In this document: in pieces, positions 1-64,000 of the stretch
Position numbering within the stretch: the stretch's first letter is position 1
How the letters are laid out: each line of letters begins with the position of its first letter
Sequence record: PZ445527.1
DNA: 64,000 nucleotides
Origin: a phage
Reading direction: 5' to 3' (one strand)
Made by a program: the position numbers and the translations under genes
The notes under the pieces: model-generated
Databases searched by the model: none
What the model saw: the letters and a program-made list of their open reading frames with translations, nothing else
What the model was told of the DNA's origin: nothing

Positions 1-1235
1 TCTTTAATGTTAGCATTACGATCATCAAGCCAACGGGATAGCGCCAAATCGTGATTCGATTCAACAATGATTGTTTGAGAAAAATCGCGCTCCATCGATT
101 CCAGCACGCGACCGGTATCGATAAGATCATCCAGAATTTTATCACGTCCAGCGGCGTACTGTTTTGCTAGGAATACACCGCTGGCGCGATTGTGATGGTT
201 GCGTGATGTAAAATCATGCACGTCATGCACGAATTGATATTTTGGTTTAAGAATATCAAGCAAGCTATTTTCGCCAGCCCATGACGCTGCGGCGCAATCG
301 TCATCTAATTTTTCGGCGTGTATGTCACCATATTGCAAGCCTAAAACATGCCCCGACGTTTCATAGCATCCGGCGGGAGTGGCGCAAATATTCAAATCGT
401 AAAACACGCCGCTTTCATCCATCGTTTCAAGCTGGCGAACAAAAAATTCTCCGTCTTCGTCGAACTCGACAACAAGCGCGCCAAAGTTATGCAGCGCCTC
501 CGCTTTCTGTCCTGCTTTCTGCTGGATGTAATTTTTTAGCGTTGCCGTTCCGGTTGAATACATACGGCGCACTACTTCACCTTTTAAAGCTGGAACGCTT
601 TCGGCGGTGATTTTAGCCGCTCCAATTGCCAGACCTTCAAGATTAAGCGCGGTTGCAGTTTCAGCGAATCCAGAAAGCGGATAGTCTGCGGTAGGTAAAA
701 CGTTAATTTCAGCCATGAAAGCAAAGCGGCGGTTATTTAAAAATACATTCTTATTGCAGATATATTTGTCAAAAGCGGAATCATATTTGATTCCGTTGGC
801 GCCCTCGCCATTTTGAAAACCGTTTTTGTTATAAATAAACTTGCTAACCAGCAAATCAGCGCCGATAAATTGGGCATATTGCTCCAGTGAGGCCAAAAAG
901 TTTTTATGCGGGAACGTATTATTCTGAATCGATGTAATAATAAAGCGTTTTCCCTGCTTTACTTCCCATTGCTCGATCGTGCTAGAAATAACTCCAGCGG
1001 CTTCAGGGCGGTCATCGTTTTTTATGGCTTTTGCTACTTTCGCCGCTTTTGGTTTCGCTGGTTTATTTGCTTCCAGCCAGTCACAAATCGCAGTGGAATG
1101 TTTTGCAGTATCGTAAACCGCTTTTGATATATCGTCGCATACTTCCAGCTTAGTAGCGCGCAGACGTTTACCGTAGAAATTGAAATCAGCGGCAAGGTTG
1201 AGGATCTGGGTTTGTTTTTCTGCGGAAATAACCAT
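1..1235 (-). CDS. metallophosphoesterase-like protein, 3' end truncated by window edge (possible T5 A1-like pre-early protein)
   Basis: Uninterrupted minus-strand reading frame from ATG at 1235 to the window start (over 410 codons), GGAG upstream; phosphoesterase-like motifs GDIH, HDVHDF, ESNHD. Not in the ORF track because no stop lies in the window. Confidence 0.5.
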   Translation of the reverse strand, partial: MVISAEKQTQILNLAADFNFYGKRLRATKLEVCDDISKAVYDTAKHSTAICDWLEANKPAKPKAAKVAKAIKNDDRPEAAGVISSTIEQWEVKQGKRFIITSIQNNTFPHKNFLASLEQYAQFIGADLLVSKFIYNKNGFQNGEGANGIKYDSAFDKYICNKNVFLNNRRFAFMAEINVLPTADYPLSGFAETATALNLEGLAIGAAKITAESVPALKGEVVRRMYSTGTATLKNYIQQKAGQKAEALHNFGALVVEFDEDGEFFVRQLETMDESGVFYDLNICATPAGCYETSGHVLGLQYGDIHAEKLDDDCAAASWAGENSLLDILKPKYQFVHDVHDFTSRNHHNRASGVFLAKQYAAGRDKILDDLIDTGRVLESMERDFSQTIIVESNHDLALSRWLDDRNANIK

Positions 1236-1332
1236 AATAATAAAACTCCATTAAAGGGATTAAAAACGTTTGTTATTGGCAAATATTGCCAGATATAACG
1301 CCTCAAATAATAGGCGTTATAATTTGCAATAT

Positions 1333-1548
1333 TTAACTAATTGGCATTAGGCTAGAACTAACCCCACAAGCAATGGCGGCTATTAAACAAAGTAAGCCCA
1401 ACCGCTTTGCTAATTTAGCTTTACGCTTAAAATAATACGAATCCAGATCATTTTGGAAGTATGCAAATAATAATGAGGCCGCCATAATAAATAAGCCTAG
1501 AATGAGGGATTCAGTAGGGTAAAAGACCATTTTAATAACTCCAGTCAA
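1333..1548 (-). CDS. small membrane protein (71 aa)
   Basis: ORF track; two hydrophobic segments. Confidence 0.45.
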   Translation of the reverse strand: MTGVIKMVFYPTESLILGLFIMAASLLFAYFQNDLDSYYFKRKAKLAKRLGLLCLIAAIACGVSSSLMPIS

Positions 1549-1586
1549 AGGAAATTATAGCGGGGAATATTCCCCGCTAATTAAAT

Positions 1587-1994
1587 TTATTCGCCTGCGG
1601 CTTGTTTTACTTCATCGGCAACGCCTAACAGCTGCGCCACGGCGTCCAGCGTTTCTAATTTTGCGCTTTCCAGGGATGCCAGATCGTCAACGTCTTTGAT
1701 AATGCCGGAATCAATGGCATGTTTTGCAATAACGCGCACGTAATGCGCTTTGCGGATAGAACTACCGCCGCCAACTTTGCGCGGCTTATCGCTTTTCTGA
1801 TACGCTTTCGCGCTGGTCAATTTTGAGCGAACGGACACGGGAGAAGTCGCGCCAACTGCTTTTGCAATTTCTCTCAGGCCGTCGCTGTTGGCGAACTCCA
1901 AGCCGTTCTCATTGATTAGCTGTTGATACATGGTAACAGCCTGCTGGGTGTTTTCTTCATTCCAAGAGAATTTTGCGGTTTTAACGTTAGTCAT
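1587..1994 (-). CDS. hypothetical protein 135 aa (possible pre-early A2-like DNA-binding protein)
   Basis: ORF track; size and position next to the A1-like gene; no motif recognised. Confidence 0.45.
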   Translation of the reverse strand: MTNVKTAKFSWNEENTQQAVTMYQQLINENGLEFANSDGLREIAKAVGATSPVSVRSKLTSAKAYQKSDKPRKVGGGSSIRKAHYVRVIAKHAIDSGIIKDVDDLASLESAKLETLDAVAQLLGVADEVKQAAGE

Positions 1995-2090
1995 GATATA
2001 AACTCCAATTAATTTAATTTAAGGGATAAGATTAACACAATGTTAATCGTTATATACCCCGAACTGCTGGGGTATATAAAGTTAACACTA

Positions 2091-2342
2091 TTACGCTACA
2101 GCTTCCCATTTTTCGTTACGTTGAACAACCTTTACAACGTCGCCGGATTTAACGCGAACGTTATAAATAGTTTTCCCGTTGTTACTCCGTTCCGTTTCAG
2201 CGTAAACCGCATCAATTACATCAAACGGCATAAGCGACGCGCCTTTAATGCGTTCGGCTTTTCCGGTTAGTTCATCCGTTTTAGTAACGAAAGGAATGAA
2301 GACGGATTGACCAATTTTCGGCGCATTAGTAACGTTTTTCAT
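2091..2342 (-). CDS. hypothetical protein 83 aa
   Basis: ORF track; GGAG 8 nt upstream of ATG; inverted repeat attacctg/caggtaat at 2378-2404 upstream. Confidence 0.45.
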   Translation of the reverse strand: MKNVTNAPKIGQSVFIPFVTKTDELTGKAERIKGASLMPFDVIDAVYAETERSNNGKTIYNVRVKSGDVVKVVQRNEKWEAVA

Positions 2343-2569
2343 AGTATAAACTCCAGTTTATTTCGTGGATTGTTCCGCATTACCTGCTAAAAAGTAACAG
2401 GTAATAAGAAAAAATCCGCTCGCCAATATAATCAATTTAAAGAACTCCACTCAGGCCGCTATATCCCGTTAGGGGGCGGGGCACATTTTGGCAAGTACCG
2501 GCCGTCAAATTGTATCAAGTTATCGCTCTTATCGAACTGGGTACATCTTAAAGCCTATCGGCTAGGGTG

Positions 2570-2773
2570 TCAAACTATTTTTTGCAGTTTTTTATGATTT
2601 TCCTTCAGGTCGATCATAATATTTCGCCAGATCATTTCTAGACCTTGCTGGCGGCCTTTCTTGTACTGCTTAAATCGATATTTTACCGATCTTTGCGCTA
2701 TTGTCAATAGCTTTCTAGTATTGCCATCCAGTTTTTTGGCTGGTTTACCAGTGACTAATAAAGTTTGTTTCAT
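2570..2773 (-). CDS. hypothetical basic protein 67 aa
   Basis: ORF track only. Confidence 0.3.
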   Translation of the reverse strand: MKQTLLVTGKPAKKLDGNTRKLLTIAQRSVKYRFKQYKKGRQQGLEMIWRNIMIDLKENHKKLQKIV

Positions 2774-3446
2774 ATCTGCGATCCCTTATAATGTAATAAG
2801 TTTGCCGCCGATAGACTTTAAGATATACCCAATTTTTAAAGAGCGCGGCGGTAAACTTCCCGCCGTGTAGTTCGTCATTGCCGCCCTACGAGATAAATAA
2901 TAACAAATGCCAAAAATGGCGCAACCTTATTTTTGTAAAGAAACGTAAAGAAAGCAAATACTCGCACCGCGTCCGGCGATTGCCCAAGTTTAAAGGAAAC
3001 GGGCGCGCGGATACCATAAAATCCAGCAGATAGGCAAGTAATTTTTTCATTTATATTTGCCTTGCCCTACTTGATTTTTCTAGAATCCATCAGGTGACGA
3101 TAAACGGGCTATCCCTTTATGATGGGATACCTGAAAAATTTACCTCGTTGTAGGACGTTTTAGGCCGCTTATTTTCGAGTTAACAAATATTTAACAAAAG
3201 CAAAATTGAAAAATAGTTGTAAAAGGTATTGACTTTTAAAAATCAAGATTAAACGAGTTATTTTATAAAATTAATTAATTGACTTTTATTTGTTGTTGTG
3301 TACTAGAAAGATAGCAGACTAATAATTACTAGAATGATAATCATGCTGGTGGATTGTAACAGCCTGAACCATTAGCAGACTACTAATTCCGGAAAATCTC
3401 ATTAGCCAACTAACTATTTCCTGAGTTATAATATAAACATAAATTA

Positions 3447-3610
3447 ATGAGAAATAATAACTATAAAAATAATCACCATTATAATAATAACTATAAAAAT
3501 AATAACTATAAAAATAATCGCCATTATAATAATAATTATAAAAATAATCGCCATTATAATAATAACTATAAAAATAATCACCATTATAATAATAACTATA
3601 AGAAACTATC
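3447..3610. repeat. about 4.5 tandem copies of a 30-bp AT-rich unit (aataactataaaaataatcRccattataat)
   Basis: Direct reading of 3456-3590; copies differ at 1-2 positions, one half-copy inserted. Confidence 0.85.
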
Positions 3611-3639
3611 GGTCTAAGTGAGAATCACTATCATTTAAG

Positions 3640-3721
3640 TTATTCACAAAGTTATCCACAGCACAAAATGATTTGACACGATAGGCGGCGATATAAGGGC
3701 TTATCCACAGACTTATCCACA
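3640..3721 (+). promoter_or_regulatory. cluster of four DnaA-box matches (ttattcaca 3640-3648; ttatccaca 3652-3660, 3701-3709, 3713-3721)
   Basis: Matches to DnaA box consensus TTATNCACA, three perfect TTATCCACA. Confidence 0.6.
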
Positions 3722-3731
3722 GGTTTTCCTA

Positions 3732-3747
3732 CTGTATAAATATACAG
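3732..3747. promoter_or_regulatory. LexA (SOS) box-like palindrome CTGTATAAATATACAG
   Basis: CTGT-N8-ACAG with AT-rich spacer, flanked by ta...gg; immediately downstream of DnaA boxes. Confidence 0.55.
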
Positions 3748-3963
3748 GGTAAAAAGGTAGTGTTAACGACTGCAATCAATTTTAAGCGGCCTAAATCGCT
3801 TTCTAACGAGCTAAATGATGCGGGGTAATATTAAAGTAAAGCCTCCACCCGTTGCCCTGGGTGAAGGGTATTGATATTTCTACTTTTACCGTTAACAACG
3901 AAAACGAGTAATAATTAACCTAATGTAAAGTTTTGTAAAGGTCGCCATAATCGGTGGCTTTTT

Positions 3964-3972
3964 TGTTATAAT
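3964..3972 (+). promoter_or_regulatory. candidate extended -10 promoter (TGtTATAAT) for the small-gene cassette
   Basis: TATAAT at 3967-3972 with TG at -15/-14; weak -35. Confidence 0.3.
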
Positions 3973-4031
3973 GCCCCTACACCGTTTGAGGACGGTTGAA
4001 AATTTTCCCAAAAAAATTTTGGAGGCTTAAA

Positions 4032-4262
4032 ATGGTTGCGTATTCTTCTTCTGACGCTCTTTTCACTGGAAAAGGCTGGGTATCAAATCGCTGGATCATT
4101 CAAGAAATGGTGCGGGAGTTCGGCATTGCTAAAACTTACACTACCATTCAGGCGCTTTATGATAATGATCAAATCGATCAGCAAACGGCGGGCTTTTTGC
4201 TGGATACCCTGAAGGCGGAACATTGTACTAAAAAACAAGCCGCCAAAATTGCTTTAATGTAA
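4032..4262 (+). CDS. hypothetical protein (about 76 aa)
   Basis: ORF track frame 3996..4262; start moved to ATG 4032 preceded by GGAGG at 4021-4025. Confidence 0.5.
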   Translation: MVAYSSSDALFTGKGWVSNRWIIQEMVREFGIAKTYTTIQALYDNDQIDQQTAGFLLDTLKAEHCTKKQAAKIALM

Positions 4263-4270
4263 CTAATAAC

Positions 4271-4289
4271 GGGGCGTTATTTTCGCCCC
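4271..4289 (+). terminator. GC-rich stem-loop (ggggcg-ttatttt-cgcccc), possible terminator
   Basis: Perfect 6-bp GC stem right after stop at 4262; no clear U-tract. Confidence 0.35.
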
Positions 4290-4310
4290 ACTAACTAGGG
4301 GGGAATGAAA

Positions 4311-4457
4311 ATGGTTATTTTTCGATCAATTCTGGCGGGTATCTTGGGCGCTGTTTTATCACTTTTTGCCATAGCTTTCGGCGTTCACGCGGTTATTGTT
4401 GGCGCGGGTATCGCCGTTTTTTCTTATTTGCTGGGCTGCATGAGTAAAGGGGAATAA
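4311..4457 (+). CDS. small membrane peptide (48 aa)
   Basis: ATG at 4311 after gggggga; hydrophobic sequence MVIFRSILAGILGAVLSLFAIAFGVHAVIVGAGIAVFSYLLGC; below ORF track size cut-off. Confidence 0.45.
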   Translation: MVIFRSILAGILGAVLSLFAIAFGVHAVIVGAGIAVFSYLLGCMSKGE

Positions 4458-4459
4458 AA

Positions 4460-4672
4460 ATGATCCGCAACGTTTCTCTTGCTCGTTCGAAAGGCTTTAA
4501 GCTGGTGGACGTTAACACGTTCGAGCGGGAAGATTGTAAAATTGAATATATAGCACGGAATAAAAACGCCTTCCGTGTTACTGAAAAGAAATTCGATAAG
4601 CGCGGCAACGTGATCGCTGAAACGGTTAGACACTTTGCCACCTTTTACGCGGCCTTTCGTGGGGTACTATGA
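4460..4672 (+). CDS. hypothetical protein 70 aa
   Basis: ORF track; aagggga upstream; start overlaps previous stop. Confidence 0.5.
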   Translation: MIRNVSLARSKGFKLVDVNTFEREDCKIEYIARNKNAFRVTEKKFDKRGNVIAETVRHFATFYAAFRGVL

Positions 4673-4794
4673 AAAGCGTTGTTATTGTTATCCTTGCAAT
4701 GGTTGGCGGTTTTACCGCCACCTTATTTAAGAATGATCCCCTTTCATTGGGGATTTTTATGCTTTTATCTGGTTACCTGATTGGGAGGTTATAA
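4669..4794 (+). CDS. small membrane peptide (41 aa)
   Basis: ATG at 4669 overlapping previous stop (ctATGa); hydrophobic MKSVVIVILAMVGGFTATLF... Confidence 0.4.
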   Translation: MKSVVIVILAMVGGFTATLFKNDPLSLGIFMLLSGYLIGRL

Positions 4795-4795
4795 A

Positions 4796-5140
4796 ATGGT
4801 AATTTATGAAGGCAATCGCTTTGTTACTAATTGCCGCCCGGCATTGTTAGCAAACTACTTAAACCAGCTTTCTCCTGAATATAAGGGCGTTGTTAATATT
4901 TACGAGGGAAAAGCGCATTATAAGATTAATGCGGTCGTTGCCCGTGAACTAGCGTTTCAATTTTTGACCTTTGCATCTTGTGATATTCAGGTCATGGGGG
5001 AGGCGTTAATCGCAGAAAATGAAAATGATTTTATTAATATTTTTCGCAAAGTATGCACCGAGCGCCTGATAATGAAAGGCGCATATATTCAATCCACTGC
5101 GGATAGTATTGAAACAGCGTTTCGAAAGGTGGCACAATGA
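4796..5140 (+). CDS. hypothetical protein (114 aa)
   Basis: ORF track frame 4781..5140; ATG 4796 preceded by GGGAGG. Confidence 0.5.
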   Translation: MVIYEGNRFVTNCRPALLANYLNQLSPEYKGVVNIYEGKAHYKINAVVARELAFQFLTFASCDIQVMGEALIAENENDFINIFRKVCTERLIMKGAYIQSTADSIETAFRKVAQ

Positions 5141-5155
5141 AATTATATATTTTCG

Positions 5156-5434
5156 TTGGTAATAGTAAGGCAGCTAATGATTCCGCTGGGGGCGATAACG
5201 TTCGCCACTATTGGCAAAAATATATTTACTAGGGTTATTATGAGCAATAAAATTATTATAACTAAAACTACCACAATGGTAGACGTTTTTTACGTGCCCG
5301 ATACGCCGGAAAACCGGCAAGCGGTCGAGCGGGGTGATTATGGTAGCGTTATTTATGATGCCGATGGCTATTATCGGCATTTGGTCGATTCCTATGGGGA
5401 AGAGGAGAAGATCACGCATCGACTACCAGACTAA
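5156..5434 (+). CDS. hypothetical protein, start uncertain (possibly internal ATG near 5240)
   Basis: ORF track; acidic C-terminal half; followed by a GC hairpin at 5441-5470. Confidence 0.35.
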   Translation: MVIVRQLMIPLGAITFATIGKNIFTRVIMSNKIIITKTTTMVDVFYVPDTPENRQAVERGDYGSVIYDADGYYRHLVDSYGEEEKITHRLPD

Positions 5435-5469
5435 TAATAACGGGGCGCAACTATCAGGGAGTGCCCCCA

Positions 5470-5516
5470 ATTCTCAAATGAGAATCATTCTCAAATGAGA
5501 ATGATTCTCATTTGAC
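5470..5516. repeat. imperfect palindromic repeats built on tctcaaatgagaatCattctca
   Basis: Direct reading; same aatgagaat motif family recurs at 5840-6030. Confidence 0.7.
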
Positions 5517-5707
5517 CGCGCCCGCGATGGTTAGCCTGCTAATGATTAGGGTGTTACGTGTCGCCTTGTGTGATCGTTAGCTCGCTAACTAATTTTCAAG
5601 CCTCCTCCAATTTTGCCCTTGTTTTAGTATCCCCGCCAAAATTAAACGCGTTAGAATGCGATTCAGGACGTTTTAGCGGTATATTAGAATTATTCACTGC
5701 ATAGGAA

Positions 5708-5727
5708 TACTGTATAAATATACAGTA
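5708..5727. promoter_or_regulatory. LexA (SOS) box, 20-bp consensus-like tACTGTATAAATATACAGta
   Basis: CTGT-N8-ACAG with TA flanks; second copy of the 16-mer at 3732-3747. Confidence 0.6.
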
Positions 5728-5747
5728 GAATAACCTGGGGATAAGTC

Positions 5748-5817
5748 TGTGGATAACGCTTCAAAATGGCTAGGATTCTGTCAAGTCAAATCGTGCTGTT
5801 GATAAGTCTGTGGATAA
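5748..5817 (-). promoter_or_regulatory. two DnaA boxes in inverted orientation (tgtggataa at 5748-5756 and 5809-5817), each within gataagtctgtggataac
   Basis: Reverse complement of TTATCCACA; the 18-bp context is the inverse of cttatccacagacttatcc at 3700-3718. Confidence 0.6.
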
Positions 5818-5839
5818 CTTAAATAACAGTGTTTCTCAC

Positions 5840-6030
5840 TTCCGTTTTTAAATGCGAATCATTATCATTCGTATTCCACTATCTAACCGATAATCATTCC
5901 ACTTTTTAAATGAGAATCGTTTCACTTCTTGAATAGTTCTCATTCCCTTTCTTAAATGCGAATAATTATCATTCGCATTTCACTTTTTAAATGAGATTGA
6001 TTCTCATTATCATTCGCATTCAGGCGAGCA
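5840..6030. repeat. cluster of degenerate repeats (ttttaaatgMgaat / tcattatcattcg units)
   Basis: Direct reading: at least 4 copies of ttttaaatg[c/a]gaat and 3 of (t)cattatcattcg. Confidence 0.65.
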
Positions 6031-6050
6031 GGGCAATTGCCCTGCGCTTT

Positions 6051-6653
6051 TGTGCAAATCCGACATCTGCTCCAAGGGTTACGTGCTGGCGTGTATGTGC
6101 AAATCCGACAATTTTTGGTAGTGTGCAAATCCGACCCGAAAAATTTTTATAGTGTGCAAATCCGACGACGAATCTGTCTCCCAAAAACTCCAGCAATCAC
6201 GAACTGCGTTCGAATCCTGTGGGATATGTGCAAATCCGACATGGTTTTTCTAGGATTAAGATGTGCGAATCCGACAAGATTTTTGTGACTTCGATTGAAG
6301 GGTGTGTGATTGTGTGGGTTTGAGGAGAAGATGAGAGAGCGAGAGAAATTTTGGGACTAGAAGGATGTGGGCGCAGGATTGGTGCGGAGCACCTGATTTG
6401 CGGGGATTTTGGGGAAGATGTGGGATAATTTGGGAAGATTTGAGATAGGTGCAGAAAAAGTGAAATTTTATTAGCAAAATGGGGCAAAATAGCTTGACAA
6501 GTGAAAATTTCTGTGGCTCTAAAAACTCAGGCAATCATGGGCCTTCGGCCCGAAATAATGCTGCTATTTTCAGGAGAGTAGGAGTTCCTAAAAACTTAGG
6601 CGTTTGTGCAAATCCTACCATAAATTTCTAGAATATCAATGTGCAAATCCGAC
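6051..6653 (+). repeat. iteron-like array: 8 dispersed direct copies of TGTGCAAATCCGAC (6051, 6106, 6122, 6153, 6227, 6263 variant, 6605 variant, 6640)
   Basis: Six exact 14-mers plus two 1-mismatch variants, all same orientation, in non-coding DNA. Confidence 0.85.
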
Positions 6654-6689
6654 AGTAATTTCTGGAAATGTGTTTTCGAAAAATGTCTC

Positions 6690-6790
6690 CTAGAAATAAC
6701 CGCCCTCCCTATAACCGCCCTATATTAACCGCCTATTGCTAGAGTTTCTAGGAACAATGAAAACCGCCTGAGTTGACTAAAGTTTTCATA
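6690..6790 (+). repeat. four copies of a short aaccgcc(c/t) motif
   Basis: ataaccgccct, tataaccgccct, attaaccgcct, aaaaccgcct within 100 bp. Confidence 0.5.
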
Positions 6791-7189
6791 AAAACTTAGG
6801 AGTCTAGAAGAAAGTGTTGTGCCATCCTAGCAGATGAGCGGCAACAGGTGTATCATCTTGAATGTAAATTATATGGTCAAAAGTTTTACTTTTATTTTAA
6901 ATATAAGATCCCCCAGGGTTCTCATATAGAGCTTTGCCCCCGCCAGAAGGTCTCGTGATGTTTCTAGCAATTTATATTAAATTACTTATTAACTTGTCCT
7001 GTCGCTCCGTATCCTCCGCTACAAGTTAGTAATTTTAAATTACTGAACCACCACACCTTCTGTGTGGCAACTCTAAATGGTTAATTCTATTAACTCATAG
7101 AGTTATGATAACATACATTTAGCTATCTGTCAACGAAAGTTTGTATTTGAGTCTCGGTACAGGTATTGTGCACCGAGACATGCAGAGTA

Positions 7190-8074
7190 TTATAATAATT
7201 CTTGGTATGCTTTTTGATACGCCTCAGTATCTGTAGGTGTATCTTTTGCTAACGCAATTAGTTCATCTGTTATCTGAACATTCGTACTATAACGTTGGTG
7301 GAACTCTTCTGGGATTTCTAGGTATCTATTTATGAACGCTGCAGCAAGCGGTGTAACTAACCCAATTTCTAGGGATAACTTAACTTGTTTCTCATAAATT
7401 AAATATTGAGAGTCAGATGGGGTTGGTGGGGTTACATCAACTTTTTCTGGTTCTTTTTCTGGAAGCAATGGATTGTTATACAATGCTTCATCTGGAAGCA
7501 CAGATTTACGCTCTTTAAATATATAAGTTTCTAGATCCGATGCTTTAGATCCTGAGTAAACAGCGAAGATGCTAGCTTTACCTTGAGATGCCCTAACTGG
7601 TAAGTAACTAGTAGGATAGCTCCTTAATGCATCGTGGAATGGACTTCCTGAGTATTTGTACGTATCCCCATAGAGATCATCAATATTCATTCGTTCATCT
7701 TCAAAGATATGGAAAGAGCTAAATGATGGAATGGTGAAGTATTCCATCTGTAACCCATAAACTAAGAAACGATGTGCATATGCGCTAATCTTTAAGACTG
7801 TAAATGCTTTCTCACCTTCTTTATAAGAATTGCCCTTTGAAGTAACTTGATAACGCTTACAAAACATCTCTACTAGACGTTTCTCATTAATATTGAGTGA
7901 GGAATATAAACGTCCATTTAGCCCTAGAAGGGCATCAAACATAAATGCTAACTTATCTTTTTCTTCTTGGGACAGTTCTGGAAATGGTAATACTTTCGCA
8001 TTAGGAACATTATTGTTCTCTTTAGGTTTTGTTTTACCAGCATTTTGTCTTAGCTTATCTTTAAAGTTATACAT
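7190..8074 (-). CDS. hypothetical protein 294 aa
   Basis: ORF track; first gene of the long leftward block. Confidence 0.6.
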   Translation of the reverse strand: MYNFKDKLRQNAGKTKPKENNNVPNAKVLPFPELSQEEKDKLAFMFDALLGLNGRLYSSLNINEKRLVEMFCKRYQVTSKGNSYKEGEKAFTVLKISAYAHRFLVYGLQMEYFTIPSFSSFHIFEDERMNIDDLYGDTYKYSGSPFHDALRSYPTSYLPVRASQGKASIFAVYSGSKASDLETYIFKERKSVLPDEALYNNPLLPEKEPEKVDVTPPTPSDSQYLIYEKQVKLSLEIGLVTPLAAAFINRYLEIPEEFHQRYSTNVQITDELIALAKDTPTDTEAYQKAYQELL

Positions 8075-8153
8075 TATTATCTCCCGTTTTTAAGGTCTGG
8101 ATGACCTTCTTTTTATTTTAGAGCCTCCATAGAGGCTCGTGTATTAGGAATTA

Positions 8154-8765
8154 TTAATCCTTTTTACTTTCGTTAATAACAGCCCCTAATGCTTCCATAA
8201 TTGCATCTTCTAAACTTCCATGTTTATCAGGATTGCTTAAGTGAATAGTATAAACAGAATTCCTAGAAACTCCAGAGTCCGCTGGTGCTACGCTTTTCAT
8301 GTCAGATTCAAAAGCTTCTTGAGTATGTTTCAATTGTACAGAAGGTCCATAATCTTCACCAACTCGGTAGGACTGATTAGACGACAGTGTACCACCACAT
8401 GGAACATTGTGCAAATCCGACGTTATTTTAGGGCTGTTCCACATTGTAATTGGCCCTGACTGCCACGGATCTCGAATAGTCACAGGAGTACTAGGACGGT
8501 TAACCTCAGTCTTCACAAGTTTATAGCCAGCATCGATTAGTGTATTAATTAGATTATCAGCTGGGATGCGAGCTTTGCCAAAGATCTTACGAGCGTTGTT
8601 GAGCCTACCTTCAAAATCTTTACATGCTTTAATATTAGTGTGCGCAAAGGTTAGCTTCATAGATTTGAACTGTACAGTGGCAGTTAAATCTTTAAAAGCA
8701 TAATCCCACGTATTCAGTTCATGATCTGGTACTACTTGAATAGATTGCTGTGCATATAAAGTCAT
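8154..8765 (-). CDS. hypothetical protein 203 aa
   Basis: ORF track; contains one copy of TGTGCAAATCCGAC at 8408-8421. Confidence 0.6.
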   Translation of the reverse strand: MTLYAQQSIQVVPDHELNTWDYAFKDLTATVQFKSMKLTFAHTNIKACKDFEGRLNNARKIFGKARIPADNLINTLIDAGYKLVKTEVNRPSTPVTIRDPWQSGPITMWNSPKITSDLHNVPCGGTLSSNQSYRVGEDYGPSVQLKHTQEAFESDMKSVAPADSGVSRNSVYTIHLSNPDKHGSLEDAIMEALGAVINESKKD

Positions 8766-8950
8766 TATTTATTCTCCAGTTTGTCTAACATCTTATGAGC
8801 TGCTAGGTTATATTGTTTAAGTTCACGATTAAGGATTTGGTTCTCACACTTTAGTTCTAGGTTCTCCTTGTTAAGGAGATTGCAGATTAGTAGAAGTGCT
8901 AGTATAACTAGCAGAGAACCTACGAGCATTAAAAGAAAAAGAGTTTCCAT
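8765..8950 (-). CDS. small membrane protein 61 aa
   Basis: ORF track; N-terminal hydrophobic helix; overlapping stop/start. Confidence 0.5.
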   Translation of the reverse strand: METLFLLMLVGSLLVILALLLICNLLNKENLELKCENQILNRELKQYNLAAHKMLDKLENK

Positions 8951-9183
8951 TATTTAATTCCCATGTAACGTTTGAGATACATGATGAAGTCTTCTGTTGT
9001 ATGTTCTACGCTACCCTGAACCACAAACAACTTTAAAGCCTCACGCTGTAATTTAAGAGCAGCTAACTCACCGCGTAATTTTGTTATATCTTCCGCTAGT
9101 TCTCTAGCTCTGCGCATAATAGCAAATGATACAGATGTTACAATAAATAACATAACTGCTAAAATAATTACTATGAACTCCAT
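8950..9183 (-). CDS. small membrane protein 77 aa
   Basis: ORF track; N-terminal TM segment then charged helix. Confidence 0.5.
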   Translation of the reverse strand: MEFIVIILAVMLFIVTSVSFAIMRRARELAEDITKLRGELAALKLQREALKLFVVQGSVEHTTEDFIMYLKRYMGIK

Positions 9184-9461
9184 ATTAACATCCAGCTCTT
9201 ATCGTATATTTGGGCATGTTCTACTAATTCATTTATTGATATAGAATTATCGTAGATACTCTCTAGTAAACATTTTCTGTCAAATTTATCTACCAAATAC
9301 TCCGCGCCATTTATCACTACCCTATATAGCTCTGGAACTAAGGGGTGTTTGTTTGGTATTGGGCGACTGCCTAAGTCTATTTCATTATATCCCCACGTTG
9401 TTTTAAATAGTTTGTTACTAAGTGCTGCTAGTGGGTTTGACCATACAATATAGCTACTCAC
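9171..9461 (-). CDS. hypothetical protein 96 aa
   Basis: ORF track. Confidence 0.45.
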   Translation of the reverse strand: MSSYIVWSNPLAALSNKLFKTTWGYNEIDLGSRPIPNKHPLVPELYRVVINGAEYLVDKFDRKCLLESIYDNSISINELVEHAQIYDKSWMLIWSS

Positions 9462-10002
9462 TATTTATCTCCATTCTTAACTTTGAAAACTTATTATACC
9501 AAACTATGTAATTATCGTCAATTACAAATTTATGATAACATGCTGGTACGGTATAAGTTCCATAATCCGTGACACGCTGCACAACCTTGTGTGCGCACAG
9601 TCGACATCCATGCCCTTCTAAATGAGATCTAGCAGTTTGCCAGTAATAACCATCATGGTCTGGACAATAGATCTCGACTTGCTGTTGCATTGTCTTATAA
9701 TTTACACGCTCATACCCGAAGAAAGCCCCGTGAGCTGCAATAGCTTTCTTGATAAATATAAGGTTTAGCGCTTCTTGCTGGAAGTCGGGATGTAGCTGCT
9801 TAATTTTAGTTCTATTAATAGACCCATCCGATTTGATGAACCTATTTATTGGAAAGTTGTTAGCTTCCTCGATTAATAATTCATTTACTTTCTCTCTCAT
9901 ATTAGATACTCTCACAACTAAGGTGGAAACATTCGTAAGCATCCCCAGTAAACTCTTTATCTTGTAATAAACACTTAGCCTGGTCTTCCGGTACTCCAGC
10001 AT
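9454..10002 (-). CDS. hypothetical protein 182 aa (Cys/His-containing, HGCRLCAH)
   Basis: ORF track; start may be internal. Confidence 0.5.
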   Translation of the reverse strand: MLEYRKTRLSVYYKIKSLLGMLTNVSTLVVRVSNMREKVNELLIEEANNFPINRFIKSDGSINRTKIKQLHPDFQQEALNLIFIKKAIAAHGAFFGYERVNYKTMQQQVEIYCPDHDGYYWQTARSHLEGHGCRLCAHKVVQRVTDYGTYTVPACYHKFVIDDNYIVWYNKFSKLRMEINSE

Positions 10003-10105
10003 CTAATAATTGTTGTTTACTTGGCTTTTCAGCAAATACCTTTACAAAATACTCGCCATCCTGATTATACTCATTTATATCTCTAGTAAGGACATATACT
10101 TGCAT
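9902..10105 (-). CDS. hypothetical protein 67 aa
   Basis: ORF track; overlaps 5' end of previous ORF so one start is probably wrong. Confidence 0.35.
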   Translation of the reverse strand: MQVYVLTRDINEYNQDGEYFVKVFAEKPSKQQLLDAGVPEDQAKCLLQDKEFTGDAYECFHLSCESI

Positions 10106-10123
10106 TTAAAGTTCCTTGAAAAC

Positions 10124-10153
10124 ATAAAAGGCCAGAACAATTAAGTCCTGGCC
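10124..10153 (-). terminator. rho-independent terminator (ggccag...ctggcc stem, U-tract)
   Basis: 6-bp stem at 10130-10153 followed on minus strand by UUUU (plus aaaa 10126-10129). Confidence 0.55.
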
Positions 10154-10161
10154 TCCTAAAA

Positions 10162-10533
10162 TTAATGAAGTTGTTTACCACTTCTTAACATAGTGGCCGT
10201 TTCCATAAGACCTAGCGTAGCATCACGCTTATTGATCTGTTTACCAAGTTCATCAGTACGTTTACTGATGTAAGCATTAATAGCCATATTCATAGCTGTA
10301 GCGAGATCTTCTTTGGTTATCTCTTCATCGTCTAAAGCTAATTTAGCCAAAGAATCAAATGTGCTAGAGAGTCCTATAAGATCTGAGGTTTCTCCAGCCA
10401 AAATAGGATTAATATTATCTACTGTTACTTCTAGCATGGAGTTGACAATATCTTCACCGTCTATTAGACCAGTTTCAATATTACTCTCCCACTCCTTCAT
10501 CTGCTCCAATAATGGATTTTTCTTTTCTGTCAT
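10162..10533 (-). CDS. hypothetical acidic protein (about 123 aa)
   Basis: ORF track 10162..10599; start moved to internal ATG to avoid 119-nt overlap. Confidence 0.45.
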   Translation of the reverse strand: MTEKKNPLLEQMKEWESNIETGLIDGEDIVNSMLEVTVDNINPILAGETSDLIGLSSTFDSLAKLALDDEEITKEDLATAMNMAINAYISKRTDELGKQINKRDATLGLMETATMLRSGKQLH

Positions 10534-10942
10534 GGTAGAGGTTTCCTGTGTCAGTCGGTAAGAAGGATGATTGCGTTTTAGGTGGATGTTGCTTAGCAAT
10601 CCAGTTAAGAATCAGCACGCGACTAGGAACAATATCGGTGTTATACCAAAAATCGTGAACCCATTGACGAGCGTCTTCAAACTTACCAAATTTATATGCT
10701 TTCTTAAACAATTCAAATCCAAAACAATCTGGTGTAAAGTCTACTTCGCGATATTGAATTACTTTAGAACCAGTTAGGTCTTGGATCGCTGCATTAATTT
10801 CTGTATGTGAGAATTTTGTTTCATGAAACTTATTAAAGAATCGGTAGTTGAAGCGTCCGTTCGTTTCGACAAACAACTGGATGAAAAGATCGTTAAATTG
10901 GTTATCAAACCAGTAATTCTGTAGTTGTTGTAGTGCTGTCAT
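10481..10942 (-). CDS. hypothetical protein 153 aa
   Basis: ORF track. Confidence 0.5.
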   Translation of the reverse strand: MTALQQLQNYWFDNQFNDLFIQLFVETNGRFNYRFFNKFHETKFSHTEINAAIQDLTGSKVIQYREVDFTPDCFGFELFKKAYKFGKFEDARQWVHDFWYNTDIVPSRVLILNWIAKQHPPKTQSSFLPTDTGNLYHDRKEKSIIGADEGVGE

Positions 10943-11139
10943 TTACGAACCCCGTTAATCGCCATAATGATGCCTTCGTACATAAAAGGAAGTAGCCCAG
11001 AAGTATAGAATATACTTTCCGTTATTCCTAGATGTCGAAAAAGTACATTAAATAACGCTGTTAGAAATACAATCTGAGGCAATAATACAAAATACTCAGT
11101 TACAATCTTTGGTGCCTGATAAACAAGACGTTTTATCAT
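10939..11139 (-). CDS. small membrane protein 66 aa
   Basis: ORF track; hydrophobic. Confidence 0.45.
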   Translation of the reverse strand: MIKRLVYQAPKIVTEYFVLLPQIVFLTALFNVLFRHLGITESIFYTSGLLPFMYEGIIMAINGVRK

Positions 11140-11238
11140 TGTTTTTAAGTCTCCTTATTACTTTGGCCTGCTCCACAATAATGAAAACTGCGAGCACTAA
11201 TAGTGCTATTAGCCCCGCAGTAATTGGTACTAAATCAA

Positions 11239-11583
11239 TCATGGGAGACGCCATACGTAATTAGCTGTCTGTAGGACCATAGGAGTACCATTATGGTGCA
11301 TTACTACAGACGTTGGAGAGTAACTATTCGCCAGTTCTGTACGAACCATCTCACGTTCTTCTCCAGTTTCAATATTTTTAACAACCACCTTCATTTTGAG
11401 AGGTGTCAGTTCAGAGAGCGGTTTCCAAGAGTCCTCAATTTCAATTCCTACCTTTTTCTCAATTAACATGAGAACTTCTAGTGTATCATCTGGAATACTA
11501 ATATTATTATTTACAAACTGTAACAGCTCATGCAAAGTATTTAATTCGTTGAAATTAAGTTTCATCTTTAAGAATATCCTCAA
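11239..11583 (-). CDS. hypothetical protein 114 aa
   Basis: ORF track. Confidence 0.5.
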   Translation of the reverse strand: MRIFLKMKLNFNELNTLHELLQFVNNNISIPDDTLEVLMLIEKKVGIEIEDSWKPLSELTPLKMKVVVKNIETGEEREMVRTELANSYSPTSVVMHHNGTPMVLQTANYVWRLP

Positions 11584-11800
11584 TCATATCACAGGACTGT
11601 TGCAATTCGTCAGCAATGCGCTTAACATCGGTCTTCGTCACTTTACCGATTAACATCACTAGTAGCATAGAAAATATAACAAGGGGAACTGGAATAACAA
11701 ATAATGCTACCTTAACTACATTCTTTGGTGCCCATGTATGGTATTTAGTAACTAGAACTCCCACCACGATTAGATAAAATGCTAGAATAAACATCATCAT
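11555..11800 (-). CDS. small membrane protein 81 aa
   Basis: ORF track; two TM segments. Confidence 0.5.
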   Translation of the reverse strand: MMMFILAFYLIVVGVLVTKYHTWAPKNVVKVALFVIPVPLVIFSMLLVMLIGKVTKTDVKRIADELQQSCDMIEDILKDET

Positions 11801-12078
11801 TTTTTAATCTCCGTAATTATCTGTGCACGCATTACTTTATTAGGTAATTTTGTATTCCCAGCTATTGCTTCAATATTATTTAGTTTTTCTTTAAGAATAT
11901 CTGAGCGTCTTTGTGCTAATTCAATATCTTGCTCTTGCTCTAGTAACCGGTGGTGTAGCCCATCATTAGTAATGAGCATACTTTCCATGTTTTTTCGTGC
12001 GTTTACAATCCCAATAACTCCACCAATCGCTACTAGCGTAGTAAGAACCAGTAACCCAATAAGAATTTCAATCAACAT
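11797..12078 (-). CDS. membrane-anchored coiled-coil protein 93 aa
   Basis: ORF track. Confidence 0.5.
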   Translation of the reverse strand: MLIEILIGLLVLTTLVAIGGVIGIVNARKNMESMLITNDGLHHRLLEQEQDIELAQRRSDILKEKLNNIEAIAGNTKLPNKVMRAQIITEIKK

Positions 12079-12241
12079 TAAATGTCCTTACATTTTTCAT
12101 TGTTTGGAACTAGTTTACACATCTCCACATTTAACTCGTGGATAGAATTGTCTAGTTCTTCTAAACGTGTGTGAAGAAAAACTATACTATATATTAACAC
12201 TCCTAAAAGGAGTGACAGCATAAAAATGGATAGTCTTTCCA

Positions 12242-12538
12242 TTATTTCTTACCTTTCAGTTGTTTAACTTCACGCTCAAAGCTAGCTGCACGGCGTTCTG
12301 CCACTGCTTGATGCTCCTTAGCAAAGCGTGCCTCTTGTTTTGCTAAGTTAAAGGCCATAGCGTTCTTGTTAAGAGAATCATACATCTTCTTCATCGCCGG
12401 AATAGACATTTTCATCAGTTGCCCCTCAAATCCTTGCATGTCGAGGAGAATTGCTAATACATTGGCCATTTCAGTCTTGGTAAGGTTAGAGGCGTCGAAG
12501 TCTTTAGTCATGTTTTCCATTAGAATTTCCTCTCTCAT
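12242..12538 (-). CDS. hypothetical protein 98 aa
   Basis: ORF track; consensus promoter immediately upstream. Confidence 0.55.
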   Translation of the reverse strand: MREEILMENMTKDFDASNLTKTEMANVLAILLDMQGFEGQLMKMSIPAMKKMYDSLNKNAMAFNLAKQEARFAKEHQAVAERRAASFEREVKQLKGKK

Positions 12539-12553
12539 TAATTTATGAACTTA

Positions 12554-12582
12554 TTATACAGAATTTTGAGGTTTAAAGCAAC
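12554..12582 (-). promoter_or_regulatory. sigma70 promoter, T5 early type (TTGCTT-17-TATAAT)
   Basis: Minus strand reads TTGCTT, 17-bp spacer, TATAAT; AT-rich upstream; gene start about 20 nt downstream. Confidence 0.7.
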
Positions 12583-12598
12583 TGAATTTTTTAATTAC

Positions 12599-13030
12599 TT
12601 ACCAATCGTTAACAACACCAGAGAACTCAGAAGCAAAAACTTTCTCAAATTTTTCTGCAATTTCAGGATGATCCTTACAGATCAACTCAATACATGCTTC
12701 TGGAGTCATTCCTTCGTCTTCAGGATCACCATAATACTTGTCCCAAAGATCGTCAGGGATGATGTGCTCTGCCAAATCTTGGAAAGAGATTAGCTGATAA
12801 CGTTCTGCTTCCTCAGGGATAAGGATTTCACAAAGATCTTTATCTATATCACTACGGTAATCAGCAATTAGCAGGGCATTGCAAGCATGACACTCCCAAA
12901 CCATCAAGCGTTCAGAAATAGAATTAGACTTATCCTGAATGTAGGACTGAAACAGGGTTCGAAAAGTAGCTTTAACTTGTTCAAACTTATCTGCTGCTGC
13001 AAAAACTAGAGCTTTATCAACTTTGTTCAT
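12599..13030 (-). CDS. hypothetical acidic protein 143 aa
   Basis: ORF track. Confidence 0.55.
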   Translation of the reverse strand: MNKVDKALVFAAADKFEQVKATFRTLFQSYIQDKSNSISERLMVWECHACNALLIADYRSDIDKDLCEILIPEEAERYQLISFQDLAEHIIPDDLWDKYYGDPEDEGMTPEACIELICKDHPEIAEKFEKVFASEFSGVVNDW

Positions 13031-13060
13031 TTTGTTTCCTTCTCATCAATTTATAAAGTA

Positions 13061-13089
13061 ATTATACAGAAACTTAGGCATTTTAGCAA
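13061..13089 (-). promoter_or_regulatory. sigma70 promoter, T5 early type (TTGCTA-17-TATAAT)
   Basis: Minus strand TTGCTA(17)TATAAT then gagaagga SD and ATG at 13030. Confidence 0.75.
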
Positions 13090-13197
13090 ATAAAACTTTT
13101 AATTAAAATGCCTAATCCTGTACTAATAGCAATACAAATGATTATAAGTATTGCTACTGCTTGTATGACTCGTTTAATGATAACCTCAGCTATATAC

Positions 13198-13719
13198 TTA
13201 GACATTTAACATCCAGCTAGTTTTATCATGGGAAGTATACTTACCACTCATGATGTCTTCCAGGCGTACTGGTGATTTTGCATACTCTACACAAACGTTA
13301 ATATAACGAGGGTCTCCCATTAACTCAAAGTGAGTATGCCCATGTAAGTTCTTTTTACCCCTCAGCTCCTCTGGATGTACTGGAGCATGGGAAAGCCAAA
13401 AGTTTTTATACTTAACTAGGGATTGTACATTATCTACTACTCCTACTAAGTCTTTGAAAGATAACCCTTCTCGTTCTAAGTCGTGGTTCCCCAAAACTAA
13501 TATAGTTCTAACATTGCTAAAGAGTTTTTCGAACTTTTCCAAACCATTTCTAGATACAAATGCATCTCCTAAAATATAAAATACTGTACGCTTATCTTTC
13601 ATGGATGTAATAGTATCCATAATAAATTCATCATGCTCTTCCATAGTAGAGAAGATTGGTCTGAATTTAGTAATATTTGCATGTCCTAAATGGAGATCAC
13701 TCCAAAAGCAAACTTTCAT
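13198..13719 (-). CDS. metallophosphoesterase (calcineurin-like) 173 aa
   Basis: Motifs DLHLGH, GDAFVSRNG, GNHD, HGHTH. Confidence 0.7.
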   Translation of the reverse strand: MKVCFWSDLHLGHANITKFRPIFSTMEEHDEFIMDTITSMKDKRTVFYILGDAFVSRNGLEKFEKLFSNVRTILVLGNHDLEREGLSFKDLVGVVDNVQSLVKYKNFWLSHAPVHPEELRGKKNLHGHTHFELMGDPRYINVCVEYAKSPVRLEDIMSGKYTSHDKTSWMLNV

Positions 13720-14594
13720 TAAAGGATCCTCTGTACACCACAGCTATTATTTTTGTCAGTGGTAAATGCTGTGATTTTGCCAGTTTCATCATTAACCTGC
13801 GCAACCGTCAACTGCCCGTTGAAAACACCGCCAGTATCAAGATAAACACGGTTTTTATAAAGAAGTGGGTAAGGTACTCCAGTATGCCCGTGAAACACGA
13901 AATCTATCCCTTTAACTTCTGGCACTTCCACCATATATTCTTCTTTAAATCCTGCATAACGCTGGAAATAGGGGTGTTCCTCAACATTTTTAGACAAGTG
14001 GAAGCCTATTTCTTGGATTACATCTCGATCCCATAAATATGGTTCAACATGGTATCCAGGAGGGTCATGTGGGTCTTCCTTAGCTGCTTCTACTTGTGCA
14101 ATAAGGTTATCCCATACTGGGGTTTCAACTTCGTTACCACATTCTTTGTACATAAAAGGTACACCACCATGAACAACACCATATTTCTTGCCACGATGTT
14201 TAACAGTTAGGAATACTGGCATTTTTTCAGCCATGTCTTCGGCAATATTTTTAATGGTATCTGCATCTAGTTCATTCATAGCCCACATACCACCGTTATA
14301 CATCCAGTTAGCCCAATCTCCTACAATCATAAACTGGTCATGATTTCCACGAACGCTACAGAAACGTGGATTATACAGGAATTTGGCTAAAACTTGTAGG
14401 TTCTGCGTGCCTCGATCAATTAAATCTCCCACGCATACAACGCAATCTTTCTTGCCGTTATAGCCAGCTAATTGTAGTGCATCTTCTAGCAAATCGTTGC
14501 ATCCATGAATATCACCAACAAAGAATAAGTTAACATCATCAGGTACTACTAGTGTTTTATGTACATTAAATTCTTTTTTCATAATTATTCCCAA
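13719..14594 (-). CDS. serine/threonine protein phosphatase (calcineurin-like) 291 aa
   Basis: Motifs GDIHGC, GDLIDRG, GNHD, HGG; size typical of phage Ser/Thr phosphatases. Confidence 0.8.
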   Translation of the reverse strand: MGIIMKKEFNVHKTLVVPDDVNLFFVGDIHGCNDLLEDALQLAGYNGKKDCVVCVGDLIDRGTQNLQVLAKFLYNPRFCSVRGNHDQFMIVGDWANWMYNGGMWAMNELDADTIKNIAEDMAEKMPVFLTVKHRGKKYGVVHGGVPFMYKECGNEVETPVWDNLIAQVEAAKEDPHDPPGYHVEPYLWDRDVIQEIGFHLSKNVEEHPYFQRYAGFKEEYMVEVPEVKGIDFVFHGHTGVPYPLLYKNRVYLDTGGVFNGQLTVAQVNDETGKITAFTTDKNNSCGVQRIL

Positions 14595-14830
14595 ATAACA
14601 TTTAAAATAGTTGTACCATAGTTATTCGATAGTTTGAGAGTATAACCCTCTTTATTGAGGGCTTTTATAGCCTCATAACTAATTTCGTCACGATTAAGCT
14701 GTACAAAGGAACCTCCAATCTCGACAGAAGATACTATCCTCCGCTTAACCCATCTATACGTTTTCTTTCGGCTCTTAAGGAGTGCAGCTCTATTAACCCT
14801 AGCTAAATGTTTTGCTTGCTCTGCTAACAT
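14585..14830 (-). CDS. hypothetical protein 81 aa
   Basis: ORF track; promoter upstream. Confidence 0.5.
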   Translation of the reverse strand: MLAEQAKHLARVNRAALLKSRKKTYRWVKRRIVSSVEIGGSFVQLNRDEISYEAIKALNKEGYTLKLSNNYGTTILNVIWE

Positions 14831-14857
14831 TTAATCCTCCTATCAATCTATATAAAT

Positions 14858-14886
14858 ATTATACCAAAATTTTTAGCAAAAAGCAA
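14858..14886 (-). promoter_or_regulatory. sigma70 promoter (TTGCTT-17-TATAAT)
   Basis: Minus strand TTGCTT(17)TATAAT then ggagg SD. Confidence 0.7.
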
Positions 14887-14927
14887 GTAAAATAAAAGCC
14901 TGATCCGCTAAGATCAGGCTTGGTTTA

Positions 14928-15224
14928 TTAATCCTCTGGATTATCATCCAGGAAATTTTTAATAGCTTCGTGCATAGTTTCCTTACGAAGCTGACGTCCA
15001 ATCAAAATATGGTTAGCTTCTACTCGACCATTAGGTAAGCGATCTGCCAGAACTACTACAGGTACTTGACGTACACCAAATTTCTGCATTAATTCTGTAT
15101 TATCAGTCTCTTTATGGACTTCCAAGTTATAGTCATTGACTACTTTATCAAATACTGGCTCGAAAAGAGCACAAGGACGACACGTGGAACCTTTTAATAA
15201 ATAAATAATTTTGCTCATATACAC
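14928..15224 (-). CDS. thioredoxin/glutaredoxin-like redox protein 98 aa
   Basis: CxxC motif (STCRPC) near N-terminus, size of NrdH/Trx-like proteins. Confidence 0.55.
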   Translation of the reverse strand: MYMSKIIYLLKGSTCRPCALFEPVFDKVVNDYNLEVHKETDNTELMQKFGVRQVPVVVLADRLPNGRVEANHILIGRQLRKETMHEAIKNFLDDNPED

Positions 15225-15231
15225 TCCTATT

Positions 15232-15771
15232 TTACTTGTTAAGCTCTTCTAAATCTGGTATATATCCAAGAAACTCCTCAATTAAAGCGTACTCCCCAGC
15301 AATCTCCTGTCTAGACTTATTCGCTAAGTCTACTGCCAGAGCTAAGTCTTCATAATTGAAGGTTCCTTTCATACGTTTTCGGCCTGTTTCATCCGTAATT
15401 TGAACTCTCCATTTCTGCCTATCTTTAGCCCACATAACATTTGCATATCCAGATTTGGACTTTCTATGCTTCTTATTACGACAATTTTGTGGTTTAGATG
15501 CAGAACGTAAGTTTTTCCATCGGTTATTTTGTGGATTTCTATCTATGTGATCCACAAATTCAGGTATATATCCTTCCATATATAGGAAGGCCCATCTATG
15601 GGCTCCCTGCCTCTCCCCTTCCACCATTATCATTATGTAATCATTGTTATATAGAGTTCCAGCTTCCATTCCCCTCTTTACATACTGATTATTACCATCT
15701 ATCTTCCAGGTAAATATCCCGGTTTCTGGATTATATTCTAGTAATTCTTTTAGTCTTTCTTGAGTGATCAC
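15232..15771 (-). CDS. HNH homing endonuclease (AP2-like N-terminal domain) 179 aa
   Basis: N-terminus MITQERLKELLEYNPETGIFTWK, HNH-type His/Asn core; paralog of 39016..39558. Confidence 0.7.
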   Translation of the reverse strand: MITQERLKELLEYNPETGIFTWKIDGNNQYVKRGMEAGTLYNNDYIMIMVEGERQGAHRWAFLYMEGYIPEFVDHIDRNPQNNRWKNLRSASKPQNCRNKKHRKSKSGYANVMWAKDRQKWRVQITDETGRKRMKGTFNYEDLALAVDLANKSRQEIAGEYALIEEFLGYIPDLEELNK

Positions 15772-16172
15772 AATTTATTAATGGCCTCTAAGAAGTTTTT
15801 CATGCACTTAACAGTTGCGGTGCTGAGGTCTAGAGTAGTTCCTAAACATTCTGTTAATGCTGCCTGGTAAGGCGCTTTTAAACGCCCTTCAGGGACTTCT
15901 ACCTTTTTGTAGGTTTTATTCTTTACTTTATCTAGCATAGCTTCAAGAACATTGAGAGGCAACTTCGCACCCTCAATATTCACACCAAGCATTTCGGTCA
16001 GCATGTTATTAAGATCAATACGAGTAAGTTTCTTGCCTTTAGACATAGTAGTTCCTGCCTTCTTCTCAAGTTTTTTACGCTCTGGTGAATCGAGGTCACG
16101 TAATGCGATGTTCAACTCATATGGAGCCATGTTATAATGTTCCGCCATTTGAGTGTAGAAACGATCAGACAT
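15768..16172 (-). CDS. hypothetical protein 134 aa
   Basis: ORF track. Confidence 0.55.
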   Translation of the reverse strand: MSDRFYTQMAEHYNMAPYELNIALRDLDSPERKKLEKKAGTTMSKGKKLTRIDLNNMLTEMLGVNIEGAKLPLNVLEAMLDKVKNKTYKKVEVPEGRLKAPYQAALTECLGTTLDLSTATVKCMKNFLEAINKL

Positions 16173-16247
16173 AGTATATACCTCTCTTAACTAATTTATG
16201 TATATATTATATAATAACTAGGGCTAAAAGTCAACTACTTTTTTATC

Positions 16248-16664
16248 TTAATCTACTGCATGTATAAATCTTTTCCTAACTAGATACATAGTTATTGGGT
16301 AAATTGAGTACATAAGTATAGGGGAGAAAAGGGTGAAATACGCTGTAACTCCCCCAGCTAACATCAAAGGTATTAATGCTAGAGTAAGGGCCATAAGAAT
16401 CATACCGAATGAAACAGCCAAAGCTATGGATATAGGATTCTCTAGTTCCATCCATAACCAACAATATTTCGTATCTCTGTGGCAATTGCATTTACAAACG
16501 CCGAATAAACCCATAATTATATACTCTAGTCCGTGAATAACCTTTATTAATAAGCTATTTCGGGTAGTTAATGCAATGATAGTAAAGACTATCATTAAAA
16601 CGAATACTACTAGACTTATTTTCCAAATACCTAGCAGCATCATAGTGAATAGTTCTGCAAACAT
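16248..16664 (-). CDS. multi-pass membrane protein (lysis-associated, holin candidate) 138 aa
   Basis: Several hydrophobic helices; immediately downstream of endolysin. Confidence 0.5.
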   Translation of the reverse strand: MFAELFTMMLLGIWKISLVVFVLMIVFTIIALTTRNSLLIKVIHGLEYIIMGLFGVCKCNCHRDTKYCWLWMELENPISIALAVSFGMILMALTLALIPLMLAGGVTAYFTLFSPILMYSIYPITMYLVRKRFIHAVD

Positions 16665-16705
16665 GGCTTTCTCCTATCTTCAAAAGTTATTAAAGCCCCC
16701 TTTGC

Positions 16706-16730
16706 CTAAAAAGGCGGGAGTATTCCCGCC
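16706..16730 (-). terminator. rho-independent terminator (ggcggga-gtat-tcccgcc + U-tract)
   Basis: 7-bp GC stem at 16713-16730, UUUUU on minus strand. Confidence 0.65.
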
Positions 16731-16739
16731 GTATCTTAC

Positions 16740-17153
16740 TTAAATCAATTCTATATGTGGGCCATCAAAAGTACCACGTTGGATTTCATCCTTATAACTT
16801 CCGTTCTGGTTCCAATCACCACCCCATCTAATCTTTACCCCTAGCTCTTCTGCTGCCTTAAAGAAGGCATCTGCCACTAATTTGAATGATTCTAAATCAT
16901 TCCAATCAATCTTCCCATTTTTAAGAGGAGCAAAGTCAACGGCCAGCCCTTGTACGTGTTTTGACTTGCTCGGGTCTTTTAAAAACGAGGTTCCATTCTT
17001 AATATTTTGGGCGCTTTGTTCTAAGGAACGTAATCCTTCTGTAATTGTAAAATCATATGGGCTTAATTCTAAAGCTCTATGAGTTACTCTTACTAAATCT
17101 GGATGAACACCCTTTAATCTATCTAAACTTCTTTTACTAAATTTAAAACTCAT
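16740..17153 (-). CDS. lys: endolysin, L-alanyl-D-glutamate peptidase (peptidase M15 type), T5 endolysin-like
   Basis: 137 aa, same length as T5 endolysin; conserved blocks LELSPYDFTI, NGTSFLKDPSKSKH, DFAP, GKIDWNDLE. Confidence 0.85.
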   Translation of the reverse strand: MSFKFSKRSLDRLKGVHPDLVRVTHRALELSPYDFTITEGLRSLEQSAQNIKNGTSFLKDPSKSKHVQGLAVDFAPLKNGKIDWNDLESFKLVADAFFKAAEELGVKIRWGGDWNQNGSYKDEIQRGTFDGPHIELI

Positions 17154-17860
17154 ATTGACCTACCTAAAGACCTCTGTTGTGGGGAACAGAGCTTTGCTAA
17201 ATATTCCTTGAACTGTTCAGAATCAGCTGTATCTACCGGATTATCTTTCCAAGCAATACCAATGTACCCAGCATAGATATTTTTTAGATTGAAGTATGGA
17301 CAAGTGTATATGTAATTAAAAGTAATGTTTTTAAACGCAGGTATATTTAACCCCATATATTTATTTACTCTTACACTTAAATCCGATGCGTAGTTAAAGC
17401 CCTCTAAATGACGTCTGTATAATTCAGACGTTTTATTTACCGCTTTATCGGCCAAGTCAGCCCTATCTAATTGCGCATTACTTTCCCATGCAATAATATT
17501 GGAATAATCATTGATAGCATCTGGTTTATACTTGACTACAAAAACAGCATCTGCACCCGTCTGAGAGAAGAGAACCATGCTCTTTTCCCTCGCCACATTA
17601 GGGAAGTTATCTATCCTCTGGGTTTGTAAATCCTGTAAAACTGCAGACGTGGAAAAAGTCTTTAAGAATGACATCACTTCACTAGTATTACTAACGAATA
17701 AGAAAATAATGACAGCAACTAAGATAGTTAGCAGACGTTTAAGAAGCGATGCTGGGTCTTTCGCTTCTTGGAGCAGTACTGTTAATAATTGTAAGAACTT
17801 TTCCAATTTGTAACCTCCTCTAACCAGTACCATTATACTAATTTTGGAGGAAAATTTCAA
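17150..17860 (-). CDS. membrane-anchored protein 236 aa (possible holin/lysis regulator)
   Basis: N-terminal TM helix (LLTILVAVIIFLFV); directly upstream of and overlapping endolysin. Confidence 0.5.
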   Translation of the reverse strand: MKFSSKISIMVLVRGGYKLEKFLQLLTVLLQEAKDPASLLKRLLTILVAVIIFLFVSNTSEVMSFLKTFSTSAVLQDLQTQRIDNFPNVAREKSMVLFSQTGADAVFVVKYKPDAINDYSNIIAWESNAQLDRADLADKAVNKTSELYRRHLEGFNYASDLSVRVNKYMGLNIPAFKNITFNYIYTCPYFNLKNIYAGYIGIAWKDNPVDTADSEQFKEYLAKLCSPQQRSLGRSI

Positions 17861-17962
17861 TGGGTTTTTAAATGTTATACTTGGAGCACAAAATTATGTC
17901 GTTGTCAAGAAGAATTTTAGATAAAAGAAAAGCCAGGGTACTTAACCCTGGCTTAAAATTAC

Positions 17963-18562
17963 TTACTCTTCGTTGCGCTCCTCGGATTGAGGTAACTGCG
18001 CTTTATTATATTGCTCAGATCGATATTTTGCCAAGATTTCAATACGTTTATGGATTTCCTTGCTATCTAGATAGATATTTTTGTTGTCTTTTACCATCTC
18101 GTCGATTTCATCTATTGAGAAGAACGGATAGTAGACATCTAGCATCATATCTTCTACGAACTTGTTGTAAGATTCATAGGCTTTCTTGATTTCTTGACCT
18201 TTCTCACAGAACCCGCCAGAGAACGTGTGTCCCATTAGCGTAGCATGTGGATGTACTACCCATCCATGACAAGATAGGAAAATTGTGCAGTAAGCAGAAG
18301 CACTAGGACCAATCAGGTGTCCTATAACTGTTCCACGGCAATTAGCAATTAAGTTAGATAACTGTGCAGCGGTATCAACATAGCCACCAGGGCCATTAAT
18401 CATCAGATTAATTTCATCGTCCTCATTTGCCTGCATAAGTACCATTGATAAATCACGGTATTCATCCGGCGGACCAAGTTCTTCATCAAAGAAAAAGGTA
18501 TACTCGTTAGATTGGCGAATAGAGTGGAACAGGTTAGTCTTTTCTTCTTTTTTATTAGTCAT
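17963..18562 (-). CDS. ClpP-like serine protease 199 aa
   Basis: ClpP-type blocks (INGPGGYV, GHLIGPSASAYCTIFL). Confidence 0.65.
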   Translation of the reverse strand: MTNKKEEKTNLFHSIRQSNEYTFFFDEELGPPDEYRDLSMVLMQANEDDEINLMINGPGGYVDTAAQLSNLIANCRGTVIGHLIGPSASAYCTIFLSCHGWVVHPHATLMGHTFSGGFCEKGQEIKKAYESYNKFVEDMMLDVYYPFFSIDEIDEMVKDNKNIYLDSKEIHKRIEILAKYRSEQYNKAQLPQSEERNEE

Positions 18563-18574
18563 AGCGATCCTTGA

Positions 18575-19327
18575 TTATCCAACTAGTGGTTCTAGCTCTA
18601 AGTCACAGAAGTTATACACTTCTAGTTTAAGGTTATTGATACCATCGAATTTATTAACTAATTCATGAGTAATATATTTTGCAGGAATACCACTTTCAGA
18701 TGGATGATCTGATTTAATAGTGAACTTCTGCTCAGCGGGCACTACATTTACTAGTAAAGAATCCATATCTAAATGGTTTGTTTCTCTGAGTAACTCTCCT
18801 TCATTGGGGAATCTCACATCTGTTATTACGGCGACATCTGGGTCGTCTTTAGCGATGGATTGCTCCAGAATTATGAGCCAAATGCGTTCATGTACTAGCT
18901 GCCTTCCTAGCTCTGTTCCTACGAGCTGTAACATTTTTCTCGGAGAAATAAATAAACTATAAAGTCCATCTTCTTTATTCTCTGAGATAAGTTGTTGAGG
19001 ATTAAGATATTTTTCCTCAAAAATAGGCCAAACGTACGAGAAGTCCTCAAACTTATCGATACCATATTTAAACCATACGTCTCTAGCTCGCTCCAATTGA
19101 TATTGTGTGACCGTAAACCATTGGTCAATCTCTTTCCCCCTGCGCTCTCCTAGAAACTCTGGAGTTACCCCGAGGATTACGGATGCAAGCTCATAAACTG
19201 GTTTAGCAAAACTGTAACGACGTGGTAAACACGTTGGATACGTGTCATTACACCAATCGATAATTAATTTTGCAACGGTATCTTTTCCTGCACCTGCCTC
19301 GCCATGTAAACCTACTAATACTGACAT
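18575..19327 (-). CDS. deoxynucleoside monophosphate kinase 250 aa
   Basis: P-loop GEAGAGKDT at N-terminus, size similar to T4 gp1-type dNMP kinase. Confidence 0.7.
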   Translation of the reverse strand: MSVLVGLHGEAGAGKDTVAKLIIDWCNDTYPTCLPRRYSFAKPVYELASVILGVTPEFLGERRGKEIDQWFTVTQYQLERARDVWFKYGIDKFEDFSYVWPIFEEKYLNPQQLISENKEDGLYSLFISPRKMLQLVGTELGRQLVHERIWLIILEQSIAKDDPDVAVITDVRFPNEGELLRETNHLDMDSLLVNVVPAEQKFTIKSDHPSESGIPAKYITHELVNKFDGINNLKLEVYNFCDLELEPLVG

Positions 19328-19680
19328 TAATCTTTCCTATTGTTAATGGGTGGATAGTAAATTAAGCAACGTTTTTCTTGTAAATCTTGGCGATAGAAGC
19401 AAACCATACTAGTCAATCGTGAGATATATGAATATTCTGCCTCCCGACATTTTGCTAACATATTCCAATCTTTATATGGTACAACAACTACTACACCATC
19501 TTCGCCATTTGTAGCTAATTTCTTTTCGAATTTGAAATCAAAGCTACAAGGCTGAAGTCCTTTAGGCCAATCTACATGAGCTGTTGGTAGCTCATGTGTA
19601 GGTTCTGGCTTTACTTCTTGTGCACAGCCTGTGATTGTGATTGCGGCTGTGAGCAGTATTCCACACTTCCAGTTAAACAT
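19327..19680 (-). CDS. putative lipoprotein 117 aa
   Basis: Signal peptide with lipobox-like ITGC. Confidence 0.5.
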   Translation of the reverse strand: MFNWKCGILLTAAITITGCAQEVKPEPTHELPTAHVDWPKGLQPCSFDFKFEKKLATNGEDGVVVVVPYKDWNMLAKCREAEYSYISRLTSMVCFYRQDLQEKRCLIYYPPINNRKD

Positions 19681-20054
19681 GCTAATCTTTCCTCGAACTC
19701 CTTACTCTGCTTTTTAGCAATTAATGTAACCAATCCAGGCTTTGCAGCTATAATATCTTGACGACTAAGTGCTTTATCAAGCTGGGAGATCTTCTTATCA
19801 AGATCTTGTTGGGAAATATTATGGAAAGTGAAATATTGATTCATACGTGTTTCACGTTGTTCACTTTCAACTTTAATCTTGTTTAAGGAAGTTTCTAGAG
19901 TAGAGATCTTTTTAGTAGCTACTGCAAGATCACCTGATAGAGTCTCAACCTTATTAACTAAGTGATAAGCACCGAATCCGATGCCTATCGCTAGACCTGC
20001 TCCCAGGATATACCATTTACCTTGCCATAGAGAACTAATAAAGTTTTTTATCAT
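19611..20054 (-). CDS. membrane-anchored coiled-coil protein 147 aa
   Basis: ORF track; TM helix then coiled-coil-like region. Confidence 0.45.
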   Translation of the reverse strand: MIKNFISSLWQGKWYILGAGLAIGIGFGAYHLVNKVETLSGDLAVATKKISTLETSLNKIKVESEQRETRMNQYFTFHNISQQDLDKKISQLDKALSRQDIIAAKPGLVTLIAKKQSKEFEERLACLTGSVEYCSQPQSQSQAVHKK

Positions 20055-20731
20055 CTTTTCATATTCCTGAATGACGTAACCGTATCAAATCCATGTGCTG
20101 CTAGGCGGTCTTTATCAGAAGTGGTAATAATATCTGGTTCTCCTGTTCCAAGTACACCCCAAATATACTGCTCGATTCTTTGGTGCAGCCGATATAGGTT
20201 AGGTTCCACACTCTGCCACGGAATACCTGATAGGTGTAGACGCGGATTAGTTATAACCTTGAAGTATTTATTGTTATCTTTATCATTTGGAACTAATGAA
20301 TCTAGAACTGCTAACGGTACTCTTAACTCAGTTAAGGCTTCTTCAGCTTTGGGGGTAACTTCTTCTTGCCATGCTAAGATAGACTCTTTTGGCTTCCCCC
20401 TATTTATGTCTAGCAAAGAAAACCCTGTTGACCATCCCTTCTCCTCCAAAATTTCTAACGCCTCGTCCAAACTGAAGGTTTTTACTTGGGTATCCAGTAC
20501 ATCAATGTGGTATAACCAGTAAATCTCCCCAGCTAGGAAGAAAGGCAAAATTTTAAAGTAGCCAATCTTTCCCTCAATACGAGCAATCCTACGTTCTTGC
20601 ATGATCATATAGTTGTCATCATCTGGGGCTTTTATTGTTAGCTCTTCAGTTTTACGTTCCCAAACGCGATCGGGGTCGAACAAACTGTTCTGCAAATCAT
20701 ACACATCTACGAATTTAGAGATGATTCTCAT
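20051..20731 (-). CDS. hypothetical protein 226 aa
   Basis: ORF track; promoter upstream. Confidence 0.6.
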   Translation of the reverse strand: MRIISKFVDVYDLQNSLFDPDRVWERKTEELTIKAPDDDNYMIMQERRIARIEGKIGYFKILPFFLAGEIYWLYHIDVLDTQVKTFSLDEALEILEEKGWSTGFSLLDINRGKPKESILAWQEEVTPKAEEALTELRVPLAVLDSLVPNDKDNNKYFKVITNPRLHLSGIPWQSVEPNLYRLHQRIEQYIWGVLGTGEPDIITTSDKDRLAAHGFDTVTSFRNMKR

Positions 20732-20762
20732 ATTTAATCCTCTTGCCTCAATCTATGAATAT

Positions 20763-20791
20763 ATTATACAAAAGTTTGGGCATCTATGCAA
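20763..20791 (-). promoter_or_regulatory. sigma70 promoter (TTGCAT-17-TATAAT)
   Basis: Minus strand TTGCAT(17)TATAAT. Confidence 0.65.
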
Positions 20792-20804
20792 CTAAAATTT
20801 TATT

Positions 20805-20840
20805 ACAAAAATAGCCCAGTCGCAAAAGTGCAGGCTGGGC
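20805..20840 (-). terminator. rho-independent terminator
   Basis: Stem gcccag/ctgggc with U-tract on minus strand. Confidence 0.5.
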
Positions 20841-20885
20841 TTTGTCATTATTTGCTTTTGCTAGTAAGTTGACTTAGTGTCAATC

Positions 20886-21266
20886 TTATGTAATATTAGT
20901 TTCTCTAGCTTTGCGTAGTACCCCTGCATTTCTCCATAACTTAATATCGTCTACTGTTTCTTTATAAGGAGCTATGGTAAAACCTAGTGGGCCAGCACTA
21001 AATAATCCTAAGAATCCTATTGCACGCATATAGAATAAACATTCTTCGCCTGTCATTTCTTCAACTGCTTTTCTTTGTTTTTCGTTTTCAAACTCGTGAT
21101 CCTTGTTGTCTATACGAAGGTGTTTAATGAACCATTCAGCAGAATATTCATCTAAGTGTCTAAGTATGGCTACTGCATACCCAGCACCAATTAAAAACCA
21201 AGTGGTAACAAGAATTAATACTATAGTCATATCATCTCCAGTTAAGGTCAGCGACCAACTCACCAC
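20886..21266 (-). CDS. membrane protein 126 aa
   Basis: ORF track; two TM helices. Confidence 0.5.
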   Translation of the reverse strand: MVSWSLTLTGDDMTIVLILVTTWFLIGAGYAVAILRHLDEYSAEWFIKHLRIDNKDHEFENEKQRKAVEEMTGEECLFYMRAIGFLGLFSAGPLGFTIAPYKETVDDIKLWRNAGVLRKARETNIT

Positions 21267-21340
21267 TTACCGCACTAAGGGGCACGACTCCCTTATCCGT
21301 AACAGTTGCAGGTGACGCAACTCGGTCCTACGCGAGTTCT

Positions 21341-21625
21341 TTAAGTATTCTGCATTTCTGCTTTAAATTTTCTCATATTACGGGTTTTTCGGTAATAGAA
21401 AAATACAGATGTTGGGCCTAAAAGAATGTCTATAATAAATATTGCAGATCTAGCACACCTGAGCAACGTTTTATCATCAAGAGGTGCTAGGTCTGATGGA
21501 CGTGTTTTATGTACAACATATAAGATCACATCTTTATTCTTGGAGATGAATAAATCATCTATTAGACTATAAATAGCAACCACAGAGCCGATGACGAACC
21601 AAAGAGCAAATGGAGAAACAATCAT
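21341..21625 (-). CDS. small membrane protein 94 aa
   Basis: ORF track. Confidence 0.45.
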   Translation of the reverse strand: MIVSPFALWFVIGSVVAIYSLIDDLFISKNKDVILYVVHKTRPSDLAPLDDKTLLRCARSAIFIIDILLGPTSVFFYYRKTRNMRKFKAEMQNT

Positions 21626-21918
21626 TTCAGATCCTTTTCATTAATTAAAATATTTGTAAATAATGGAGTATTTCCTAAACTCATAGTAGGTCCAAATGTT
21701 TTCATAGCTACCCATAACTGCATAGTAATCATGCCATCTTTAATTTCTGGATCTTTATACTCCTCGATACGTTTTTTAGCAAAGGCAACTACATCTGGAG
21801 TGCTGCCATTCTTTATAACATGATCATGCCAAAATTGTGCATCCTCACTACGCAGGAATGTTAAGATGTCCTTAGTTGCTGGAATCTGCACTGTGCTATT
21901 GATGTTTAGCTTTTTCAC
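21622..21918 (-). CDS. hypothetical protein 98 aa
   Basis: ORF track. Confidence 0.5.
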   Translation of the reverse strand: MKKLNINSTVQIPATKDILTFLRSEDAQFWHDHVIKNGSTPDVVAFAKKRIEEYKDPEIKDGMITMQLWVAMKTFGPTMSLGNTPLFTNILINEKDLK

Positions 21919-22315
21919 GTTCTTCTCTCCGACGTTTGCATTCTTTCATCATATGAGCTGCTACTACTTCATGGTAGTAGTCATTAATGTTATCTTCTGG
22001 CAAGAAATGCTTAATAGTCTCTAGCTGACAAATAACTCGATGAAGATGATTATTTGGTAGACACAATTTCATACCTGCAACAAATCCAGAGAAGCCTGGA
22101 ACACTGAACATGGGTTGGGCTTCTACTCTACCTTCAGAGTTGATATTAAGCTCAATTGAGATACCCATTTTCATGCTATAAAGCTGGCAGTATTCCCCAT
22201 TACCAGATCTTGACCAAATAGTGAAGTCTTCATCAATTTGATCTTGGATTTCTGTAATTGCAAATTTAATTCTAGGATCTAAATTATTCATCTTCACCTT
22301 CAAAGTCGCAATCAT
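21896..22315 (-). CDS. hypothetical protein 139 aa
   Basis: ORF track. Confidence 0.5.
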   Translation of the reverse strand: MIATLKVKMNNLDPRIKFAITEIQDQIDEDFTIWSRSGNGEYCQLYSMKMGISIELNINSEGRVEAQPMFSVPGFSGFVAGMKLCLPNNHLHRVICQLETIKHFLPEDNINDYYHEVVAAHMMKECKRRREEREKAKHQ

Positions 22316-22584
22316 AACGACAAGTAAAAGAACTAGAGCTATTAGTACGTTGAGTAGTTATCTCACCGCGTTTGCTAATGGTAATAGCTGGTGTAGAGAA
22401 ATTTTTGTTAGTGTATACCTCTACTTTACCATTACGTTCCCTAACATCACGAACTTTACCATACTCGGTAATAATACCATTCTGTTGTACCCTAACATTC
22501 CCATTTTTCATAAAAACTTTGGTAGATGCTAGAGAACCGAAACTAACTGCTGAAACCATCAGTGCAATAATAAACTTATTCATC
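22284..22584 (-). CDS. secreted protein (about 100 aa)
   Basis: ORF track 22284..22694; start moved to ATG with GAGGAAG SD giving signal peptide MMNKFIIALMVSAVSFGSLAST. Confidence 0.45.
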
Positions 22585-22857
22585 ATGGTCTTCCTCATTG
22601 CAGTCACGGCATACATCATAATCATTGAAGGAATGTTCGTGGGCTTCACACCACCAAGAACAAGAATCACAGAGGAATATTTCGGTTTTCTCAAGTGCTT
22701 GGCCTAAAAGATCATCAGCTTCCTCAGCAGTAATCTTCAATCCACATACATCTGCCACACGTTCTTTAATTAAGCGACCTGCCTCATGGTAAGACATACA
22801 GGTTCCAACAACACTATGCTCGACAACGTGAATAGCACAGTCTAGACGAGTTTTCAT
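22576..22857 (-). CDS. Cys-rich hypothetical protein 93 aa
   Basis: ORF track; CxxC pairs near C-terminus. Confidence 0.5.
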   Translation of the reverse strand: MKTRLDCAIHVVEHSVVGTCMSYHEAGRLIKERVADVCGLKITAEEADDLLGQALEKTEIFLCDSCSWWCEAHEHSFNDYDVCRDCNEEDHDE

Positions 22858-22887
22858 TTCAAACCTCTCTCATCAATTTATAAATAT

Positions 22888-22916
22888 ATTATAACAAGAA
22901 AAGAGAGGTTTAGCAA
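22888..22916 (-). promoter_or_regulatory. sigma70 promoter (TTGCTA-17-TATAAT)
   Basis: Minus strand consensus. Confidence 0.7.
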
Positions 22917-22933
22917 ATGAATTATTTCAGAAA

Positions 22934-23281
22934 TTAGTCGTAGCACCACCATAACCCACGCTTACGCATGTCATGATCGCGATTATAGTCGTAATTTTCT
23001 GGATCTTTCATCACGCGGTGGAGTTCTTGACGATTCCCTTGACGAACCATTTTATTAGAATGCCACTTAACATTCTTACTAATGGAATTCCAGTTATAAC
23101 CATCCTTTTTCTCATTACGAATGGTTGCTTCCTTCATTTCTTTTTTGATGTCGTCCCAGGATTTAGCATAAGTAACACGAATCCAGTAGCCATTTTCTTT
23201 TAGGAAAGAATATTCTTGAGAGAATTGTTCTTTAGACTTCCACCACTGATCACCAGATTGTTTACGATAAGTACGGCTCAT
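22934..23281 (-). CDS. hypothetical basic protein 115 aa
   Basis: ORF track. Confidence 0.5.
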   Translation of the reverse strand: MSRTYRKQSGDQWWKSKEQFSQEYSFLKENGYWIRVTYAKSWDDIKKEMKEATIRNEKKDGYNWNSISKNVKWHSNKMVRQGNRQELHRVMKDPENYDYNRDHDMRKRGLWWCYD

Positions 23282-23402
23282 ATTACCTCCATTAAGTCTT
23301 TTAAACTAACCTAATGTGGATGAATTTTGTTATACATATATTATGTACCTTTATACAGAAAAACCCCAGACTACTTATTCAATAGCTGGGGTTTGTTATT
23401 AA

Positions 23403-23714
23403 TCACAGATCGGGGCGCTTATCTTCTAAACAGTCCGAGCTAATATCTTCTCCGAATCCTACGAAGCCATCAAATTCATTTGAAATATCCGTAATCATTG
23501 CTTCCATTTTCCTAATCTCCGAGGTTTTCATCCCTGCTTTACTATTCTTAAAGTGTTTGCGAGGATTCCCGCACATCCAACAAGAACAGATACAAGGAGT
23601 AGTAGTGATAATACCTAACCGTTTAGGGCTTTCTTCATGCGGGAAGACTGTCCAATATTTCTTGCGGTTGTTCTTCACACGTTGCCGGTGATGACGTCTT
23701 AATGCTCGATCCAC
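23403..23714 (-). CDS. Cys-rich hypothetical protein 103 aa
   Basis: ORF track; CICSCWMCGNP cluster. Confidence 0.5.
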   Translation of the reverse strand: MDRALRRHHRQRVKNNRKKYWTVFPHEESPKRLGIITTTPCICSCWMCGNPRKHFKNSKAGMKTSEIRKMEAMITDISNEFDGFVGFGEDISSDCLEDKRPDL

Positions 23715-23795
23715 ACATTTCTCCTAAAACTTGGGAGATAAATGGAGTTTGCTCGACTACCTTACGTAGTTCGTAGAAACCGTATCCAAGCCCCA

Positions 23796-24164
23796 TTACA
23801 TCGCCTGAGTAAATGTACGACTAATAACGTCGTTCTGCTGTTCACGCGTCAGTGCGTTAAAACGCACAGCATAACCAGAAACACGAATGGTTAGCTGAGG
23901 ATATTTTTCAGGATGTTTCTGAGCATCCAAAAGCTGGTCACGACTTAACACATTGACATTTAGGTGTTGACCCCCTTCAATTTGAGGGGCGACTTCCACC
24001 TTGACTTCACGAAAGGATTCGGGGTCAAAGTGAGGTGTGATACCTTCTAGATCCTCAACTAGAACTTTTTGTTTAAGTTCACCATCTTTAGAGTATAATT
24101 GAATAATCTGATTATTATGAACAATATTAATTACGCCAGATTTAAGATTTTGATATGCTTTCAT
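23796..24164 (-). CDS. grcA: autonomous glycyl radical cofactor (GrcA/YfiD-like)
   Basis: C-terminal half closely matches remembered E. coli GrcA blocks ([30 protein letters not shown]). Confidence 0.8.
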
Positions 24165-24529
24165 TAGATCTCCCTGATGTTAGAATTTGGCTCAGCTTTT
24201 TGTTAACCCAGAAGCAAGATAAAAACTGGAAGGCAGGCTTGCTTTTCTCTTAACCACTAGGCTACTTTTGGGTGCTAGCATTCCGGTGAGATTGATGGTC
24301 TCGGTTAAGAAGAAAAACACGGGACTTCTGTTTTAACGTCGTGCTCCCGGATTGATGCGACTACGTGATTGCTCGCGCTAAGACAATGGCTATCTAAAGT
24401 CTTAGCTTCTACATTTATACTCCTGGATAGCATGGAGTTGCAGTCTACTTCCTGCTGTCACGCCCGGTCATTTATAGAATGTGGACTCTCTTCTCAGCAA
24501 GTTCTGGCACTATGGCCTGATCTTCTGTT

Positions 24530-24603
24530 TGGTAGTTAGTAGTGGAATCGAACCAGGTTCCACGGTTTACAAGACCGTTGCATCGCCAGCAATGCTTTAA
24601 GAG
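24530..24603 (-). ncRNA. tRNA-like remnant: anticodon arm with UGU (Thr-like) plus imperfect T-arm, no matching 5' acceptor strand
   Basis: acggt-cttgtaa-accgt arm with U33/A37, then GGTTCGATTCC-like loop and CCA; acceptor pairing not found. Confidence 0.3.
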
Positions 24604-24996
24604 CTATCGTTGTCTTGTTGAAACTCTATTTCTGGCCCTATGCGTAGAGGTCATAGAGTGGCAGTTAGGGCAGAGAATCTTTAGATTTTCTGGAGAACAG
24701 TTAGTTGCATCTCCATCTATATGATCTACCTCAGTTAAAACTGCTCCGTCAATTGGATGTTTCCCATCCCAACCACATACTTCACAAGCAGTACCACGAG
24801 TATCCCACAGCCACTTCCTAACAAAAGGTTTTAATTGTGCAGCTTTACCAGTATAACCAGGTTCTTCACCTGCCAGCCACTTTAATACTTTTTGCTTTGT
24901 CTGGTACTCCTGCTGACAAGCAGGACCACAATACTTACCTGCGGAACCTCTACTTTTAGGTTTTGTGATTCCGCAATTTAAACAAGTAAACTCCAT
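24604..24996 (-). CDS. HNH endonuclease 130 aa
   Basis: HNH core (HIDGD...N...NL..LCPNCH) with zinc-finger cysteines. Confidence 0.75.
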   Translation of the reverse strand: MEFTCLNCGITKPKSRGSAGKYCGPACQQEYQTKQKVLKWLAGEEPGYTGKAAQLKPFVRKWLWDTRGTACEVCGWDGKHPIDGAVLTEVDHIDGDATNCSPENLKILCPNCHSMTSTHRARNRVSTRQR

Positions 24997-25160
24997 GTTG
25001 CTTCCTATTTCAACGGGATTTCTTTTTCAATAACAAGGGCTTATCAGTCATAACTGTCATTGCCATTTGTTGTAGAAATTCAAAGGTGAAGGCTACACGT
25101 TCTTCACCAATCTCTACTTCTACACGTTTCTTTTGTTTGTCAACCTTTAATTTTAGGCTA

Positions 25161-25382
25161 TCAGCCATCTTCGGATTCTCGTTGCTCGGCTACTGCTAGC
25201 CAGTCTGGTAAAAGAAACTTAGTACGAAACTCTTCATACGTTTCTTCTGGATAAAAGCTAAAACCCCCTTTCTCATCATTCAAGATAACAGAGCCGTCAG
25301 TTTGTTCATATGCTCGATATGTTTCTCCAATAATGATAACTCGCTTATCAGTACTTTTATTACGAAACTCAAAAACGTGCAT
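25161..25382 (-). CDS. hypothetical protein 73 aa
   Basis: ORF track. Confidence 0.45.
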   Translation of the reverse strand: MHVFEFRNKSTDKRVIIIGETYRAYEQTDGSVILNDEKGGFSFYPEETYEEFRTKFLLPDWLAVAEQRESEDG

Positions 25383-25398
25383 AACGTTTCCTTAAAGT

Positions 25399-25474
25399 TG
25401 GAGCGGCTAGAGGGAATCGAACCCTACTCAGCGAGGCTTGGAAGGCCTGCGACACAACCCGTGTGCTTAACCGC
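25399..25474 (-). tRNA. tRNA-Gly (anticodon UCC)
   Basis: Hand fold: 7-bp acceptor (one G-U), T-loop GGTTCGATTCC, anticodon loop CTTCCAA, encoded CCA. Confidence 0.55.
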
Positions 25475-25482
25475 TTATTGTT

Positions 25483-25560
25483 TGGCAGGGGATATTGGAT
25501 TTGAACCAATGATCTCGACTTCAAAGGCCGTTGTGCTAACCGTTACACTACTCTCCAATT
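25483..25560 (-). ncRNA. tRNA-like 3' fragment (canonical T-arm + acceptor 3' strand + CCA) without a pairing 5' acceptor strand
   Basis: ATTGG-TTCAAAT-CCAAT T-arm followed by atcccct-g-CCA; no complementary 5' strand within 100 nt. Confidence 0.3.
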
Positions 25561-25648
25561 GTTTGGCTGGAGTGCCTGATTCAATCCCAGGCACCTTCGG
25601 AGTCAGAGGCCGACGACTTGACAATTGATCTACACCTCAAGAATACTA

Positions 25649-25885
25649 TTAACTAGATGCTGGTTCTGCTGGCTGAGATACAGCAGGCTGTTCTAATGTA
25701 TCTGGTGCTGATACAGAGAAAAGAGCTTGTAATGCTGCAATATCACGCTCGTAAGTTTCAATACGAGTAGTAAGAGTATCTACCATCTGTTTATGATAGG
25801 CTAAGTTATTCTGAGATTCATCTCGAAGGGTTTGCAGTTCTGCAAGACGTGTTAACATAATTTCACTAATTAAAGCATTACTCAT
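25649..25885 (-). CDS. hypothetical coiled-coil protein 78 aa
   Basis: ORF track. Confidence 0.5.
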   Translation of the reverse strand: MSNALISEIMLTRLAELQTLRDESQNNLAYHKQMVDTLTTRIETYERDIAALQALFSVSAPDTLEQPAVSQPAEPASS

Positions 25886-26075
25886 TTGTTTCTCCTAAAT
25901 TTTCCGGTTCTTCTAAACGTTTGCCTTCATGATCTACTCGAATAACTCCGCATCCTTCGCAAATCACAACTGCACCATAACCTTCTTTGACTTCAGCTTC
26001 TGTAATCAAACCAGAAAGATCACCAGTATCTCTGCCCCACATATCAATGGAGCATTGTTTGCAGAAATCAGCCAT
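25878..26075 (-). CDS. small Cys-containing protein 65 aa
   Basis: ORF track; CKQC...CEGC. Confidence 0.45.
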   Translation of the reverse strand: MADFCKQCSIDMWGRDTGDLSGLITEAEVKEGYGAVVICEGCGVIRVDHEGKRLEEPENLGETNE

Positions 26076-26100
26076 ATTTTATTTCCTATTTAAGTTAATT

Positions 26101-26177
26101 TGGGGTGGCTAGTGGAACTCGAATCCACATAGGCCTGATTCACAATCAGGATCATTAACCAATTATGATATAGCCAC
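26101..26177 (-). tRNA. tRNA-His (anticodon GUG)
   Basis: Perfect 7-bp acceptor, D-stem TCAT/ATGA, anticodon stem CCTGA/TCAGG with loop TTGTGAA, T-arm GTGGA-TTCGAGT-TCCAC, encoded CCA. Confidence 0.75.
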
Positions 26178-26543
26178 AATTGAAAACTCGCAGGGTTAGC
26201 GAAACCATCCTCAATTAGCATGTTCTAGAATACTAATCAAGTTATCTCCTATTGCACGCAGCTCAAGACGAGTACGAATTTTCAATTGTGGCGGCTCTCA
26301 GAAACTCTTCTATTCTAGCCTCAGAAGCTTACCCCCGAACGCATGTCGGGAAAGTCTTTCCAAGCGCATCAAATAGCACCGTTACACTTTGAGCCATTGA
26401 TGTATCAAGGAATAGAAGGACTTGAACCTTCATGAGTTAGACCATTTAACTCAACCGCTTTTTAGGGTATATTTCTAGGAGTGGATGTTCCTAGTAAACC
26501 TATTCGGCAGTCCCGTCTACCAATTCCGGCATATTCCAAGATT

Positions 26544-26638
26544 TGGAGGTAGGTAAGGGGATCGAACCATTACACCGTATCACTACGGTCAACCGATTTC
26601 AAGTCGGAGTCCATCGCCAGCCGTTGGATTGACCTACC
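26544..26638 (-). tRNA. tRNA-Ser (anticodon UGA), type II
   Basis: 7-bp perfect acceptor, anticodon loop CTTGAAA, long variable arm (ACCGTA/TACGGT), T-loop TTCGATC, CCA. Confidence 0.7.
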
Positions 26639-26650
26639 TTATAAATTGTT

Positions 26651-26735
26651 TGGTGGGTTAGGAGAGACTCGAACTCTCACGCACTTAAGCAAGGGCTTCT
26701 AAGACCCTCGTGGCTACCAATTACACCACTAACCC
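26651..26735 (-). tRNA. tRNA-Leu (anticodon UAG), type II
   Basis: 7-bp perfect acceptor, anticodon loop CTTAGAA, long variable arm, T-arm GAGAG-TTCGAGT-CTCTC, CCA. Confidence 0.7.
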
Positions 26736-26741
26736 CTAATT

Positions 26742-26816
26742 TGGTGGACAGTAGGAGAGTCGAACTCCTCACTCCTGAGTGCAAGTCAGGTATTTTCCCA
26801 GATAAACTAACCGCCC
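26742..26816 (-). tRNA. tRNA-Ala (anticodon UGC)
   Basis: Acceptor GGGCGGT with G3:U70 wobble (Ala identity element), anticodon stem CCTGA/TCAGG loop CTTGCAC, T-arm AGGAG-TTCGACT-CTCCT, CCA. Confidence 0.7.
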
Positions 26817-27055
26817 AAATTCTTTAATTTACTAAGGCTATTAGCTCGGCGTAACTACAGCACCTTCGCTTCAAGCGGAAGGAACCGCGTCATCTCGCAA
26901 ACCCAATACACTATTCAGTTGCCGCTGAATCTAGTGGACTAATCTAGAACTTCTCCCGAGTCGTAGGGATCGTGCTTTTTGGCAGCCAGTCCTAGGTCGA
27001 GCTAATACCTTAGTGAATTATGATGAGGATTTCTCCCATATCAATTTATATAAAT

Positions 27056-27084
27056 ATTATAACAAGAAATTAATCATCAAGCAA
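27056..27084 (-). promoter_or_regulatory. sigma70 promoter (TTGCTT-17-TATAAT) driving the tRNA block 26101-26816
   Basis: Minus strand consensus upstream of untranslated spacer and tRNAs. Confidence 0.65.
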
Positions 27085-27158
27085 TTGAGTTTTTCTTGAA
27101 ATTGGTAGCGGGTTCCAGTACTGCCCTGGACTTACTTAGCTTATGAGACTAAGAAGAA
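27083..27158 (-). ncRNA. tRNA-like sequence with CAU anticodon, 1:72 mismatch and non-canonical T-loop
   Basis: Acceptor 6/7 bp with CCA, anticodon loop CTCATAA; T-loop GGCAGTA lacks the T-psi-C pattern. Confidence 0.3.
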
Positions 27159-27165
27159 CTCTATG

Positions 27166-27260
27166 CCTTCCACCCGCAATTGTTTGGTTATTCTAGACAG
27201 GATTCGAACCTGTTATCACTTGTGCGGACTTACGAGAACCATTCTTTCACTCGAATCGAA
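27166..27260 (-). ncRNA. region with two T-loop-like motifs (GGTTCGAATCC and CGTTCGATTCG) that does not fold into a canonical tRNA
   Basis: Hand folding failed to find anticodon arm/acceptor pairing. Confidence 0.25.
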
Positions 27261-27431
27261 CGAGCTTCTGCCCTAGCCAAGCTGGTTTCCCCATCAACCA
27301 CGCTAGAATGTTTGATTGTTTTCAGTGCAAGAGTCCGAGTCTTGGACACGACCGTTTCGCAAGTACATAGGCAGCTTATCATGAGTCAGCACTTCCGAAT
27401 TGCTAGCCCCGTGTTCTGCACTGAAATTTTA

Positions 27432-27779
27432 TTAGTTTAACCGTAAAGTATTATCTAATTCACCATTAATTGTTCGGCATTCCTCTGGAATTGCTGGTGT
27501 GGCCTTGTATTCCCACCACTCAGCACCATCATATTCCCCACGTTCTAGCCAAGTTCCGTCGGCAAACCATACATTACCATAAAGTAATTGTCCACCGTAT
27601 CCAGAATCATACTCAAAGTCTAGGTTATCAAGAAAATCCTCAATATCTTCTTCTGTATAGCCTAAAGGTAATACCCAAACTTTTTTATCCCCATAATACC
27701 CGAATTCTATTTTAATACACTTAATTTTAGAATTGGTATTTTTTAAGGCAAGTAACAACTCTTCTTTAGCATTACGCAT
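27432..27779 (-). CDS. hypothetical protein 115 aa
   Basis: ORF track. Confidence 0.55.
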   Translation of the reverse strand: MRNAKEELLLALKNTNSKIKCIKIEFGYYGDKKVWVLPLGYTEEDIEDFLDNLDFEYDSGYGGQLLYGNVWFADGTWLERGEYDGAEWWEYKATPAIPEECRTINGELDNTLRLN

Positions 27780-27804
27780 AGTATATTCTCATACTGAATT
27801 AATT

Positions 27805-27881
27805 TGGCGCGACTGATGGGATTTGAACCCACATTCCCTCCCGTGATAGGGGAGTACCATTACCAAGCCAGCCACGGTCGC
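27805..27881 (-). tRNA. tRNA with unusual anticodon loop CTATCAC (anticodon AUC if folded conventionally)
   Basis: Acceptor 6/7 bp + CCA, T-arm GTGGG-TTCAAAT-CCCAT, anticodon stem CTCCC/GGGAG; A34 is atypical. Confidence 0.5.
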
Positions 27882-27890
27882 ATAATTTAT

Positions 27891-28076
27891 TTACTCAGCT
27901 TTGAGTTTTTCAATAGCTGCATTAAGTTCTTTAAGAAACTCTTTTCGTACATTAAGACGATTGAGACTTACTAGTATATCATGTTTAAGTTCTTCGATGT
28001 ATTTCTTCTCAACTTCAATATTGTTGATAGTGCTATCACGATGAACTTCTAGCTGCGCAATCACATTCTTGGACAT
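27891..28076 (-). CDS. hypothetical coiled-coil protein 61 aa
   Basis: ORF track. Confidence 0.4.
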   Translation of the reverse strand: MSKNVIAQLEVHRDSTINNIEVEKKYIEELKHDILVSLNRLNVRKEFLKELNAAIEKLKAE

Positions 28077-28178
28077 GCTTGTTTCCTCAGTTATTAATGA
28101 AAATGGTATCTGTGGCTGAATTAGATGTCAGCAATGATAGCTGGTTGGCTACCGGTTTACTTAACTCTACACAGAATT

Positions 28179-28260
28179 TGGCGGGCCGTGTAGGATTCGA
28201 ACCTACGTTGTCTTTCGACACGGATTAACAATCCGCCGCCAAACCGCTTGGCTAACGACC
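28179..28260 (-). tRNA. type II (long variable arm) tRNA with anticodon GUU
   Basis: 7-bp acceptor (one G-U), D-stem GCCA/TGGC, anticodon arm GCGGA-TTGTTAA-TCCGT, extra arm GTC-GAAA-GAC, T-arm GTAGG-TTCGAAT-CCTAC, CCA. Confidence 0.55.
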
Positions 28261-28416
28261 CTAAAAAATTTATATTGCTGACTAGGGTTTTCACCTAGAC
28301 GGAGTTAGCACCGTAGCGTGTAGCGGCATACCTCTCCAAACCGTGCCTCATCTTTCAATTACGGAGACAGTGTTCCTACGCGTGCCTGAATTGATTTAAC
28401 AATTCTTTCAGCAAAT

Positions 28417-28492
28417 TGGACGACCGCATGAGGATTGAACTCACATAAAAAGGATTTGCAATCCTTCGCCTAAGCCATTCAGCCAACGGTCG
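28417..28492 (-). tRNA. tRNA-Cys (anticodon GCA)
   Basis: 7-bp acceptor, anticodon stem AAGGA/TCCTT loop TTGCAAA, T-loop TTCAATC, CCA; 5' end overlaps stop of ORF 28479..28670. Confidence 0.65.
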
Positions 28493-28670
28493 ATTTATCT
28501 TGTTTTTCGAGATCTTCAAACTCTAAATCATTGAAGTTCCCTAGAGTACGGGTATAGAACCCATCCCCTGCGTCATAGCCTGATTTACCACAATCACACA
28601 TTTTAAATTCGCGCAGGTGTGTGAAAACATGTTCAGAACCACAACACTTAAATCTAACTAATCGTTTCAT
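28479..28670 (-). CDS. small zinc-finger-like protein 63 aa
   Basis: ORF track; CC...CDCGKSG. Confidence 0.4.
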   Translation of the reverse strand: MKRLVRFKCCGSEHVFTHLREFKMCDCGKSGYDAGDGFYTRTLGNFNDLEFEDLEKQDKSTVG

Positions 28671-28698
28671 TAGCTTCTCCAGTTCAATTTATGTAATT

Positions 28699-28727
28699 AT
28701 TATATAGAACTTTTGGGAACTAAGCAA
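28699..28727 (-). promoter_or_regulatory. sigma70 promoter (TTGCTT-17-TATAAT)
   Basis: Minus strand consensus. Confidence 0.65.
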
Positions 28728-29009
28728 CTACATTTTTTAAGAATTTGATGCCTTTCTTTTTCTTCTTATATTTCCACGTTAATGGATTCTGTCGATTATG
28801 AACGCTTGAGATCTTTGTCTCGTCAAAGTTCTTCAATATCATGTAATCACAAGATAATTGTTCTAGTGGAATGTGATCACCGTCAAAAGCGTATACATAA
28901 GGCTGTTGACTAGCACGATAATGATAGACTTTGTTAATTCTACGTTTCAGCGACTTATCCGCGCAGTAAATAAAGAAGTTTTAAGGGTGCATCAGCATCT
29001 CCTTCAATT

Positions 29010-29093
29010 TGGTGCATCGTGCTGGATTTGAACCACCAACCCCGAAGGGCACGGATTTACAGACCGCTGCAATAGCCATTCTGCCAACGATGC
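29010..29093 (-). tRNA. tRNA-Tyr (anticodon GUA), type II
   Basis: Perfect 7-bp acceptor, anticodon loop CTGTAAA, long variable arm (CCC-TTCG-GGG), T-loop TTCAAAT, CCA. Confidence 0.7.
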
Positions 29094-29221
29094 ACATTTA
29101 AAAGTATTCAAATACTAGTTTAAACACTTTTAAATATGTTTCCAAATTAGATAACTATTATACCAAGTTTTAAGGCACTGAGCAAGTCAGATTTTGAAGA
29201 ACTTGCTCAGTGCTGTATTAG

Positions 29222-29506
29222 TTAGTCGAACTTAGGAGTGACAGATAAGGAGAACGGAAGTTCAAAAACTTCTTCACCCTCATTACTAACGGTAACTACA
29301 CGACCTTTAAGTTCAGACATTAAAATATCAATATCAGCTTTTGCATCTGGAGCCATGCCAGCTTCAATACATTTAGCTTTAACTTCCGGTAAAAGCTCTA
29401 CGTTATAGAGATAGAGCCACTCAATCTCACCTTCCCAGTCTTCCCAGTCTTCCCAGGATTTGCAGATTGCACTTTCAATACCAGTTGCTACAACACGATT
29501 TTGCAT
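29222..29506 (-). CDS. hypothetical acidic protein 94 aa
   Basis: ORF track. Confidence 0.5.
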   Translation of the reverse strand: MQNRVVATGIESAICKSWEDWEDWEGEIEWLYLYNVELLPEVKAKCIEAGMAPDAKADIDILMSELKGRVVTVSNEGEEVFELPFSLSVTPKFD

Positions 29507-29596
29507 TCGTTAACTCCTTCATCAATTTATATAACTATTATACCAGAAATTTAAAGCAAAAGGCAAGTACATTTTTAAAAATTCTGTTTGGAGGAG

Positions 29597-29803
29597 CTAA
29601 ACTCCAGATTCTTCTGCCAAGTCTAGACTAATAAGAGTTATAGCCATAATTGCTGCACCGTGTTCTTTTTCTCCGGTGTTTTTAGCAGAGTCTATAATAT
29701 CCTTAATCTGTTCGTAATAACTTTTTACTTCTTGTTCAATGCCTGCCTCGGCTATCATGCCTTTAGTCATGAGTCGTTGCATGGTAATTTCAGTATTAGC
29801 CAT
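29597..29803 (-). CDS. hypothetical protein 68 aa
   Basis: ORF track; GGAG SD. Confidence 0.5.
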   Translation of the reverse strand: MANTEITMQRLMTKGMIAEAGIEQEVKSYYEQIKDIIDSAKNTGEKEHGAAIMAITLISLDLAEESGV

Positions 29804-29963
29804 GTTGTTTCTCCAGTTTCATTTTTAATAGTTTACAAATGAAATCAACGTCTTCATCCGTGCCTAGATCTCTATCTTCAAGGGTTGCCTTGAAATTTTT
29901 TGTTAGTTCCATAAGAATAACTTCCCTGGAACGACGTGTTGGCGGGGGTGGATGTCTATACAT
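29796..29963 (-). CDS. small proline-rich protein (55 aa)
   Basis: ATG with AAGGA SD, MYRHPPPPTRR...; below ORF track cut-off; overlaps next start by 8 nt. Confidence 0.4.
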   Translation of the reverse strand: MYRHPPPPTRRSREVILMELTKNFKATLEDRDLGTDEDVDFICKLLKMKLEKQHG

Positions 29964-29978
29964 CTTATTTCCTTAATT

Positions 29979-30053
29979 TGGTGGGTCGGAGGAGAATCTA
30001 ACTCCTACTCGTTAGCTTATGAGGCCACCGCTTTAACTTTAAGCTACCGACCC
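29979..30053 (-). tRNA. tRNA with CAU anticodon (Met or Ile-lysidine type) and atypical T-loop TTAGATT
   Basis: Perfect 7-bp acceptor GGGTCGG/CCGACCC, CCA, anticodon loop CTCATAA, T-stem AGGAG/CTCCT. Confidence 0.55.
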
Positions 30054-30059
30054 TATGTT

Positions 30060-30148
30060 TGGCGGAAGAAGTGGGAATCGAACCCACAAGGCTATATTTC
30101 AAACCGACAGATTAGCAATCTGCTGCAATACCGTTATGCTATTCTTCC
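30060..30148 (-). tRNA. tRNA-Ser (anticodon GCU), type II
   Basis: Perfect acceptor GGAAGAA/TTCTTCC, anticodon arm GCAGA-TTGCTAA-TCTGT, long variable arm, T-arm GTGGG-TTCGATT-CCCAC, CCA. Confidence 0.7.
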
Positions 30149-30162
30149 GAATTTATAAATAT

Positions 30163-30191
30163 ATTATATTAGAAATTTAGCTTCATAGCAA
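30163..30191 (-). promoter_or_regulatory. sigma70 promoter (TTGCTA-17-TATAAT) overlapping the 3' end of the upstream gene
   Basis: Minus strand consensus; would drive tRNAs 30148-29979. Confidence 0.6.
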
Positions 30192-30687
30192 GAAAATTTT
30201 TCAAGTTTTCGGTAGACATCTCATCCACATCTACAGGAGAAACAAATCCATTTAATTGTCTAGCAAATTTTTTACCAGCAGGATCATTATCCCCAACAGC
30301 TACCAATTTAAAAGGTAGTAATTTCAATTGCTTTAATAGCGCTTTTCCTGGAGAAGAACCCAACATTGCCAAGGCTGGATAACCAGCGTTATGTAACGCA
30401 ACTGCCTTAAATACAGATTCAGCAATCAATACCACTTTTTCATCTCCATTGAGAGTTTCTAGTCCCCATACACACTGTGTAGTAGAATAAGTAAAATATC
30501 TAGCTTCAAAGGGGCACTTACCATGACCTTTTGGAGCAGAAGGATTATAAGTCTGATAGCCTCTCAACATCCCAGAGAAGTCATACAATGGGACTGTTAG
30601 CCATCCTTCCGGGCTTAACCAGCAATGATATTTATCTGTATCAAACCCTCTAGATAAGAGATGTTCTGTTAGTTCATCAACAGTCAT
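30169..30687 (-). CDS. Toprim-domain protein 172 aa
   Basis: Conserved Glu (LIAESVF) and DxD (VGDNDPAGKK) spaced as in Toprim folds. Confidence 0.5.
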   Translation of the reverse strand: MTVDELTEHLLSRGFDTDKYHCWLSPEGWLTVPLYDFSGMLRGYQTYNPSAPKGHGKCPFEARYFTYSTTQCVWGLETLNGDEKVVLIAESVFKAVALHNAGYPALAMLGSSPGKALLKQLKLLPFKLVAVGDNDPAGKKFARQLNGFVSPVDVDEMSTENLKNFLAMKLNF

Positions 30688-30724
30688 ATTTGATCCCCTA
30701 GTTAGTTGTATAAATACATTATAC

Positions 30725-30758
30725 AGAAAAGCCCTGCGCTCTCCAGTGAACGCAGGGC
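30725..30758 (-). terminator. rho-independent terminator (gccctgcg...cgcagggc + U-tract)
   Basis: 8-bp GC stem followed by UUUU on minus strand, downstream of 30784..31731. Confidence 0.65.
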
Positions 30759-30783
30759 TTACTTCGAATATTACGTGTGGGTA

Positions 30784-31731
30784 TTACTTGTTACGCATAT
30801 CCATAATCATTTGGCCATCGTAACCAGTGCCAACCACAGTCTGCGGTACACCACCTTGATACTTCTGAGCACGAATCATTTCAACTTCTAGTTGCTTCCA
30901 GCGAATCATCTCAGGAGTAATGGTACGTTGCAGAGCGGCGTTAGCTTCAGCTTCTTTCTTAGCTGCGTACAGTTTAGCATCTGCATCACGTTCGTTTGCA
31001 ATAGCTTGGTTGTTACGAGCTTCACGATCTGCTTCTGCTTGTTTAACCTTCTGCTGTGCTTCTTGTTCAACACGAGCCAACTCAGCTTTCGCAGCATTAA
31101 CTTGTTCTTCACGAACTTTGGTATTCTGTACCTGTTCCATGATTACAGGCGGCAAAGTAATATCCTGAAGGAACACTTGCTTAACTGTGTAACCATAAGG
31201 GCGTGCATACTCTTCAACTTCCTGTTGAATTGCAGTTTGCAATTGAGCCTGAATTTTAGCATCAAACAAATCTTGTGCTTTAGGTACAGACTTACCAAAC
31301 TCACGAATAGTAGACAGTAATTTTTCAGTTACATACTTGTCTAGTGCCTGATCCTGAGTACCTGCATTAATACGGTTAATCGGTGCCTTAGAACCATCAA
31401 ACTGCAACATAACAGTCAGGTCAACAGTGGATTTAAACTTATCCTGACTAGGAACCTGAAGTTTATCTAATTTTACAGCAATATCTTTTGTACTGAAAGT
31501 ATCGAAAGATGCAAACGGGTTTACAATATGGAAACCAGGTAATACTGGATTAGGGTCTACTTTACCAAGAAATGTTTGGGTTTTAACCGTACCATCAGAA
31601 ACAATAGTATATGAATTAAAAGCTAGGATTAAACCTGCTAAACCAACTACAGCACCAATACCCCAACGTTTAATAGTACGGATTACTTTCTGCTCAGAAG
31701 TCAGTTCTTTCATATTTTTAGTAGCAAACAT
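30784..31731 (-). CDS. SPFH/band-7 (prohibitin/HflK-like) membrane protein 315 aa
   Basis: N-terminal TM helix, SPFH-like core, long Ala/Glu/Gln-rich coiled-coil C-terminus. Confidence 0.6.
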   Translation of the reverse strand: MFATKNMKELTSEQKVIRTIKRWGIGAVVGLAGLILAFNSYTIVSDGTVKTQTFLGKVDPNPVLPGFHIVNPFASFDTFSTKDIAVKLDKLQVPSQDKFKSTVDLTVMLQFDGSKAPINRINAGTQDQALDKYVTEKLLSTIREFGKSVPKAQDLFDAKIQAQLQTAIQQEVEEYARPYGYTVKQVFLQDITLPPVIMEQVQNTKVREEQVNAAKAELARVEQEAQQKVKQAEADREARNNQAIANERDADAKLYAAKKEAEANAALQRTITPEMIRWKQLEVEMIRAQKYQGGVPQTVVGTGYDGQMIMDMRNK

Positions 31732-31765
31732 ATATTTCCTTTGTTTTAGTTACAGTTAATAAAAT

Positions 31766-31839
31766 TGGCCGAGGTGACAGGATTCGAACCTGCATAAAGG
31801 AATTTAGAAGACTCCTGCCTCTCCCTTAGACTACACCCC
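31766..31839 (-). tRNA. tRNA-Arg (anticodon UCU)
   Basis: Acceptor 7 bp (one G-U), anticodon loop CTTCTAA, T-loop TTCGAAT, CCA. Confidence 0.6.
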
Positions 31840-32343
31840 GTTTAAGTATTTTTAAGAACTCTCGTAAAAACTCTTAAAAATACAGACGATACCGGGAGAG
31901 TCATAAGTCTCACTCATTAAGTATTTCAAGACAAAATACAGTAACGTCTATTATTTTCCAGTTTAAGTCAGGGTGACTTAGTGGTTATGTCCTGCGGTAT
32001 ATTGAGGACTCGGTTAGGCTTGGGGTCATGACTTCCCGCCTTTTGCTGCTACTCAACAGGAGTTATCGCGAATTACCTGTGCTATTGTGCACCATTAGTG
32101 ACATCTCTCATGCCAGCATTTCCCACTTTGTGGATAGCTTGAAAAACTACTCCGATACGGAGAAAGAACTTCACTATCCTAGAATACCTTCTAAAGTTCT
32201 TCTTTAGCCTGGACATAGTTAAATCGTAATAAAACTATTCAGCAGACCGGTTGGTTAGTCTGGAACCAACTACCGCGTGGTTTAGGCAGTGCGCAACTAA
32301 CCTCGGAAGCTTTTACGTTAAAAGCACCAGTTATCCAGTTCTT

Positions 32344-32416
32344 ACCGACCGTAGGATTCGAACCTACATCTTCCACCAGTTACGGCTTGATAATACCAAT
32401 TATACTAGGACGGCAG
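32344..32416 (-). ncRNA. tRNA-like sequence (canonical T-arm GTAGG-TTCGAAT-CCTAC, no CCA, anticodon arm not resolved)
   Basis: Hand fold incomplete. Confidence 0.35.
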
Positions 32417-32490
32417 TGTTACTACATAAGTGATTTCCACACCCCACTATTTATAAATTAGAAAAGAATTACTCTCTAATTTATGAATAT

Positions 32491-32519
32491 ATTATACAGA
32501 ATTTATAAGCATTTAGCAA
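32491..32519 (-). promoter_or_regulatory. sigma70 promoter (TTGCTA-17-TATAAT)
   Basis: Minus strand consensus; transcribes leftward into 32416-31766. Confidence 0.7.
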
Positions 32520-32527
32520 ATGAATTT

Positions 32528-32962
32528 TTAGAAAAACTCGCTAGCAATCAAGGCGGCTGTTTTACCATCATAACGCCCTGTAAACTCTGCCTTAATAGTT
32601 TTCATTAAGAGAGCTTTGGTAATACCTGGGTTTAGCTTAACCAATTCTGCAAAGTATTTACGAATTTCAGTTTCAGTTAACTGTTGCAGTGCATAATCAT
32701 GCTCTAAACGCGCTAAAAGATCTAAGTATTCAGCATCAGGGGTATAGTCAACATTCGATTTTTCAGCAGCAATCCGTGTATTCTCAATTGCTTTGAATTG
32801 TGATTTCAACCAGTTAGTAAACTCCAGCTCAGTTACGCAATCTTTATCAATACGTTGCAGGTCTCCTAGAACCGTACTTAGATGCTTAACTGATACAGCG
32901 TCACCACTTTTGCGAGCAGCTTCAATCAACTCTCGCAGTACATAAAGCATATTCATGCCCAT
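32528..32962 (-). CDS. hypothetical protein 144 aa
   Basis: ORF track. Confidence 0.55.
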   Translation of the reverse strand: MGMNMLYVLRELIEAARKSGDAVSVKHLSTVLGDLQRIDKDCVTELEFTNWLKSQFKAIENTRIAAEKSNVDYTPDAEYLDLLARLEHDYALQQLTETEIRKYFAELVKLNPGITKALLMKTIKAEFTGRYDGKTAALIASEFF

Positions 32963-33132
32963 TATTTCATCCCCAATGCTTGGTTGAAAGATTGTTCCGT
33001 CATAACTGCTGAGACTTTGGCGAAATCAAACTTTTTAGGGTTAGTAGTGATCTCAGCAACGTTGGAAGTTTTAACAGTTTTCGTAGTACGAATACCGCGA
33101 GTGTTAACACCAATGACGATCAAGTTTTTCAT
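32962..33132 (-). CDS. small protein (56 aa)
   Basis: ATG at 33132 with GAGAGGAAG SD; stop overlaps next start (TAATG); below ORF track cut-off. Confidence 0.5.
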   Translation of the reverse strand: MKNLIVIGVNTRGIRTTKTVKTSNVAEITTNPKKFDFAKVSAVMTEQSFNQALGMK

Positions 33133-33163
33133 ATTTCGCTTCCTCTCATTAATTTATGAAAGT

Positions 33164-33192
33164 ATTATACAGAAGTTTAAGTATTTAAGCAA
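33164..33192 (-). promoter_or_regulatory. sigma70 promoter (TTGCTT-17-TATAAT)
   Basis: Minus strand consensus. Confidence 0.7.
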
Positions 33193-33200
33193 ATAAATTT

Positions 33201-33650
33201 TTAAGTTTTAGTGACAACAGGCTTATAAAATGTATGTCCCTTAATCTTAGTTGTTTTCTTAAACTTCTTTGTCCAGTACGGTTTATCTTTACCACTATGG
33301 AAGTATAAAGCTCCATGTGTAGGATCTTGTGGTAAATCAACGTAGTATATCACTCTAGCTAAATTCTTGGCGGTTTTCCAAGCCTCATCGGTTTTATCAA
33401 CTTTTGGTCTCTTAGATACCCAAGAGAACTGGTTAGACTGATATACTACTTTACAGTAGGAATCTGGGAATTTACCGGAGTTTACACGGTTTTTAGTAAC
33501 ATGTGCAATCGCCGTCATTCCCTTTATGCCCTCACCACGACTTTCGAAATAGATATTTTTAGCAATGCAATCTATTTCTTTTGCATCGTGCGATGCCTGA
33601 CTACTAAAGCTGAAGGTAAGGGCAGCTACTAAAAGCAAAGCTGCCTTCAT
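33201..33650 (-). CDS. SleB-like cell wall hydrolase with signal peptide 149 aa
   Basis: Signal peptide MKAALLLVAALTFSFSSQA; hydrolase_2/SleB signature NIYFESRGE...AHVTKNRV...FP.SYC.VV.Q.NQFSW. Confidence 0.7.
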   Translation of the reverse strand: MKAALLLVAALTFSFSSQASHDAKEIDCIAKNIYFESRGEGIKGMTAIAHVTKNRVNSGKFPDSYCKVVYQSNQFSWVSKRPKVDKTDEAWKTAKNLARVIYYVDLPQDPTHGALYFHSGKDKPYWTKKFKKTTKIKGHTFYKPVVTKT

Positions 33651-33662
33651 TCTTTTTACTCC

Positions 33663-34484
33663 TTAAAATAGATCATATTCTAATCTATTGGGATTTTCTC
33701 GGTATCCATAAGACGTAAGAGTACCCCTCATATACTCTGCGTCAACAGGATTAGATGTTACTAGAACCACTTTTAGTGGTCTTTGACCTAAAAATAGTAT
33801 ATGATCTAATAAGTCTTTTCCTTGTACCTCTGGATCTCCTAAATCTGAGTCCATAAATAAATAGGATCCTGTGAAACTAAATATATCTGATAGTTCCAGC
33901 GCACCTATAACTGTACGACAAATAATGGACATTTCAGGTAGATCTCTAACATCGTCTATTAGAATATTGGTCTGCTTCCCAATTTCTGCATTACATAAAC
34001 CATTTACTAGTTTTTCTCTTTCCCCTTTAGCTTGTTCGAAAGTGGTGAAGCCAGGAGATACGAAAAACTTTCCACCTAATGTAATGCTATACACAAAACC
34101 CTCTGGGAGTAGTTCTACACCTACGGTTTTATTAGTATTAATCCTATTTAACTTAAAATTTGTCTCTCTTAGATTAATAATTCTGTTATCCCACGGTATA
34201 GTATTTATATGGTCGATCATATAAGGCGGCTCTTCACCATAATGGAGCAACCACGCTATTCGGTGTCCATAAATAATTGTGGGTTTATTATCTAAGAGCA
34301 AACTAACTCTGATGTACCCATCAGAGTTCTTACTACATATTTCTCTCCCAGCATATAGGGTGTGCCAAGTTTTATTCTTGTATTTATTAGGCTTATAAAA
34401 TAATTTACCGGTATAAGGATTATACTCTATAATTTCTCGAATATAATCTATATATGGTAGTATTTGTTTTTGTAATTTACCCAT
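33663..34484 (-). CDS. HNH endonuclease domain protein 273 aa
   Basis: N-terminal AP2-like segment and HNH motif (GHRIAWLLHYG...IDHINTIPWDNRIINLR). Confidence 0.6.
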   Translation of the reverse strand: MGKLQKQILPYIDYIREIIEYNPYTGKLFYKPNKYKNKTWHTLYAGREICSKNSDGYIRVSLLLDNKPTIIYGHRIAWLLHYGEEPPYMIDHINTIPWDNRIINLRETNFKLNRINTNKTVGVELLPEGFVYSITLGGKFFVSPGFTTFEQAKGEREKLVNGLCNAEIGKQTNILIDDVRDLPEMSIICRTVIGALELSDIFSFTGSYLFMDSDLGDPEVQGKDLLDHILFLGQRPLKVVLVTSNPVDAEYMRGTLTSYGYRENPNRLEYDLF

Positions 34485-34514
34485 AATAGCCTCGTTTCAT
34501 CAATTTAAAAATAT

Positions 34515-34543
34515 ATTATACAGATAACTTAGTAAATTAGCAA
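34515..34543 (-). promoter_or_regulatory. sigma70 promoter (TTGCTA-17-TATAAT)
   Basis: Minus strand consensus. Confidence 0.7.
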
Positions 34544-34926
34544 ATACATTTTTAAATTGTGAAACTAGTAAACCGATAAACAGCCTAGAGGCGCCACAGG
34601 CCATATCTTACGAGCCATGTACCTTTGATCTAGGGTTTGAATCATCAACGAATACTTTGCATCTTTTAGCTTTAGAAGTTTAGAAGTTTGAGTTCTTTAA
34701 ACTTTTCAGCTTTCATACTTAAATGTTGATCTTTGAAGTTGTGTCGGTAATATCAACGACGCTTTGTTTTTACGTGTCAGATTAAGTGTCTGATGTAATA
34801 AACATAATCTCCAATAGATTATACTTTATAGTATGGTCAGCGGTCTTATTTAACCTCGTATTTCAACCGCTGCTGCGAGGTAAGATGCTTGGGCTTTCGT
34901 CTACCGATTTACTAGCTTTTAAATTA

Positions 34927-35565
34927 TTACTCTACTTCAATGAAGGTAGAGGCGTTAGACTCGGACAGAACAAAGTCAACATTTGTTGCAAAGTCCTGAT
35001 ATTCCTCGTCATGCTGTTTAATCAGCTTCTCCAGCTCCAGCGGATCAATCAAGAATGGAGTATTCTTGAGTTCCAACAGGTTGAGCTGCATTTTAACTTC
35101 ATCTTCGGAAGTTTTCTTATCGCGGGTAGCCATGCTATCCTGCAAACGCTCATATTTAGCATCAAACTGTGCTTTCTGCGTATTAAACTTAACTGTAGCG
35201 GCATGGAACTGCTTACGCATGTTAGCCAGCAGCTGAGCTTTAAGCTCCATAGAACGCTTAGCTTCAATTGCTTCCGCAACAGTCATCTTACGAGAGCCAA
35301 TCTCAACGATTGTTTCCGCATTGCTTTTAATCAGAGCAGCTTTGATACGATCACGCTGGGACATCATATCCAGCAGAGACTGGAAATCAGTCTTAATACG
35401 GGTAGACAGATCAGCTACTTCGATTGCAGCGCCAACTACAACCTGGTTTTTATCCTTACCTTCACCAACAGCGATCAGAAGCTGTTGTTCAGTAGCTTTA
35501 CGGATTTTAGCTTCCAGAGATTTGATGGTTGCCAGAGCACGAGTTTTAGAAATACGAGTAGTCAT
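34927..35565 (-). CDS. hypothetical coiled-coil protein 212 aa
   Basis: ORF track; chosen over antisense plus ORF 34786..35598 on context. Confidence 0.55.
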   Translation of the reverse strand: MTTRISKTRALATIKSLEAKIRKATEQQLLIAVGEGKDKNQVVVGAAIEVADLSTRIKTDFQSLLDMMSQRDRIKAALIKSNAETIVEIGSRKMTVAEAIEAKRSMELKAQLLANMRKQFHAATVKFNTQKAQFDAKYERLQDSMATRDKKTSEDEVKMQLNLLELKNTPFLIDPLELEKLIKQHDEEYQDFATNVDFVLSESNASTFIEVE

Positions 35566-35618
35566 TATTTGCTTCCTTATATGAAGTTTGAGATTTGAAT
35601 TTGTTTAAAGTTGGTCTA

Positions 35619-35801
35619 TTACAGACCAATTGCCAGCAGAGTGCGTAGAACAGTATCGTTACTGTTATCAATTTTAGGATTAGCACGATTTAGCAGATCA
35701 AAGATCTTCTGGACACCTGATTGACGTTCAGCCATACGACGGCTACCCAGATTACGAGTAGCTTTCTTACCATTTTTACGAACATTTTTAGATACTGGCA
35801 T
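35619..35801 (-). CDS. small basic protein 60 aa
   Basis: ORF track. Confidence 0.45.
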   Translation of the reverse strand: MPVSKNVRKNGKKATRNLGSRRMAERQSGVQKIFDLLNRANPKIDNSNDTVLRTLLAIGL

Positions 35802-35872
35802 ATTTGTTTTCCTTTTATTGTTCTCTCAAATTTATGAATATATTATACAGAATTTTGGGGGCCGGAAGCAAA

Positions 35873-36574
35873 TCAAATTTTCATTTTTTCGATCATAGCT
35901 GCAACACAATAGCTCTCAACTAAGGCATCGAATGCTGGGTCATGTTTAACTGGGTAGATCCCATAACGAATGGTGTCCATCTTCTCCATTTTAGCTTTTG
36001 CCCAGCTAATCCCCTCTGCTTCTAGGTCTTTGTAGTTATAACCAGCCTGCATCCAGAGATTGCGGAGAGATCGAACATTACCCAAGTTCCAGAATTTCCA
36101 CGGAACTATTTCTTCATTGGTTCCAGCATGGAAAGTGTTTGCAGAGTAGATAGTCATATCAAACTCTGGGCCGTTGCCATAATACAAAGCATTCTCTCCT
36201 AGAGCCAACTCCATAATATTTTGAGCCATAGAGTAAGCAGCATAGTTAGAGCCGAGTTTATTAGTACAATGATGTTTACCGTTTTGGAATGCAATCAGCT
36301 TTGGATTACGTTCGTTCATAGCTTCCATAATGTGGAGAGCAGACGGACTATTTTTAGCTTGATCCATCCAGAATGCTAGAGTAGATGCTGTAACTTTAGC
36401 ACCAGAATTAAACTGATCTTGCACATCCAAAGTAACAAATACTAGATCAGGATCTTTATCAATTCCGTGCATAGCCACAAAAGCGAAAGAAGGCATTGCG
36501 ATATGAGTAGTACCACAATCTCCTGGAGTTCCTAGAGATTCAATATCTAGCATACCAAATGGTTTTACTTTCAT
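35873..36574 (-). CDS. DEDD-type 3'-5' exonuclease (T4 DexA-like) 233 aa
   Basis: N-terminal D-x-E motif (MLDIESLG), C-terminal H...D (HDPAFDAL). Confidence 0.55.
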   Translation of the reverse strand: MKVKPFGMLDIESLGTPGDCGTTHIAMPSFAFVAMHGIDKDPDLVFVTLDVQDQFNSGAKVTASTLAFWMDQAKNSPSALHIMEAMNERNPKLIAFQNGKHHCTNKLGSNYAAYSMAQNIMELALGENALYYGNGPEFDMTIYSANTFHAGTNEEIVPWKFWNLGNVRSLRNLWMQAGYNYKDLEAEGISWAKAKMEKMDTIRYGIYPVKHDPAFDALVESYCVAAMIEKMKI

Positions 36575-36602
36575 AACTTATCCTTTATTGTGTAGAAAAC
36601 TA

Positions 36603-36824
36603 TTAAAGAGCTGTCTCTTTAATAGACTCCCACTTCTTGGGGTCTTTAAAACCAGGAAGCATACCCTCACTGACATCCCAGTTCTCCTCCACATAGAGGT
36701 CCTCTAAGTCTAACTCATCTACTGCTAGATCCATTACCTCATGACTAGAAAGTCGTGTATAATCCCTAGCTGACTTATGGGTACTAGCACGGTTAAAATC
36801 ATTCTTTGCTACAAAATTACGCAT
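36603..36824 (-). CDS. hypothetical protein 73 aa
   Basis: ORF track. Confidence 0.45.
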   Translation of the reverse strand: MRNFVAKNDFNRASTHKSARDYTRLSSHEVMDLAVDELDLEDLYVEENWDVSEGMLPGFKDPKKWESIKETAL

Positions 36825-36834
36825 AGTTTCTCCA

Positions 36835-36857
36835 AATAAGAGGGGCTTTCGCCCCCT
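36835..36857 (-). terminator. stem-loop aggggc-tttc-gcccct, possible terminator
   Basis: 6-bp GC stem downstream of 36866..37081. Confidence 0.4.
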
Positions 36858-36865
36858 GATTTAAA

Positions 36866-37081
36866 TCACTTGCCCAGCAGTTTAAGGATATTTTCCATAA
36901 TAGTTTGGGCAGATTTTTCACTCTTGTTGGTTTCAGCCAACTTTAAAGCGAGTTCTTCCTGCTGTTTCTGAATATCCGCAGCAATTTTTTGATCAGCCTC
37001 AATACGAGCTTGAAGCTCATCAGTGATAGTGGTAAAGGAAGCAACGATTTCAGTAACAGAACGTGGTTTCTTAGAGAACAT
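36866..37081 (-). CDS. hypothetical coiled-coil protein 71 aa
   Basis: ORF track. Confidence 0.45.
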   Translation of the reverse strand: MFSKKPRSVTEIVASFTTITDELQARIEADQKIAADIQKQQEELALKLAETNKSEKSAQTIMENILKLLGK

Positions 37082-37144
37082 AAAAATATCCTTGATTAGT
37101 TAGAGAATTAGTAGATTCTAGGGGCAGAAGCCCCTATTTATCTA

Positions 37145-37660
37145 TTACTTCGCTTTACGTTTACGAGCTGGTTTAGCAGATTTACGAGCAGAATCACCCG
37201 TGAACTTAATGCCTACACCGTAACACAGAGCACGAACATTATCTTTACTATACTCTACGCCAAAGATATTTGGCTTAACAGAACCAAACTGTCCACGAGT
37301 ATCACGCAATACATCTGCCGTTGGTTTGCGTTTCTGGTTAACTGCTTTCTCGTAATCTTTCATGGCCATGCCATTACGAGGGAACAATTCTGCTCCAGCA
37401 TTGAAACTCAGTGCTACGGGAACAGATTTGTGACCGTAACCCTGTACATAGGTCACAAGGCGGGTTACAGAACGAGTAGCATTCTTAGCCTTCGGCTTTT
37501 GACGAATCGGAGCCGGACGATTCAGTGCCTGTGCAGCTTGAGCATCAGTAGGGTGCTTGCGCAGGTGGCGTTCCAGACGAGCTTTGCGGTTAGCCTCAGT
37601 CTGAGGGAAAGTTTTAACTGTAGTAGCTGCTTGAGTTTTTGCGTTTTTCTGCTTAGCCAT
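37145..37660 (-). CDS. basic hypothetical protein 171 aa (Lys/Arg-rich termini)
   Basis: ORF track; possibly nucleic-acid binding. Confidence 0.55.
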   Translation of the reverse strand: MAKQKNAKTQAATTVKTFPQTEANRKARLERHLRKHPTDAQAAQALNRPAPIRQKPKAKNATRSVTRLVTYVQGYGHKSVPVALSFNAGAELFPRNGMAMKDYEKAVNQKRKPTADVLRDTRGQFGSVKPNIFGVEYSKDNVRALCYGVGIKFTGDSARKSAKPARKRKAK

Positions 37661-37698
37661 TATTTGTTTTCCTTTTTGTTTATCAATTTATGAAGTAT

Positions 37699-37727
37699 AT
37701 TATACGGTAATTTGAAGCGTTTAGCAA
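37699..37727 (-). promoter_or_regulatory. sigma70 promoter (TTGCTA-17-TATAAT)
   Basis: Minus strand consensus. Confidence 0.7.
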
Positions 37728-37735
37728 ATGAATTT

Positions 37736-38185
37736 TTAATTTATTAACTGTAAGCTTCTTTTAATTTCAGACCTTACCTGCATCAAAAGAACTCCTAAAG
37801 TATTGTCCCCGATGCCTCGGCAAACACCCCAATATGTATCTCCCCAGGTATTTCCTTCGATCAAAGTTGCATTTTTTGTTGCTAACAGTTTGTCCCTCAA
37901 ATCAGGGATTGCAAACTTTAACCGTAAAAGCTCTAGCATTACGTCATCTTTTACCTTATCCCAGTCAGAGCGCAGAGTTAATTTACGTCCCCTACGTTTG
38001 GCAACTCCTGCATTTAGGGAGCGCAGTACATGAGCTACATCATCTTTTTGGTCGGATTTCATAGCCTGAAAAGCATGTTCTACAGTATCAGCATGCCATA
38101 TCTCATTTAGATATTCGAAAGTAATTGGTGATAAATAAAAGTTAGATAAAAAACTATAAGTACCTTTAAATTCAGTAATCTTCAT
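37736..38185 (-). CDS. NADAR (YbiA-like, DUF1768) domain protein 149 aa
   Basis: NADAR pattern: FLSNFY, EHAFQA.K, KRRGRK, RSDWDKVK, GNTWGDTYWG, LG..LM.VR. Confidence 0.7.
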   Translation of the reverse strand: MKITEFKGTYSFLSNFYLSPITFEYLNEIWHADTVEHAFQAMKSDQKDDVAHVLRSLNAGVAKRRGRKLTLRSDWDKVKDDVMLELLRLKFAIPDLRDKLLATKNATLIEGNTWGDTYWGVCRGIGDNTLGVLLMQVRSEIKRSLQLIN

Positions 38186-38466
38186 TTTTTACGCCCCGCA
38201 TCTTTAGCCTCCTCGGCTGTATAGATATACTGATAAGCCCCTTTGGAGTAGGCTGGAGCAGTACACATTTTCTTACGCTCAATCTCTTCTTGAGCTTTTC
38301 TTTCGCGTTCAGCTAATTCTTCATCCAGATAAACTAAACGTTGTTCTGGAGGAGGTGGAAGACGTGTTTCTGGCTCACCAATATTAGCCTTTCTTATTTG
38401 ACGAGGTGATTGTGCACGTTTTCTCAACGGTTTAAATCCTAATGAATTTGAGTTATAAATTCGCAT
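38182..38466 (-). CDS. hypothetical protein 94 aa
   Basis: ORF track. Confidence 0.5.
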   Translation of the reverse strand: MRIYNSNSLGFKPLRKRAQSPRQIRKANIGEPETRLPPPPEQRLVYLDEELAERERKAQEEIERKKMCTAPAYSKGAYQYIYTAEEAKDAGRKK

Positions 38467-38542
38467 AAAGCCCTCCTCACTTTCAATACGAATATTATAC
38501 TAAATTAGAGGGCTTTAAGCAAGAAGATTTTTAATTTATTTA

Positions 38543-39019
38543 TCACATCTCGGCAAGTTCTTGCTCAGTAATAACAGTATTACATAATGCGTCAACTTCT
38601 TCATTACCTCTAATACCTGAGTGCCCTTTAACCTTAATAAAGGTAGGGTTAGTATTATGAAAATTAATATACTGTTGGGTTAGTTTAAATGCTTCTTGCC
38701 ATAGTTCTAAATTGAGAGGAGCTTCACCATCTCCCTTCTTCCAGCCTTTCTTCTGCCAAGACCACATCCAGCTTTCCATACCATTTTTACAGTATGCAGA
38801 ATCAGTGTAGATTATAACTGGACGTTTATCATTCTTAGTAGCCCAGCGCAGAACTTCAACAATAGCTGTAAGTTCCATTTCATTGTTTGTGGTTTTTGGA
38901 CTGAAACCCGACTTAGAACCCAAACGTTCGTCATTAGGATCATAAACTACGAAACCCCAAGCACCTAAACCAGGATTACCTTTACAAGCCCCATCTGTAT
39001 ATATATGAAATGTACTCAT
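38543..39019 (-). CDS. rnhA: ribonuclease H (RNase HI type) 158 aa
   Basis: N-terminal FHIYTDGACKGNPG...WGF and conserved acidic residues. Confidence 0.8.
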   Translation of the reverse strand: MSTFHIYTDGACKGNPGLGAWGFVVYDPNDERLGSKSGFSPKTTNNEMELTAIVEVLRWATKNDKRPVIIYTDSAYCKNGMESWMWSWQKKGWKKGDGEAPLNLELWQEAFKLTQQYINFHNTNPTFIKVKGHSGIRGNEEVDALCNTVITEQELAEM

Positions 39020-39558
39020 TTATTAAGTTCCTCTAAAATAGGGGGTGGTTTTGTGGAATCAAAAGTTTCTATAACAGCGTTTTTACCGTGTAACTGTAGA
39101 CGAAGTTCATTGGCACATTGAATGGCGGATTCTAGGTCTTTGTACTCAAAATAACCACCATATACTGACTTTTTATCGGAGTCTCTAACATGTACTTGCC
39201 ATTTCTGATTTTGCCTATTCCAGCTAATTCCTAGATAACCAGATTTACTTCTAGTGGTTTTATTTCTCTGATTCTCTTGGTAATTAGATTTCCTGAGATT
39301 AATCCATCTATTATCATCTCGTATGCGGTTTATGTGGTCTACCATTTCCGGTAGATAGCCTTCCATATAGAGAAATGCTAGCTGATGCGCATAATATGGA
39401 TTTTTATCCACGGATATAGTTATATATCCGTCTTTTCTTAGATGACCAGCAATACTTCCTATTTTTCCGTTTCTACCCCTGACTCCCGTCCTTCTAGTAA
39501 ATATTCCGGTATCGGGGTTATAATCGAATAGTTCTTTTAATCTTTCTTGTGTGATCAT
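39016..39558 (-). CDS. HNH homing endonuclease (AP2-like N-terminal domain) 180 aa
   Basis: Paralog of 15232..15771 (same MITQERLKEL...YNP.TGIFT start). Confidence 0.7.
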   Translation of the reverse strand: MITQERLKELFDYNPDTGIFTRRTGVRGRNGKIGSIAGHLRKDGYITISVDKNPYYAHQLAFLYMEGYLPEMVDHINRIRDDNRWINLRKSNYQENQRNKTTRSKSGYLGISWNRQNQKWQVHVRDSDKKSVYGGYFEYKDLESAIQCANELRLQLHGKNAVIETFDSTKPPPILEELNK

Positions 39559-39938
39559 TCATCTAACCATCCTATGTCTATACTAAGTAATGCTTTTATT
39601 CCTGTAATACCTGTACCATAGGTATTATATCGAATAGCACTTCTGCTCTTTACTTCAAGTATATTTTCATACTCTGTATTTTCTAGAATTTCTGTAGATA
39701 TACCTAAATATCCTGATTGATCTTCCTCGTCCCAACCCATATCTTCTAGAAGATTTAGACGTAATTCTACCTTCTCATCTCCATTGCCTACAGAGTAGTA
39801 GTCTTCTAAAGTCCTGAATTTAGAAGTGATAGAGTCTAGTATTAATAATATCTGTTCCTTAGTAATAGTTTCTTTATCACCCTGTAAGTAATTGGAGTAA
39901 TTCAGAAGGGCTTGTTCTAATTCAATTTCTTTACTCAT
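39555..39938 (-). CDS. hypothetical acidic protein 127 aa
   Basis: ORF track. Confidence 0.5.
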   Translation of the reverse strand: MSKEIELEQALLNYSNYLQGDKETITKEQILLILDSITSKFRTLEDYYSVGNGDEKVELRLNLLEDMGWDEEDQSGYLGISTEILENTEYENILEVKSRSAIRYNTYGTGITGIKALLSIDIGWLDE

Positions 39939-40038
39939 TTTATTATCCTTTTGTACTTATTGAGTATATTATATTTAAAATTATACCTAATAAGCAGGTA
40001 CAATTTCAAATATAATAGCCCCGAAAGGGCTATTTGAG

Positions 40039-40878
40039 TTAAGAAGACATCTTAGCTTTAAGAGCTGGGTGAGGATCATACCCCTCCAAATGGAATGACC
40101 AAGCTGCCGTATTATTTTCTAGTAAGTCGTAAAGATCTACAAATTCTGGCATTACTAGAGTCGGTAAAGGACGAGGTTTACGTTTTACCTGTTCTTCTAC
40201 CTGTTCCATGTGGTCATTATAGATATGAGTATCGCCGCCACTAAAGATAAGGTAGCGAGGTTTTAATCCTGTCAGTTTTGCTAATATATGCGTTAATAAA
40301 GCATAACTAGCAATGTTGAAAGGTAAACCGAGGAAACAATCCACAGAACGTTGTGTCCATTTAAGATCTAGGTATCCATCGTTACTTACATAGCACTGGA
40401 AGCCGTAGTGACAGGGTGGTAATGCCATTTTATCAAGTTCAGCTACGTTCCATGCAGATACTAGGTGTCTGCGACCATGTGGGTTATTTTTGAGTCCCTC
40501 AATAAGTTCTATAATCTGATCTCGTCCACCAAAGTTGCGCCATTGTTTACCATATACTGGCCCTAGATTACCTTTGTCATAACCCATACTTATGGCTTGG
40601 TCTTCGTAGTTTGGAGTCCATATAGTCCATTGCCCCTCATCACACCCAAAAGTGAATACACGTAGATCATGAAGATTTGTGGAACCAGACAAGAACCATA
40701 AAAGTTCTCCTACTACTGATTTCCAGGCCAGGCGTTTAGTAGTTACAGCCGGGAACCCTTCACGTAGATCGAACTTAGCATAGGAATCAAAAATTGAAAC
40801 TGTGCCTGTTCCTGTACGGTCATTACGGGGTTCACCTAGTAAAATTACATCTGTCAAAATTTTTAAGTATTGTTGCAT
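40039..40878 (-). CDS. thyA: thymidylate synthase (ThyA type) 279 aa
   Basis: Conserved ThyA blocks (GxxxxDRTGTGT, catalytic-Cys region LPPCH, GLPFNIASYALLTHI). Confidence 0.9.
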   Translation of the reverse strand: MQQYLKILTDVILLGEPRNDRTGTGTVSIFDSYAKFDLREGFPAVTTKRLAWKSVVGELLWFLSGSTNLHDLRVFTFGCDEGQWTIWTPNYEDQAISMGYDKGNLGPVYGKQWRNFGGRDQIIELIEGLKNNPHGRRHLVSAWNVAELDKMALPPCHYGFQCYVSNDGYLDLKWTQRSVDCFLGLPFNIASYALLTHILAKLTGLKPRYLIFSGGDTHIYNDHMEQVEEQVKRKPRPLPTLVMPEFVDLYDLLENNTAAWSFHLEGYDPHPALKAKMSS

Positions 40879-41411
40879 TAATAAGTAACCAATTCCTGTA
40901 CAAATCGCAGGCTGTTATCACTGTTTGCGCCAACTGCATAGACTAATCGAGTGGATTCATAGTTATAATCCAGTATCATACTATCTAGGTGTGTATCTGC
41001 CTCTAGCTTCTGTTCGCTAAAGATTGTAGATACAAAAGCACTTTCAATATGCCCATGTTGGTACATTTCTAGAAGAAGACTAGCTCCACCTAGAACTACT
41101 GTTTGCTGATCTTTTAGAAAGGTAGGTAATGTATCACCTATCATTGATATGGGAGTGTAAATATCGTGTGTAATATCGTCTGGCAGTGGACGATCAGCAC
41201 GAATAAATAGGTCAGAAGCTCCAATCATACGTTCCCTAACGGTATATGGAAGAGCTAAATAAGTACCCGCACCAATGATGATATTATCGGGATTCAACAC
41301 GTCCAGTTGGGAATAGAAAGCATTCAGCTCTTCCTTGAAGGAGCCCCAAGGAAGCTTACCCCGGAGGCCGAACTCCCCATTCGGCCCAACTGCATACATT
41401 GCTGTAATCAT
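40878..41411 (-). CDS. frd: dihydrofolate reductase 177 aa
   Basis: DHFR-like N-terminus (IGxxGxLPW), size, position between thyA and nrdB. Confidence 0.75.
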   Translation of the reverse strand: MITAMYAVGPNGEFGLRGKLPWGSFKEELNAFYSQLDVLNPDNIIIGAGTYLALPYTVRERMIGASDLFIRADRPLPDDITHDIYTPISMIGDTLPTFLKDQQTVVLGGASLLLEMYQHGHIESAFVSTIFSEQKLEADTHLDSMILDYNYESTRLVYAVGANSDNSLRFVQELVTY

Positions 41412-42553
41412 AGGAAATCTCCAAATTCATTACCCAAATCTTTCAGGGTATCCATAGACGTTTCTGTGACTTGACCTACACGGTAGGCTGCACCAATCTG
41501 GATTTCTTGTGGAGCAGGCTGTAGAGAGGTAGTATCCAACCAGTTCATGATCCACGGAATAGGGTTTTTGGTGATTACTGGTAAGTGACTAGGCCATTCT
41601 ACACCAATGTGCATAAATGCATTACGCCCCACAAAGTACAGATATTCTTCTAGAAGTTCTGCATTCAAACCAATCAGACTACGACCTTTGAAGATGAAAT
41701 GACCCCATTCAATTTCAGTTTTCAGAGTTTTCAGGAGCTGTGCTGGTGCTTTAGCCACTGCTTCATCTACCAGATCTTTGTCAAACTGCTGGAACATAAT
41801 CTGGATGATTGTTTTAGACATCTGCGTGTGAAGGGCCTCATCCTTAGCAATCAACTGCAGATTTTTAGCAATACCTTGCAGAATATCGTTCTCTGCTAAC
41901 GCAAAGGTACATGCAAAGGATGCGTAGAACTGCATTGCTTCCAGACCGTAGATTGCAAAATAAGCATCTAACAGTTTAGCCTGAGTTTCACGCTTAACTT
42001 CAGGGAACTCAGTTTCTGGGTATGTATTGTCACCACGATGATCACGTACTGCGATGAAATACTGACCTAACTGGTACAGTTCATCAAATAGTTCAACAGA
42101 ATCTGCGATACGTGCAAATGCTTCTTGGTTTTTAGTTACAGAATCAATAAATTCTGCCGGATCAGTCAACACATTACGAATAATATTGCTATAGGCACGA
42201 CTATGCAGGTCTTCAAAGTAGCTCCACTGTTTTAGCATTCCTTCCAGTTCAGGGCGGCTTACAAGCGGCATAATAGCTGCTTCAGGTGCGCGACTAATGA
42301 AAGAATCTGTTTGGGTCTGCCATGCTAAGTTCAGGAGTGTAATTTCCTGAATTTCACGAGGGAGGTTAGGCCATTGTTTCTTATCAGCCTCTAAACTGAT
42401 TTCTGTCTCAGTCCAAAATTGAGAGCGTTGCAGAAGTGCCAGACGCTCTAATTCTGGATGTGCTACGCGTACATAATCTGCGATACCTAGAGAATCGCCC
42501 AGGAAAAGATCAGCGTTAGTATGATCCCAATTCAGGTTTAGTAAAGTAGTCAT
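41408..42553 (-). CDS. nrdB: ribonucleotide reductase class Ia small subunit (NrdB) 381 aa
   Basis: Di-iron/tyrosyl-radical R2 blocks, size, adjacency to nrdA. Confidence 0.85.
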   Translation of the reverse strand: MTTLLNLNWDHTNADLFLGDSLGIADYVRVAHPELERLALLQRSQFWTETEISLEADKKQWPNLPREIQEITLLNLAWQTQTDSFISRAPEAAIMPLVSRPELEGMLKQWSYFEDLHSRAYSNIIRNVLTDPAEFIDSVTKNQEAFARIADSVELFDELYQLGQYFIAVRDHRGDNTYPETEFPEVKRETQAKLLDAYFAIYGLEAMQFYASFACTFALAENDILQGIAKNLQLIAKDEALHTQMSKTIIQIMFQQFDKDLVDEAVAKAPAQLLKTLKTEIEWGHFIFKGRSLIGLNAELLEEYLYFVGRNAFMHIGVEWPSHLPVITKNPIPWIMNWLDTTSLQPAPQEIQIGAAYRVGQVTETSMDTLKDLGNEFGDFL

Positions 42554-42619
42554 TGATTTTCCTCTTTCTCACTATTTCAGGAATATTATAGCAAATCAGA
42601 TAGCGATTAGCAAGTAAAA

Positions 42620-43126
42620 TTATAAACTATCAAGCTCCAATAGTTTAGCATCACGCCATTCTATAGCATCCTCTAATTCTTTAAATGTTTTTGTATATTT
42701 TACGCCTTTACGAGCTATCTGGACTTGATATGATCCACTAGCTTTTTGATGAATATTTTTAATACCTAGCTTATTGTCTTTATGCGCCCCGACATTCTTT
42801 CCGTTACTGAATCTATCAGAAGCTACTAGGTTAATAGCTCTATTATCATGTCGTATTCTATTATCGTGGTCTACTTCAGGTGGCAGATACCCATGAATTT
42901 TAGCAAAGATTACCCTATGGGCTAAGTAGGGGTATCCTTTAATATTTAATACTATATATCCTGTAGATTTATCTAAGGAGCCTGCTGGTTTTCCGGCATA
43001 TTTGGTATTAAATGTTTTATTATCTCTAGGTCTATGAGTCAATATTCCAGTATATGGATCATAATCAAATAATTTAGCTACCTCTAGATGATCTTCTAAT
43101 GTTTTTGACATAATTATAATTTCCAA
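42620..43126 (-). CDS. HNH homing endonuclease 168 aa, free-standing between nrdA and nrdB
   Basis: AP2-like N-terminus (FDYDPYTGILTHR) and His/Asn core (EVDHDNRIRHDNRAINL). Confidence 0.7.
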   Translation of the reverse strand: MEIIIMSKTLEDHLEVAKLFDYDPYTGILTHRPRDNKTFNTKYAGKPAGSLDKSTGYIVLNIKGYPYLAHRVIFAKIHGYLPPEVDHDNRIRHDNRAINLVASDRFSNGKNVGAHKDNKLGIKNIHQKASGSYQVQIARKGVKYTKTFKELEDAIEWRDAKLLELDSL

Positions 43127-43175
43127 CCAATTAGTATAAAAATAAGAGGGTTATAATTAACCCTCTTTACTAGTT

Positions 43176-46100
43176 TTATAAGGTGCAGCCACCTGAAGAA
43201 CATCCTGTAGTTTCTCCAGCTCCTCCACCATTCGCAGTGTTAAAGTTAGCATAATACCAGGTTTTTATACCATACTTAACCGCAGTCATAAAGTCACGAA
43301 CTACTACTGGGCCAGGGATGATTTCATTCTCGAATTTAGAGTAATCATAATACATCTGGAAACTTGATGACTGACTCAAGAATTTTTGGTAAACGGCGTT
43401 CCACTTGATCCACTCAATACGATCTACATCATAGGCCAGTTTATAGCTCATGAGAGTATCCCAATCAGTTGCACCTGGGGCAATTGCAATTACTTTATTC
43501 ACTGCACTACCCTTGATAGATACAATCTTACGAGGTGGTTCAATAGAGTTAGTAACGCCTAACAGAACAGAGGAACTTTCTCCCGGCATCTGCGCAGTCA
43601 GAACAGAGTTACGCATACCGTATTTCAGAATGTCTGCACGCAGAGATTCCCAATCCATTTCTAGACCTACGGATACCAGCTCATCAACAGTTTTCTTATA
43701 CGTGTCGATTACCAGAATTCCTTTGGATGGTTTAGTACGATTAAACCATTCACATGCACCTTGTTCTTTAGCCAGACGTACAGAGGCTTTATGTAGGAAG
43801 TAAGACAGTTTTTCAGCTTCACGATGAATCCAGTTACGTGCTTCAACGCCTTCATAAGCCAAACCTTCCGCCGCCATTGCACCTGCTGCGTTCATCAGAC
43901 CAATACCAACATTACGACGTTTCTTAGCCGTATATTCCATAGTTGGGAACGGATAATCCTGAATTTCAATGATGGTATCAACGAATTTCAGGAGGATGTA
44001 GCAAGTTTTCTCCCACTCAGCCAGAGATTCCATGCGTCCTAGTACAACACCACCTAAGTTACACAGAGATACTTCACCAATATCCTCTGGCTTCATTTGA
44101 TCAAGCTGCTCTTTTGTCTTATACAGCTCTGTGATATGATGGAACGGGCGTGTAGGCTGAGTAATTTCTACACAGTTACCCGCTAAAATGCCATTAAATA
44201 CACCTAAGTTTAATTTAGGTTCTGTAAAGCAATAAGTATCACTAATACGACCAGTAAACTCAACGTTAGTTACAGTTACAAAACGGGTTGCGTCTCTATT
44301 GGGGCGTGTTAGGTTTAAGAGTTTCTCTTTATCCAAAGAGAGTCCTAAATCTTTAAGTTTCCAGAAGCCACTACTCCCCACAATAAGCCTACTAGTCTCC
44401 TTGCAGTGGTATAGTTTACTAGTACCAGTACCATCTGGTAACTCGTGGTCACCTTCTTTGCGTCCTAAAATAATCTTGCTAGTAACCCCCAATTCTAGTA
44501 ACAAATCCTTCACTTTACTTAGAAAATCAGGCTCTGCCGAAGCAACCACAATACTAGGAGTTGTGCCATTTTTCTGTATGCAGCCATCTGCATCTAAATA
44601 TCCCTCTAACCATTTGATACGGCTATCAATAGTATACTCTGGGCCAGGTACAAAATACTTCGGCATTAAATCAGACTTAACAATATAGCTCAGTCTACCT
44701 GTGCTGTCCAGTAATCCACTTCCCTGAATTTCTGCGTCAATTTTATCCACTAATGGTAGTTTGCCACCTTTTTCATAGAAGTACAGCTTAGGTTCTCCAT
44801 GTCTTCCATAAGTTCCATCTCCAGTGAAGAAACCGTTAGTATAAGGAGATTTTAGTACCATATTTCCATGATCTACAATAGGATTACTAAATTTAGGCAT
44901 TTTCATACCTACTTGCAAGTCTACTGCTCGTACCTCTTCTAGCCCCTGTTTGAAAGAGGTACGACGATCCTCTCTGACATATTTGGGCTGGTGGTAGAAC
45001 TTATGATAAAGAGTAGATTCAATAGTAGATCCATCAGAGAATGTGATTTTTATCAACTCCTGAGCTTCCCCAGTTTTAGTAGGGATAACTGTTGACCATT
45101 CTTGTCCGTTCCAAATCTCTACTTCTTTACCAACTAAATCAATAATCTCTATGTTACCATTTTTGGTTAAAATTTTTGTTTCTGGAGCTACACAAAGGTT
45201 TGTCATACGGATTGGATCAAGGAAGTTACCGTGACGATTAGATTCCCCGATGTGGTGCGCATACATACGTCCTGTTTCCATTCGGATACGTAGCCAAGTA
45301 TCTAGGATTTCTTTTGCAGAGACTTTAGGAGCTGCTGGAACTGTTTTTCCTTCGTGGTCGATCTTTGTAAGAGATGCCACACGTTTCTCCGCTGCCACGT
45401 AGATTTCTTCAAATTTAGCCTCGTCATCACTATAAAACGCTTCATGAACTTCTGGAGCATAGAAGTATGACATTAGCGTAATATCTTCATTTTTCAGATA
45501 ACGTTTTAACAAAAGATTGTTGAAGCTCAGAGAATAATCCATCTTATCAATTTTATTCTCGTCTGTAGCACGTTGTTGCTTAACCTGCATCAACTGAATG
45601 ATTTCAGGGTCAAAGTATGGATAAGACACTGTAGCAGAACCACCACGAGTTTGCTGAGTATTGGCCTTTACTGAGCGATCAATGTGTCGATAATATGGCA
45701 GTTTTCCGGAATGCGGGAATGCCCCATTTCGCACCGGATCAGCAATTGATCTGCTTTCAAGATGATACCCGATTCCCGCTCTGGCTGCAACCATTTTGAA
45801 GACGATGTGCTCGGCGGTGTCGATTGAATCCAACGTGTCAGTGGAATCCACGAGGCAGCAACTAGCAAATCCACGGTCACTAGAGCGCAGACCAACCAGT
45901 GGCGGCGTAGGAACGTTGATTTTGTGGAGCGACATTGCGTTGTAGAGGTCGATTGCATCTAGAATTGTCCAGTTAGGTTGAGATAACATCGCCATTGCCA
46001 TACCCATGTAGGCAAACTGCGGAGTTTCATAAATTTCACCAGTGGCTATGTTGCGGCGGGAATACTTATCAAAGAACTGCTTCAGTCCACCACTAGTAAA

Positions 46101-46523
46101 AAGACGGTCACGATCATGGTCGATAACCTGATTCAGAGCTTCAAATTGCTCATCGGTAATCCATGCACTCATGTCTTCCCATGCACCTACGCTAACCATG
46201 TGGTCATGGAAGAAGCGCAGAGAAGGTGGTTCGAAGGAATCATAAAGGCGTTTACGCATTTGCGCAAGACGTAATTCCTTTGCTGGCACATCGTATGCTG
46301 GGTTATCTTTGATAAGGCTTTCAGCAGCCTTAATTAATGCGTCCATCAGAGTGTCGGAATCTACAACCCCTTTAGGCAGAGTTTTTTGAGCAGCCATAGT
46401 AATGGCTGACCAACTTACATCAACTGTTTTGCAACCATACTCTGCCCAACCATTGAGTTTTTCAGGAGCAAAGTCTTCTACAGTACCGTCACGTTTAATT
46501 ACTTTTTCAATGCGATGGCTCAT
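43176..46523 (-). CDS. nrdA: ribonucleotide reductase class Ia large subunit (NrdA) containing a 340-aa intein
   Basis: ATP-cone start MSHRIEKVIKRDG (ORF track start trimmed to ATG 46523 behind a consensus promoter and SD), catalytic-site motif TNLC...VEI interrupted by intein; extein about 776 aa. Confidence 0.9.
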   Translation of the reverse strand: MSHRIEKVIKRDGTVEDFAPEKLNGWAEYGCKTVDVSWSAITMAAQKTLPKGVVDSDTLMDALIKAAESLIKDNPAYDVPAKELRLAQMRKRLYDSFEPPSLRFFHDHMVSVGAWEDMSAWITDEQFEALNQVIDHDRDRLFTSGGLKQFFDKYSRRNIATGEIYETPQFAYMGMAMAMLSQPNWTILDAIDLYNAMSLHKINVPTPPLVGLRSSDRGFASCCLVDSTDTLDSIDTAEHIVFKMVAARAGIGYHLESRSIADPVRNGAFPHSGKLPYYRHIDRSVKANTQQTRGGSATVSYPYFDPEIIQLMQVKQQRATDENKIDKMDYSLSFNNLLLKRYLKNEDITLMSYFYAPEVHEAFYSDDEAKFEEIYVAAEKRVASLTKIDHEGKTVPAAPKVSAKEILDTWLRIRMETGRMYAHHIGESNRHGNFLDPIRMTNLCVAPETKILTKNGNIEIIDLVGKEVEIWNGQEWSTVIPTKTGEAQELIKITFSDGSTIESTLYHKFYHQPKYVREDRRTSFKQGLEEVRAVDLQVGMKMPKFSNPIVDHGNMVLKSPYTNGFFTGDGTYGRHGEPKLYFYEKGGKLPLVDKIDAEIQGSGLLDSTGRLSYIVKSDLMPKYFVPGPEYTIDSRIKWLEGYLDADGCIQKNGTTPSIVVASAEPDFLSKVKDLLLELGVTSKIILGRKEGDHELPDGTGTSKLYHCKETSRLIVGSSGFWKLKDLGLSLDKEKLLNLTRPNRDATRFVTVTNVEFTGRISDTYCFTEPKLNLGVFNGILAGNCVEITQPTRPFHHITELYKTKEQLDQMKPEDIGEVSLCNLGGVVLGRMESLAEWEKTCYILLKFVDTIIEIQDYPFPTMEYTAKKRRNVGIGLMNAAGAMAAEGLAYEGVEARNWIHREAEKLSYFLHKASVRLAKEQGACEWFNRTKPSKGILVIDTYKKTVDELVSVGLEMDWESLRADILKYGMRNSVLTAQMPGESSSVLLGVTNSIEPPRKIVSIKGSAVNKVIAIAPGATDWDTLMSYKLAYDVDRIEWIKWNAVYQKFLSQSSSFQMYYDYSKFENEIIPGPVVVRDFMTAVKYGIKTWYYANFNTANGGGAGETTGCSSGGCTL
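44175..45194 (-). mobile_element. intein (340 aa) with LAGLIDADG homing-endonuclease domain, inserted at the NrdA catalytic Cys
   Basis: Starts with Cys (CVAPETKIL) right after TNL, ends ...ILAGN followed by +1 Cys (CVEITQP), restoring NLCVEI; LAGLIDADG-like blocks FFTGDG and LEGYLDADG. Confidence 0.8.
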
Positions 46524-46561
46524 TTGGTTTTCCTTTTTATAGTTATCAGGATTTAAGGAAT

Positions 46562-46590
46562 ATTCTACATTATTATTGGTCATTAGGCAA
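46562..46590 (-). promoter_or_regulatory. sigma70 promoter for nrdA (TTGCCT-17-TAGAAT)
   Basis: Minus strand; followed by AAAAGGAAAA SD and ATG at 46523. Confidence 0.6.
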
Positions 46591-46667
46591 ATAAAATTTT
46601 CTGATAGAAAAGGCCCGAGTATTTTCATACCCAGGCCCTCTGTGTTGTCAGTCTAGTTTTTGGCCAC

Positions 46668-46865
46668 TTAAGTTCTCAGCAGAATATCTATCGAGGTACT
46701 TAGTTCACTATAATTGAAGGGCCGATTTGGATTTGAGGTTACAATTTTCCACGCTAGGGTAGTCTTAGGACTTTCTTCCCCTTCCTTACGTGTAATCATA
46801 TTAGCAGCGCTCAGTGAAGTACGATGTATTTTAGTTTTTCGGTGTAGATGTACAACGTCTCCCAT
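46668..46865 (-). CDS. hypothetical protein (about 65 aa)
   Basis: ORF track 46668..46934 trimmed to ATG 46865 with GGGAAGG SD to remove overlap with phoH. Confidence 0.35.
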   Translation of the reverse strand: MGDVVHLHRKTKIHRTSLSAANMITRKEGEESPKTTLAWKIVTSNPNRPFNYSELSTSIDILLRT

Positions 46866-46866
46866 A

Positions 46867-47628
46867 TTACACCTTCCCCATGTCTTTAAAAATATCGTAG
46901 AATGCTTTAGACTCAGCAGAACGAACGTTATCAATTAATTCGATCATTGAGAATGGAGCATTTTCATATTTCTCATAAACTTCCATAAGAAGTGCTAGAC
47001 CTGAGTCACCTTTAATGTCTTTCTGAGCTATATCCCCGCAGATAATCAAACGGCAGTCTTGTCCTACACGAGTTAGGAGACAAACCATTGCCTCAACGGA
47101 AATATTCTGAGCTTCATCGACAATTACATAGGAGTTGTTGAAAGTTCTGCCACGAGCATGTTCTATAGCCAAAAATTTAATTTTCTGACGTTCGACATAT
47201 CCCTTATAGGCATGATCACCGATGGCCCATTTCATACCATCAGCTATTGGCTCCAACCAAGGCTCTAGCTTTTCGGCTAGATCACCAGGAAGCATACCAA
47301 GAGACTTACCTAGAGGTTCATTAGGACGTACGAGAATCACTTGCTCAATATCTGAGTGAATGTCTACGAGTTCCTGAGCTGCAAGAACGGACGGAATAAA
47401 GGTTTTACCAGTACCTGGCTCACCGATACCCACAGTCACTGTGTTGTTCTTGATCATATTGATATATGATTTTTGCTCGCGGTTTTTACCTACTAGGGAT
47501 TTAGCAACTGGGTTAGCGTAATCATTAGAAAAATCAGCCTGAATTACGTTATTCTCATATTTGTTGCCACGCTTTCTTGAACCATTGCGGTTCTCTCTTT
47601 TTTGACGTGCTTTTCCCATAAATAACAC
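46867..47628 (-). CDS. phoH: PhoH-like ATPase 253 aa
   Basis: Walker A GEPGTGKT and PhoH-family blocks. Confidence 0.85.
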   Translation of the reverse strand: MLFMGKARQKRENRNGSRKRGNKYENNVIQADFSNDYANPVAKSLVGKNREQKSYINMIKNNTVTVGIGEPGTGKTFIPSVLAAQELVDIHSDIEQVILVRPNEPLGKSLGMLPGDLAEKLEPWLEPIADGMKWAIGDHAYKGYVERQKIKFLAIEHARGRTFNNSYVIVDEAQNISVEAMVCLLTRVGQDCRLIICGDIAQKDIKGDSGLALLMEVYEKYENAPFSMIELIDNVRSAESKAFYDIFKDMGKV

Positions 47629-47694
47629 TCCTATAGTGTACTTCGCTTCTAACAGAGGATCAACAAAAGATCTTGTTTATCAACTTACAAATAT

Positions 47695-47723
47695 ATTATA
47701 CCAGTATATACAGTAAAAAGCAA
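47695..47723 (-). promoter_or_regulatory. sigma70 promoter (TTGCTT-17-TATAAT) for phoH
   Basis: Minus strand consensus. Confidence 0.7.
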
Positions 47724-47895
47724 CTACAATTTTAAATAAGCCTATGATATTGCATTTAAATAAAAAATTTGCTTGCTTATAGAGGTAGAAATATGATACT
47801 AGATAATCATTTATTTATATGTAAAAATACTATGCTGTATAGCATCAATAAAAATTGATAAAAATCAAAAGTCAAATAGTATTAGAAAAATGTAG

Positions 47896-47924
47896 TTGAC
47901 GTATGGGGTGGAATTATGTATAAT
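47896..47924 (+). promoter_or_regulatory. sigma70 promoter (TTGACG-17-TATAAT), first rightward promoter
   Basis: Near-consensus, AAGGAG SD and ATG 47946 downstream. Confidence 0.7.
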
Positions 47925-47945
47925 ATGTGAATTAAGGAGAATTTA

Positions 47946-48611
47946 ATGGTAAGAAAGAAAATAACTACAGAAGATGTGAACTTAGCACTTGCTCCCAGAG
48001 GAATAATTATGCTAAGCACGTATATATCAGCTAAATCCAATGCTATATTTAAGTGCTCTAATGGGCATAGTTGGGAGGCTAGAGTAGATAATGTAAAAGG
48101 TGGGAGAGGTTGCCCTTATTGTGCTAGTCGTACTTTAGATCTTAAAGAGGTAAATGAATCCTTAGCTGCTCGTGGAATAAAGATGGAAGGTAAATACATC
48201 AATTCTAAGAGTAAAATTATGTTCAGCTGTGAGAATGATCATAGGTGGGAGTCTACCCTTGATAGTGTTAGAAATCATAATTCTGGTTGTCCTATATGTT
48301 TATTAGAGAAGGATAATTATCCTACTAACGTATATATTTTAGTAAGTAGTATGGGAACCAAAATAGGGATGTCTAGCAGAACTAAAGATAGACTCAGAGA
48401 TATTAAAACTTCTTCTAACATACATGATTTAAAAATATTTAAGGAATATAGCTTTTCAGATAGATCAAAAGCTGTGCGTATTGAAAGAGAAGCCCATTTA
48501 CAGTTTAAGGAATATAATTGTCAGTACAAAGATTTTGATGGTGCTACAGAATTTTTTAGTATTGAGCCAGAAGTAGTAGCAAGGTTTATTGAGGAAATAA
48601 TTAATGAATAA
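47946..48611 (+). CDS. zinc-ribbon repeat + T5orf172 (GIY-YIG-related) domain protein 221 aa
   Basis: Two C..GH.W....G.GCP.C repeats (CSNGHSWEARVDNVKGGRGCPYC; CENDHRWESTLDSVRNHNSGCPIC) and a KIGMSSRTKDRLRDIKT segment. Confidence 0.6.
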   Translation: MVRKKITTEDVNLALAPRGIIMLSTYISAKSNAIFKCSNGHSWEARVDNVKGGRGCPYCASRTLDLKEVNESLAARGIKMEGKYINSKSKIMFSCENDHRWESTLDSVRNHNSGCPICLLEKDNYPTNVYILVSSMGTKIGMSSRTKDRLRDIKTSSNIHDLKIFKEYSFSDRSKAVRIEREAHLQFKEYNCQYKDFDGATEFFSIEPEVVARFIEEIINE

Positions 48612-50451
48612 AGATGAATTGATTAGAAACTGCAAAGAAATTATTGAGGGTTCTGCTGATGAAGAGCTTCTCTTTAATAATGCGAATAAACCCTCTGAGC
48701 GTTTCCCTACACAAAGGGATATGCTTGCAGGGGAATTGAGTAAATATCTGATTCTAGAAGAAATGCCAATTCAGATTCGAAATGCTCATATGATTGGAGA
48801 TATTCATTTCCATGATGCTGACTATGCTGCATTAGGCATGACTAACTGTTGCCTAGTAGCCCTGGAAGATATGTTGAAAAATGGTATGAAAGTTGGTAAT
48901 GCTGAAATTAGTACACCAAATTCTATTACTACTGCGGCGGCTATTACTGCTCAGATTATCACTCAGGTTAGCTCCCATCAGTATGGTGGTACTTCTGTAG
49001 ATCGCCTTGATGAAGTATTAGCCCCTTATGTTCGTAAGTCCTATGATAAAAATCATGCGTTTGCAAAACGTTGGACTAAGGATGAAGCTAAAGCATCTGT
49101 AATGGCTACGGAGATGACTGAAAAAGAAGTCTATGACGCTTGCCAGGGTTTAGAATATGAAATCAATACCATGTTCAACTCTAACGGTCAGAGTCCATTT
49201 ATTACCTTTGGTTTTGGTCTAGGAACTTCTTGGGAAGCACGTCTAGTACAGAAAGCAATACTGAAAGTACGCATGGATGGTTTAGGTATCAATAAACGTA
49301 CAGCTATCTTCCCGAAACTGGTATTTGTACTTCGTGATGGCGTAAATATGAAACCAGGGGATGTTAATTATGACATCAAGAAGTTAGCTATGAAATGTAC
49401 TGCTGAACGTATGTATCCAGATTATATCAGCTATGATAAGGTTGTGGAAGTTACTGGAGACTATAAAGTTTCTATGGGCTGCCGTTCATTCCTAGCTGCT
49501 GCAGAAGATGGTGAAACTGCCGGTCGTAATAACTTAGGTGTTGTTTCTGTAAACTTGCCTAGAATTGCTATCGAAGCTGAAGGAAATATTGACCTATTCT
49601 TTGATTTGCTTGAGCTACGTGTAGATACAGCATTAAAAGCGTTGGAGTGGAGAGTTGATCGCTTAAAATACATTCAAGCTAAAGCTGCACCCATCCTCTA
49701 TATGTCAGGAGCCTTTGGATTACGCTTAGGGCCTGATGAATATGTATTCGATCATTTCTATAACCGTGCTTCTGTATCTCTAGGGTATATTGGTTGCCAT
49801 GAAATGCTACAGTTCATGTTTGGCAAAGATGTAGACACAATGTCCGAGACCTGCATCAAGTTTGTTCAGCGTGTATTGCAGTACATGCGGGATAGAGTCG
49901 ATCAGAAGAAGGAAGAAACTAAGTTAGGTTATAGCCTGTATGCTACACCATCAGAGTCCCTATGTGATCGCTTTTGTCGTCTAGACCGTGAATATTTCCC
50001 GGAGCATGAAGATATTCTGTCCAAAGGATACTACACTAACTCTCACCACCTTGATGTGGAACGTAAAGTTGCCCCTAACGTGAAATTTGATTATGAATCT
50101 AACTTTACTCCGATTGCTTCTGGTGGGTGTATCTCTTATGTAGAACTACCAGATATGAAACGATTCCCGGATGCACTGGAATGGGTTATTAATTATGCTG
50201 CTAGTAAGGTTCATTACTTCGGTATTAATACTCCAGTGGATTCCTGTGGTAAATGTGGATTCTTAGGTGAAACAGTAGCATCCGAAGATGGATTCAAGTG
50301 CCCTATCTGTGGTAATCATGACCCTGAAACTCTTGAAGTAACTCGTCGAGTTTGTGGGTATCTTGGAAATCCAGGTGCTCGTCCGTTTAACCCAGGAAAA
50401 CAACATGAGGTTATGGGCAGGGTGAAACATCAGGATATTCGAGCTAAATAA
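48604..50451 (+). CDS. nrdD: anaerobic ribonucleoside-triphosphate reductase (NrdD) 615 aa
   Basis: C-terminal glycyl-radical motif RVCGYLG and Zn site CPICGN; size. Confidence 0.9.
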   Translation: MNKDELIRNCKEIIEGSADEELLFNNANKPSERFPTQRDMLAGELSKYLILEEMPIQIRNAHMIGDIHFHDADYAALGMTNCCLVALEDMLKNGMKVGNAEISTPNSITTAAAITAQIITQVSSHQYGGTSVDRLDEVLAPYVRKSYDKNHAFAKRWTKDEAKASVMATEMTEKEVYDACQGLEYEINTMFNSNGQSPFITFGFGLGTSWEARLVQKAILKVRMDGLGINKRTAIFPKLVFVLRDGVNMKPGDVNYDIKKLAMKCTAERMYPDYISYDKVVEVTGDYKVSMGCRSFLAAAEDGETAGRNNLGVVSVNLPRIAIEAEGNIDLFFDLLELRVDTALKALEWRVDRLKYIQAKAAPILYMSGAFGLRLGPDEYVFDHFYNRASVSLGYIGCHEMLQFMFGKDVDTMSETCIKFVQRVLQYMRDRVDQKKEETKLGYSLYATPSESLCDRFCRLDREYFPEHEDILSKGYYTNSHHLDVERKVAPNVKFDYESNFTPIASGGCISYVELPDMKRFPDALEWVINYAASKVHYFGINTPVDSCGKCGFLGETVASEDGFKCPICGNHDPETLEVTRRVCGYLGNPGARPFNPGKQHEVMGRVKHQDIRAK

Positions 50452-50459
50452 GCTAATCA

Positions 50460-50490
50460 GCCAGGTTGCTAGTCGACCTGGCTTTTATTT
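50460..50490 (+). terminator. rho-independent terminator after nrdD
   Basis: Stem gccaggt/acctggc followed by TTTT. Confidence 0.7.
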
Positions 50491-50493
50491 TAT

Positions 50494-50522
50494 TTGCTTT
50501 CAGCTAAAAATATATGTATAAT
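50494..50522 (+). promoter_or_regulatory. sigma70 promoter, T5 early type (TTGCTT-17-TATAAT)
   Basis: tatttgctttcag...gtataatagatttataaatttgagagg closely resembles T5 PN25 as remembered. Confidence 0.75.
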
Positions 50523-50550
50523 AGATTTATAAATTTGAGAGGAGAAGACT

Positions 50551-50931
50551 ATGAAAGTAAAACCCTATATAGTTGAGTCTACGTGCGGGAGTTTCCATCT
50601 AGGAGTGGATGATATTGCAGAAGCTATCTTTGCTGCTACAGGTGATTACTCCCATATAGGGGGTGCTGCATACCCCACCGTTATTGGTGATTGGGCGGAA
50701 ACAAATCTAGATGTATCACCATATAGCTCACATTGCTTGTTTGATGAAGACAGAGATGAGGTAAAATGTAATCTTGAATTTGTATACAATAGAGTACTAA
50801 AAGTCTATCAACACAGTGTTGAGGGATATGAAGATATTACTGGAAGTATTAAACAATATCTTAAAGATGTATACTCTAATTTTTCTGATGAAGACCTGGA
50901 AACAGTTGCAGTGGAGTTTAATAATGACTAA
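50551..50931 (+). CDS. hypothetical acidic protein 126 aa
   Basis: ORF track; SD gagaggaga. Confidence 0.6.
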   Translation: MKVKPYIVESTCGSFHLGVDDIAEAIFAATGDYSHIGGAAYPTVIGDWAETNLDVSPYSSHCLFDEDRDEVKCNLEFVYNRVLKVYQHSVEGYEDITGSIKQYLKDVYSNFSDEDLETVAVEFNND

Positions 50932-51157
50932 GAATGTGAAACACCTTAAATATCGCTTAATCTATAACGGACGTATGGAAACTGAAGAGCTAGCTCAATT
51001 AGCTATTAACTCTAGTGAGGTTATGGTGCGTGCGCTAGCAATTGAAAAGTTGCGTGCTTCTTATGAAAGCCGTATTATGCAACTGGAGGAAACCCTTTAT
51101 GGGCTTCTTGAATCAGAAGCTAAAAGCAACCCAGAGGATAGACCTACTAAGCAATAA
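50926..51157 (+). CDS. hypothetical protein (about 77 aa)
   Basis: ORF track 50816..51157 trimmed to ATG 50926 overlapping previous stop. Confidence 0.45.
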
Positions 51158-51211
51158 AAGGTATGCATATTATGGAATAATTTTACCCCAAAACATTATC
51201 GAAGGATTTAA

Positions 51212-52051
51212 GTGAGGAACTGTACAGTGCGTAGATTAATTATTATTAGCGGTGCAGGTTTGAGCGTTGAAAGTGGTGTACGAGCCTTCCGTACTGATAC
51301 TGCTAGTGGTAAAGCATTGTGGGATGATTATGACTTAGAAGAGGTATGTAATATTCATGCCTTTCGTGGTAATTTTTATCATAAAACCCATATGTTTTAC
51401 AACAAGCGTCGTGAAGAGCTAAAAACTATTGAACCCAATCTTGCGCATCTTCGTATTGGTGAGTGGTATAAACAATACCCAGGTCAAGTAGTAAACTTGA
51501 CTACTAACGTCGATGACCTTATTGAGCGTGCTGGCGTTCCGCATAGTGACATTCTACATATTCATGGGTATTTAAAAGAGGTTGTTGTAGCTGACAGCTA
51601 CAATAGCAGTAATAAACGAGTTATTGATGTTGGGTATAGCTCTATTGACCCAGATGATTATAAATGGGTTAAACCTAATGTAATCTTCTTTGGTGAGCAT
51701 GCTCCAGCGTACGCAGAAATGTACAATATTTTTGATGGTATTACCAGTCAAGATATGATCGTTGTAGTTGGTTGCTCTAACCAAGTAATTAACTTCTACT
51801 GGGAATTATTCCCTGTTCTTAATTTGACTGCTGCCAAATTAATGGTAGTTAACTACTATGATAGTGCCCTAGCGACAGAGCCAGGCTATCAAGGTATGAC
51901 TCGTAGTGAGATGTACCAGCTGGAAGAACGCGGTATCCCTTACTGGAGTAAAGGGGCTGTAGATGCCTTCAGTGACCCTGATTTTATTACTCGTGTAGAA
52001 GCTCATCTAGAGGGTAGACCTTATATGCCGGGGAAACAAATATGTCCATAA
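51212..52051 (+). CDS. Sir2-family (sirtuin-like) NAD-dependent protein 279 aa, no zinc-ribbon cysteines
   Basis: GAGLSVESGVRAFR, TNVDDL and HIHG blocks; GTG start with GAAGGA SD; no CxxC pairs. Confidence 0.75.
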   Translation: MRNCTVRRLIIISGAGLSVESGVRAFRTDTASGKALWDDYDLEEVCNIHAFRGNFYHKTHMFYNKRREELKTIEPNLAHLRIGEWYKQYPGQVVNLTTNVDDLIERAGVPHSDILHIHGYLKEVVVADSYNSSNKRVIDVGYSSIDPDDYKWVKPNVIFFGEHAPAYAEMYNIFDGITSQDMIVVVGCSNQVINFYWELFPVLNLTAAKLMVVNYYDSALATEPGYQGMTRSEMYQLEERGIPYWSKGAVDAFSDPDFITRVEAHLEGRPYMPGKQICP

Positions 52052-52224
52052 TTAAATCTGTGTATACACACCCTGATGATATATTTGTATGGGCGGATGG
52101 TAGTTGGTGCTATCGCTGTGAGCTGTGGGAAATGGACTATAAATCCGATGACTATGGTGTCATATATGTTGATACGGTTGAGTATGATACGTTCTTAGAA
52201 AGGGACAAAAGTGGAAATAAGTAA
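52042..52224 (+). CDS. hypothetical protein 60 aa
   Basis: ORF track. Confidence 0.4.
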   Translation: MSIIKSVYTHPDDIFVWADGSWCYRCELWEMDYKSDDYGVIYVDTVEYDTFLERDKSGNK

Positions 52225-52719
52225 TACTCCGATTATTTTTCTAGACATTGATGGGGTGCTCAATTCGAGCATCTCCCACCATCATGCACCTGATGATGAA
52301 AAGATTTTCTTTGGAAGTGACTGGGTTTTCAAACCGCTTCTCAAGGCTTTTCAGGACTTTATTCGTCCTTCTCCGATAATGATTGTTGGAGTATCCTCAT
52401 GGTTCTCTGTCAGGAATGAGGTGGAGAACGTTCACATTATGACCGGATTAGGTCTTATCGATCGTTTTCTAGGTACAACGGATTTTACAGGGGGGTGGAT
52501 TATCTAGGGGTAATTCTGTTCTTCGTTTCGTTGAAAAGCATAAGCTCAAACATTGGTGTGTGCTGGATGATGCTGGTGCTATGATGTATCAGTATCCAAC
52601 AGTTATAGTCAATGGTAGGACTGGGATAAATCTTCAAGATTTAAAAGCTGTTAGCTATATGCTAGAATTTAGCCCAGATCTTGAAATGTGTAAATCCTTA
52701 CAACAATTTAAGGTGTAAA
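52211..52719 (+). pseudogene. HAD-like hydrolase gene split into two frames at a G6 tract (52490-52495)
   Basis: N-terminal ORF 52211..52507 carries HAD motif I (FLDIDGVLN); downstream frame to stop 52717-52719 continues with a WCVLDDAG-type motif; one fewer G would fuse them. Confidence 0.5.
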
Positions 52720-52720
52720 T

Positions 52721-53149
52721 ATGTTCAATAATGTATTCTCTAAAGAAGCTAACCCAATTTTGGTTAACTTTTGGCGTACTCTTCCAGCCAACCTATACAA
52801 TGAGGCTATTAATGCTCTGAAAATATGGTGTGAGAATAATGAAATCTCCTTTGCTTTTAAAGGTGAGATTGAAGAGGCTCCGTGTATTGGTTTAATTGTG
52901 CAGGTGGAGGATGGTCTTGAAGAGATTGTCGGCTGGAAAGAGTTAGATGAAATGGGCTTGGTTTTTGCATTAAACTATAAGCTGTTTATGCCTAATAAAC
53001 ACCGTATTGTTGTTAATTATAAAACCAGTGAATCTCCTGGTTTTCAAGTTAATGAACGGTATGGTTGGTCTTACTCACCAGAAGAGGTAAATGATGGTAT
53101 CCAAAAACTTCGCCGTTTTGGTTATCAAATTCCGGGTTTAACTGCCTAA
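52721..53149 (+). CDS. hypothetical protein 142 aa (paralog of next gene)
   Basis: ORF track; shared blocks PCIG...MGL..ALN..LF...PGL with 53159..53545. Confidence 0.6.
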   Translation: MFNNVFSKEANPILVNFWRTLPANLYNEAINALKIWCENNEISFAFKGEIEEAPCIGLIVQVEDGLEEIVGWKELDEMGLVFALNYKLFMPNKHRIVVNYKTSESPGFQVNERYGWSYSPEEVNDGIQKLRRFGYQIPGLTA

Positions 53150-53158
53150 GGAGGCACA

Positions 53159-53545
53159 ATGGAACAAGTATATTGGCGTCAGATTGATCCTAGTTTAGTG
53201 AAGCGTGCAGAGAAGCTGCTACAACGTTGGTTGGGGGTAAGACAAGCCTCCTTCACTTTTCCGGAGCAGCAAACGGATGATCCCTGTATTGGTGTTTTCC
53301 TATCAGGCTACGCTAGGGAATTGGATTGGAATGAGTTGTCTGCTATGGGTTTAATTGTTGCACTAAATTTCTTTTTGTTCCATCCACGTGGTTTGGCCAT
53401 ATGTCGTGTGCCTGATGACGGTTGTTCGCCCCATCTTTTACAGGTGAAAGATGATACTTGGGAGTACACTCCAGATATTCTCAAAGAAGCCAAAGAACAA
53501 TTGAATCGTGTTGGAATCTATGTTCCAGGCCTGAATGATGAATGA
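53159..53545 (+). CDS. hypothetical protein 128 aa (paralog of previous gene)
   Basis: ORF track; AGGAGG SD. Confidence 0.6.
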   Translation: MEQVYWRQIDPSLVKRAEKLLQRWLGVRQASFTFPEQQTDDPCIGVFLSGYARELDWNELSAMGLIVALNFFLFHPRGLAICRVPDDGCSPHLLQVKDDTWEYTPDILKEAKEQLNRVGIYVPGLNDE

Positions 53546-53568
53546 TTTTTATTAGCTGAACTCTAATT

Positions 53569-53593
53569 GCCGAGTCATTTTGGCTCGGTTTTC
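53569..53593 (+). terminator. rho-independent terminator
   Basis: Stem ccgag/ctcgg with TTTT. Confidence 0.55.
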
Positions 53594-53636
53594 TCTATGC
53601 TCAAAGACACTGGTAGCAGCCCCTGGAAAAATCTAC

Positions 53637-53665
53637 TTGCATGATGCTCAAAATCTTGATATAAT
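53637..53665 (+). promoter_or_regulatory. sigma70 promoter (TTGCAT-17-TATAAT)
   Basis: Consensus spacing; followed by a 590-nt untranslated leader. Confidence 0.7.
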
Positions 53666-54259
53666 ATTTATATTGAATTGAGAGACATTAGTAAAAATTG
53701 ATTTTGCTAATTTTTCTTAGTGAAGCTGACAAGGGATTTACGGCGAGAGGAATCGATGACCCGTAAATAGCTGCATAAGGTACGTTGCTAGAGCTTTACG
53801 AAAAAGTTTTTTCTTGTTTACAATCCGCGATACGGAACAGTTAGGCTGCCCCATTAAGGGTTGTTTTAACTATTACTAGTGTTTATATTGCATTAGTTAA
53901 TCTTCAATTAAGTGATCTGTGTACCCTGAATTCGGAAAGGTAAATCCAAACCGTGCATATTTAGCTCGTTATATAGGCAGAGTTTTATATGGGGGTGCGA
54001 ACGAAAAGAGCAGCGAATGGCGGCACGTACAGTAGTCACCTACCAATAGGATAGTGAGGACAAATAGAATCGGCTTAGCGGCCAATGACCTAGGTTCTAT
54101 TCTGTATATGAGCGAAGAGAGCACAGCACTGAGATATGATAACTTATTCATATTGTTTGATGATAATTGATGTTTACGTAAATAGTAGTAATAGTTGTTC
54201 TATTCTTTCTGAATAGTCCTAAAGAAAAGATTTCGATTAACCAACACAGGAGTATTATT

Positions 54260-57049
54260 GTGTTTTCTATCCTCCAAGGTCACGCCGGGTTTTCTCGTGA
54301 TTTAGCAACAGGTATTTGGCGAGAAATCAAAGCGGAAGATTATACCTTTGCCAAGCGATTCTCGAAAGAGCATCCAGAAGGTAAACCAGCTTCTATGCCC
54401 TTCAAATTTGATGTAATAGAAGAGCACGACCCACAAAGCCTTGCAGAAATGTTACCACTTATGAGACGTTTAACGTCTGACCCTCATATCGTTGCGGTAC
54501 GAGGTCGATGTCTTGCACCTAAAAATAATGTGCGACGTAAGAAAGATAACTTTAATGTATCTAATCCTAGTAATATTATTGCTATGGACGTGGATGGTAT
54601 CCTAGATACCGGTGGGTACGACAAATTTAACCTTGTTGGTATGGCCCGCCACATTATTAAGATGTTGAATAGTATTAGTGAGGATATGTTTCCTCTTGAT
54701 GCAGGCTTTATAGCTCATGCATCGTCTTCGGCTGGGCTAAAACCAGGTATCCGAATGCACTTAATGCTAGAATCTAACGTCAAGGTAACTCAGGGTCAGC
54801 TAAAGTTCTTATTTACATCTATCAATGATAGTAGTAAGCAAAAATTTGGTTTTGATATTGCCGACCTAGCTTATTATTCATCTGTCCAGCTCCACTATTT
54901 TGCCAACCCCTTATTTAGCGATGGTATTGTTGATCCGTTTAAAGCGGAGAGTAAGCCACGTCTGGTGTATGTTAAAGGTTCGAAAGTAAATTTGCCCAAT
55001 AATCTGGTTGACTATGAAACAACTAGAGGGGAGTTTAAAGAGGAATTCTACTCTTTACTCGATCAAATTAAAGGCAAAAAGATTGCTTCCGATAAAGTAG
55101 AAGAAACCATTAGCGAGTTAGAAGAGGCTGATGATGGAGTGTACTTGCGTATTATCCCCAAACTATACCATAGAGCATTAGAGGATGGTGTTGATTTTGA
55201 ATGGCTAGAACGTGAGATTAAACCAGCTTTATCTGAATATATTGCAACTAAAGATAACAGCCGTAATATTCAAGATTACTTTAATAACGGTCGTAAGCAG
55301 GCTCTCAAAGCGTTTGTTAATAATTCTAAACGTGAGATTCCATTAAATCTGAAAGGTGTTCCACTTAAGAAATTAGAAGTGGATTCTCCACCAGAAGTTC
55401 CATACCTGAAGATTAACATTGTGCCCCCAAAAGGCCATATAACATTTGTTAAGGCAAGTCTTGGTACTGGTAAAACTACGGCAGTAACTAAATGGCTGGA
55501 CGCAGGTGTTCTTCCGGGCAACTTTTTAGCAGTTACAAATACTAGAGCACTGGTATCTTCAAATGCTAAGAAATTTAGTGCAGGACAATATGATAAGTCT
55601 GTAGATATGCTTAATTTTAAACGTGGAGCTATTGATCGTATGTCCACAACTATTCACTCTTTACATAAGTTCAAAAGTTTTATTGGGCAAATAGACACCA
55701 TTTTTATTGATGAATGTGACGCTGTAATGAATGACCTATTATTCGCCCCAGTTGTTAAGCAACGTCGCGAGTGTATTCAAGTTCTACGTGACATCCTCAT
55801 GACAGCTAAGACTGTAATCTTATCCGATGGTGATATTAGTGCGGAAACAATTGAAGCATATGGTTCTTTGATTGAGTTCGATAAACCAGTTGCATTCTAT
55901 AATCATCACCGTAAGATGCTGTCAAAAGCTCATGCTTATGAGTTCCCTGATGAATCTAGTATTTGGGTTGCACTTCAGACCTCTCTAGAGATGGGTGAGA
56001 AATCTATTCTGGTATCTGATTGTGGGCCGGATGAACTGAATGAGAAGGGCATGGCGTTGCGTCGTAATACGGGTGCGTTAGTTAAGGAAATCCACTCAAA
56101 CTCTACGTCTGATGTAGATATTCGACGTATTCTGGATTACACAACTAATGAGTTAATTGACCAACAAATTGATTGCTTATTATGTAGTCCATCCGTAACG
56201 AGTGGTGTTGACTTCAACTATTTTGATAACGTATTCGTTATTACTAGAACCTCAAACCAAGCGCCAAACATGCGTTTTCAAGCAATCAGGCGCGACCGTG
56301 GTGCTCAGAATATCTATTATTTTATTGATAAATCCACTAGTGGGTTCTCTGCAGGTTCTGAACAATATAATATTGATGAAGGTTGGCTGGAGTTAGCACA
56401 GCAATTATACGCACGTCGCAGAGAGCTGGAATCTAGGAACTATACTAGTACTTTACGTTATTATTTGCTTGATCAGGGTGCAACTATTGATATTTTCAGC
56501 GAAAGCTGGGGAACTATTGAAGGTGCTGGTAAAGAGTACACAGAAGAGCGAATCAAAGCTATTCTGCACTCAACTCCTGATTATTGTGCTCCACGTCATG
56601 CGGATGCGTATGAAGCTAAACTACTTCTTGTCCGCTATTATCATCTTGAGTCTATTAAAGATGTAACAGTTGAGCATGTTGAACAATATATCAAAGATAA
56701 GCCGAATGATCGAGCTGCATTCTTCCATAAGATGCACGAGATGTTCTGGGAAGATATTAAGAAGTGTTCAAATGTGACCATTAAACCATTCATAGAAGCT
56801 CTGAAGGGTAAGAAGAAGGACTTCTTCCTTAAAACAGGTCAGAGTGCTAACCCAAAATATGCTAGAATGTATCTTGGTATGATGGGTATTGGTAAGGATA
56901 TGAACACTGAAAATATTGTAGACTGGTACAGAACCTATTGTAAAATCGAGTGTATGCCAATTCCTTTCAAATTCATGACAGAGGAAGAGAAGGCTATGGC
57001 AGAAGAAGTAATGTCAGAGCTAGGTGCTAGAAATGACAGTGAAGAATAA
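54260..57049 (+). CDS. Walker A/B NTPase, helicase-like; possible replication origin-binding protein 929 aa
   Basis: Walker A (VKASLGTGKTTAV), Walker B (IFIDECDAV); GTG start with ACAGGAG SD. Confidence 0.65.
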   Translation: MFSILQGHAGFSRDLATGIWREIKAEDYTFAKRFSKEHPEGKPASMPFKFDVIEEHDPQSLAEMLPLMRRLTSDPHIVAVRGRCLAPKNNVRRKKDNFNVSNPSNIIAMDVDGILDTGGYDKFNLVGMARHIIKMLNSISEDMFPLDAGFIAHASSSAGLKPGIRMHLMLESNVKVTQGQLKFLFTSINDSSKQKFGFDIADLAYYSSVQLHYFANPLFSDGIVDPFKAESKPRLVYVKGSKVNLPNNLVDYETTRGEFKEEFYSLLDQIKGKKIASDKVEETISELEEADDGVYLRIIPKLYHRALEDGVDFEWLEREIKPALSEYIATKDNSRNIQDYFNNGRKQALKAFVNNSKREIPLNLKGVPLKKLEVDSPPEVPYLKINIVPPKGHITFVKASLGTGKTTAVTKWLDAGVLPGNFLAVTNTRALVSSNAKKFSAGQYDKSVDMLNFKRGAIDRMSTTIHSLHKFKSFIGQIDTIFIDECDAVMNDLLFAPVVKQRRECIQVLRDILMTAKTVILSDGDISAETIEAYGSLIEFDKPVAFYNHHRKMLSKAHAYEFPDESSIWVALQTSLEMGEKSILVSDCGPDELNEKGMALRRNTGALVKEIHSNSTSDVDIRRILDYTTNELIDQQIDCLLCSPSVTSGVDFNYFDNVFVITRTSNQAPNMRFQAIRRDRGAQNIYYFIDKSTSGFSAGSEQYNIDEGWLELAQQLYARRRELESRNYTSTLRYYLLDQGATIDIFSESWGTIEGAGKEYTEERIKAILHSTPDYCAPRHADAYEAKLLLVRYYHLESIKDVTVEHVEQYIKDKPNDRAAFFHKMHEMFWEDIKKCSNVTIKPFIEALKGKKKDFFLKTGQSANPKYARMYLGMMGIGKDMNTENIVDWYRTYCKIECMPIPFKFMTEEEKAMAEEVMSELGARNDSEE

Positions 57050-57266
57050 AAAATGGGAAACAAGGAAGCTTCCAGTAAAAGAACGTAAAGTTCCTGTTTA
57101 TGATACTTCGGAAAAGCTATGTAGGGTGGTTCCTGCTAGACTAGCTGGCATCCCTAACATATCCGAGTGGTTACTTAAACAACGGAGGACTAACGTATCT
57201 CTTCGCATAGGGTTTGAGTTAGATAAAGTATATGCTGAACTTTCTTCTTTGCTCAAGGAACAATAA
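57033..57266 (+). CDS. small hypothetical protein (start uncertain)
   Basis: ORF track 57024..57266; overlaps end of helicase gene. Confidence 0.3.
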   Translation: MTVKNKKWETRKLPVKERKVPVYDTSEKLCRVVPARLAGIPNISEWLLKQRRTNVSLRIGFELDKVYAELSSLLKEQ

Positions 57267-57838
57267 TGTTTATAAGAATTCCTAAATTTCCTGACTATGC
57301 AGTGAATGAAAATGGAGAGGTGTATTCTTTTCTCTCCTACAAGTTTCTTACTCCAGGTCAAAATACTGCTGGGTACTTACAAGTTAATTTAATGAAGGAC
57401 GGTCCCCCTATAAATATGAGGGTGCATAGGTTAGTAGCCTATTGTTTTGGACTACTTCCTGGGTTAGAATCAGAATTGGTAGTAGACCATATAAATGATG
57501 ATAAGTTAGATCCTAGACTATCTAACTTGCAGGTATTAACCTACAGAGCTAATGCAATAAAATTTCATAATAAAAATTGGAGAGAACATCCAGATTTCCT
57601 AGTAGAAATTAAGAAATTAGAAAGTATGGGCATAACTAAAGCAGCTGCATCCTATAGGCGCAAGGCTATGCTTAAATACATTGTGGCTGTTCCCTCTAGT
57701 GATACTCTAACCTTAGAATTAATAGAATCTACATATCAGAAAACCAATTCTTGGAGAAAAACTGCTAGAGTGCTTGGATTTAAAAGCGCCCCAGCTATTC
57801 TTTATAGATATAACAAGCTGAAAGCAGCTTCTTTATAA
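57266..57838 (+). CDS. HNH homing endonuclease 190 aa
   Basis: NUMOD4-like N-terminus (IPKFPDYAVNENGEVYS) and HNH core (VVDHINDDKLDPRLSNLQVL). Confidence 0.7.
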   Translation: MFIRIPKFPDYAVNENGEVYSFLSYKFLTPGQNTAGYLQVNLMKDGPPINMRVHRLVAYCFGLLPGLESELVVDHINDDKLDPRLSNLQVLTYRANAIKFHNKNWREHPDFLVEIKKLESMGITKAAASYRRKAMLKYIVAVPSSDTLTLELIESTYQKTNSWRKTARVLGFKSAPAILYRYNKLKAASL

Positions 57839-57844
57839 ATTTAT

Positions 57845-57873
57845 TTGCATAGTTCAAAAAATTTCTGTATAAT
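57845..57873 (+). promoter_or_regulatory. sigma70 promoter nearly identical to T5 PN25 (TTGCAT-17-TATAAT)
   Basis: tttctgtataatagattcataaatttgagagaggagtt matches the T5 PN25 promoter/leader as remembered. Confidence 0.8.
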
Positions 57874-57904
57874 AGATTCATAAATTTGAGAGAGGAGTTT
57901 AAAT

Positions 57905-58609
57905 ATGGCCGGTTCTCGCAGAAAGAAACATATCCATGAAATCCCGGATGAAGTCTTTAAAAAAGTTATAGAGCATCTGGAGAACGGTGGTACTAAGAAA
58001 GCAGCATGTGAAATGCTCGGCGTATCATCCAATCCGACTATGGAAAGGATGATAGAAGAGTGGCAAGATCGCCAAATTCAAGTTGCCGAGATGAAGAAAA
58101 AGAAACGTGGTACACTCATTGAAGGTATTGAGTTGGCCAACGTTATTGAACAGTATCTATCTGGTGATTCTTTTGAAGAGATTGCCGATCGTAATTACCG
58201 CTCTGTAGCAATGGTTAAATCCGTTCTGGAACGCTATGGTGCTCTGCTTCGTTTGAACGATATTGTAGATCCATTGAATCCACCAATTATTCCTGATGAT
58301 GCTGTAGCAGAAGAATTTGAGGTAGGTGAGCTTGTTTGGGTTCCTGGATACCAGTGTATCGGTGAAATCAAAAAAGCAATGGATAACCCTGTTGGTTGTT
58401 ACCGTGTATGGCTTCTATCAGAAGGCAAACAACAGAACGTTCATTATATGAATTATGAATTAGCTTCTGTAAAGCATTTGGAAAAGCTAGGGGTAGACGT
58501 AAAATCTCTGGGGTATAAATGGTCCCGGGAAGAAGTTATCACACTGATTAACGAAGCTGTTAAGGCCGCCTTGAAACTTGATAAAGAAAAAGGAAAACGC
58601 CGTGAGTAG
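57905..58609 (+). CDS. hypothetical protein 234 aa with N-terminal HTH-like segment
   Basis: ORF track; downstream of PN25-like promoter with strong SD. Confidence 0.65.
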   Translation: MAGSRRKKHIHEIPDEVFKKVIEHLENGGTKKAACEMLGVSSNPTMERMIEEWQDRQIQVAEMKKKKRGTLIEGIELANVIEQYLSGDSFEEIADRNYRSVAMVKSVLERYGALLRLNDIVDPLNPPIIPDDAVAEEFEVGELVWVPGYQCIGEIKKAMDNPVGCYRVWLLSEGKQQNVHYMNYELASVKHLEKLGVDVKSLGYKWSREEVITLINEAVKAALKLDKEKGKRRE

Positions 58610-58838
58610 ACTAACTGATTTACTTAAAGATGGAGATGTAAAATATCTCCAACGGGATAGCTGGGAAAATAATAAAGAGTATACTGTACTATTGAAGTTT
58701 GACGTAGACAGTAATACTGTACGCCAATACGTGTGGATGCCTTCAGACACTACTCTGCTGCCTAGTGATGAAGAGGTTGAATTAACACTAGATGAAGCTC
58801 TAGCGGATGATTGGGAGATTGTTGAGCTAGATGTGTAG
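58602..58838 (+). CDS. hypothetical acidic protein (about 78 aa, GTG start)
   Basis: ORF track 58578..58838; GTG 58602 with AAGGA SD. Confidence 0.45.
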   Translation: MSRLTDLLKDGDVKYLQRDSWENNKEYTVLLKFDVDSNTVRQYVWMPSDTTLLPSDEEVELTLDEALADDWEIVELDV

Positions 58839-58858
58839 CAATTACCGAAAAATTTCAG

Positions 58859-58887
58859 TTGCTTAATCCTACAATTCTTGATATAAT
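58859..58887 (+). promoter_or_regulatory. sigma70 promoter (TTGCTT-17-TATAAT)
   Basis: Consensus. Confidence 0.7.
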
Positions 58888-58944
58888 ATTCTCATAGTTT
58901 GAAAGAACTATTCTGTTTAATTCTTAATTAAGGAAATATAAAAT

Positions 58945-59355
58945 ATGACTACTCCAACTCAGTGGACTGATGAACTGTTCGAAAAAATGTCTTCCGAATA
59001 TGTTGCTCGTATGGAGCAATTCCCAGAGGATGAACGTCCGAGTGTTAGCATGGAAATTGTTAGCGAAATTGCCCAGGAAAATGGTGTAACTCCGAACGGT
59101 TTTCGTATGAAGCTGACTAAAGCAGGTTTGTATATCAAGAAAGCTGCTGGTTCTACTTCTAAATCTAGCGCATCTACTGGAGAAAAAGCTTCCGGTGGTT
59201 CTCGTACCTCCAAAGCCCAGGCCCATGCCGACCTTCGTTCAGCATTCTCTGACGCTGGCTTAGCACCAGATTTTCTGGATGACGCAATTATCGACAAACT
59301 GACCGGTAAAGCGGCCGCTCATCTGGCAGAAGCAATCCGAGCTATCACTAAGTAA
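58945..59355 (+). CDS. hypothetical protein 136 aa
   Basis: ORF track; strong SD AAGGAAAT; codon usage like the D5-like gene. Confidence 0.6.
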   Translation: MTTPTQWTDELFEKMSSEYVARMEQFPEDERPSVSMEIVSEIAQENGVTPNGFRMKLTKAGLYIKKAAGSTSKSSASTGEKASGGSRTSKAQAHADLRSAFSDAGLAPDFLDDAIIDKLTGKAAAHLAEAIRAITK

Positions 59356-59369
59356 TAGGGAGATTATAC

Positions 59370-59657
59370 ATGAACAAACAAGAAATTATCTCCGCATGTG
59401 AAGCCTATAATGAATTCTATCTCCATTATGAGAAACTACGCCAAAAAGGTACTACGTATCTTCAGGGTACTATGGATTTTTCTGATAAGTACCTAAGTAA
59501 ACGTTTTGCCCAGGAGCGTATCCGTCAACCAAAAGATGACGAAATTCTAGTGTTTAGTCGCACTAATGACAGCTTCCGTTTTATTCCTGTAGCGAAAGTT
59601 CGTCGTGTGACTAGCCTCCAATCAGAGTTAGATCGTGCTTCTCCAGTAGGCCGATAA
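59370..59657 (+). CDS. hypothetical protein 95 aa
   Basis: ORF track. Confidence 0.55.
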   Translation: MNKQEIISACEAYNEFYLHYEKLRQKGTTYLQGTMDFSDKYLSKRFAQERIRQPKDDEILVFSRTNDSFRFIPVAKVRRVTSLQSELDRASPVGR

Positions 59658-59667
59658 GAAAACAATT

Positions 59668-59690
59668 AGCCCCTATATGGGGCTTTTTGT
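59668..59690 (+). terminator. rho-independent terminator (agcccc-tatat-ggggct-TTTTT)
   Basis: Perfect 6-bp stem and T5 tract. Confidence 0.7.
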
Positions 59691-59707
59691 GTATTTGGGA
59701 TATGTAA

Positions 59708-60016
59708 ATGAGCGAACAGGTAAATCAAAACTATGAGGGACACGTTGATGACCAGTCCATCATACTTTGGGAGAAGGAGGGGGAACAAGTAAGATTAACA
59801 GTATCTGAATTTCGTGGGAATCTATACATGGGTATTCGTTACTGGCTTCTTGATATTAATGATGAGTGGTTTCCAACGAAATCTGGCTTCTCTTTTCCTT
59901 ACACCCTAGAAACAACATCACAGCTTTTCTATGCGTTTACACAGATTCTTAGCGAATCTGAGGTTTTACATGAAGTACAGAAACGAGCTGAAGAACTCAA
60001 AGCCAAGAATGCCTAG
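59708..60016 (+). CDS. hypothetical protein 102 aa
   Basis: ORF track. Confidence 0.55.
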   Translation: MSEQVNQNYEGHVDDQSIILWEKEGEQVRLTVSEFRGNLYMGIRYWLLDINDEWFPTKSGFSFPYTLETTSQLFYAFTQILSESEVLHEVQKRAEELKAKNA

Positions 60017-60030
60017 TTCTTGGCTTTTTC
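60002..60030 (+). terminator. rho-independent terminator (gccaagaa...ttcttggc-TTTTT)
   Basis: 8-bp stem overlapping stop codon, then T5 tract. Confidence 0.65.
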
Positions 60031-60043
60031 TTTATAAATGTAT

Positions 60044-60072
60044 TTGCTTTCAACTCAGTTTTGTTATATAAT
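60044..60072 (+). promoter_or_regulatory. sigma70 promoter (TTGCTT-17-TATAAT) for ligase
   Basis: Consensus. Confidence 0.7.
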
Positions 60073-60103
60073 ATTTATATAAATTAATGAGAGATATAAA
60101 TAA

Positions 60104-61075
60104 ATGACTAATGTAAAAGAATTTATTAAACGCTGTCAAGAAGCATATTATCAAGGCATGTCTTTAATCTCTGATGAAGAATATGATCGTCTGGTAAAAC
60201 GCTTCCCGTTAGAGGAAGAGATCGGGCCTAAGGGTGATATTCCACACCTATATCGTATGTATTCTTTACAGAAAGTTTATTATAATCGTGGGGATAAACC
60301 ACCATTCAATCCTTTAGGTCAGGTGGAAACCGATAAGTTAGATGGTTGTGCAATTTCTCTGCTATATATTAACGGTGAATTTGTTCAAGCATTAACCCGT
60401 GGTAACGGTATTCTGGGGAATGATGTCACAAGCAACGTAAGATTGCTGAACATCCCTAAAAAGATTTCCCAAAAAGTACCTACCCAAATCACTGGTGAAG
60501 TTCTAATTACAAAGGAAGTAGAAAATAAACGTAACTTTGCCTCTGGTGCTATTAACCTCAAAGATAGCAATGATTTTGTACAACGCATTGGAGAAGGCGG
60601 TTTAATTTTTGTTGCTTATGGTATCCAATGTTCTGCTGAATCTGTAGGTATTACAGAAGCATACTTAAAAGATATGCTTTGGCTAGAGAATGAGAACTTC
60701 TTAACAGTTGTTAATGTACGTTCCTTCTTTAAATGGATTCCAACCGACGGTAAAGTTGTTCGTATTAATGATAATAATAAATTCTTCCGCGAAGGGTGGA
60801 CTAATAAATTCCCTCGTGGAGCATTCGCTATTAAAGAGGATGAAGAAGGCGAGATTACAACTCTTACTAAAGTTGAATGGGCGACAGGAGCGTCTGGTAA
60901 AGTAACTCCAGTTGGTTATTTCGAACCGGTAATTATTGATGATGCAGTTATTACAAAAGCCACCCTTAATAATGTAGATTATATTAAATCACTAGATTTA
61001 GAGATCGGATGTCAGATTAGAGTAGTACGTGCAGGCGGTGTGATACCAAAGATTGTGGAAAGAGTTTATGAATAG
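60104..61075 (+). CDS. NAD-dependent DNA ligase, N-terminal part (adenylation + OB-fold) 323 aa
   Basis: Adenylation motif KLDG (ETDKLDGCAISL) and LigA-like blocks; ends before the Zn-finger/HhH/BRCT region. Confidence 0.8.
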   Translation: MTNVKEFIKRCQEAYYQGMSLISDEEYDRLVKRFPLEEEIGPKGDIPHLYRMYSLQKVYYNRGDKPPFNPLGQVETDKLDGCAISLLYINGEFVQALTRGNGILGNDVTSNVRLLNIPKKISQKVPTQITGEVLITKEVENKRNFASGAINLKDSNDFVQRIGEGGLIFVAYGIQCSAESVGITEAYLKDMLWLENENFLTVVNVRSFFKWIPTDGKVVRINDNNKFFREGWTNKFPRGAFAIKEDEEGEITTLTKVEWATGASGKVTPVGYFEPVIIDDAVITKATLNNVDYIKSLDLEIGCQIRVVRAGGVIPKIVERVYE

Positions 61076-61709
61076 CGGAGTTTATCCACTGATAGTAAAA
61101 GGATATAAATATGTTGGCTATTCCAGAAATATTGATAGAAGGTTTAAGGAGCATACATATACTTATGTTACTAATCTAGGTCATATAGACTCCCATATCC
61201 CGAGAAACTTACTAGGTGTACAGGTACAGAAGTCAGATATAAGCATAGAAATTCTAGAGTATATTTCTCCGGAAGAGAGTACTGATGTATTTTTAAGGGC
61301 AGAAGATTTGTGGATACAGAGGATTTGTCCAGAGCTAAATACAAACGTTCCTTTATCTAACTTAGTCGAAGCAGTAGAATATTGTATTTCAAACCCATCT
61401 GAAACGTATAAATCAGCGGCCTCAAAGTTCAACATTACACCTAAAATGTTAGAGCATGTTGCCTCTGGAGGATATAACTCCTTAGGATGCATTTTATCAA
61501 GAAGTACTTTAGAACTATTTCGTAGTAAGAAATATAAAGAACTAATATTAGTACACGAAAATGGGGCTAGGTTTGTAGCGACGTCTTACCTTGAATTACA
61601 TAGATTATCTGGGCTAGATAGGCATAGAATATCTGACCTACATAAAGGCAAGTACCCCACCTTTAAAGGGTGGACCCTTTTAACCCCATCTACCATATCG
61701 GAATTATAA
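61068..61709 (+). CDS. GIY-YIG homing endonuclease inserted between the two ligase ORFs
   Basis: GIY-YIG motif near N-terminus (GVYPLIVKGYKYVGYSRNIDRRFKEH); ATG 61068 overlaps ligase stop. Confidence 0.7.
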   Translation: MNSGVYPLIVKGYKYVGYSRNIDRRFKEHTYTYVTNLGHIDSHIPRNLLGVQVQKSDISIEILEYISPEESTDVFLRAEDLWIQRICPELNTNVPLSNLVEAVEYCISNPSETYKSAASKFNITPKMLEHVASGGYNSLGCILSRSTLELFRSKKYKELILVHENGARFVATSYLELHRLSGLDRHRISDLHKGKYPTFKGWTLLTPSTISEL

Positions 61710-61810
61710 AGTGGTTATTGACATTTTCGCCGCTTAGGTATATACTATTATCATTCAGTTGAGGGATAGAAAGTTATGGCGAGGGTAAGCAAAGTTAATT
61801 AAAATTGTAG

Positions 61811-61839
61811 TTGCTAAATGCTTAAATACTTGCTATAAT
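61811..61839 (+). promoter_or_regulatory. sigma70 promoter (TTGCTA-17-TATAAT)
   Basis: Consensus upstream of second ligase ORF. Confidence 0.65.
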
Positions 61840-61869
61840 ATTTATATAAATTGATAAGGAAGAAATTTG

Positions 61870-62637
61870 ATGAAAATCGAAATTCCAACACAATGTCCCT
61901 CTTGTGGTTCTAAGCTAGATCTTGTCAACGGACAATTATTCTGTCGTAATAAGTCCAACTGTCCAGCGCAATCAAGTAAGTTAATTGAGAACTTCTGTAC
62001 AAAAATGAAGTTAAAGGGCTTTGGCCCAAAAACTATTGAGAAGCTGGAGCTGACGAAGATTTCAGAACTATTTTACCTAACCGAAGAAGATTTGGTTAGA
62101 GCCGTGGGTAGCAAGGTTGCCGCTAAGTTAATTAGCGAATTAAATACTAAAGTTCGCGGAGACATTGACTTTGGTTCAGTTCTCGGTTCTTTAGGAATCC
62201 CTCTGATTGGAGAGGTTGCAGCAAAGAAATTATCCCAAAATTGCACTAGCTTCCACGATGTGAAGGCTGACGGCAAGGCTGGAGAAAACTATAAAGCCTG
62301 GCTAAATTCCCCACAAGGCAAGGATGTAATCGAATTACCGTGGAAATTCTCAAAGGGTGTTAAAGCTGACATCATTACTGATGGTCTAGTAGCTCAACCA
62401 AATGGAATCGCGGTATGTATTACCGGATCTTTGCAAGATTTTGCAAATAGAACGGATGCAACAAACTATTTAGAAAGTCTAGGGTATACGGTTAAGAAAT
62501 CCGTTACTAAAGACGTCAAATACCTAATCTGTGAGGATGAATCAAAACGTTCTTCCTCATCTTATAAGAAAGCCGAAACGAATGGGATAGAAATCCTGTC
62601 GATTAAAGAACTATTGGAGAAAAATAATAATGTCTAA
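61870..62637 (+). CDS. NAD-dependent DNA ligase, C-terminal part (Zn-finger, HhH, BRCT-like) 255 aa
   Basis: Cys4 zinc finger (CPSCGSKL...CRNKSNCPAQ) then HhH- and BRCT-like segments. Confidence 0.8.
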   Translation: MKIEIPTQCPSCGSKLDLVNGQLFCRNKSNCPAQSSKLIENFCTKMKLKGFGPKTIEKLELTKISELFYLTEEDLVRAVGSKVAAKLISELNTKVRGDIDFGSVLGSLGIPLIGEVAAKKLSQNCTSFHDVKADGKAGENYKAWLNSPQGKDVIELPWKFSKGVKADIITDGLVAQPNGIAVCITGSLQDFANRTDATNYLESLGYTVKKSVTKDVKYLICEDESKRSSSSYKKAETNGIEILSIKELLEKNNNV

Positions 62638-63397
62638 ACTGAACTGGAACGTAGAAGGTGTAACCGAGTCTCTGAAAGCAAAAGCCACTGCTCTGGGTGT
62701 TGCTGTAATCTCTCAAGAACAAGTAGCTGCTATCGCTGCTGAACTGGCCGCTGAAACTGGTAAAGATGTTACCGCTCGCTCTGTTGGCTCTAAACTGCGT
62801 AAAGAAGGTTTTGAAGTACAAAAAGCTAACGAAGTACAGAAATCCCCGTGGACTCCTGAGCAGGAAGCTGAACTGGTTGATTTCCTGAACGCTCATGCTG
62901 GTCAGTATACCTATGCTGAAATCGCTGCTGCTGTAGCTGGTGGTCAGTTCGGTGCTAAGCAGGTACAGGGTAAGATTCTGAGTCTGGAAATGACCGCTTC
63001 TGTTAAACCAACCGAAAAAGCTGCTGCTGTTCGTTCCTTCACTCCGGATGAAGAAACTGATTTTGTTAATCAGGTTGTTGCTGGTGCTACTATTGAAGCT
63101 ATCGCTGCTCACTTCGGTCGTAATATCAAGCAGATCCGTGGTAAAGCTCTGAGCCTGCTTCGTGAAGGTCGTATCGCTGCTATGCCGGTACAGGAAACCT
63201 CAAGTGCTAAAACTCGTGAAGATCTGTTAGAAGGTCTGGATCTGGTTAACATGACTGTTGCTGAGATCGCTGAGAAAACTGGTAAGTCTGAGCGTGGTGT
63301 TAAATCTATGCTGTCTCGTCGTGGTCTGGTTGCTAAGGACTATGATGGTGCCGCTAAGCGTGCTAAACTGGATGCAAAAGCTGCGGCTGCTGAATAA
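62630..63397 (+). CDS. abundant DNA-binding-like protein with four internal repeats (possible T5 D5 analogue) 255 aa
   Basis: Four repeats of a motif ([KR]..G.....L.[KR].G), biased high-expression codons; size matches the 29-kDa T5 D5 protein as remembered. Confidence 0.5.
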   Translation: MSKLNWNVEGVTESLKAKATALGVAVISQEQVAAIAAELAAETGKDVTARSVGSKLRKEGFEVQKANEVQKSPWTPEQEAELVDFLNAHAGQYTYAEIAAAVAGGQFGAKQVQGKILSLEMTASVKPTEKAAAVRSFTPDEETDFVNQVVAGATIEAIAAHFGRNIKQIRGKALSLLREGRIAAMPVQETSSAKTREDLLEGLDLVNMTVAEIAEKTGKSERGVKSMLSRRGLVAKDYDGAAKRAKLDAKAAAAE

Positions 63398-63414
63398 TCT
63401 GGTAAATTAAACCT

Positions 63415-63446
63415 AAGGGGTGGGGGCTATGCCTCTACCCCTTTTT
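63415..63446 (+). terminator. rho-independent terminator (aggggt...acccct-TTTT)
   Basis: Stem-loop plus T-tract right after stop. Confidence 0.65.
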
Positions 63447-63480
63447 GCATTTAGAAGGCACGAAAGCGTGCAAAGGAGAA

Positions 63481-64000
63481 TGACCTTGTTTAACGTGCAA
63501 GCTGTAGTGTTGAAGATGCTTCTAGCTTCCGAACAGAAGCAAATAGCATTGGAAACATTCTCAAAACTGCATAAAGATCATTTTAATGACGCTTTCTCCT
63601 CAATTTACCAAGCCGTCCAGAATTATTATAAAAAATATAACGCAATGCCGTCCATTGACGCACTTATGCTTGAGGCCAATAGGAACGCCCGCCTTTCTCA
63701 AGCTCTAGTCGTCTTAGCTAACACTCAAATTCCAGAAGTTAGCATGGAACAGGCACTTGAAGTCCTAGAGGCCGAGTATACACAGGATTTATTCCTGAAG
63801 CTTCTAGAAACAGACGTGCTTCAAGATTTAACAATGCTGGATCAGGGAGAAATTCTTAACCGAGTTGCCTCCCTTCACTTAAAATTAGAAGAGAAAGTAA
63901 CGAATACTGGAAAAGTATTCAACGCAGATAACATGCGTATTTTCCAGAGAGAAGAAGATACCAAACTGAACTTAATCGCTCTTGGTATTTGTAATGAGTT
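63481..64000 (+). CDS. hypothetical protein, 3' end truncated by window edge
   Basis: ATG 63481 behind AAAGGAGA SD; open to window end. Confidence 0.5.

Follow-up and report, generated by a model that had tools for sequence, protein, structure and literature searches.

What does a 149-aa protein that carries several unrelated names contribute to a T5-like phage? The gene lies on the minus strand at 37736..38185 (ATG start, coordinates including the stop codon) of the stretch of phage DNA analyzed here, 64,000 nucleotides in length (PZ445527.1) and hereafter called the window. The source belongs to the T5-like phages (Demerecviridae, Markadamsvirinae), and the DNA around the gene shows 80-95% identity to hundreds of T5-like phages of Escherichia coli and Salmonella. 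GenBank records present the gene as a hypothetical protein, a swarming motility protein, a GTP cyclohydrolase II or an N-glycosidase, names that were inherited from homology to YbiA or to RibA fusions and have no tests behind them. The original prediction, made from the letters of the DNA, saw NADAR/YbiA signature blocks in the protein and proposed a counter-defense against DarTG-type abortive infection.

Profile searches confirmed that the protein is a NADAR. The Pfam profile PF08719 matched at 79 bits (E 6.3e-22), far above its gathering score of 35.1 bits, with protein residues 9-142 aligned to profile positions 9-163 of 163. The protein also matched PHROG 1017 (E 8e-45), and a phmmer search of PDB sequences returned significant matches to NADAR proteins only, namely YbiA (2b3w, E 2.8e-15) and the Phytophthora nicotianae NADAR, PnNADAR (8bau, E 6.8e-7). 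This family assignment is far above chance level. Against TIGR02464, which describes the riboflavin biosynthesis intermediates N-glycosidase, the score of 66.8 bits fell slightly below the curated NCBIfam cutoff of 73.7. Membership in the DS32_2 NADAR family of anti-phage proteins (NF053876) was rejected, the protein scoring 45 bits where the cutoff is 240.

Structure prediction led to the same family. The AlphaFold2 model, built with 58 homologues, reached a mean pLDDT of 97.9 and a pTM of 0.91, and displays the YbiA-like alpha+beta fold, in which a helical core is flanked by two small beta-sheets. Foldseek comparison with the PDB yielded just two significant matches, both NADARs: YbiA (2b3w; TM 0.83, E 8e-10, 36% identity) and 8bau (TM 0.78, E 1.4e-6). 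In PnNADAR, ADP-ribose is contacted by E43, K50, K75, R79, W89, R93, E125, D130, and W133 (Schuller et al. 2023, PMC11543638). The corresponding active-site residues of the window protein, as equated by the phmmer alignment to 8bau (where residue numbers are shifted by 2 relative to PMC11543638), are E36, K43, K63, R67, W75, K79, E110, D116, and W119. The 58 homologues, of 47-60% identity, keep E36, K43, E110, D116, and W119 without exception and K63 and W75 with few exceptions. The residue at the position of PnNADAR E125 tells the NADAR subfamilies apart: YbiA-type proteins have Glu, the BC4488/DarG1 type associated with DarT1 has Asp, and NADARs of T4-like phages have His (PMC11543638). Since all catalytic and ADP-ribose-binding residues are kept, the signature residue is E110, and the YbiA core begins at the very start of the protein, the window gene encodes an intact, minimal, single-domain NADAR of the Glu type that lacks an N-terminal extension. 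The NADAR/YbiA signature of the original prediction was thus borne out by the Pfam score, the fold, and the residues.

A protein nearly identical to this one has already been studied. The product of bas32_0066 (QXV80247.1) of Escherichia phage IrisVonRoten, which the bas32_xxxx locus tags identify as BASEL phage Bas32, is equal in length to the window NADAR, matches it at 147 of 149 positions, and is syntenic with it. The two substitutions, T9A and K104E (T9 and K104 in the window), both fall outside the catalytic set and are presumably neutral. Gene order is also shared, as rnh, the T5.090-like gene, NADAR, promoter P-H207, and the T5.089-like gene follow one another in Bas32 as in the window, and the intergenic promoters are alike. 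The published carriers, Bas32 and Bas33, belong to the Markadamsvirinae, as does the window phage. Given the near-identity and the synteny, the window gene is an orthologue of AdfN^Bas32. Several phages encode a protein 100% identical to that of the window, and the 90% cluster around it holds 235 member sequences.

The published work on this orthologue addresses the anti-DarTG proposal directly. Johannesman, Carlson & LeRoux (Nat Commun 2025, PMC11825919) found that gp30.3 of T4 (AdfN^T4), an orphan NADAR, serves as an antitoxin by clearing phage DNA of the ADP-ribose that DarT1 installs. In the same study, ectopically expressed AdfN^Bas32 neutralized DarT1 toxicity in uninfected E. coli and brought RB69, T5, and Bas25 back to full titer on DarTG1 hosts; T5 is restricted by DarTG1 and was rescued by AdfN^Bas32 supplied in trans. 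Restriction of T5 by the thymidine-modifying DarTG2 was unaffected (PMC11825919). The counter-defense claim of the original prediction consequently holds for the guanine-modifying DarT1 system and not for DarTG systems in general, AdfN^Bas32 being inactive against DarTG2. Its biochemical premise, that NADARs remove ADP-ribose from guanine, agrees with the literature, where this activity is conserved across several subfamilies (PMC11543638, PMC11125620). In the accessible texts on AdfN^Bas32, we found neither a purified-enzyme assay nor a catalytic mutant. The accessible literature likewise yielded no native deletion in Bas32 or another T5-like phage, and no plating of Bas32 or Bas33 themselves on DarTG1.

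Taking the orthology and the published phenotypes together, we consider it highly probable that the window gene encodes an AdfN-type guanine-ADP-ribosylglycohydrolase that would disarm DarTG1. In the proposed mechanism, infection of a DarTG1 host would lead DarT1 to place ADP-ribose on guanine of the phage DNA and so block its replication. The phage NADAR would then hydrolyze the N-glycosidic bond between ribose and guanine, restoring the DNA and allowing the phage to replicate. By analogy with the activity measured for other NADARs, the window protein is expected to hydrolyze guanine-ADP-ribose directly, and the genomic cassette that carries it would make its own phage resistant to DarTG1. 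Such an enzyme would act as an orphan antitoxin, and no cognate ART toxin gene lies beside it in the window; the neighboring genes encode RNase H, an HNH endonuclease, a T5.090-like protein, a DUF7022 protein, and an Rv2179c-like exonuclease.

The organization of the locus suggests early, coordinated expression. All of its genes lie on the minus strand, in the order HNH endonuclease (39016..39558), RNase H (rnh, 38543..39019), T5.090 homologue (38182..38466), NADAR, and DUF7022/T5.089 homologue (37145..37660), beyond which small open reading frames precede the Rv2179c-like exonuclease gene. The T5.090 homologue, a 94-aa open reading frame product to which no function is assigned and for which a Pfam search gave no match, is 91% identical to T5.090 except over its last ~12 residues. 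Its TGA stop codon overlaps the NADAR ATG (ATGA), and on the strength of this overlap the two genes are probably co-transcribed and translationally coupled.

Two T5-type promoters frame the pair. The first lies on the minus strand at 38494..38522, within the 76-nt region between rnh and the T5.090 homologue. It consists of a -35 element (TTGCTT, 38522..38517), a 17-nt spacer, and a -10 element (TATAAT, 38499..38494), with an A-rich tract upstream and a Shine-Dalgarno sequence (GAGGAGG) at 38478..38472. A consensus promoter scan missed it, the -35 element fitting at 3 of 6 positions; alignment to the promoter that the T5 record annotates at the matching position (46337-46411) revealed it. In this alignment, the window, T5, Bas32, and Bas27 have the same promoter core. 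It likely serves the T5.090-like/NADAR pair, implying that NADAR would be expressed early from a promoter upstream of the T5.090-like gene. The second promoter (37699..37727, minus strand; TTGCTA, 17 nt, TATAAT; 10 of 12 positions matched in the promoter scan) stands directly 3′ of the NADAR stop codon and is annotated as P-H 207 in T5. This classical T5 early promoter drives the DUF7022/T5.089 homologue and delimits the cassette at its 3′ end.

Comparison of filled and empty sites defined NADAR as part of an accessory cassette among T5-like phages. In T5, rnh (T5.091), T5.090, P-H207, and T5.089 succeed one another without the insert, and Bas27 shows the same arrangement. In the phage collection, 96 records encode a NADAR at ≥95% identity, and the filled locus is covered in 93 records. 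Most of the ~450 T5-like records instead aligned in two pieces (about 1,466 bp versus 1,951 bp), corresponding to an empty site. With 93-96 filled records among roughly 450, the cassette is present in about one-fifth of T5-like records.

The boundaries of the cassette are unequal. On the left, the boundary coincides exactly with the NADAR stop codon, and the sequence is conserved up to that point in phages with and without NADAR. Because a global MAFFT alignment of empty and filled sites smeared T5 and Bas27 over the 3′ end of NADAR, it was used for the left boundary only. At the opposite edge, a protein-level comparison shows that filled and empty sites disagree over the final ~12 codons of the T5.090 homologue, which read YIYTAEEAKDAGRKK at filled sites and YVSDEEQAKMVGR at empty sites. 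This difference indicates that the inserted segment supplied a new 3′ end to the upstream gene as well. Composition gave no sign of recent transfer, the GC content of the cassette (37.3%) being indistinguishable from that of the window (38.9%).

The HNH gene directly upstream of rnh in the window phage raised the question of mobilization by a homing endonuclease. Such a link was rejected: the HNH gene lies two genes away from NADAR and is lacking in Bas32. Since Bas32 nevertheless carries NADAR, the HNH and NADAR insertions are independent.

Other Markadamsvirinae carry divergent NADARs in the adjacent slot. Salmonella phage UTK0009 (Epseptimavirus) encodes one, 60% identical to that of the window, between rnh and the T5.090 homologue, whereas identity to the window counterpart is 81% for its flanking RNase H and 88% for its T5.090 homologue. 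This discrepancy between the NADAR and its flanks indicates a separate acquisition or an allele replacement. In the more distant phage Eos, NADAR follows rnh directly, with 52% identity to the window for NADAR and RNase H alike, a pattern compatible with vertical descent. The NADARs of the window, UTK0009, and Eos all keep E36, K43, K63, W75, K79, E110, D116, and W119. Beyond T5-like phages, the closest homologues (60-61% identity) reside on phage-like metagenomic contigs. On one of these, the homologue adjoins a YAcAr-domain gene together with PTPS and GTP cyclohydrolase I of the 7-deazaguanine pathway; on another, it adjoins genes for an Rnl1-type RNA ligase and a kinase/phosphatase.

We tentatively propose a broader reading, to which we give a rather low probability: the interval between rnh and the T5.089 homologue might be an anti-defense slot of the Markadamsvirinae, where NADARs were captured more than once, and the naked Glu-type enzyme of the window/Bas32 type, active against DarT1 in vivo where YbiA is not, might have a wider substrate range (RNA guanosine-ADP-ribose, cytidine-ADP-ribose) and so counter ADP-ribosylating defenses beyond DarTG1.

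Genes related to NAD and ADP-ribose elsewhere in the window had been cited in the original prediction as company for NADAR. Both are present as described: a Sir2-family protein is encoded on the plus strand at 51212..52051 (PF02146, 87 bits), and the NAD-dependent DNA ligase is split into a piece with the adenylation and OB domains (60104..61075) and a piece with the HhH/BRCT domains (61867..62637). As functional evidence, however, their co-occurrence has no value. T5 carries Sir2 (T5.102) and the split ligase (T5.116/T5.117) without NADAR, and 998 phage records have a Sir2 homologue versus 96 with the window-type NADAR. Being core T5-like genes present in a NADAR-less phage, they are uninformative about what NADAR does. 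The window also encodes a cREC-domain protein.

Three other accounts of the enzyme's role were weighed against this background. The protein could primarily be a metabolic N-glycosidase of the YbiA type, acting on riboflavin-pathway intermediates or ribosylamines, with the anti-DarT1 effect a side activity of overexpression. This account draws on YbiA as the best PDB match (40% identity), on the signature Glu at E110, on the 66.8-bit TIGR02464 score, and on the GenBank names N-glycosidase, GTP cyclohydrolase II and swarming motility protein, but that score is under the cutoff, and the surroundings of the gene are an early DNA-metabolism region devoid of riboflavin genes. Absence of the cassette from about four-fifths of T5-like phages, T5 included, is better fitted by anti-defense, and the 99%-identical protein rescues three phages and neutralizes DarT1, which YbiA does not (PMC11825919, PMC11125620). 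We therefore regard a primarily metabolic role as very improbable. Equally little credence goes to a soluble ADP-ribose derivative as the main substrate, be it an immune signaling molecule or a side product of NAD+ turnover or RNA repair. Iyer et al. 2022 (PMC9503650) suggested such substrates for phage NADARs from contextual arguments, and these substrates would suit both the homologues outside T5-like phages that adjoin YAcAr or Rnl1 RNA-repair genes and the Sir2 and cREC genes of the window. Direct evidence for a NADAR acting on signals of this kind is absent, though, and the window gene is not beside RNA-repair or NAD-salvage genes, while Sir2 is also found in NADAR-less T5. Moreover, the toxin that the tested orthologue counteracts in vivo, with and without phage, is directed at DNA (PMC11825919). 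A primary role in metabolism or on soluble substrates thus fits the accessory distribution and the published phenotype poorly, although either activity might accompany the main one.

The remaining account extends the main explanation instead of opposing it. Every NADAR that was tested removes ADP-ribose from guanosine in RNA (PMC11833690), and some, YbiA types included, also remove ADP-ribose from cytidine (PMC12945103). As a Glu/YbiA-type protein, the window NADAR could likewise be a general eraser of ADP-ribose from nucleic acids, active on RNA guanosine and cytidine and directed at further ART toxins. We see this as possible but doubtful, as no defense of E. coli or Salmonella is known to use RNA-guanosine or cytidine ADP-ribose against T5-like phages. 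Reversal of DarT1-installed guanine ADP-ribosylation remains the reading that we prefer.

The anti-DarTG1 interpretation is correct, yet it was already published in 2025, the concept and the 99%-identical protein alike, and our analysis adds no new biology to phage orphan NADAR antitoxins. Its practical yield is one of annotation: the gene can be named as an orthologue of AdfN (anti-DarT factor NADAR) in place of the names that it now bears. With this annotation, escape from DarTG1 can be better predicted for T5-like phages, among them candidates for therapy against E. coli and Salmonella. New, though minor, are the distribution of the cassette in about one-fifth of T5-like records, the ATGA coupling, and the conserved early promoter, as well as the divergent NADARs in the neighboring slot of other Markadamsvirinae.

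Set against the known NADARs, the window protein combines features of several types. With AdfN^T4 it shares the status of an orphan phage NADAR linked to DarT1 reversal, and the Glu/Lys pair of AdfN^T4 aligns with E36/K43. AdfN^T4, however, has His where the window has E110, and membership of the window protein in the T4 gp30.3 clade was rejected on this residue and on a BLASTP E value of 1.2, that is, no detectable similarity. Function differs as well, since AdfN^T4 is unable to neutralize DarT1 outside T-even infection whereas the Bas32 type is able to do so (PMC11825919). The authors of that study inferred separate acquisitions of the Bas32-type and T4-type genes (PMC11825919), with which the sequence differences seen here agree.

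E. coli YbiA (2b3w), the housekeeping N-glycosidase of the YbiA subfamily, is the best PDB match, at 40% identity (E 5e-21) and TM 0.83, and resembles the window protein in being a naked core without an N-terminal extension and in having Glu at the signature position. The two differ in context, as ybiA lies in the chromosomal series rhlE-ybiA-dinG-ybiB and the window gene in a phage early operon. They also differ in one active-site residue, YbiA having Ala at the position of window K63 (the equivalent of K75 in PnNADAR). In vitro, YbiA and T4 gp30.3 both hydrolyze guanine-ADP-ribose, yet neither protects E. coli from DarT1 toxicity (PMC11125620); the Bas32 type, equally naked, does so in vivo (PMC11825919). 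We speculate that the difference between Lys at K63 and Ala in YbiA might underlie the activity in vivo. A more basic surface was rejected as the reason, the window protein having a pI of 9.0 and a net charge of +3 versus 9.4 and +5 in YbiA, and the Bas32 allele a pI of 7.9.

DarG1 of the BC4488 subfamily (E. coli C7, Geobacter lovleyi) counters DarT1 in uninfected cells, as the Bas32 type does, by the reaction that is also expected of the window protein. It is distinguished by an Asp signature, a basic N-terminal beta1-beta2-alpha1 extension for which ssDNA binding has been proposed, and an adjacent darT1 gene (PMC11543638). Membership in the DarG1/BC4488 group was rejected, the window protein having E110, a length of 149 aa without the extension, and no ART gene nearby. 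Finally, PnNADAR (8bau, in complex with ADP-ribose) superimposes at TM 0.78, with the residue pairs E43/E36, K50/K43, K75/K63, R79/R67, W89/W75, E125/E110, D130/D116, and W133/W119 (PnNADAR/window). It differs in its 26% identity, its length of 189 aa, its extra N-terminal and inserted elements, and R93, which corresponds to K79 in the window protein.

At the 3′ end of the T5.090 homologue (window 38182..38220), the last ~12 codons read YIYTAEEAKDAGRKK in NADAR-plus phages versus YVSDEEQAKMVGR in NADAR-minus phages, the latter type being represented by T5 and Salmonella phage UTK0009. This difference indicates that the insertion extends into the upstream gene, whose 3′ end it replaced, and that it creates the ATGA overlap.

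Divergent NADAR genes occur in UTK0009 (locus L005, 1789..2238; 60% identical to the window NADAR) and in phage Eos (locus L007, 3218..3727; 52% identical). Both lie immediately after rnh, one slot from the position of the window gene. Because the genes flanking NADAR in UTK0009 retain 81-88% identity to their window counterparts while NADAR itself shows 60%, the sequence comparison suggests independent capture or allele replacement in this phage.

Outside the T5-like phages, the closest NADAR homologues reside on phage-like metagenomic contigs (L010, 4001..4826; L011, 2561..4438). One of them overlaps a gene with a YAcAr domain, upstream of which lie PTPS and GTP cyclohydrolase I genes. The other is preceded by an Rnl1-type RNA ligase and followed by Metallophos and AAA_33 genes, and this Rnl1/NADAR/Metallophos/AAA_33 context resembles RNA repair.

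GenBank annotation of the NADAR gene (37736..38185) is inconsistent across matching public records, in which it is named hypothetical protein, swarming motility protein, GTP cyclohydrolase II, N-glycosidase, riboflavin biosynthesis protein or NADAR family protein. None of the names listed among these records reflects the published anti-DarTG1 role.

As an NAD/ADP-ribose-related gene, NADAR may be of less interest than a minus-strand gene at 33663..34484, whose 273-aa product has both an HNH_3 endonuclease domain and a cREC_REC (cyclic-phosphate processing receiver) domain. Processing of ADP-ribose derivatives has been predicted for several superfamilies, cREC being one of them (PMC9503650). 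The window also carries a cluster of 12 tRNA genes (25483..31840, minus strand), including one at 27805..27881 that ARAGORN assigns to tRNA-Asp with the unusual anticodon ATC instead of GTC.

An HNH_3 homing-endonuclease ORF (39016..39558, minus strand) overlaps the start of rnh, whereas Bas32 lacks it there, its thyA-rnh gap being 375 nt with no annotated gene. This ORF is thus a presence/absence polymorphism independent of the NADAR cassette, which lies two genes away. On the plus strand, the ORF at 47946..48611, in which a DUF4379 zinc finger is combined with T5orf172/MUG113 (GIY-YIG-like) and CapR-homology domains, sits directly upstream of nrdD (48604..50451) and overlaps it; T5 has only promoters at this position, and the ORF is probably a further mobile endonuclease-type insertion.

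NrdA, the large subunit of a class Ia ribonucleotide reductase (43176..46628, minus strand), reaches 1150 aa, compared with 811 aa in T5 and 776 aa in KS_S14. A LAGLIDADG_3 domain occupies residues 672-758, within the barrel domain, and the protein looks like an NrdA carrying an inserted intein with a homing endonuclease. The NAD-dependent DNA ligase (60104..62637, plus strand) is split in two, with the adenylation and OB domains encoded at 60104..61075 and the HhH and BRCT domains at 61867..62637, an arrangement shared with T5 (ligA/ligB). Between the halves T5 has promoters only, whereas the window holds a GIY-YIG endonuclease ORF (61053..61709) that separates them.

Follow-up and report, generated by a model that had tools for sequence, protein, structure and literature searches.

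A LAGLIDADG intein at the radical cysteine of a T5-like phage NrdA belongs to a long-known family of virus inteins

The ribonucleotide reductase (RNR) of Chilo iridescent virus (CIV, IIV-6) carries an intein that has been described as "glutamine-type" (Pietrokovski 1998; Amitai et al. 2004, both as cited in PMC549080 and PMC4031507). This intein is reported to splice, and to do so less well after a Gln-to-Asn change at its end (PMC4031507). Among phages, gp203 of Vibrio phage ICP1 is an nrdA intein with a LAGLIDADG endonuclease (Barth et al. 2023, PMC10448857). An NrdA intein is also already known from Escherichia phage SelmaRatti (Bas34, MZ501103, BASEL collection), in which it is annotated as a mat_peptide "intein". 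Functional inteins that lack the usual penultimate His were treated by Chen, Benner and Perler (2000; cited in the review PMC4031507), and the review puts them at about 5% of functional inteins.

Here we examined a 64,000-nucleotide stretch of phage DNA (PZ445527.1; hereafter the window), whose nrdA gene carries an insertion directly before the codon for the radical cysteine. The intein is real but ordinary, and it is a member of the long-known virus family. The SelmaRatti intein lies in the same gene, at the same insertion point and with the same boundaries (ending ...GILAGN/CVEI, where the slash marks the junction), and it is 97.4% identical in amino acids to the window intein; eight substitutions and an indel of one residue (341 versus 340 aa) separate the two, all of them outside the splicing blocks and the LAGLIDADG motifs. 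SelmaRatti lacks the HNH endonuclease gene that sits between nrdA and nrdB in the window phage. Compared with the presumed CIV intein (locus L012), the window intein was 43% identical over its full length (340 aa; E = 7e-89). The two occupy the same site (SNL/C...CSEI in CIV) and have in common a LAGLIDADG domain, the block F/G pattern TYCFTEP...GVFNGIL-GX, and Gly and Cys at G:6 and F:4, respectively. They differ in the terminal residue and in F:13, which are Gln and His in the CIV intein and both Asn in the window intein, and in their hosts, an insect iridovirus and an enterobacterial phage, respectively. Since the Gln-to-Asn change reportedly weakens splicing of the CIV intein, an Asn end in such a scaffold is not automatically efficient. 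The nrdA inteins of other phages likewise hold a LAGLIDADG endonuclease within nrdA, but they are 42 to 54% identical to the window intein and the majority end in Gly-Gln. The His-less inteins of Chen et al. resemble the window intein in having a residue other than His at G:6 while splicing still proceeds, as reported in PMC4031507; they differ from it in being unrelated and residing in other host proteins.

The nrdA gene and its insertion

The features of the locus are collected in Table 1. Translation from the ATG at 46523, which has the Shine-Dalgarno sequence AAGGA 8 nt before it, gave a precursor of 1115 aa plus stop with a computed mass of about 125.5 kDa; this corrects the 1116 aa of a first, sequence-only reading of this DNA. 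The open frame itself extends to 46628 (1150 aa). The protein matched Pfam Ribonuc_red_lgC (2.8e-112) and, in two stretches, NCBIfam NrdE_NrdA (570 bits), and the exteins retain every hallmark residue. The gene for the anaerobic reductase, nrdD, is encoded nearby (48604-50451). A 129-aa antisense frame (44299-44688, plus strand) was rejected as spurious, because it lies wholly inside an opposite-strand coding region under purifying selection.

Table 1. Features of the intein-containing nrdA locus (window positions)
Feature	Coordinates	Strand	Basis
nrdA precursor gene, class Ia ribonucleotide reductase alpha subunit	43176..46523	(-)	ORF, Pfam, NCBIfam
N-extein, NrdA residues 1-443, ends ...PIRMTNL	45195..46523	(-)	Alignment to BF23 NrdA and E. 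coli R1
Intein, 340 aa, about 37.9 kDa; HINT domain split around LAGLIDADG endonuclease	44175..45194	(-)	Domain matches, AlphaFold, Foldseek
Cys1 codon, N-terminal nucleophile, block A	45192..45194	(-)	Read from sequence; Cys in 86/86 relatives
Block B TLYH, Thr61 (B:7) and His64 (B:10), predicted to activate the N-terminal splice junction	45003..45014	(-)	Invariant in 86/86 relatives
LAGLIDADG homing endonuclease domain, roughly intein residues 110-300	44295..44867	(-)	Pfam, AlphaFold secondary structure, Foldseek
First LAGLIDADG motif PYTNGFFTGDG, acidic Asp126	44814..44846	(-)	Asp in 82/86 relatives
Second LAGLIDADG motif WLEGYLDADG, acidic Asp203	44583..44612	(-)	Asp in 84/86 relatives
Blocks F and G, TYCFTEPKLNLGVFNGILAGN: Cys322 F:4, Asn329 F:13, Ala338 G:5, Gly339 G:6, Asn340 G:7	44175..44237	(-)	Sequence, relatives
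Cys+1 codon, C-extein nucleophile and NrdA thiyl-radical Cys	44172..44174	(-)	Sequence, BF23 and R1 alignments
C-extein, 332 aa plus stop, begins CVEITQPT	43176..44174	(-)	Alignments to BF23 NrdA and E. coli R1

The insert corresponds to NrdA residues 444-783 and is free of stops over its 340 codons. It begins CVAPETKILT and ends GVFNGILAGN, with TNL before it and CVEITQ after it, so that the two junctions read ...RMTNL/CVAPETKIL and GVFNGILAGN/CVEITQ. When the protein was aligned by MAFFT with the intein-less NrdA of phage BF23, a single clean gap of 340 aa fell exactly between TNL and CVEI, and at the DNA level the gap was found at the identical position in three intein-less T5-like phages (BF23, T5_ev219, and H8), whose exteins are about 89 to 99% identical in DNA to those of the window. 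The residue after the insert, Cys+1, aligned with Cys439 of E. coli R1 (SNLCLEI; R1 residue numbers counted from chain position 392). Removal of the 340 aa in silico restored TNL-CVEI, that is, the NLCVEI motif carried by the three intein-less phages, and would yield a spliced NrdA of 775 aa (87.6 kDa) with the predicted junction peptide ...IRMTNLCVEITQ... (in extended form, IRMTNLCVEITQPTR). The predicted homing target in the intein-less nrdA of BF23 or T5 is ATGACAAACCTT followed, beyond the insertion point, by TGTGTTGAAATTACTCAG. The sequence-only reading had proposed an intein at 44175-45194 at the catalytic cysteine, a 340-aa insert with Cys directly after TNL and AGN before the next Cys, and restoration of NLCVEI upon its removal, and the translation and the alignments with BF23 and R1 agreed with it on all of these.

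Splicing motifs, endonuclease domain and predicted fold

The motifs that define class-1 inteins were located in the insert. Cys1 provides the N-terminal Cys or Ser, T61-L-Y-H64 the Thr-x-x-His of block B, and Asn340 followed by Cys+1 the C-terminal Asn, Gln or Asp before a Cys, Ser or Thr. The His at the penultimate position (G:6), which is common and not obligatory, is absent from the window copy and replaced by Gly339, and the block F helper His (F:13) is likewise absent, with Asn329 in its place; the lack of both helpers of the C-terminal step was counted against splicing. The N-terminal part matched the NCBIfam model intein_Nterm at 35.2 bits (cut-off 24.5), and the intein C-terminal model of NCBIfam gave no match to the window intein. 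Blocks F and G aligned without gaps to what we take to be the block F/G sequence of Ssp DnaB, and their hairpin register matched the strands of the AlphaFold model. We therefore read the miss of the C-terminal model as divergence of block G and not as absence of the region. Class 2 (KlbA-type, with Ala1 and direct attack by Cys+1) and class 3 were both rejected, as Cys1 is present; of the class 3 triplet Trp(B:12)-Cys(F:4)-Thr(G:5), the window has Phe66, Cys322 and Ala338, and only the Cys fits.

The endonuclease was recognized from two LAGLIDADG-like blocks, GFFTGDG at intein residues 121-127 and YLDADG at 199-204, and from a match to Pfam LAGLIDADG_3 on residues 194-280 (E = 7.7e-14). Each block supplies an acidic residue (D126 and D203), the helices of the model lie at the places expected for a two-motif enzyme, and the endonuclease region of the model has alpha/beta secondary structure. 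The AlphaFold model of the intein reached a pLDDT of 90.1 and a pTM of 0.90, and its best Foldseek matches were the TliVMA, PI-SceI and PI-PfuI inteins (E = 7e-15 to 1e-9), all of them intein-endonucleases. A HINT fold was supported by matches that included complete inteins as well as two mini-inteins (Ssp DnaB and Npu DnaB), and partial matches were obtained to I-DmoI and I-Tsp061I. At the sequence level, a phmmer search with just the intein returned no more than a chance match among PDB sequences, and a family profile was needed to retrieve PI-PfuI (1dq3; E = 1.6e-14) and VMA inteins, while PHROGs gave nothing beyond a weak "endonuclease" match (E = 0.0047). PI-PfuI (the P. furiosus RNR intein), TliVMA and PI-SceI, matched by Foldseek at E = 7e-15 to 4e-11, have the same two-part architecture of HINT and LAGLIDADG domains as the window intein but differ from it in sequence (12 to 17% identity in structural alignment) and in length (366 to 454 versus 340 residues). 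Thus the two endonuclease blocks and the Gly-Asn (not His-Asn) end claimed earlier were borne out, the latter being read directly as Gly339 and Asn340, and the comparison with intein families suggested at that time yielded an intein profile match and the Foldseek intein matches.

Judged by its motifs and its modeled fold, the insert is a standard class-1 intein that contains a homing endonuclease with two LAGLIDADG motifs. With considerable confidence, resting on conservation and on relatives, we propose that it is a mobile element of Tequintavirus nrdA, placed directly before the radical cysteine and able both to splice and to home. In the 125-kDa precursor, Cys1 would undergo an N-S acyl shift aided by Thr61 and His64, and trans-thioesterification would then pass the N-extein to Cys+1, the future active-site cysteine. 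Cyclization of Asn340, taking place without the usual penultimate His as across the family that contains the CIV intein, would free the 38-kDa intein, and an S-N shift would produce the 775-aa NrdA with NLCVEI intact. The freed intein or the precursor would be expected to cut the intein-less nrdA of co-infecting T5-like phages between TNL and CVEI, and repair from the intein-bearing copy would spread the intein.

A reductase intein family and the C-terminal step

Relatives were found by tblastn in 341 phage records, 92 of them from Vibrio phages, and all six phage relatives examined sit at NLC/xEI (here the slash follows the catalytic Cys). The family analysis was made on a set of 86 parsed relatives. 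In 82 of these, including the presumed CIV locus, the intein is inserted right after Asn-Leu (once Asn-Met) before the catalytic cysteine; at two loci (L074 and L076) it follows VNP, and two others (L020 and L021) were parsed too far upstream but follow SNL. All 86 carry Cys1, Thr at B:7, His at B:10, Cys at F:4 and Cys+1; F:13 is His in 49, and G:5 is Thr in 74. The C-terminal dipeptides are GQ (54), GN (18), SQ (12), MN (1) and KN (1). None of the 86 has a penultimate His, so the Gly before the terminal Asn is a family trait; the sequence-only reading, which had suggested a non-canonical C-terminal mechanism, was right in the narrow sense that the His is missing, which is not unusual for this family. 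The window intein does not fit the "glutamine type", as it ends in Asn340, and with 20 of the 86 ending in Asn, a C-terminal Gln is typical of the family and not universal. In a neighbor-joining tree the Asn state occurs in at least 8 clades, and the terminal residue co-varies with F:13, with Asn paired to Asn and Gln to His (Fisher p = 1e-5, a value that ignores phylogeny). Proteus phage PM135 (54% identical) and several giant-virus contigs likewise combine Gly-Asn with Asn at F:13.

The same data bear on three other readings of the insert. That it might be a native insertion domain of NrdA, retained in the protein, deserves almost no credence: nothing but the bare in-frame insertion speaks for it, while the segment splits the active-site motif at the radical cysteine, is missing in about 99% of closely related phages, and has the fold and motifs of an intein, so that the outcome named beforehand as fatal to the intein reading (a native insertion without intein blocks) was not what the alignment and the motifs gave. 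Very improbable, too, is a splicing-defective or decaying intein that leaves NrdA interrupted and inactive, the phage relying on the host reductase and its own NrdD. The absence of His from both G:6 and F:13, the unmatched C-terminal model, the nearby nrdD gene together with a host that has its own RNR, and the reportedly poorer performance of the CIV intein with Asn than with Gln (PMC4031507) are consistent with such decay, but the 1020-base frame is open in all five T5-like records that carry the intein, dN/dS is 0.07 to 0.27, all nucleophiles are intact, as are the two endonuclease Asp residues, and the exteins keep their hallmark residues and the 570-bit match to the NrdA equivalog model. 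Moreover, the recurrence of Gly-Asn with F:13-Asn in PM135 and the giant-virus contigs argues for a maintained, working state.

More of the family data touch on a conditional or assisted intein in which the invariant Cys322 (F:4), located between both splice junctions, takes part in catalysis. This cysteine could serve as a class-3-like acyl relay, activate Cys+1, or pair with Cys1 or Cys+1 in a reversible disulfide; the output of active NrdA would then be redox-dependent, and Asn cyclization would proceed via non-His residues. Standard inteins usually have Asp at F:4 (PMC2807308; PMC4031507), and the Cys found there in all 86 relatives, the Thr at G:5 in 74, the five relatives that combine the full Trp-Cys-Thr triplet with Cys1, the lack of either helper His in the window copy, the co-variation of the terminal residue with F:13, and the presence of the Asn state in at least 8 clades all point in this direction. 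Against it stands the class-1 signature, an invariant Cys1 together with an invariant Thr and His in block B. Class 3 inteins are defined by a missing N-terminal nucleophile, and Cys1 is present; with Phe at B:12 and Ala at G:5, the triplet is incomplete in the window copy, and the literature examined gave no experimental sign that the family is under redox control. We therefore consider an assisted intein unlikely. It is doubtful that C-terminal cleavage in the enterobacterial-phage branch (the window, SelmaRatti, SP3, Kenya-K36, and Proteus PM135, with Gly at G:6 and Asn at F:13) proceeds with neither helper His by depending on the F:4 Cys or other residues; if it did, the Asn/Asn and Gln/His pairings of terminal residue and F:13 would mark two catalytic solutions that can replace each other in the same intein family. 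A redox-sensitive trio of Cys1, Cys322 and Cys+1 that controls when the phage reductase becomes active is a further, similarly doubtful possibility.

Distribution and significance among T5-like phages

The standard class-1 intein favored here was present in 5 of 529 T5-like records, and orthologous copies were found in Salmonella phages SP3, Kenya-K36 and Kenya-K42. So few carriers, which count against the mobile-intein reading, suggest that homing is either recent or inefficient. The dN/dS values given above, obtained on four T5-like intein copies, indicate purifying selection. The T5-like copies differ from the window intein at about 2.1% of bases, as against 2.2 to 11% for their own flanking exteins, and with a single exception the flanking extein segments compared were more diverged than the intein copies; the low divergence of the copies fits recent homing. 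The GC content is 38.6% in the intein and 42.6 to 44.5% in the exteins.

The correct label for this gene is an intein-containing NrdA precursor, with a mature product of 775 aa and an intein/homing endonuclease of 340 aa, and beyond correct annotation the NrdA intein matters little. For intein specialists, the natural variation at the C-terminal cleavage site (Gln/Asn and His/Asn) is of modest interest, and with an invariant F:4 Cys beside Cys1 the family is a possible comparative system for His-free cyclization of Asn or Gln. Being rare and less diverged than nearly all of its flanks, the intein may be usable as a marker of recent gene flow among T5-like phages.

The nrdA locus and the boundaries of its insert

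At the DNA level, the nrdA region was most similar to that of Escherichia phage SelmaRatti (Tequintavirus; 96.3% identity) among 529 matching phage records, and by its sequence the region is from a T5-like phage; the neighborhood comprises genes for thymidylate synthase and dihydrofolate reductase, nrdB, nrdA, phoH, and nrdD. The ATG at 46523 matches the E. coli NrdA start and is preceded, at a distance of 8 nt, by an AAGGA ribosome-binding site; from this ATG, NrdA is 1115 aa, not the 1116 aa given by the sequence-only reading. The annotated start (region 46523-46628 (-)) differs among public records: BF23 and Kenya-K36 begin at a far upstream ATG (MKILGPF...), SelmaRatti begins at an intermediate ATG (MTENKV...), and the SP3 start (MSNRIEK) is the one matching E. 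coli NrdA; within the window, this start has the best ribosome-binding site.

Translation of the insert gave 340 stop-free residues (CVAPETKILT...GVFNGILAGN), preceded by ...PIRMTNL and followed by CVEITQPT.... Since the insert-free NrdA of BF23 aligned with no other gap in the region, the insert consists of precisely these 340 codons, in agreement with the length and placement proposed earlier. The DNA of BF23, T5_ev219, and H8 is continuous across the site (...ATGACAAACCTT joined directly to TGTGTTGAA...), confirming that removal restores NLCVEI. The Cys after the insert aligned with Cys439 of E. coli R1 (SNLC439LEI), the thiyl-radical residue, as expected from the proposed insertion at the catalytic Cys. 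Both LAGLIDADG-like blocks and the Gly-Asn end were also found; the finding of the sequence-only reading is real, and its interpretation is correct.

Features of the nrdA intein (intein residues; standard block positions) and of the window (nucleotides)
Feature	Position	Strand	Remark
nrdA open frame	46628 to 43176	-	
nrdA intein	44175-45194	-	
Block A	Cys1		N-terminal nucleophile
B:7	Thr61		N-terminal junction activation
B:10	His64		N-terminal junction activation
B:12	Phe66		class 3 inteins have Trp
F:4	Cys322		Asp is usual in standard inteins
F:13	Asn329		usually His
G:5	Ala338		most relatives have Thr
G:6	Gly339		usually His
G:7	Asn340		cyclizes, freeing intein
+1	Cys		C-extein nucleophile, NrdA radical Cys
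LAGLIDADG-type motifs	121-127; 199-204		GFFTGDG; YLDADG
Endonuclease acidic residues (LAGLIDADG)	Asp126, Asp203		
HNH gene	42620-43126	-	168 aa, between nrdA and nrdB
221-aa ORF	47946-48611	+	directly upstream of nrdD, overlapping its start
273-aa ORF	33663-34484	-	HNH_3 and cREC_REC domains
279-aa ORF	51212-52051	+	Sir2 family, E 2e-24
tRNA cluster	25483-31840	-	12 genes
tRNA-Asp (ATC)	27805-27881		ARAGORN

Intein identity and relatives

The NCBIfam intein_Nterm model matched insert residues 1-67 at 35.2 bits (cut-off, 24.5 bits), and Pfam LAGLIDADG_3 matched the insert with an E of 7.7e-14. A family profile of the window intein and 29 database relatives matched PI-PfuI, the Pyrococcus furiosus RNR intein (PDB 1dq3; E 1.6e-14), as well as VMA inteins, PI-PkoII, and several mini-inteins. 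The AlphaFold model obtained from the family alignment was confident (mean pLDDT 90.1, pTM 0.90), and its top Foldseek matches in the PDB were all intein-endonucleases (TliVMA at 7e-15, then PI-SceI, PI-PfuI, and PhoVMA), with partial matches to I-DmoI-type LAGLIDADG enzymes and DnaB mini-inteins. A native NrdA insertion domain is excluded by the intein-less alleles together with the intein fold.

The insert was present in 5 of the 529 matching records (SelmaRatti, Kenya-K36, Kenya-K42, and two records of SP3). In SelmaRatti (MZ501103, BASEL collection) the gene is labeled 'intein-containing ribonucleoside diphosphate reductase alpha subunit precursor' and carries a mat_peptide 'intein' of 1023 bases, whose boundaries are exactly those in the window once the one additional Ser of the SelmaRatti copy is taken into account; inteins were precisely identified during annotation of that collection (PMC8594841). 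Neither the nrdA intein of the window nor its family is new: the record of a close relative already annotates the element.

Relatives were detected by tblastn in 341 phage records (Rheinheimera, Vibrio, Caulobacter, Bacillus, Staphylococcus, Acinetobacter, Proteus, and other hosts), and an IMG/VR scan added 176 loci, many on giant-virus contigs. Almost all inspected relatives lie between N-L and C-x-E-I and begin with Cys; two loci (L074 and L076) have the insertion after VNP instead. LAGLIDADG endonucleases within nrdA inteins are common in phages, e.g., ICP1 gp203 (2023 study, PMC10448857). The intein that we take to be that of Chilo iridescent virus (CIV, invertebrate iridescent virus 6) shares 43% identity with that of the window along its full length (E 7e-89) and ends in ...TYCFTEPINHAGVFNGILTGQ, followed by CSEI. 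The CIV RNR intein is a classical 'glutamine-type' intein (PMC549080) that splices, native Gln serving better than Asn (review, PMC4031507).

Five close relatives in metagenomic proteins (P0005, P0006, P0007, P0016, and P0044; 29-38% identity, mostly full length) lie inside NrdB, the small subunit, where they follow the iron-ligand motif E-A-x-H, and end in ...GVFNGILTGQ before SETY, with Ser at +1. Therefore, one intein family has colonized both reductase subunits.

The C-terminal residues and predicted splicing

Numbering of blocks F and G was based on a gap-free alignment to the Ssp DnaB mini-intein and on the terminal hairpin of the model (strands at residues 330-333 and 336-339, Asn-Gly turn). 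Across 86 parsed family members (the window, six phage loci, and 79 IMG/VR loci), the last two residues were Gly-Gln in 54, Gly-Asn in 18, Ser-Gln in 12, and Met-Asn and Lys-Asn in one each, while Cys1, Thr B:7, His B:10, Cys F:4, and Cys+1 were invariant (86/86). A penultimate His occurred in 0/86, so its absence is a family trait and not an oddity of the window phage; about 5% of functional inteins have a residue other than His at G:6 (PMC4031507). Position F:13 was Asn in 16, His in 3, and Gly in 1 of the Asn-ending members, versus Asn in 16, His in 46, and another residue in 4 (3 Gly, 1 Lys) of those ending in Gln. The two positions covary (loci L010-L089, window 44175-44237; Fisher's exact p = 1e-5, uncorrected for shared ancestry), and the Asn-ending state appeared in at least eight separate clades of a neighbor-joining tree. 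CIV combines a Gln end with His at F:13, whereas the T5-like and Proteus PM135 copies combine an Asn end with Asn at F:13.

From this anatomy we infer the splicing steps. Cys1, aided by Thr61 and His64, would undergo the N-S acyl shift, attack by Cys+1 would form the branched intermediate, Asn340 would cyclize without a His at G:6 or F:13, and an S-N shift would restore NLCVEI and the radical cysteine. The 125.5-kDa precursor is predicted to yield NrdA of 87.6 kDa and an intein of 37.9 kDa (calculated masses).

It is conceivable that splicing is assisted by the F:4 Cys or is redox-gated. This Cys is invariant in the family, and five loci (L014, L017, L036, L052, and L061) have the full class 3 triplet, Trp(B:12)-Cys(F:4)-Thr(G:5), while retaining Cys1, Thr-x-x-His, and Cys+1. 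However, what defines class 3 is that an N-terminal nucleophile is missing (PMC2807308), and the window intein has one. Judged by sequence signatures, the family straddles class 1 and class 3. That the intein is dead in the window phage is unlikely in view of the selection data: the four T5-like copies differed by 14-22 bases per pair, mostly synonymously (dN/dS 0.07-0.27), and showed no changes in the splicing blocks or LAGLIDADG motifs.

Mobile endonucleases and probable homing

The free-standing HNH gene (Pfam HNH_3, E 8e-9) has a very low GC3 (0.20); it is absent from SelmaRatti, BF23, SP3, and Kenya-K36, and in phC17, H8, and S124 the same position is occupied by this gene, with the annotation homing endonuclease. 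Together with the intein endonuclease, it makes two independent mobile endonucleases at the nrdA-nrdB locus. The 221-aa ORF has T5orf172, MUG113, and DUF4379 zinc-finger domains and probably represents a further gene of the homing-endonuclease type; at the corresponding position, SelmaRatti has a 'putative homing endonuclease'. The NrdA of Salmonella phage SP3 (1422 aa) carries a second, unrelated 304-aa insert (residues ~304-607) between NTQQ and SRGGSA, running CYSADTEVL...VYCVEVPTNKLVVRRNGHTTVCGN. It looks like an intein by its block A-like start and TPNH block B, and it also has a Gly-Asn end and a Cys at an F:4-like position; no Pfam match was found in it. Elsewhere in the window, the 273-aa ORF pairs its endonuclease unusually with a cyclic-phosphate processing receiver domain, the Sir2-family ORF lies in the phage early/replication region, and one tRNA of the cluster, reported by ARAGORN as tRNA-Asp, has an unusual A34 anticodon, which may be a miscall or mark a modified or decoy tRNA.

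Intein copies differed from that of the window at ~2.1% of bases, compared with 2.2-3.2% for the N-exteins and 5.8-11.2% for the C-exteins of the same phages, a pattern that would be expected from recent horizontal spread by homing. The G+C content was 38.6% in the intein versus 42.6-44.5% in the exteins. Both catalytic Asp residues of the LAGLIDADG domain are intact, and the domain would be expected to cleave intein-less nrdA alleles in co-infection.

Follow-up and report, generated by a model that had tools for sequence, protein, structure and literature searches.

The open reading frame at positions 51212-52051 of the analysed window, a stretch of 64,000 nucleotides from a T5-like phage (record PZ445527.1), almost certainly encodes a sirtuin with the canonical fold, descended from the CobB/SIRT5 type (class III), that has lost the zinc-binding cysteines and kept the catalytic residues. 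It runs on the plus strand, as do the other features located below, and codes for 279 amino acids between a GTG start and a TAA stop. The product matches the Pfam SIR2 family (PF02146) with an E-value of 2e-24; the score is 87 bits, where the cut-off is 24, and the alignment spans positions 1-178 of the 180 in the model. This is the sole Pfam family found at E ≤ 1, and PHROG 2162 is matched at E 1e-119. Initiation at GTG, as read in the first-pass annotation, holds for either of two possible starts, 51212 or 51227. Judged by alignment, GTG 51227 (274 amino acids) is probably the real one, since in 98 of 120 homologues the first residue aligns with V6. This codon is used in many annotated records and has a GAGGAA (51214-51219) 7 nt on its 5' side. 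The gene is under purifying selection, with a dN/dS of 0.07 in comparisons with chee24 and HildyBeyeler.

The assignment to the Sir2 family had been made on three catalytic blocks, and all of them are present. The NAD-binding loop GAGLSVESGVRAFR (residues 14-27; 51251-51292) contains G14, A15, G16, S18, S21, G22, F26 and R27, invariant in 53 aligned homologues. TTNVDDL (residues 97-103; 51500-51520) is the counterpart of TQNIDxL in other sirtuins; T98 stands in place of the Q, and none of T98, N99, V100 and D101 varies among 120 homologues. HIHG (residues 116-119; 51557-51568) provides the catalytic His118, H118 and G119 being invariant. Across the 120 homologues H118, N99, D101, G14-A-G16, S18, F26 and R27 do not vary. 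A further loop, FFGE (residues 159-162; 51686-51697; F159, F160 and E162 invariant), corresponds to a part of the cleft for substrate and NAD in canonical sirtuins, and the loop after GCS reads V-I-N-F. In SIRT5 and CobB, a Y-x-x-R motif serves substrate binding, for acidic (anionic) acyl groups. The HMMER alignment places Y63-N-K-R66-R67 (51398-51412) on this class III motif, with 'fynkrre' in the query against 'fynarrr' in the CobB chain 1s5p, and Y63, R66 and R67 are invariant among the aligned clade homologues.

The paired CxxC zinc motifs had been described as missing, and this is confirmed. There is no CxxC anywhere in the protein, the stretch from H118 to the FFGE loop is free of cysteine, and neither Cys nor His occurs between residues 119 and 158; cysteines occur only at positions 4, 46, 188 and 278. 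When the protein is aligned with 78 zinc-type relatives, their first two conserved Cys columns fall on V126 and S132, and the segment of their CPxC knuckle is deleted between P147 and D148. As read from the alignments, the absence of zinc ligands is not peculiar to the copy of this phage, because a Cys pair in this region is found in 0 of the 120 closest homologues (49-96% identity). We also considered a zinc site built from non-canonical residues and rejected it: the region has no His, the Cys-equivalent columns are variable (V126 and S132) or deleted, and no alternative ligand set is conserved. Only L121, E123, G141, Y142 and W152 are near-invariant there.

The module itself is still in place. 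Residues 120-157 (51569-51682) correspond, according to the AF2 model and the alignment, to a small beta-sheet module homologous to the sirtuin zinc ribbon, devoid of its ligands. The model has strands at 119-127, 136-139 and 152-157, with block-mean pLDDT of 93-98, and the module is thus predicted to fold despite the loss. Among 154 representatives obtained by 50% clustering, 78 combine Q98 with at least three Cys, and 31 combine T98 with 0 Cys. On this sequence comparison, zinc loss marks a large phage-specific clade and is accompanied by the Q-to-T change in TQNID. The zinc-less clade keeps the beta module, the NAD pocket (GAGxS, FR, N99, D101), His118, the FGE loop and Y63-x-x-R66.

Structural comparison with CobB versus ThsA/DSR, proposed beforehand as a check, sides with CobB and not with ThsA/DSR. 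CobB 1s5p is the best match in a PDB sequence search (E 1.6e-17). It is also the top Foldseek match of the AF2 model (pLDDT 89.6, pTM 0.88), with an E-value of 2e-17 and a TM-score of 0.84 normalised to the target, followed by Sir2Af1 and SIRT5. The best 50 Foldseek PDB matches are canonical sirtuins throughout (CobB, Sir2Af1, SIRT5, Sir2Tm, SIRT2). The phage protein shares with CobB, SIRT5 and Sir2Af1 the fold and the GAGxS, N-x-D, HG, FGE and Y-x-x-R motifs, at about 25% identity. It differs from them in lacking the zinc cysteines, in the deletion of the second knuckle, and in the changes of TQNID Q to T and of GTS to GCS.

The Sir2-like gene of T5-type phages is already known and has long been annotated. 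The gene described here is the standard "Sir2-like" gene of T5-like phages, present in 236 phage records at 80-96% DNA identity, and homologues of its product occur in 998 phage records. The phage T5 Sir2-like protein (YP_006930.1; Demerecviridae, PHROG 2162) comes from the same gene, without substantive difference in Sir2. In T5-like genomes, as here, sir2 lies between nrdD and the gene for a 929-aa replication protein. Between T5-like genera, Sir2 retains 50-59% amino acid identity, versus 97% for NrdD and 87-90% for the HAD protein encoded by the flanking genes.

Skliros et al. (2016, PMC5107563) already reported missing zinc ligands for the Sir2/CobB proteins of the Vibrio phages phiSt2 and KVP40. 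These proteins belong to the same clade (35% identity, module without Cys), but differ in coming from another phage family and in having no obvious RNA-repair genes nearby. Iyer, Burroughs and Aravind (2022, PMC9503650) predicted that a viral sirtuin clade acts in RNA repair, by a Tpt1-like removal of 2'-phosphate. Their text uses 'zinc' once and 'Zn-ribbon' nowhere, and is silent on zinc-ligand loss. In the full-text literature we found annotations, in-silico and comparative-genomics work on T5 or phage sirtuins and no experimental work, nor any experiment on a member of the zinc-less clade.

In this phage, sir2 lies in a unit bounded by two terminator-like hairpins. The upstream one (50459-50483) follows nrdD and coincides with an annotated terminator of phage HASG4. 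The downstream one is at 53569-53589; the annotated HASG4 terminator comes a little later, beyond one additional small ORF. Between the hairpins, sir2, a 60-aa ORF and a HAD_SAK_2 gene have overlapping ends. The 60-aa ORF (52042-52224; phrog_5116, function unknown) overlaps the end of sir2 and the beginning of the HAD gene, and is conserved between the two in T5-like loci. It bridges the 160 nt that separate sir2 from HAD_SAK_2, which encodes a 'Swiss Army Knife' RNA-repair HAD phosphatase (52211-52718). Two tandem DUF7415 paralogues (52721-53545, as 52721-53149 and 53159-53545; PF24187, E 3e-33 and 4e-30) belong to the same transcription unit. A macrodomain partner was not found among the neighbours of Sir2, and the T5-like cluster itself contains neither an RNA ligase nor a kinase.

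Compared with other Demerecviridae, the HAD_SAK_2 gene of this copy carries a one-base insertion. According to the DNA alignment, one extra G in the run at 52490-52495 splits it into 52211-52507 and 52560-52718. The N-terminal half still matches PF18143 (E 9.8e-11), while the match of the intact chee24 orthologue reaches E 1.8e-20 and covers model positions 1-138 of 139. The frame is intact in five relatives, namely chee24, HASG4 (99.4% identical), T5_ev212, Seafire and STWB21. Since the extra G is found only here, a programmed frameshift was discarded. Phage JLBYU43 has a nonsense codon in its HAD gene. As Sir2 is intact in both phages with a broken HAD gene, Sir2 does not strictly need HAD.

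Repeated linkage of Sir2 to RNA end-repair genes is observed in related phages; the partner is HAD_SAK_2 in the T5-like group, whereas rV5/Ro1-like phages have RNA ligase, cREC and kinase. HAD_SAK_2 is located 0.65-1.1 kb downstream of Sir2 in all 27 T5-like and Eps7-like IMG/VR loci, and at a My1-type locus the HAD is more distantly related (44% identity). Erwinia phage KEY has its HAD gene on the upstream side of Sir2, and the Sir2-HAD link therefore survives a change in gene order. Phage Ro1 has RNA_lig_T4_1, cREC_REC, AAA_33 kinase and SIR2 in direct succession; the same set is found in WalterGehring, pEa_SNUABM_55 and 11 IMG/VR loci. In a megaphage relative (36% identity), an RNA ligase is encoded two genes upstream of Sir2. 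Our analysis thus independently found again the type 2 neighbourhood of Iyer et al. (RNA ligase, cREC, kinase, phosphoesterase), and the present locus resembles their type 3 'Escherichia phage SP15' neighbourhood, with a sirtuin beside a 'Swiss-army-knife' HAD and no macrodomain (PMC9503650, section 3.7.3). With the queries used, an RNA-repair neighbour was absent at about 20 of 62 IMG/VR loci (phi92-like, 7-11-like, Sugarland-like and KVP40-like). Pfam searches on the Sir2 neighbours at phi92-like, 7-11-like and other loci gave mostly no matches and no common partner. In phage PaulScherrer, a neighbour of Sir2 is annotated as 'aminoacyl-tRNA synthetase', an assignment that had no Pfam support.

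A Tpt1-like role in RNA repair for the T5-like Sir2, which reproduces the 2022 prediction, is in our opinion a real possibility, although we would stop short of calling it probable. The enzyme would cleave nicotinamide off NAD+ and pass the ADP-ribose to an oxygen nucleophile, and the ribose 2''-OH would then be activated by His118, as in deacylation. The acceptor would be a phosphate on damaged RNA, presumably a 2'-phosphate left after host nuclease cleavage (after PMC9503650). The Tpt1 reaction, which has two steps (PMC6573784), parallels the sirtuin mechanism. Sir2 could thus be a sirtuin-fold analogue of Tpt1/KptA, partnered by the adjacent HAD_SAK_2 phosphatase in T5-like phages and by RNA ligase, cREC and polynucleotide kinase in rV5/Ro1-like phages. 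Tpt1 and KptA are members of the ART superfamily. Sirtuins are structurally unrelated to ARTs (PMC9503650), and the predicted resemblance of the phage Sir2 to Tpt1/KptA would be a functional analogy only, between unrelated folds.

Several observations count against RNA repair. The computed pI of the protein is 5.5, an acidic value that is unusual for an RNA-binding enzyme. E. coli already has KptA. The loci that lack an RNA-repair neighbour, the lack of RNA ligase and kinase in the T5-like cluster, and the HAD gene broken here and in JLBYU43 point in the same direction, as does the conservation of all the requirements of a lysine deacylase. This last observation leads to a different reading, in which the protein is a zinc-independent NAD+-dependent lysine deacylase (deacetylase, desuccinylase or demalonylase) that resets the acylation of host or phage proteins. 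During infection it may, for example, restore the activity of acetyl-CoA synthetase or of other proteins of metabolism or transcription. We regard this as rather unlikely. In its favour, H118, N99, D101, F26, R27 and the FGE loop are invariant, as is the class III Y63-x-x-R66 pair; the closest proteins in sequence and structure (CobB, Sir2Af1, SIRT5) are all deacylases; the beta module should, by prediction, fold in the absence of zinc; and Skliros et al. (2016, PMC5107563) argued for deacylation by the Vibrio phage homologues that lack zinc. However, deacetylation by canonical sirtuins is reported to require the zinc module (PMC12700824), TQNID is invariantly changed to TTNVD, and V-I-N-F follows GCS where CobB has V-Y-P (PMC5107563). 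The NCBIfam CobB models score far under their cut-offs (NF001753, 100 vs 243 bits; NF040867 prot_deacyl_CobB, 88 vs 320), by which a CobB equivalog is ruled out. Deacylation would also leave unexplained why the gene is repeatedly found in close linkage with those for RNA ligase, cREC, kinase or HAD_SAK_2.

The loss of zinc had first been taken to place the protein with the Sir2 NADases of defence systems, and manipulation of host NAD+ had been suggested. The defence SIR2 proteins (SIR2_2: ThsA, DSR1/2, SIR2-HerA, FAM118) do have in common with the phage Sir2 an NAD+-binding Rossmann core and no bound zinc, and slow NAD+ hydrolysis is possible for sirtuins in general. An NAD+ glycohydrolase lowering host NAD+ in the manner of ThsA or DSR is nevertheless very improbable here. 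Defence SIR2 proteins (ThsA, DSR, FAM118; SIR2_2) lack the entire beta-sheet module (PMC12700824), whereas the phage Sir2 retains it and has lost only the ligands. Membership of the defence type is ruled out, as Pfam SIR2_2, PADLOC SIR2 and the best 50 Foldseek structures give no match. Moreover, the phage encodes its own NAD-dependent DNA ligase (60104-61072 and 61870-62634), which would be starved, so that NAD+ depletion would harm the phage itself. NAMPT-like and PRPP-synthetase genes near Sir2 in related phages speak for NAD+ recycling and not for its destruction.

Mono-ADP-ribosylation of a protein, DNA or a small molecule, SirTM-like or SIRT4/6-like and directed for instance at a host defence or translation factor, is improbable too. 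The chemistry is open to any sirtuin, and the divergence of Sir2, far above that of the flanking genes, is expected for a host-interaction gene. But the dedicated class, SirTM, has Gln for the catalytic His, a zinc domain and a macrodomain pairing (PMC4518038), in an operon that also includes GcvH-L. For the phage Sir2, SirTM is ruled out by the invariant His118, the lost zinc and the absence of a macrodomain nearby. The broader first-pass suggestion, transfer of ADP-ribose to an acceptor other than acetyl-lysine, fares better. Although the retention of His118 sets the protein apart from the dedicated ADP-ribosylating SirTM, such transfer is compatible with the evidence because of the low CobB scores, the clade-specific changes in the NAD pocket and substrate loop, and the RNA-repair linkage.

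Returning to RNA repair, it is tempting to propose, still more tentatively, that the zinc-less phage clade is the first sirtuin with RNA as natural acceptor. Loss of the zinc knuckle, Q98T and the V-I-N-F loop would have reshaped the acyl-lysine cleft for an RNA phosphate, and an arms race with RNA-targeting defences of the host would lie behind the 50% by which Sir2 diverges between T5-like genera.

About a thousand sequenced phages carry this sirtuin, including the T5 and rV5 groups, which serve as laboratory models and in phage therapy. For the T5-like Sir2, the analogy with defence NADases is best dropped. Were the protein a deacylase, a canonical sirtuin would work without its zinc site and phages would edit the host acylome. 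RNA repair, if true, would extend the sirtuin fold to a chemistry new to it and give phages a new means of countering the tRNA and RNA nucleases of their hosts.

The Sir2 ORF (51212-52051, + strand, 279 aa, GTG start and TAA stop) is real and contains the three sirtuin blocks reported for it by the first-pass annotation: GAGLSVESGVRAFR at residues 14-27, TTNVDDL at 97-103 and HIHG at 116-119, numbered from GTG 51212. It matches nearly the whole of the Pfam SIR2 model PF02146 (E 2e-24, 87 bits against a cut-off of 24). A second GTG at 51227, with GAGGAA 7 nt 5' of it, aligns with the start residue of 98 of 120 homologues and is the start in many annotated records; it is the likelier start of the two. 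At DNA level, 236 phage records match the ORF at 80-96% identity, nearly all of them from Escherichia or Salmonella T5-like phages (Demerecviridae), with the gene labelled 'Sir2-like protein' or 'NAD-dependent protein deacetylase of SIR2 family'. Together with the match to PHROG 2162 (E 1e-119) and the T5 gene order kept in the window (nrdD at 48604-50451, small ORFs, Sir2, a 60-aa ORF, a HAD phosphatase gene, two DUF7415 genes and a 929-aa replication protein), these matches identify Sir2 as the orthologue of the gene annotated in T5 itself (YP_006930.1). It is thus a phage gene already known and widely annotated, and its dN/dS of 0.07 indicates purifying selection.

Cysteines occur in Sir2 only at positions 4, 46, 188 and 278, CxxC is absent, and the segment equivalent to the zinc ribbon contains neither Cys nor His. 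The reported lack of paired CxxC motifs is therefore correct. Searching 1.84 billion representative proteins yielded 3019 relatives, 44 of them below E 1e-30, and 150 listed representatives were aligned with a few close homologues (n = 154). In 78 of these sequences the Q of TQNID goes with three or more Cys in the module, the small β-sheet part homologous to the zinc ribbon (residues 120-157 in Sir2), and in 31 a T at that Q position goes with no module Cys; intermediates are few. Zinc-type relatives and Sir2 share the 'IGYS' turn and 'KPNVVFFGE' as module landmarks. The first CxxC of the former aligns to the V126 and S132 columns, both variable in the phage clade, and their CPxC knuckle falls in a segment deleted between P147 and D148. 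AlphaFold places strands at 119-127, 136-139 and 152-157 (block-mean pLDDT 93-98). Column alignment and predicted strands suggest that the module was retained and shortened, the loss being limited to the ligands. Sir2 differs in this from defence SIR2_2 proteins, which lack the whole module (PMC12700824). SirTM shows the opposite pattern, its zinc domain being retained and its catalytic His changed to Gln (PMC4518038). Missing zinc ligands were previously noted in the homologues of Vibrio phages phiSt2 and KVP40 (PMC5107563), members of the same clade with 35% identity and without Cys in the module.

By sequence, CobB of E. coli (1s5p, E 1.6e-17) ranks first among relatives of solved structure, ahead of Sir2Af1, SIRT5, Sir2Tm, SIRT3 and SIRT2. 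A confident AlphaFold2 model (53 homologues as input, pLDDT 89.6, pTM 0.88) again retrieved CobB first from the PDB with Foldseek (E 2e-17, TM 0.84 normalised to target), with Sir2Af1 and SIRT5 next; all of the best 50 matches are canonical sirtuins, with no defence-type SIR2 structure among them. Pfam at E ≤ 1 returned PF02146 alone, and no SIR2 model of PADLOC matched. The zinc-less state had been read as a possible sign of NAD+ hydrolysis or ADP-ribosylation, by analogy with defence systems. This interpretation is supported only in part: the loss of ligands is genuine, but HMM and structure comparisons place the protein with canonical sirtuins, CobB first, and we reject a defence-type SIR2 identity since Pfam, PADLOC and Foldseek all lack such a match. 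A CobB equivalog is likewise rejected, as the NCBIfam CobB-type models score far under their curated cut-offs (100 against 243 bits, 88 against 320). Sir2 is thus of CobB/SIRT5 descent without being a CobB equivalog.

Among 120 homologues with 49-96% identity to Sir2, the following are invariant or nearly so: G14-A-G16, S18, S21-G22, F26-R27, W37, C46, F62-Y63-N-x-R66-R67, P75-N76, H79, T98-N99-V-D101, H118-G119, K154-P-N-V-x-F-F-G-E162, D181, G187-C-S189, V192-I-N-F195 and N214. His118, Asn99 and Asp101 are the residues for nicotinamide cleavage and ribose-hydroxyl activation in deacylation. Y63 and R66 occupy the alignment positions of the class III pair, which in CobB and SIRT5 binds the carboxylate of succinyl- or malonyl-lysine. 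The changes specific to the clade are Q98T, GTS to GCS, and V-I-N-F in place of CobB V-Y-P, the latter as given by Skliros et al. (PMC5107563).

In the window, Sir2, the 60-aa ORF (52042-52224) and the HAD gene overlap end to start. The gene from 52211 encodes a HAD_SAK_2 phosphatase (PF18143, 'HAD domain in Swiss Army Knife RNA repair proteins'; E 9.8e-11 for one half in the window, E 1.8e-20 at full length for the intact chee24 orthologue). Here (52211-52718) a single additional G in the run 52490-52495, within 'ACAGGGGGGTGG', breaks it into two ORFs, 52211-52507 and 52560-52718. Five relatives, one of them 99.4% identical, have an intact ORF of 168-179 aa, and dN/dS is about 0.05 in both halves; the extra G is a sequencing error in the homopolymer or else marks an inactivation of very recent date. 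In phage JLBYU43 the gene has an independent nonsense codon. Tandem DUF7415 paralogues (PF24187; 52721-53149 and 53159-53545, about 30% identical to each other) end the unit, whose boundaries are terminator-like hairpins (50459-50483 and 53569-53589). In phage HASG4, terminators are annotated 3' of nrdD and a short distance beyond the DUF7415 genes. These paralogues are labelled 'exonuclease' or 'tail tube protein' in some records; Pfam gives DUF7415 only. On the other side of nrdD, a 221-aa ORF (47946-48611) with T5orf172/MUG113 and DUF4379 treble-clef zinc-finger domains (PHROG 'endonuclease') runs 8 nt into the nrdD start at 48604 and is probably a homing endonuclease.

Divergence along this region is uneven. 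Compared with the Epseptimavirus members Seafire and STWB21, the Sir2 protein is 50-59% identical, against 97% for NrdD, 87-90% for HAD_SAK_2 and 63-73% for the DUF7415 proteins, and megablast finds 236 phage records for Sir2 DNA against 410 for the adjoining HAD DNA. Sir2 is a divergence hot spot among T5-like phages, which suggests allele replacement or an arms race at this gene alone.

We recovered 62 IMG/VR loci with the Sir2 alignment. All 27 T5-like and Eps7-like loci have HAD_SAK_2 on the downstream side of Sir2, at 0.65-1.1 kb, and a My1-type locus has a more divergent HAD (44% identity) in the same position. Erwinia phage KEY has HAD upstream of Sir2 instead, so the link survives altered gene order. 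A different set immediately precedes Sir2 in 11 loci (rV5, Mydo, Ro1 and pEa types): genes for a T4-type RNA ligase, a small kinase and a calcineurin-like phosphoesterase, joined in most of these loci by one for a cREC domain protein. Pfam confirmed the set in WalterGehring, Ro1 and pEa_SNUABM_55; in Ro1, RNA ligase, cREC, kinase and SIR2 are directly consecutive. In a megaphage relative (36% identity) with QNID and four Cys still present, the second gene upstream encodes an RNA ligase. Several such phages also encode NAMPT-like, PRPP-synthetase and NADAR proteins nearby. Ro1 and loci L011 and L074 have the RNA ligase/kinase/Sir2 cluster with NAMPT-like (PF04095) and PRPP-synthetase genes at most 6 kb upstream of Sir2; Ro1 has an additional NADAR gene about 6 kb downstream, and in L074 a NAMPT-like gene directly adjoins a zinc-less Sir2. 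These genes look like an NAD+ salvage set beside an NAD+ consumer, which fits recycling of the nicotinamide released. Queries for RNA-repair neighbours found none in about 20 of the 62 loci (phi92-like, 7-11-like, Sugarland-like, KVP40-like). In phi92-like and Justusliebigvirus phages, a gene for a protein of about 180 aa immediately precedes Sir2 (5459-6013 in PaulScherrer, overlapping Sir2; 7459-8004 in locus L054), a pairing conserved in at least three loci; one record calls it 'putative aminoacyl-tRNA synthetase', a label that lacks support, with no Pfam match.

These neighbourhoods reproduce those of Iyer, Burroughs and Aravind (2022), who placed most viral sirtuins in a single clade, sorted their neighbourhoods into three types, of which the third has a 'Swiss-army-knife' HAD phosphatase and is exemplified by the T5-like SP15, and predicted KptA/Tpt1-like NAD-dependent removal of RNA 2'-phosphates (PMC9503650). 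Both the zinc-less state and a possible RNA-repair role are therefore previously in the literature, and our full-text search turned up no experiments on phage sirtuins of this clade. The Tpt1 reaction, described as having two steps (PMC6573784), parallels the sirtuin mechanism: Sir2 would transfer ADP-ribose to an RNA phosphate, and His118 would activate the same ribose hydroxyl.

We tentatively favour this RNA-phosphate transfer as the best single explanation, because no other reading accounts for both the active-site changes of the clade and a linkage to RNA end-healing and sealing genes that recurs in several phage lineages and withstands rearrangement. Against it, the linkage is not universal, the T5-like cluster has no ligase or kinase, Sir2 is intact in the window and in JLBYU43 where HAD is broken, and the protein is acidic (pI 5.5). 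Its main rival, a zinc-independent lysine deacylase, lacks no residue needed for the reaction, and we consider it a somewhat weaker candidate. Of the activities first proposed for the zinc-less ORF, ADP-ribosyl transfer to protein or DNA is possible at rather low probability. Bulk NAD+ hydrolysis of the defence kind is unlikely and the least probable of the four: Sir2 belongs to another family and retains the module, and the window includes the phage's own genes for an NAD-dependent DNA ligase (subunits A and B at 60104-61072 and 61870-62634, with 96% identity to those annotated in HildyBeyeler). The gap between these subunits is about 800 nt, against about 200 nt in HildyBeyeler, and may hold an insertion.

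The window also carries a cluster of 12 tRNA genes (25483-31840, - strand), including a tRNA-Asp called with the unusual anticodon ATC at 27805-27881. The cluster is relevant to any reading of Sir2 and HAD as an RNA- or tRNA-repair pair.
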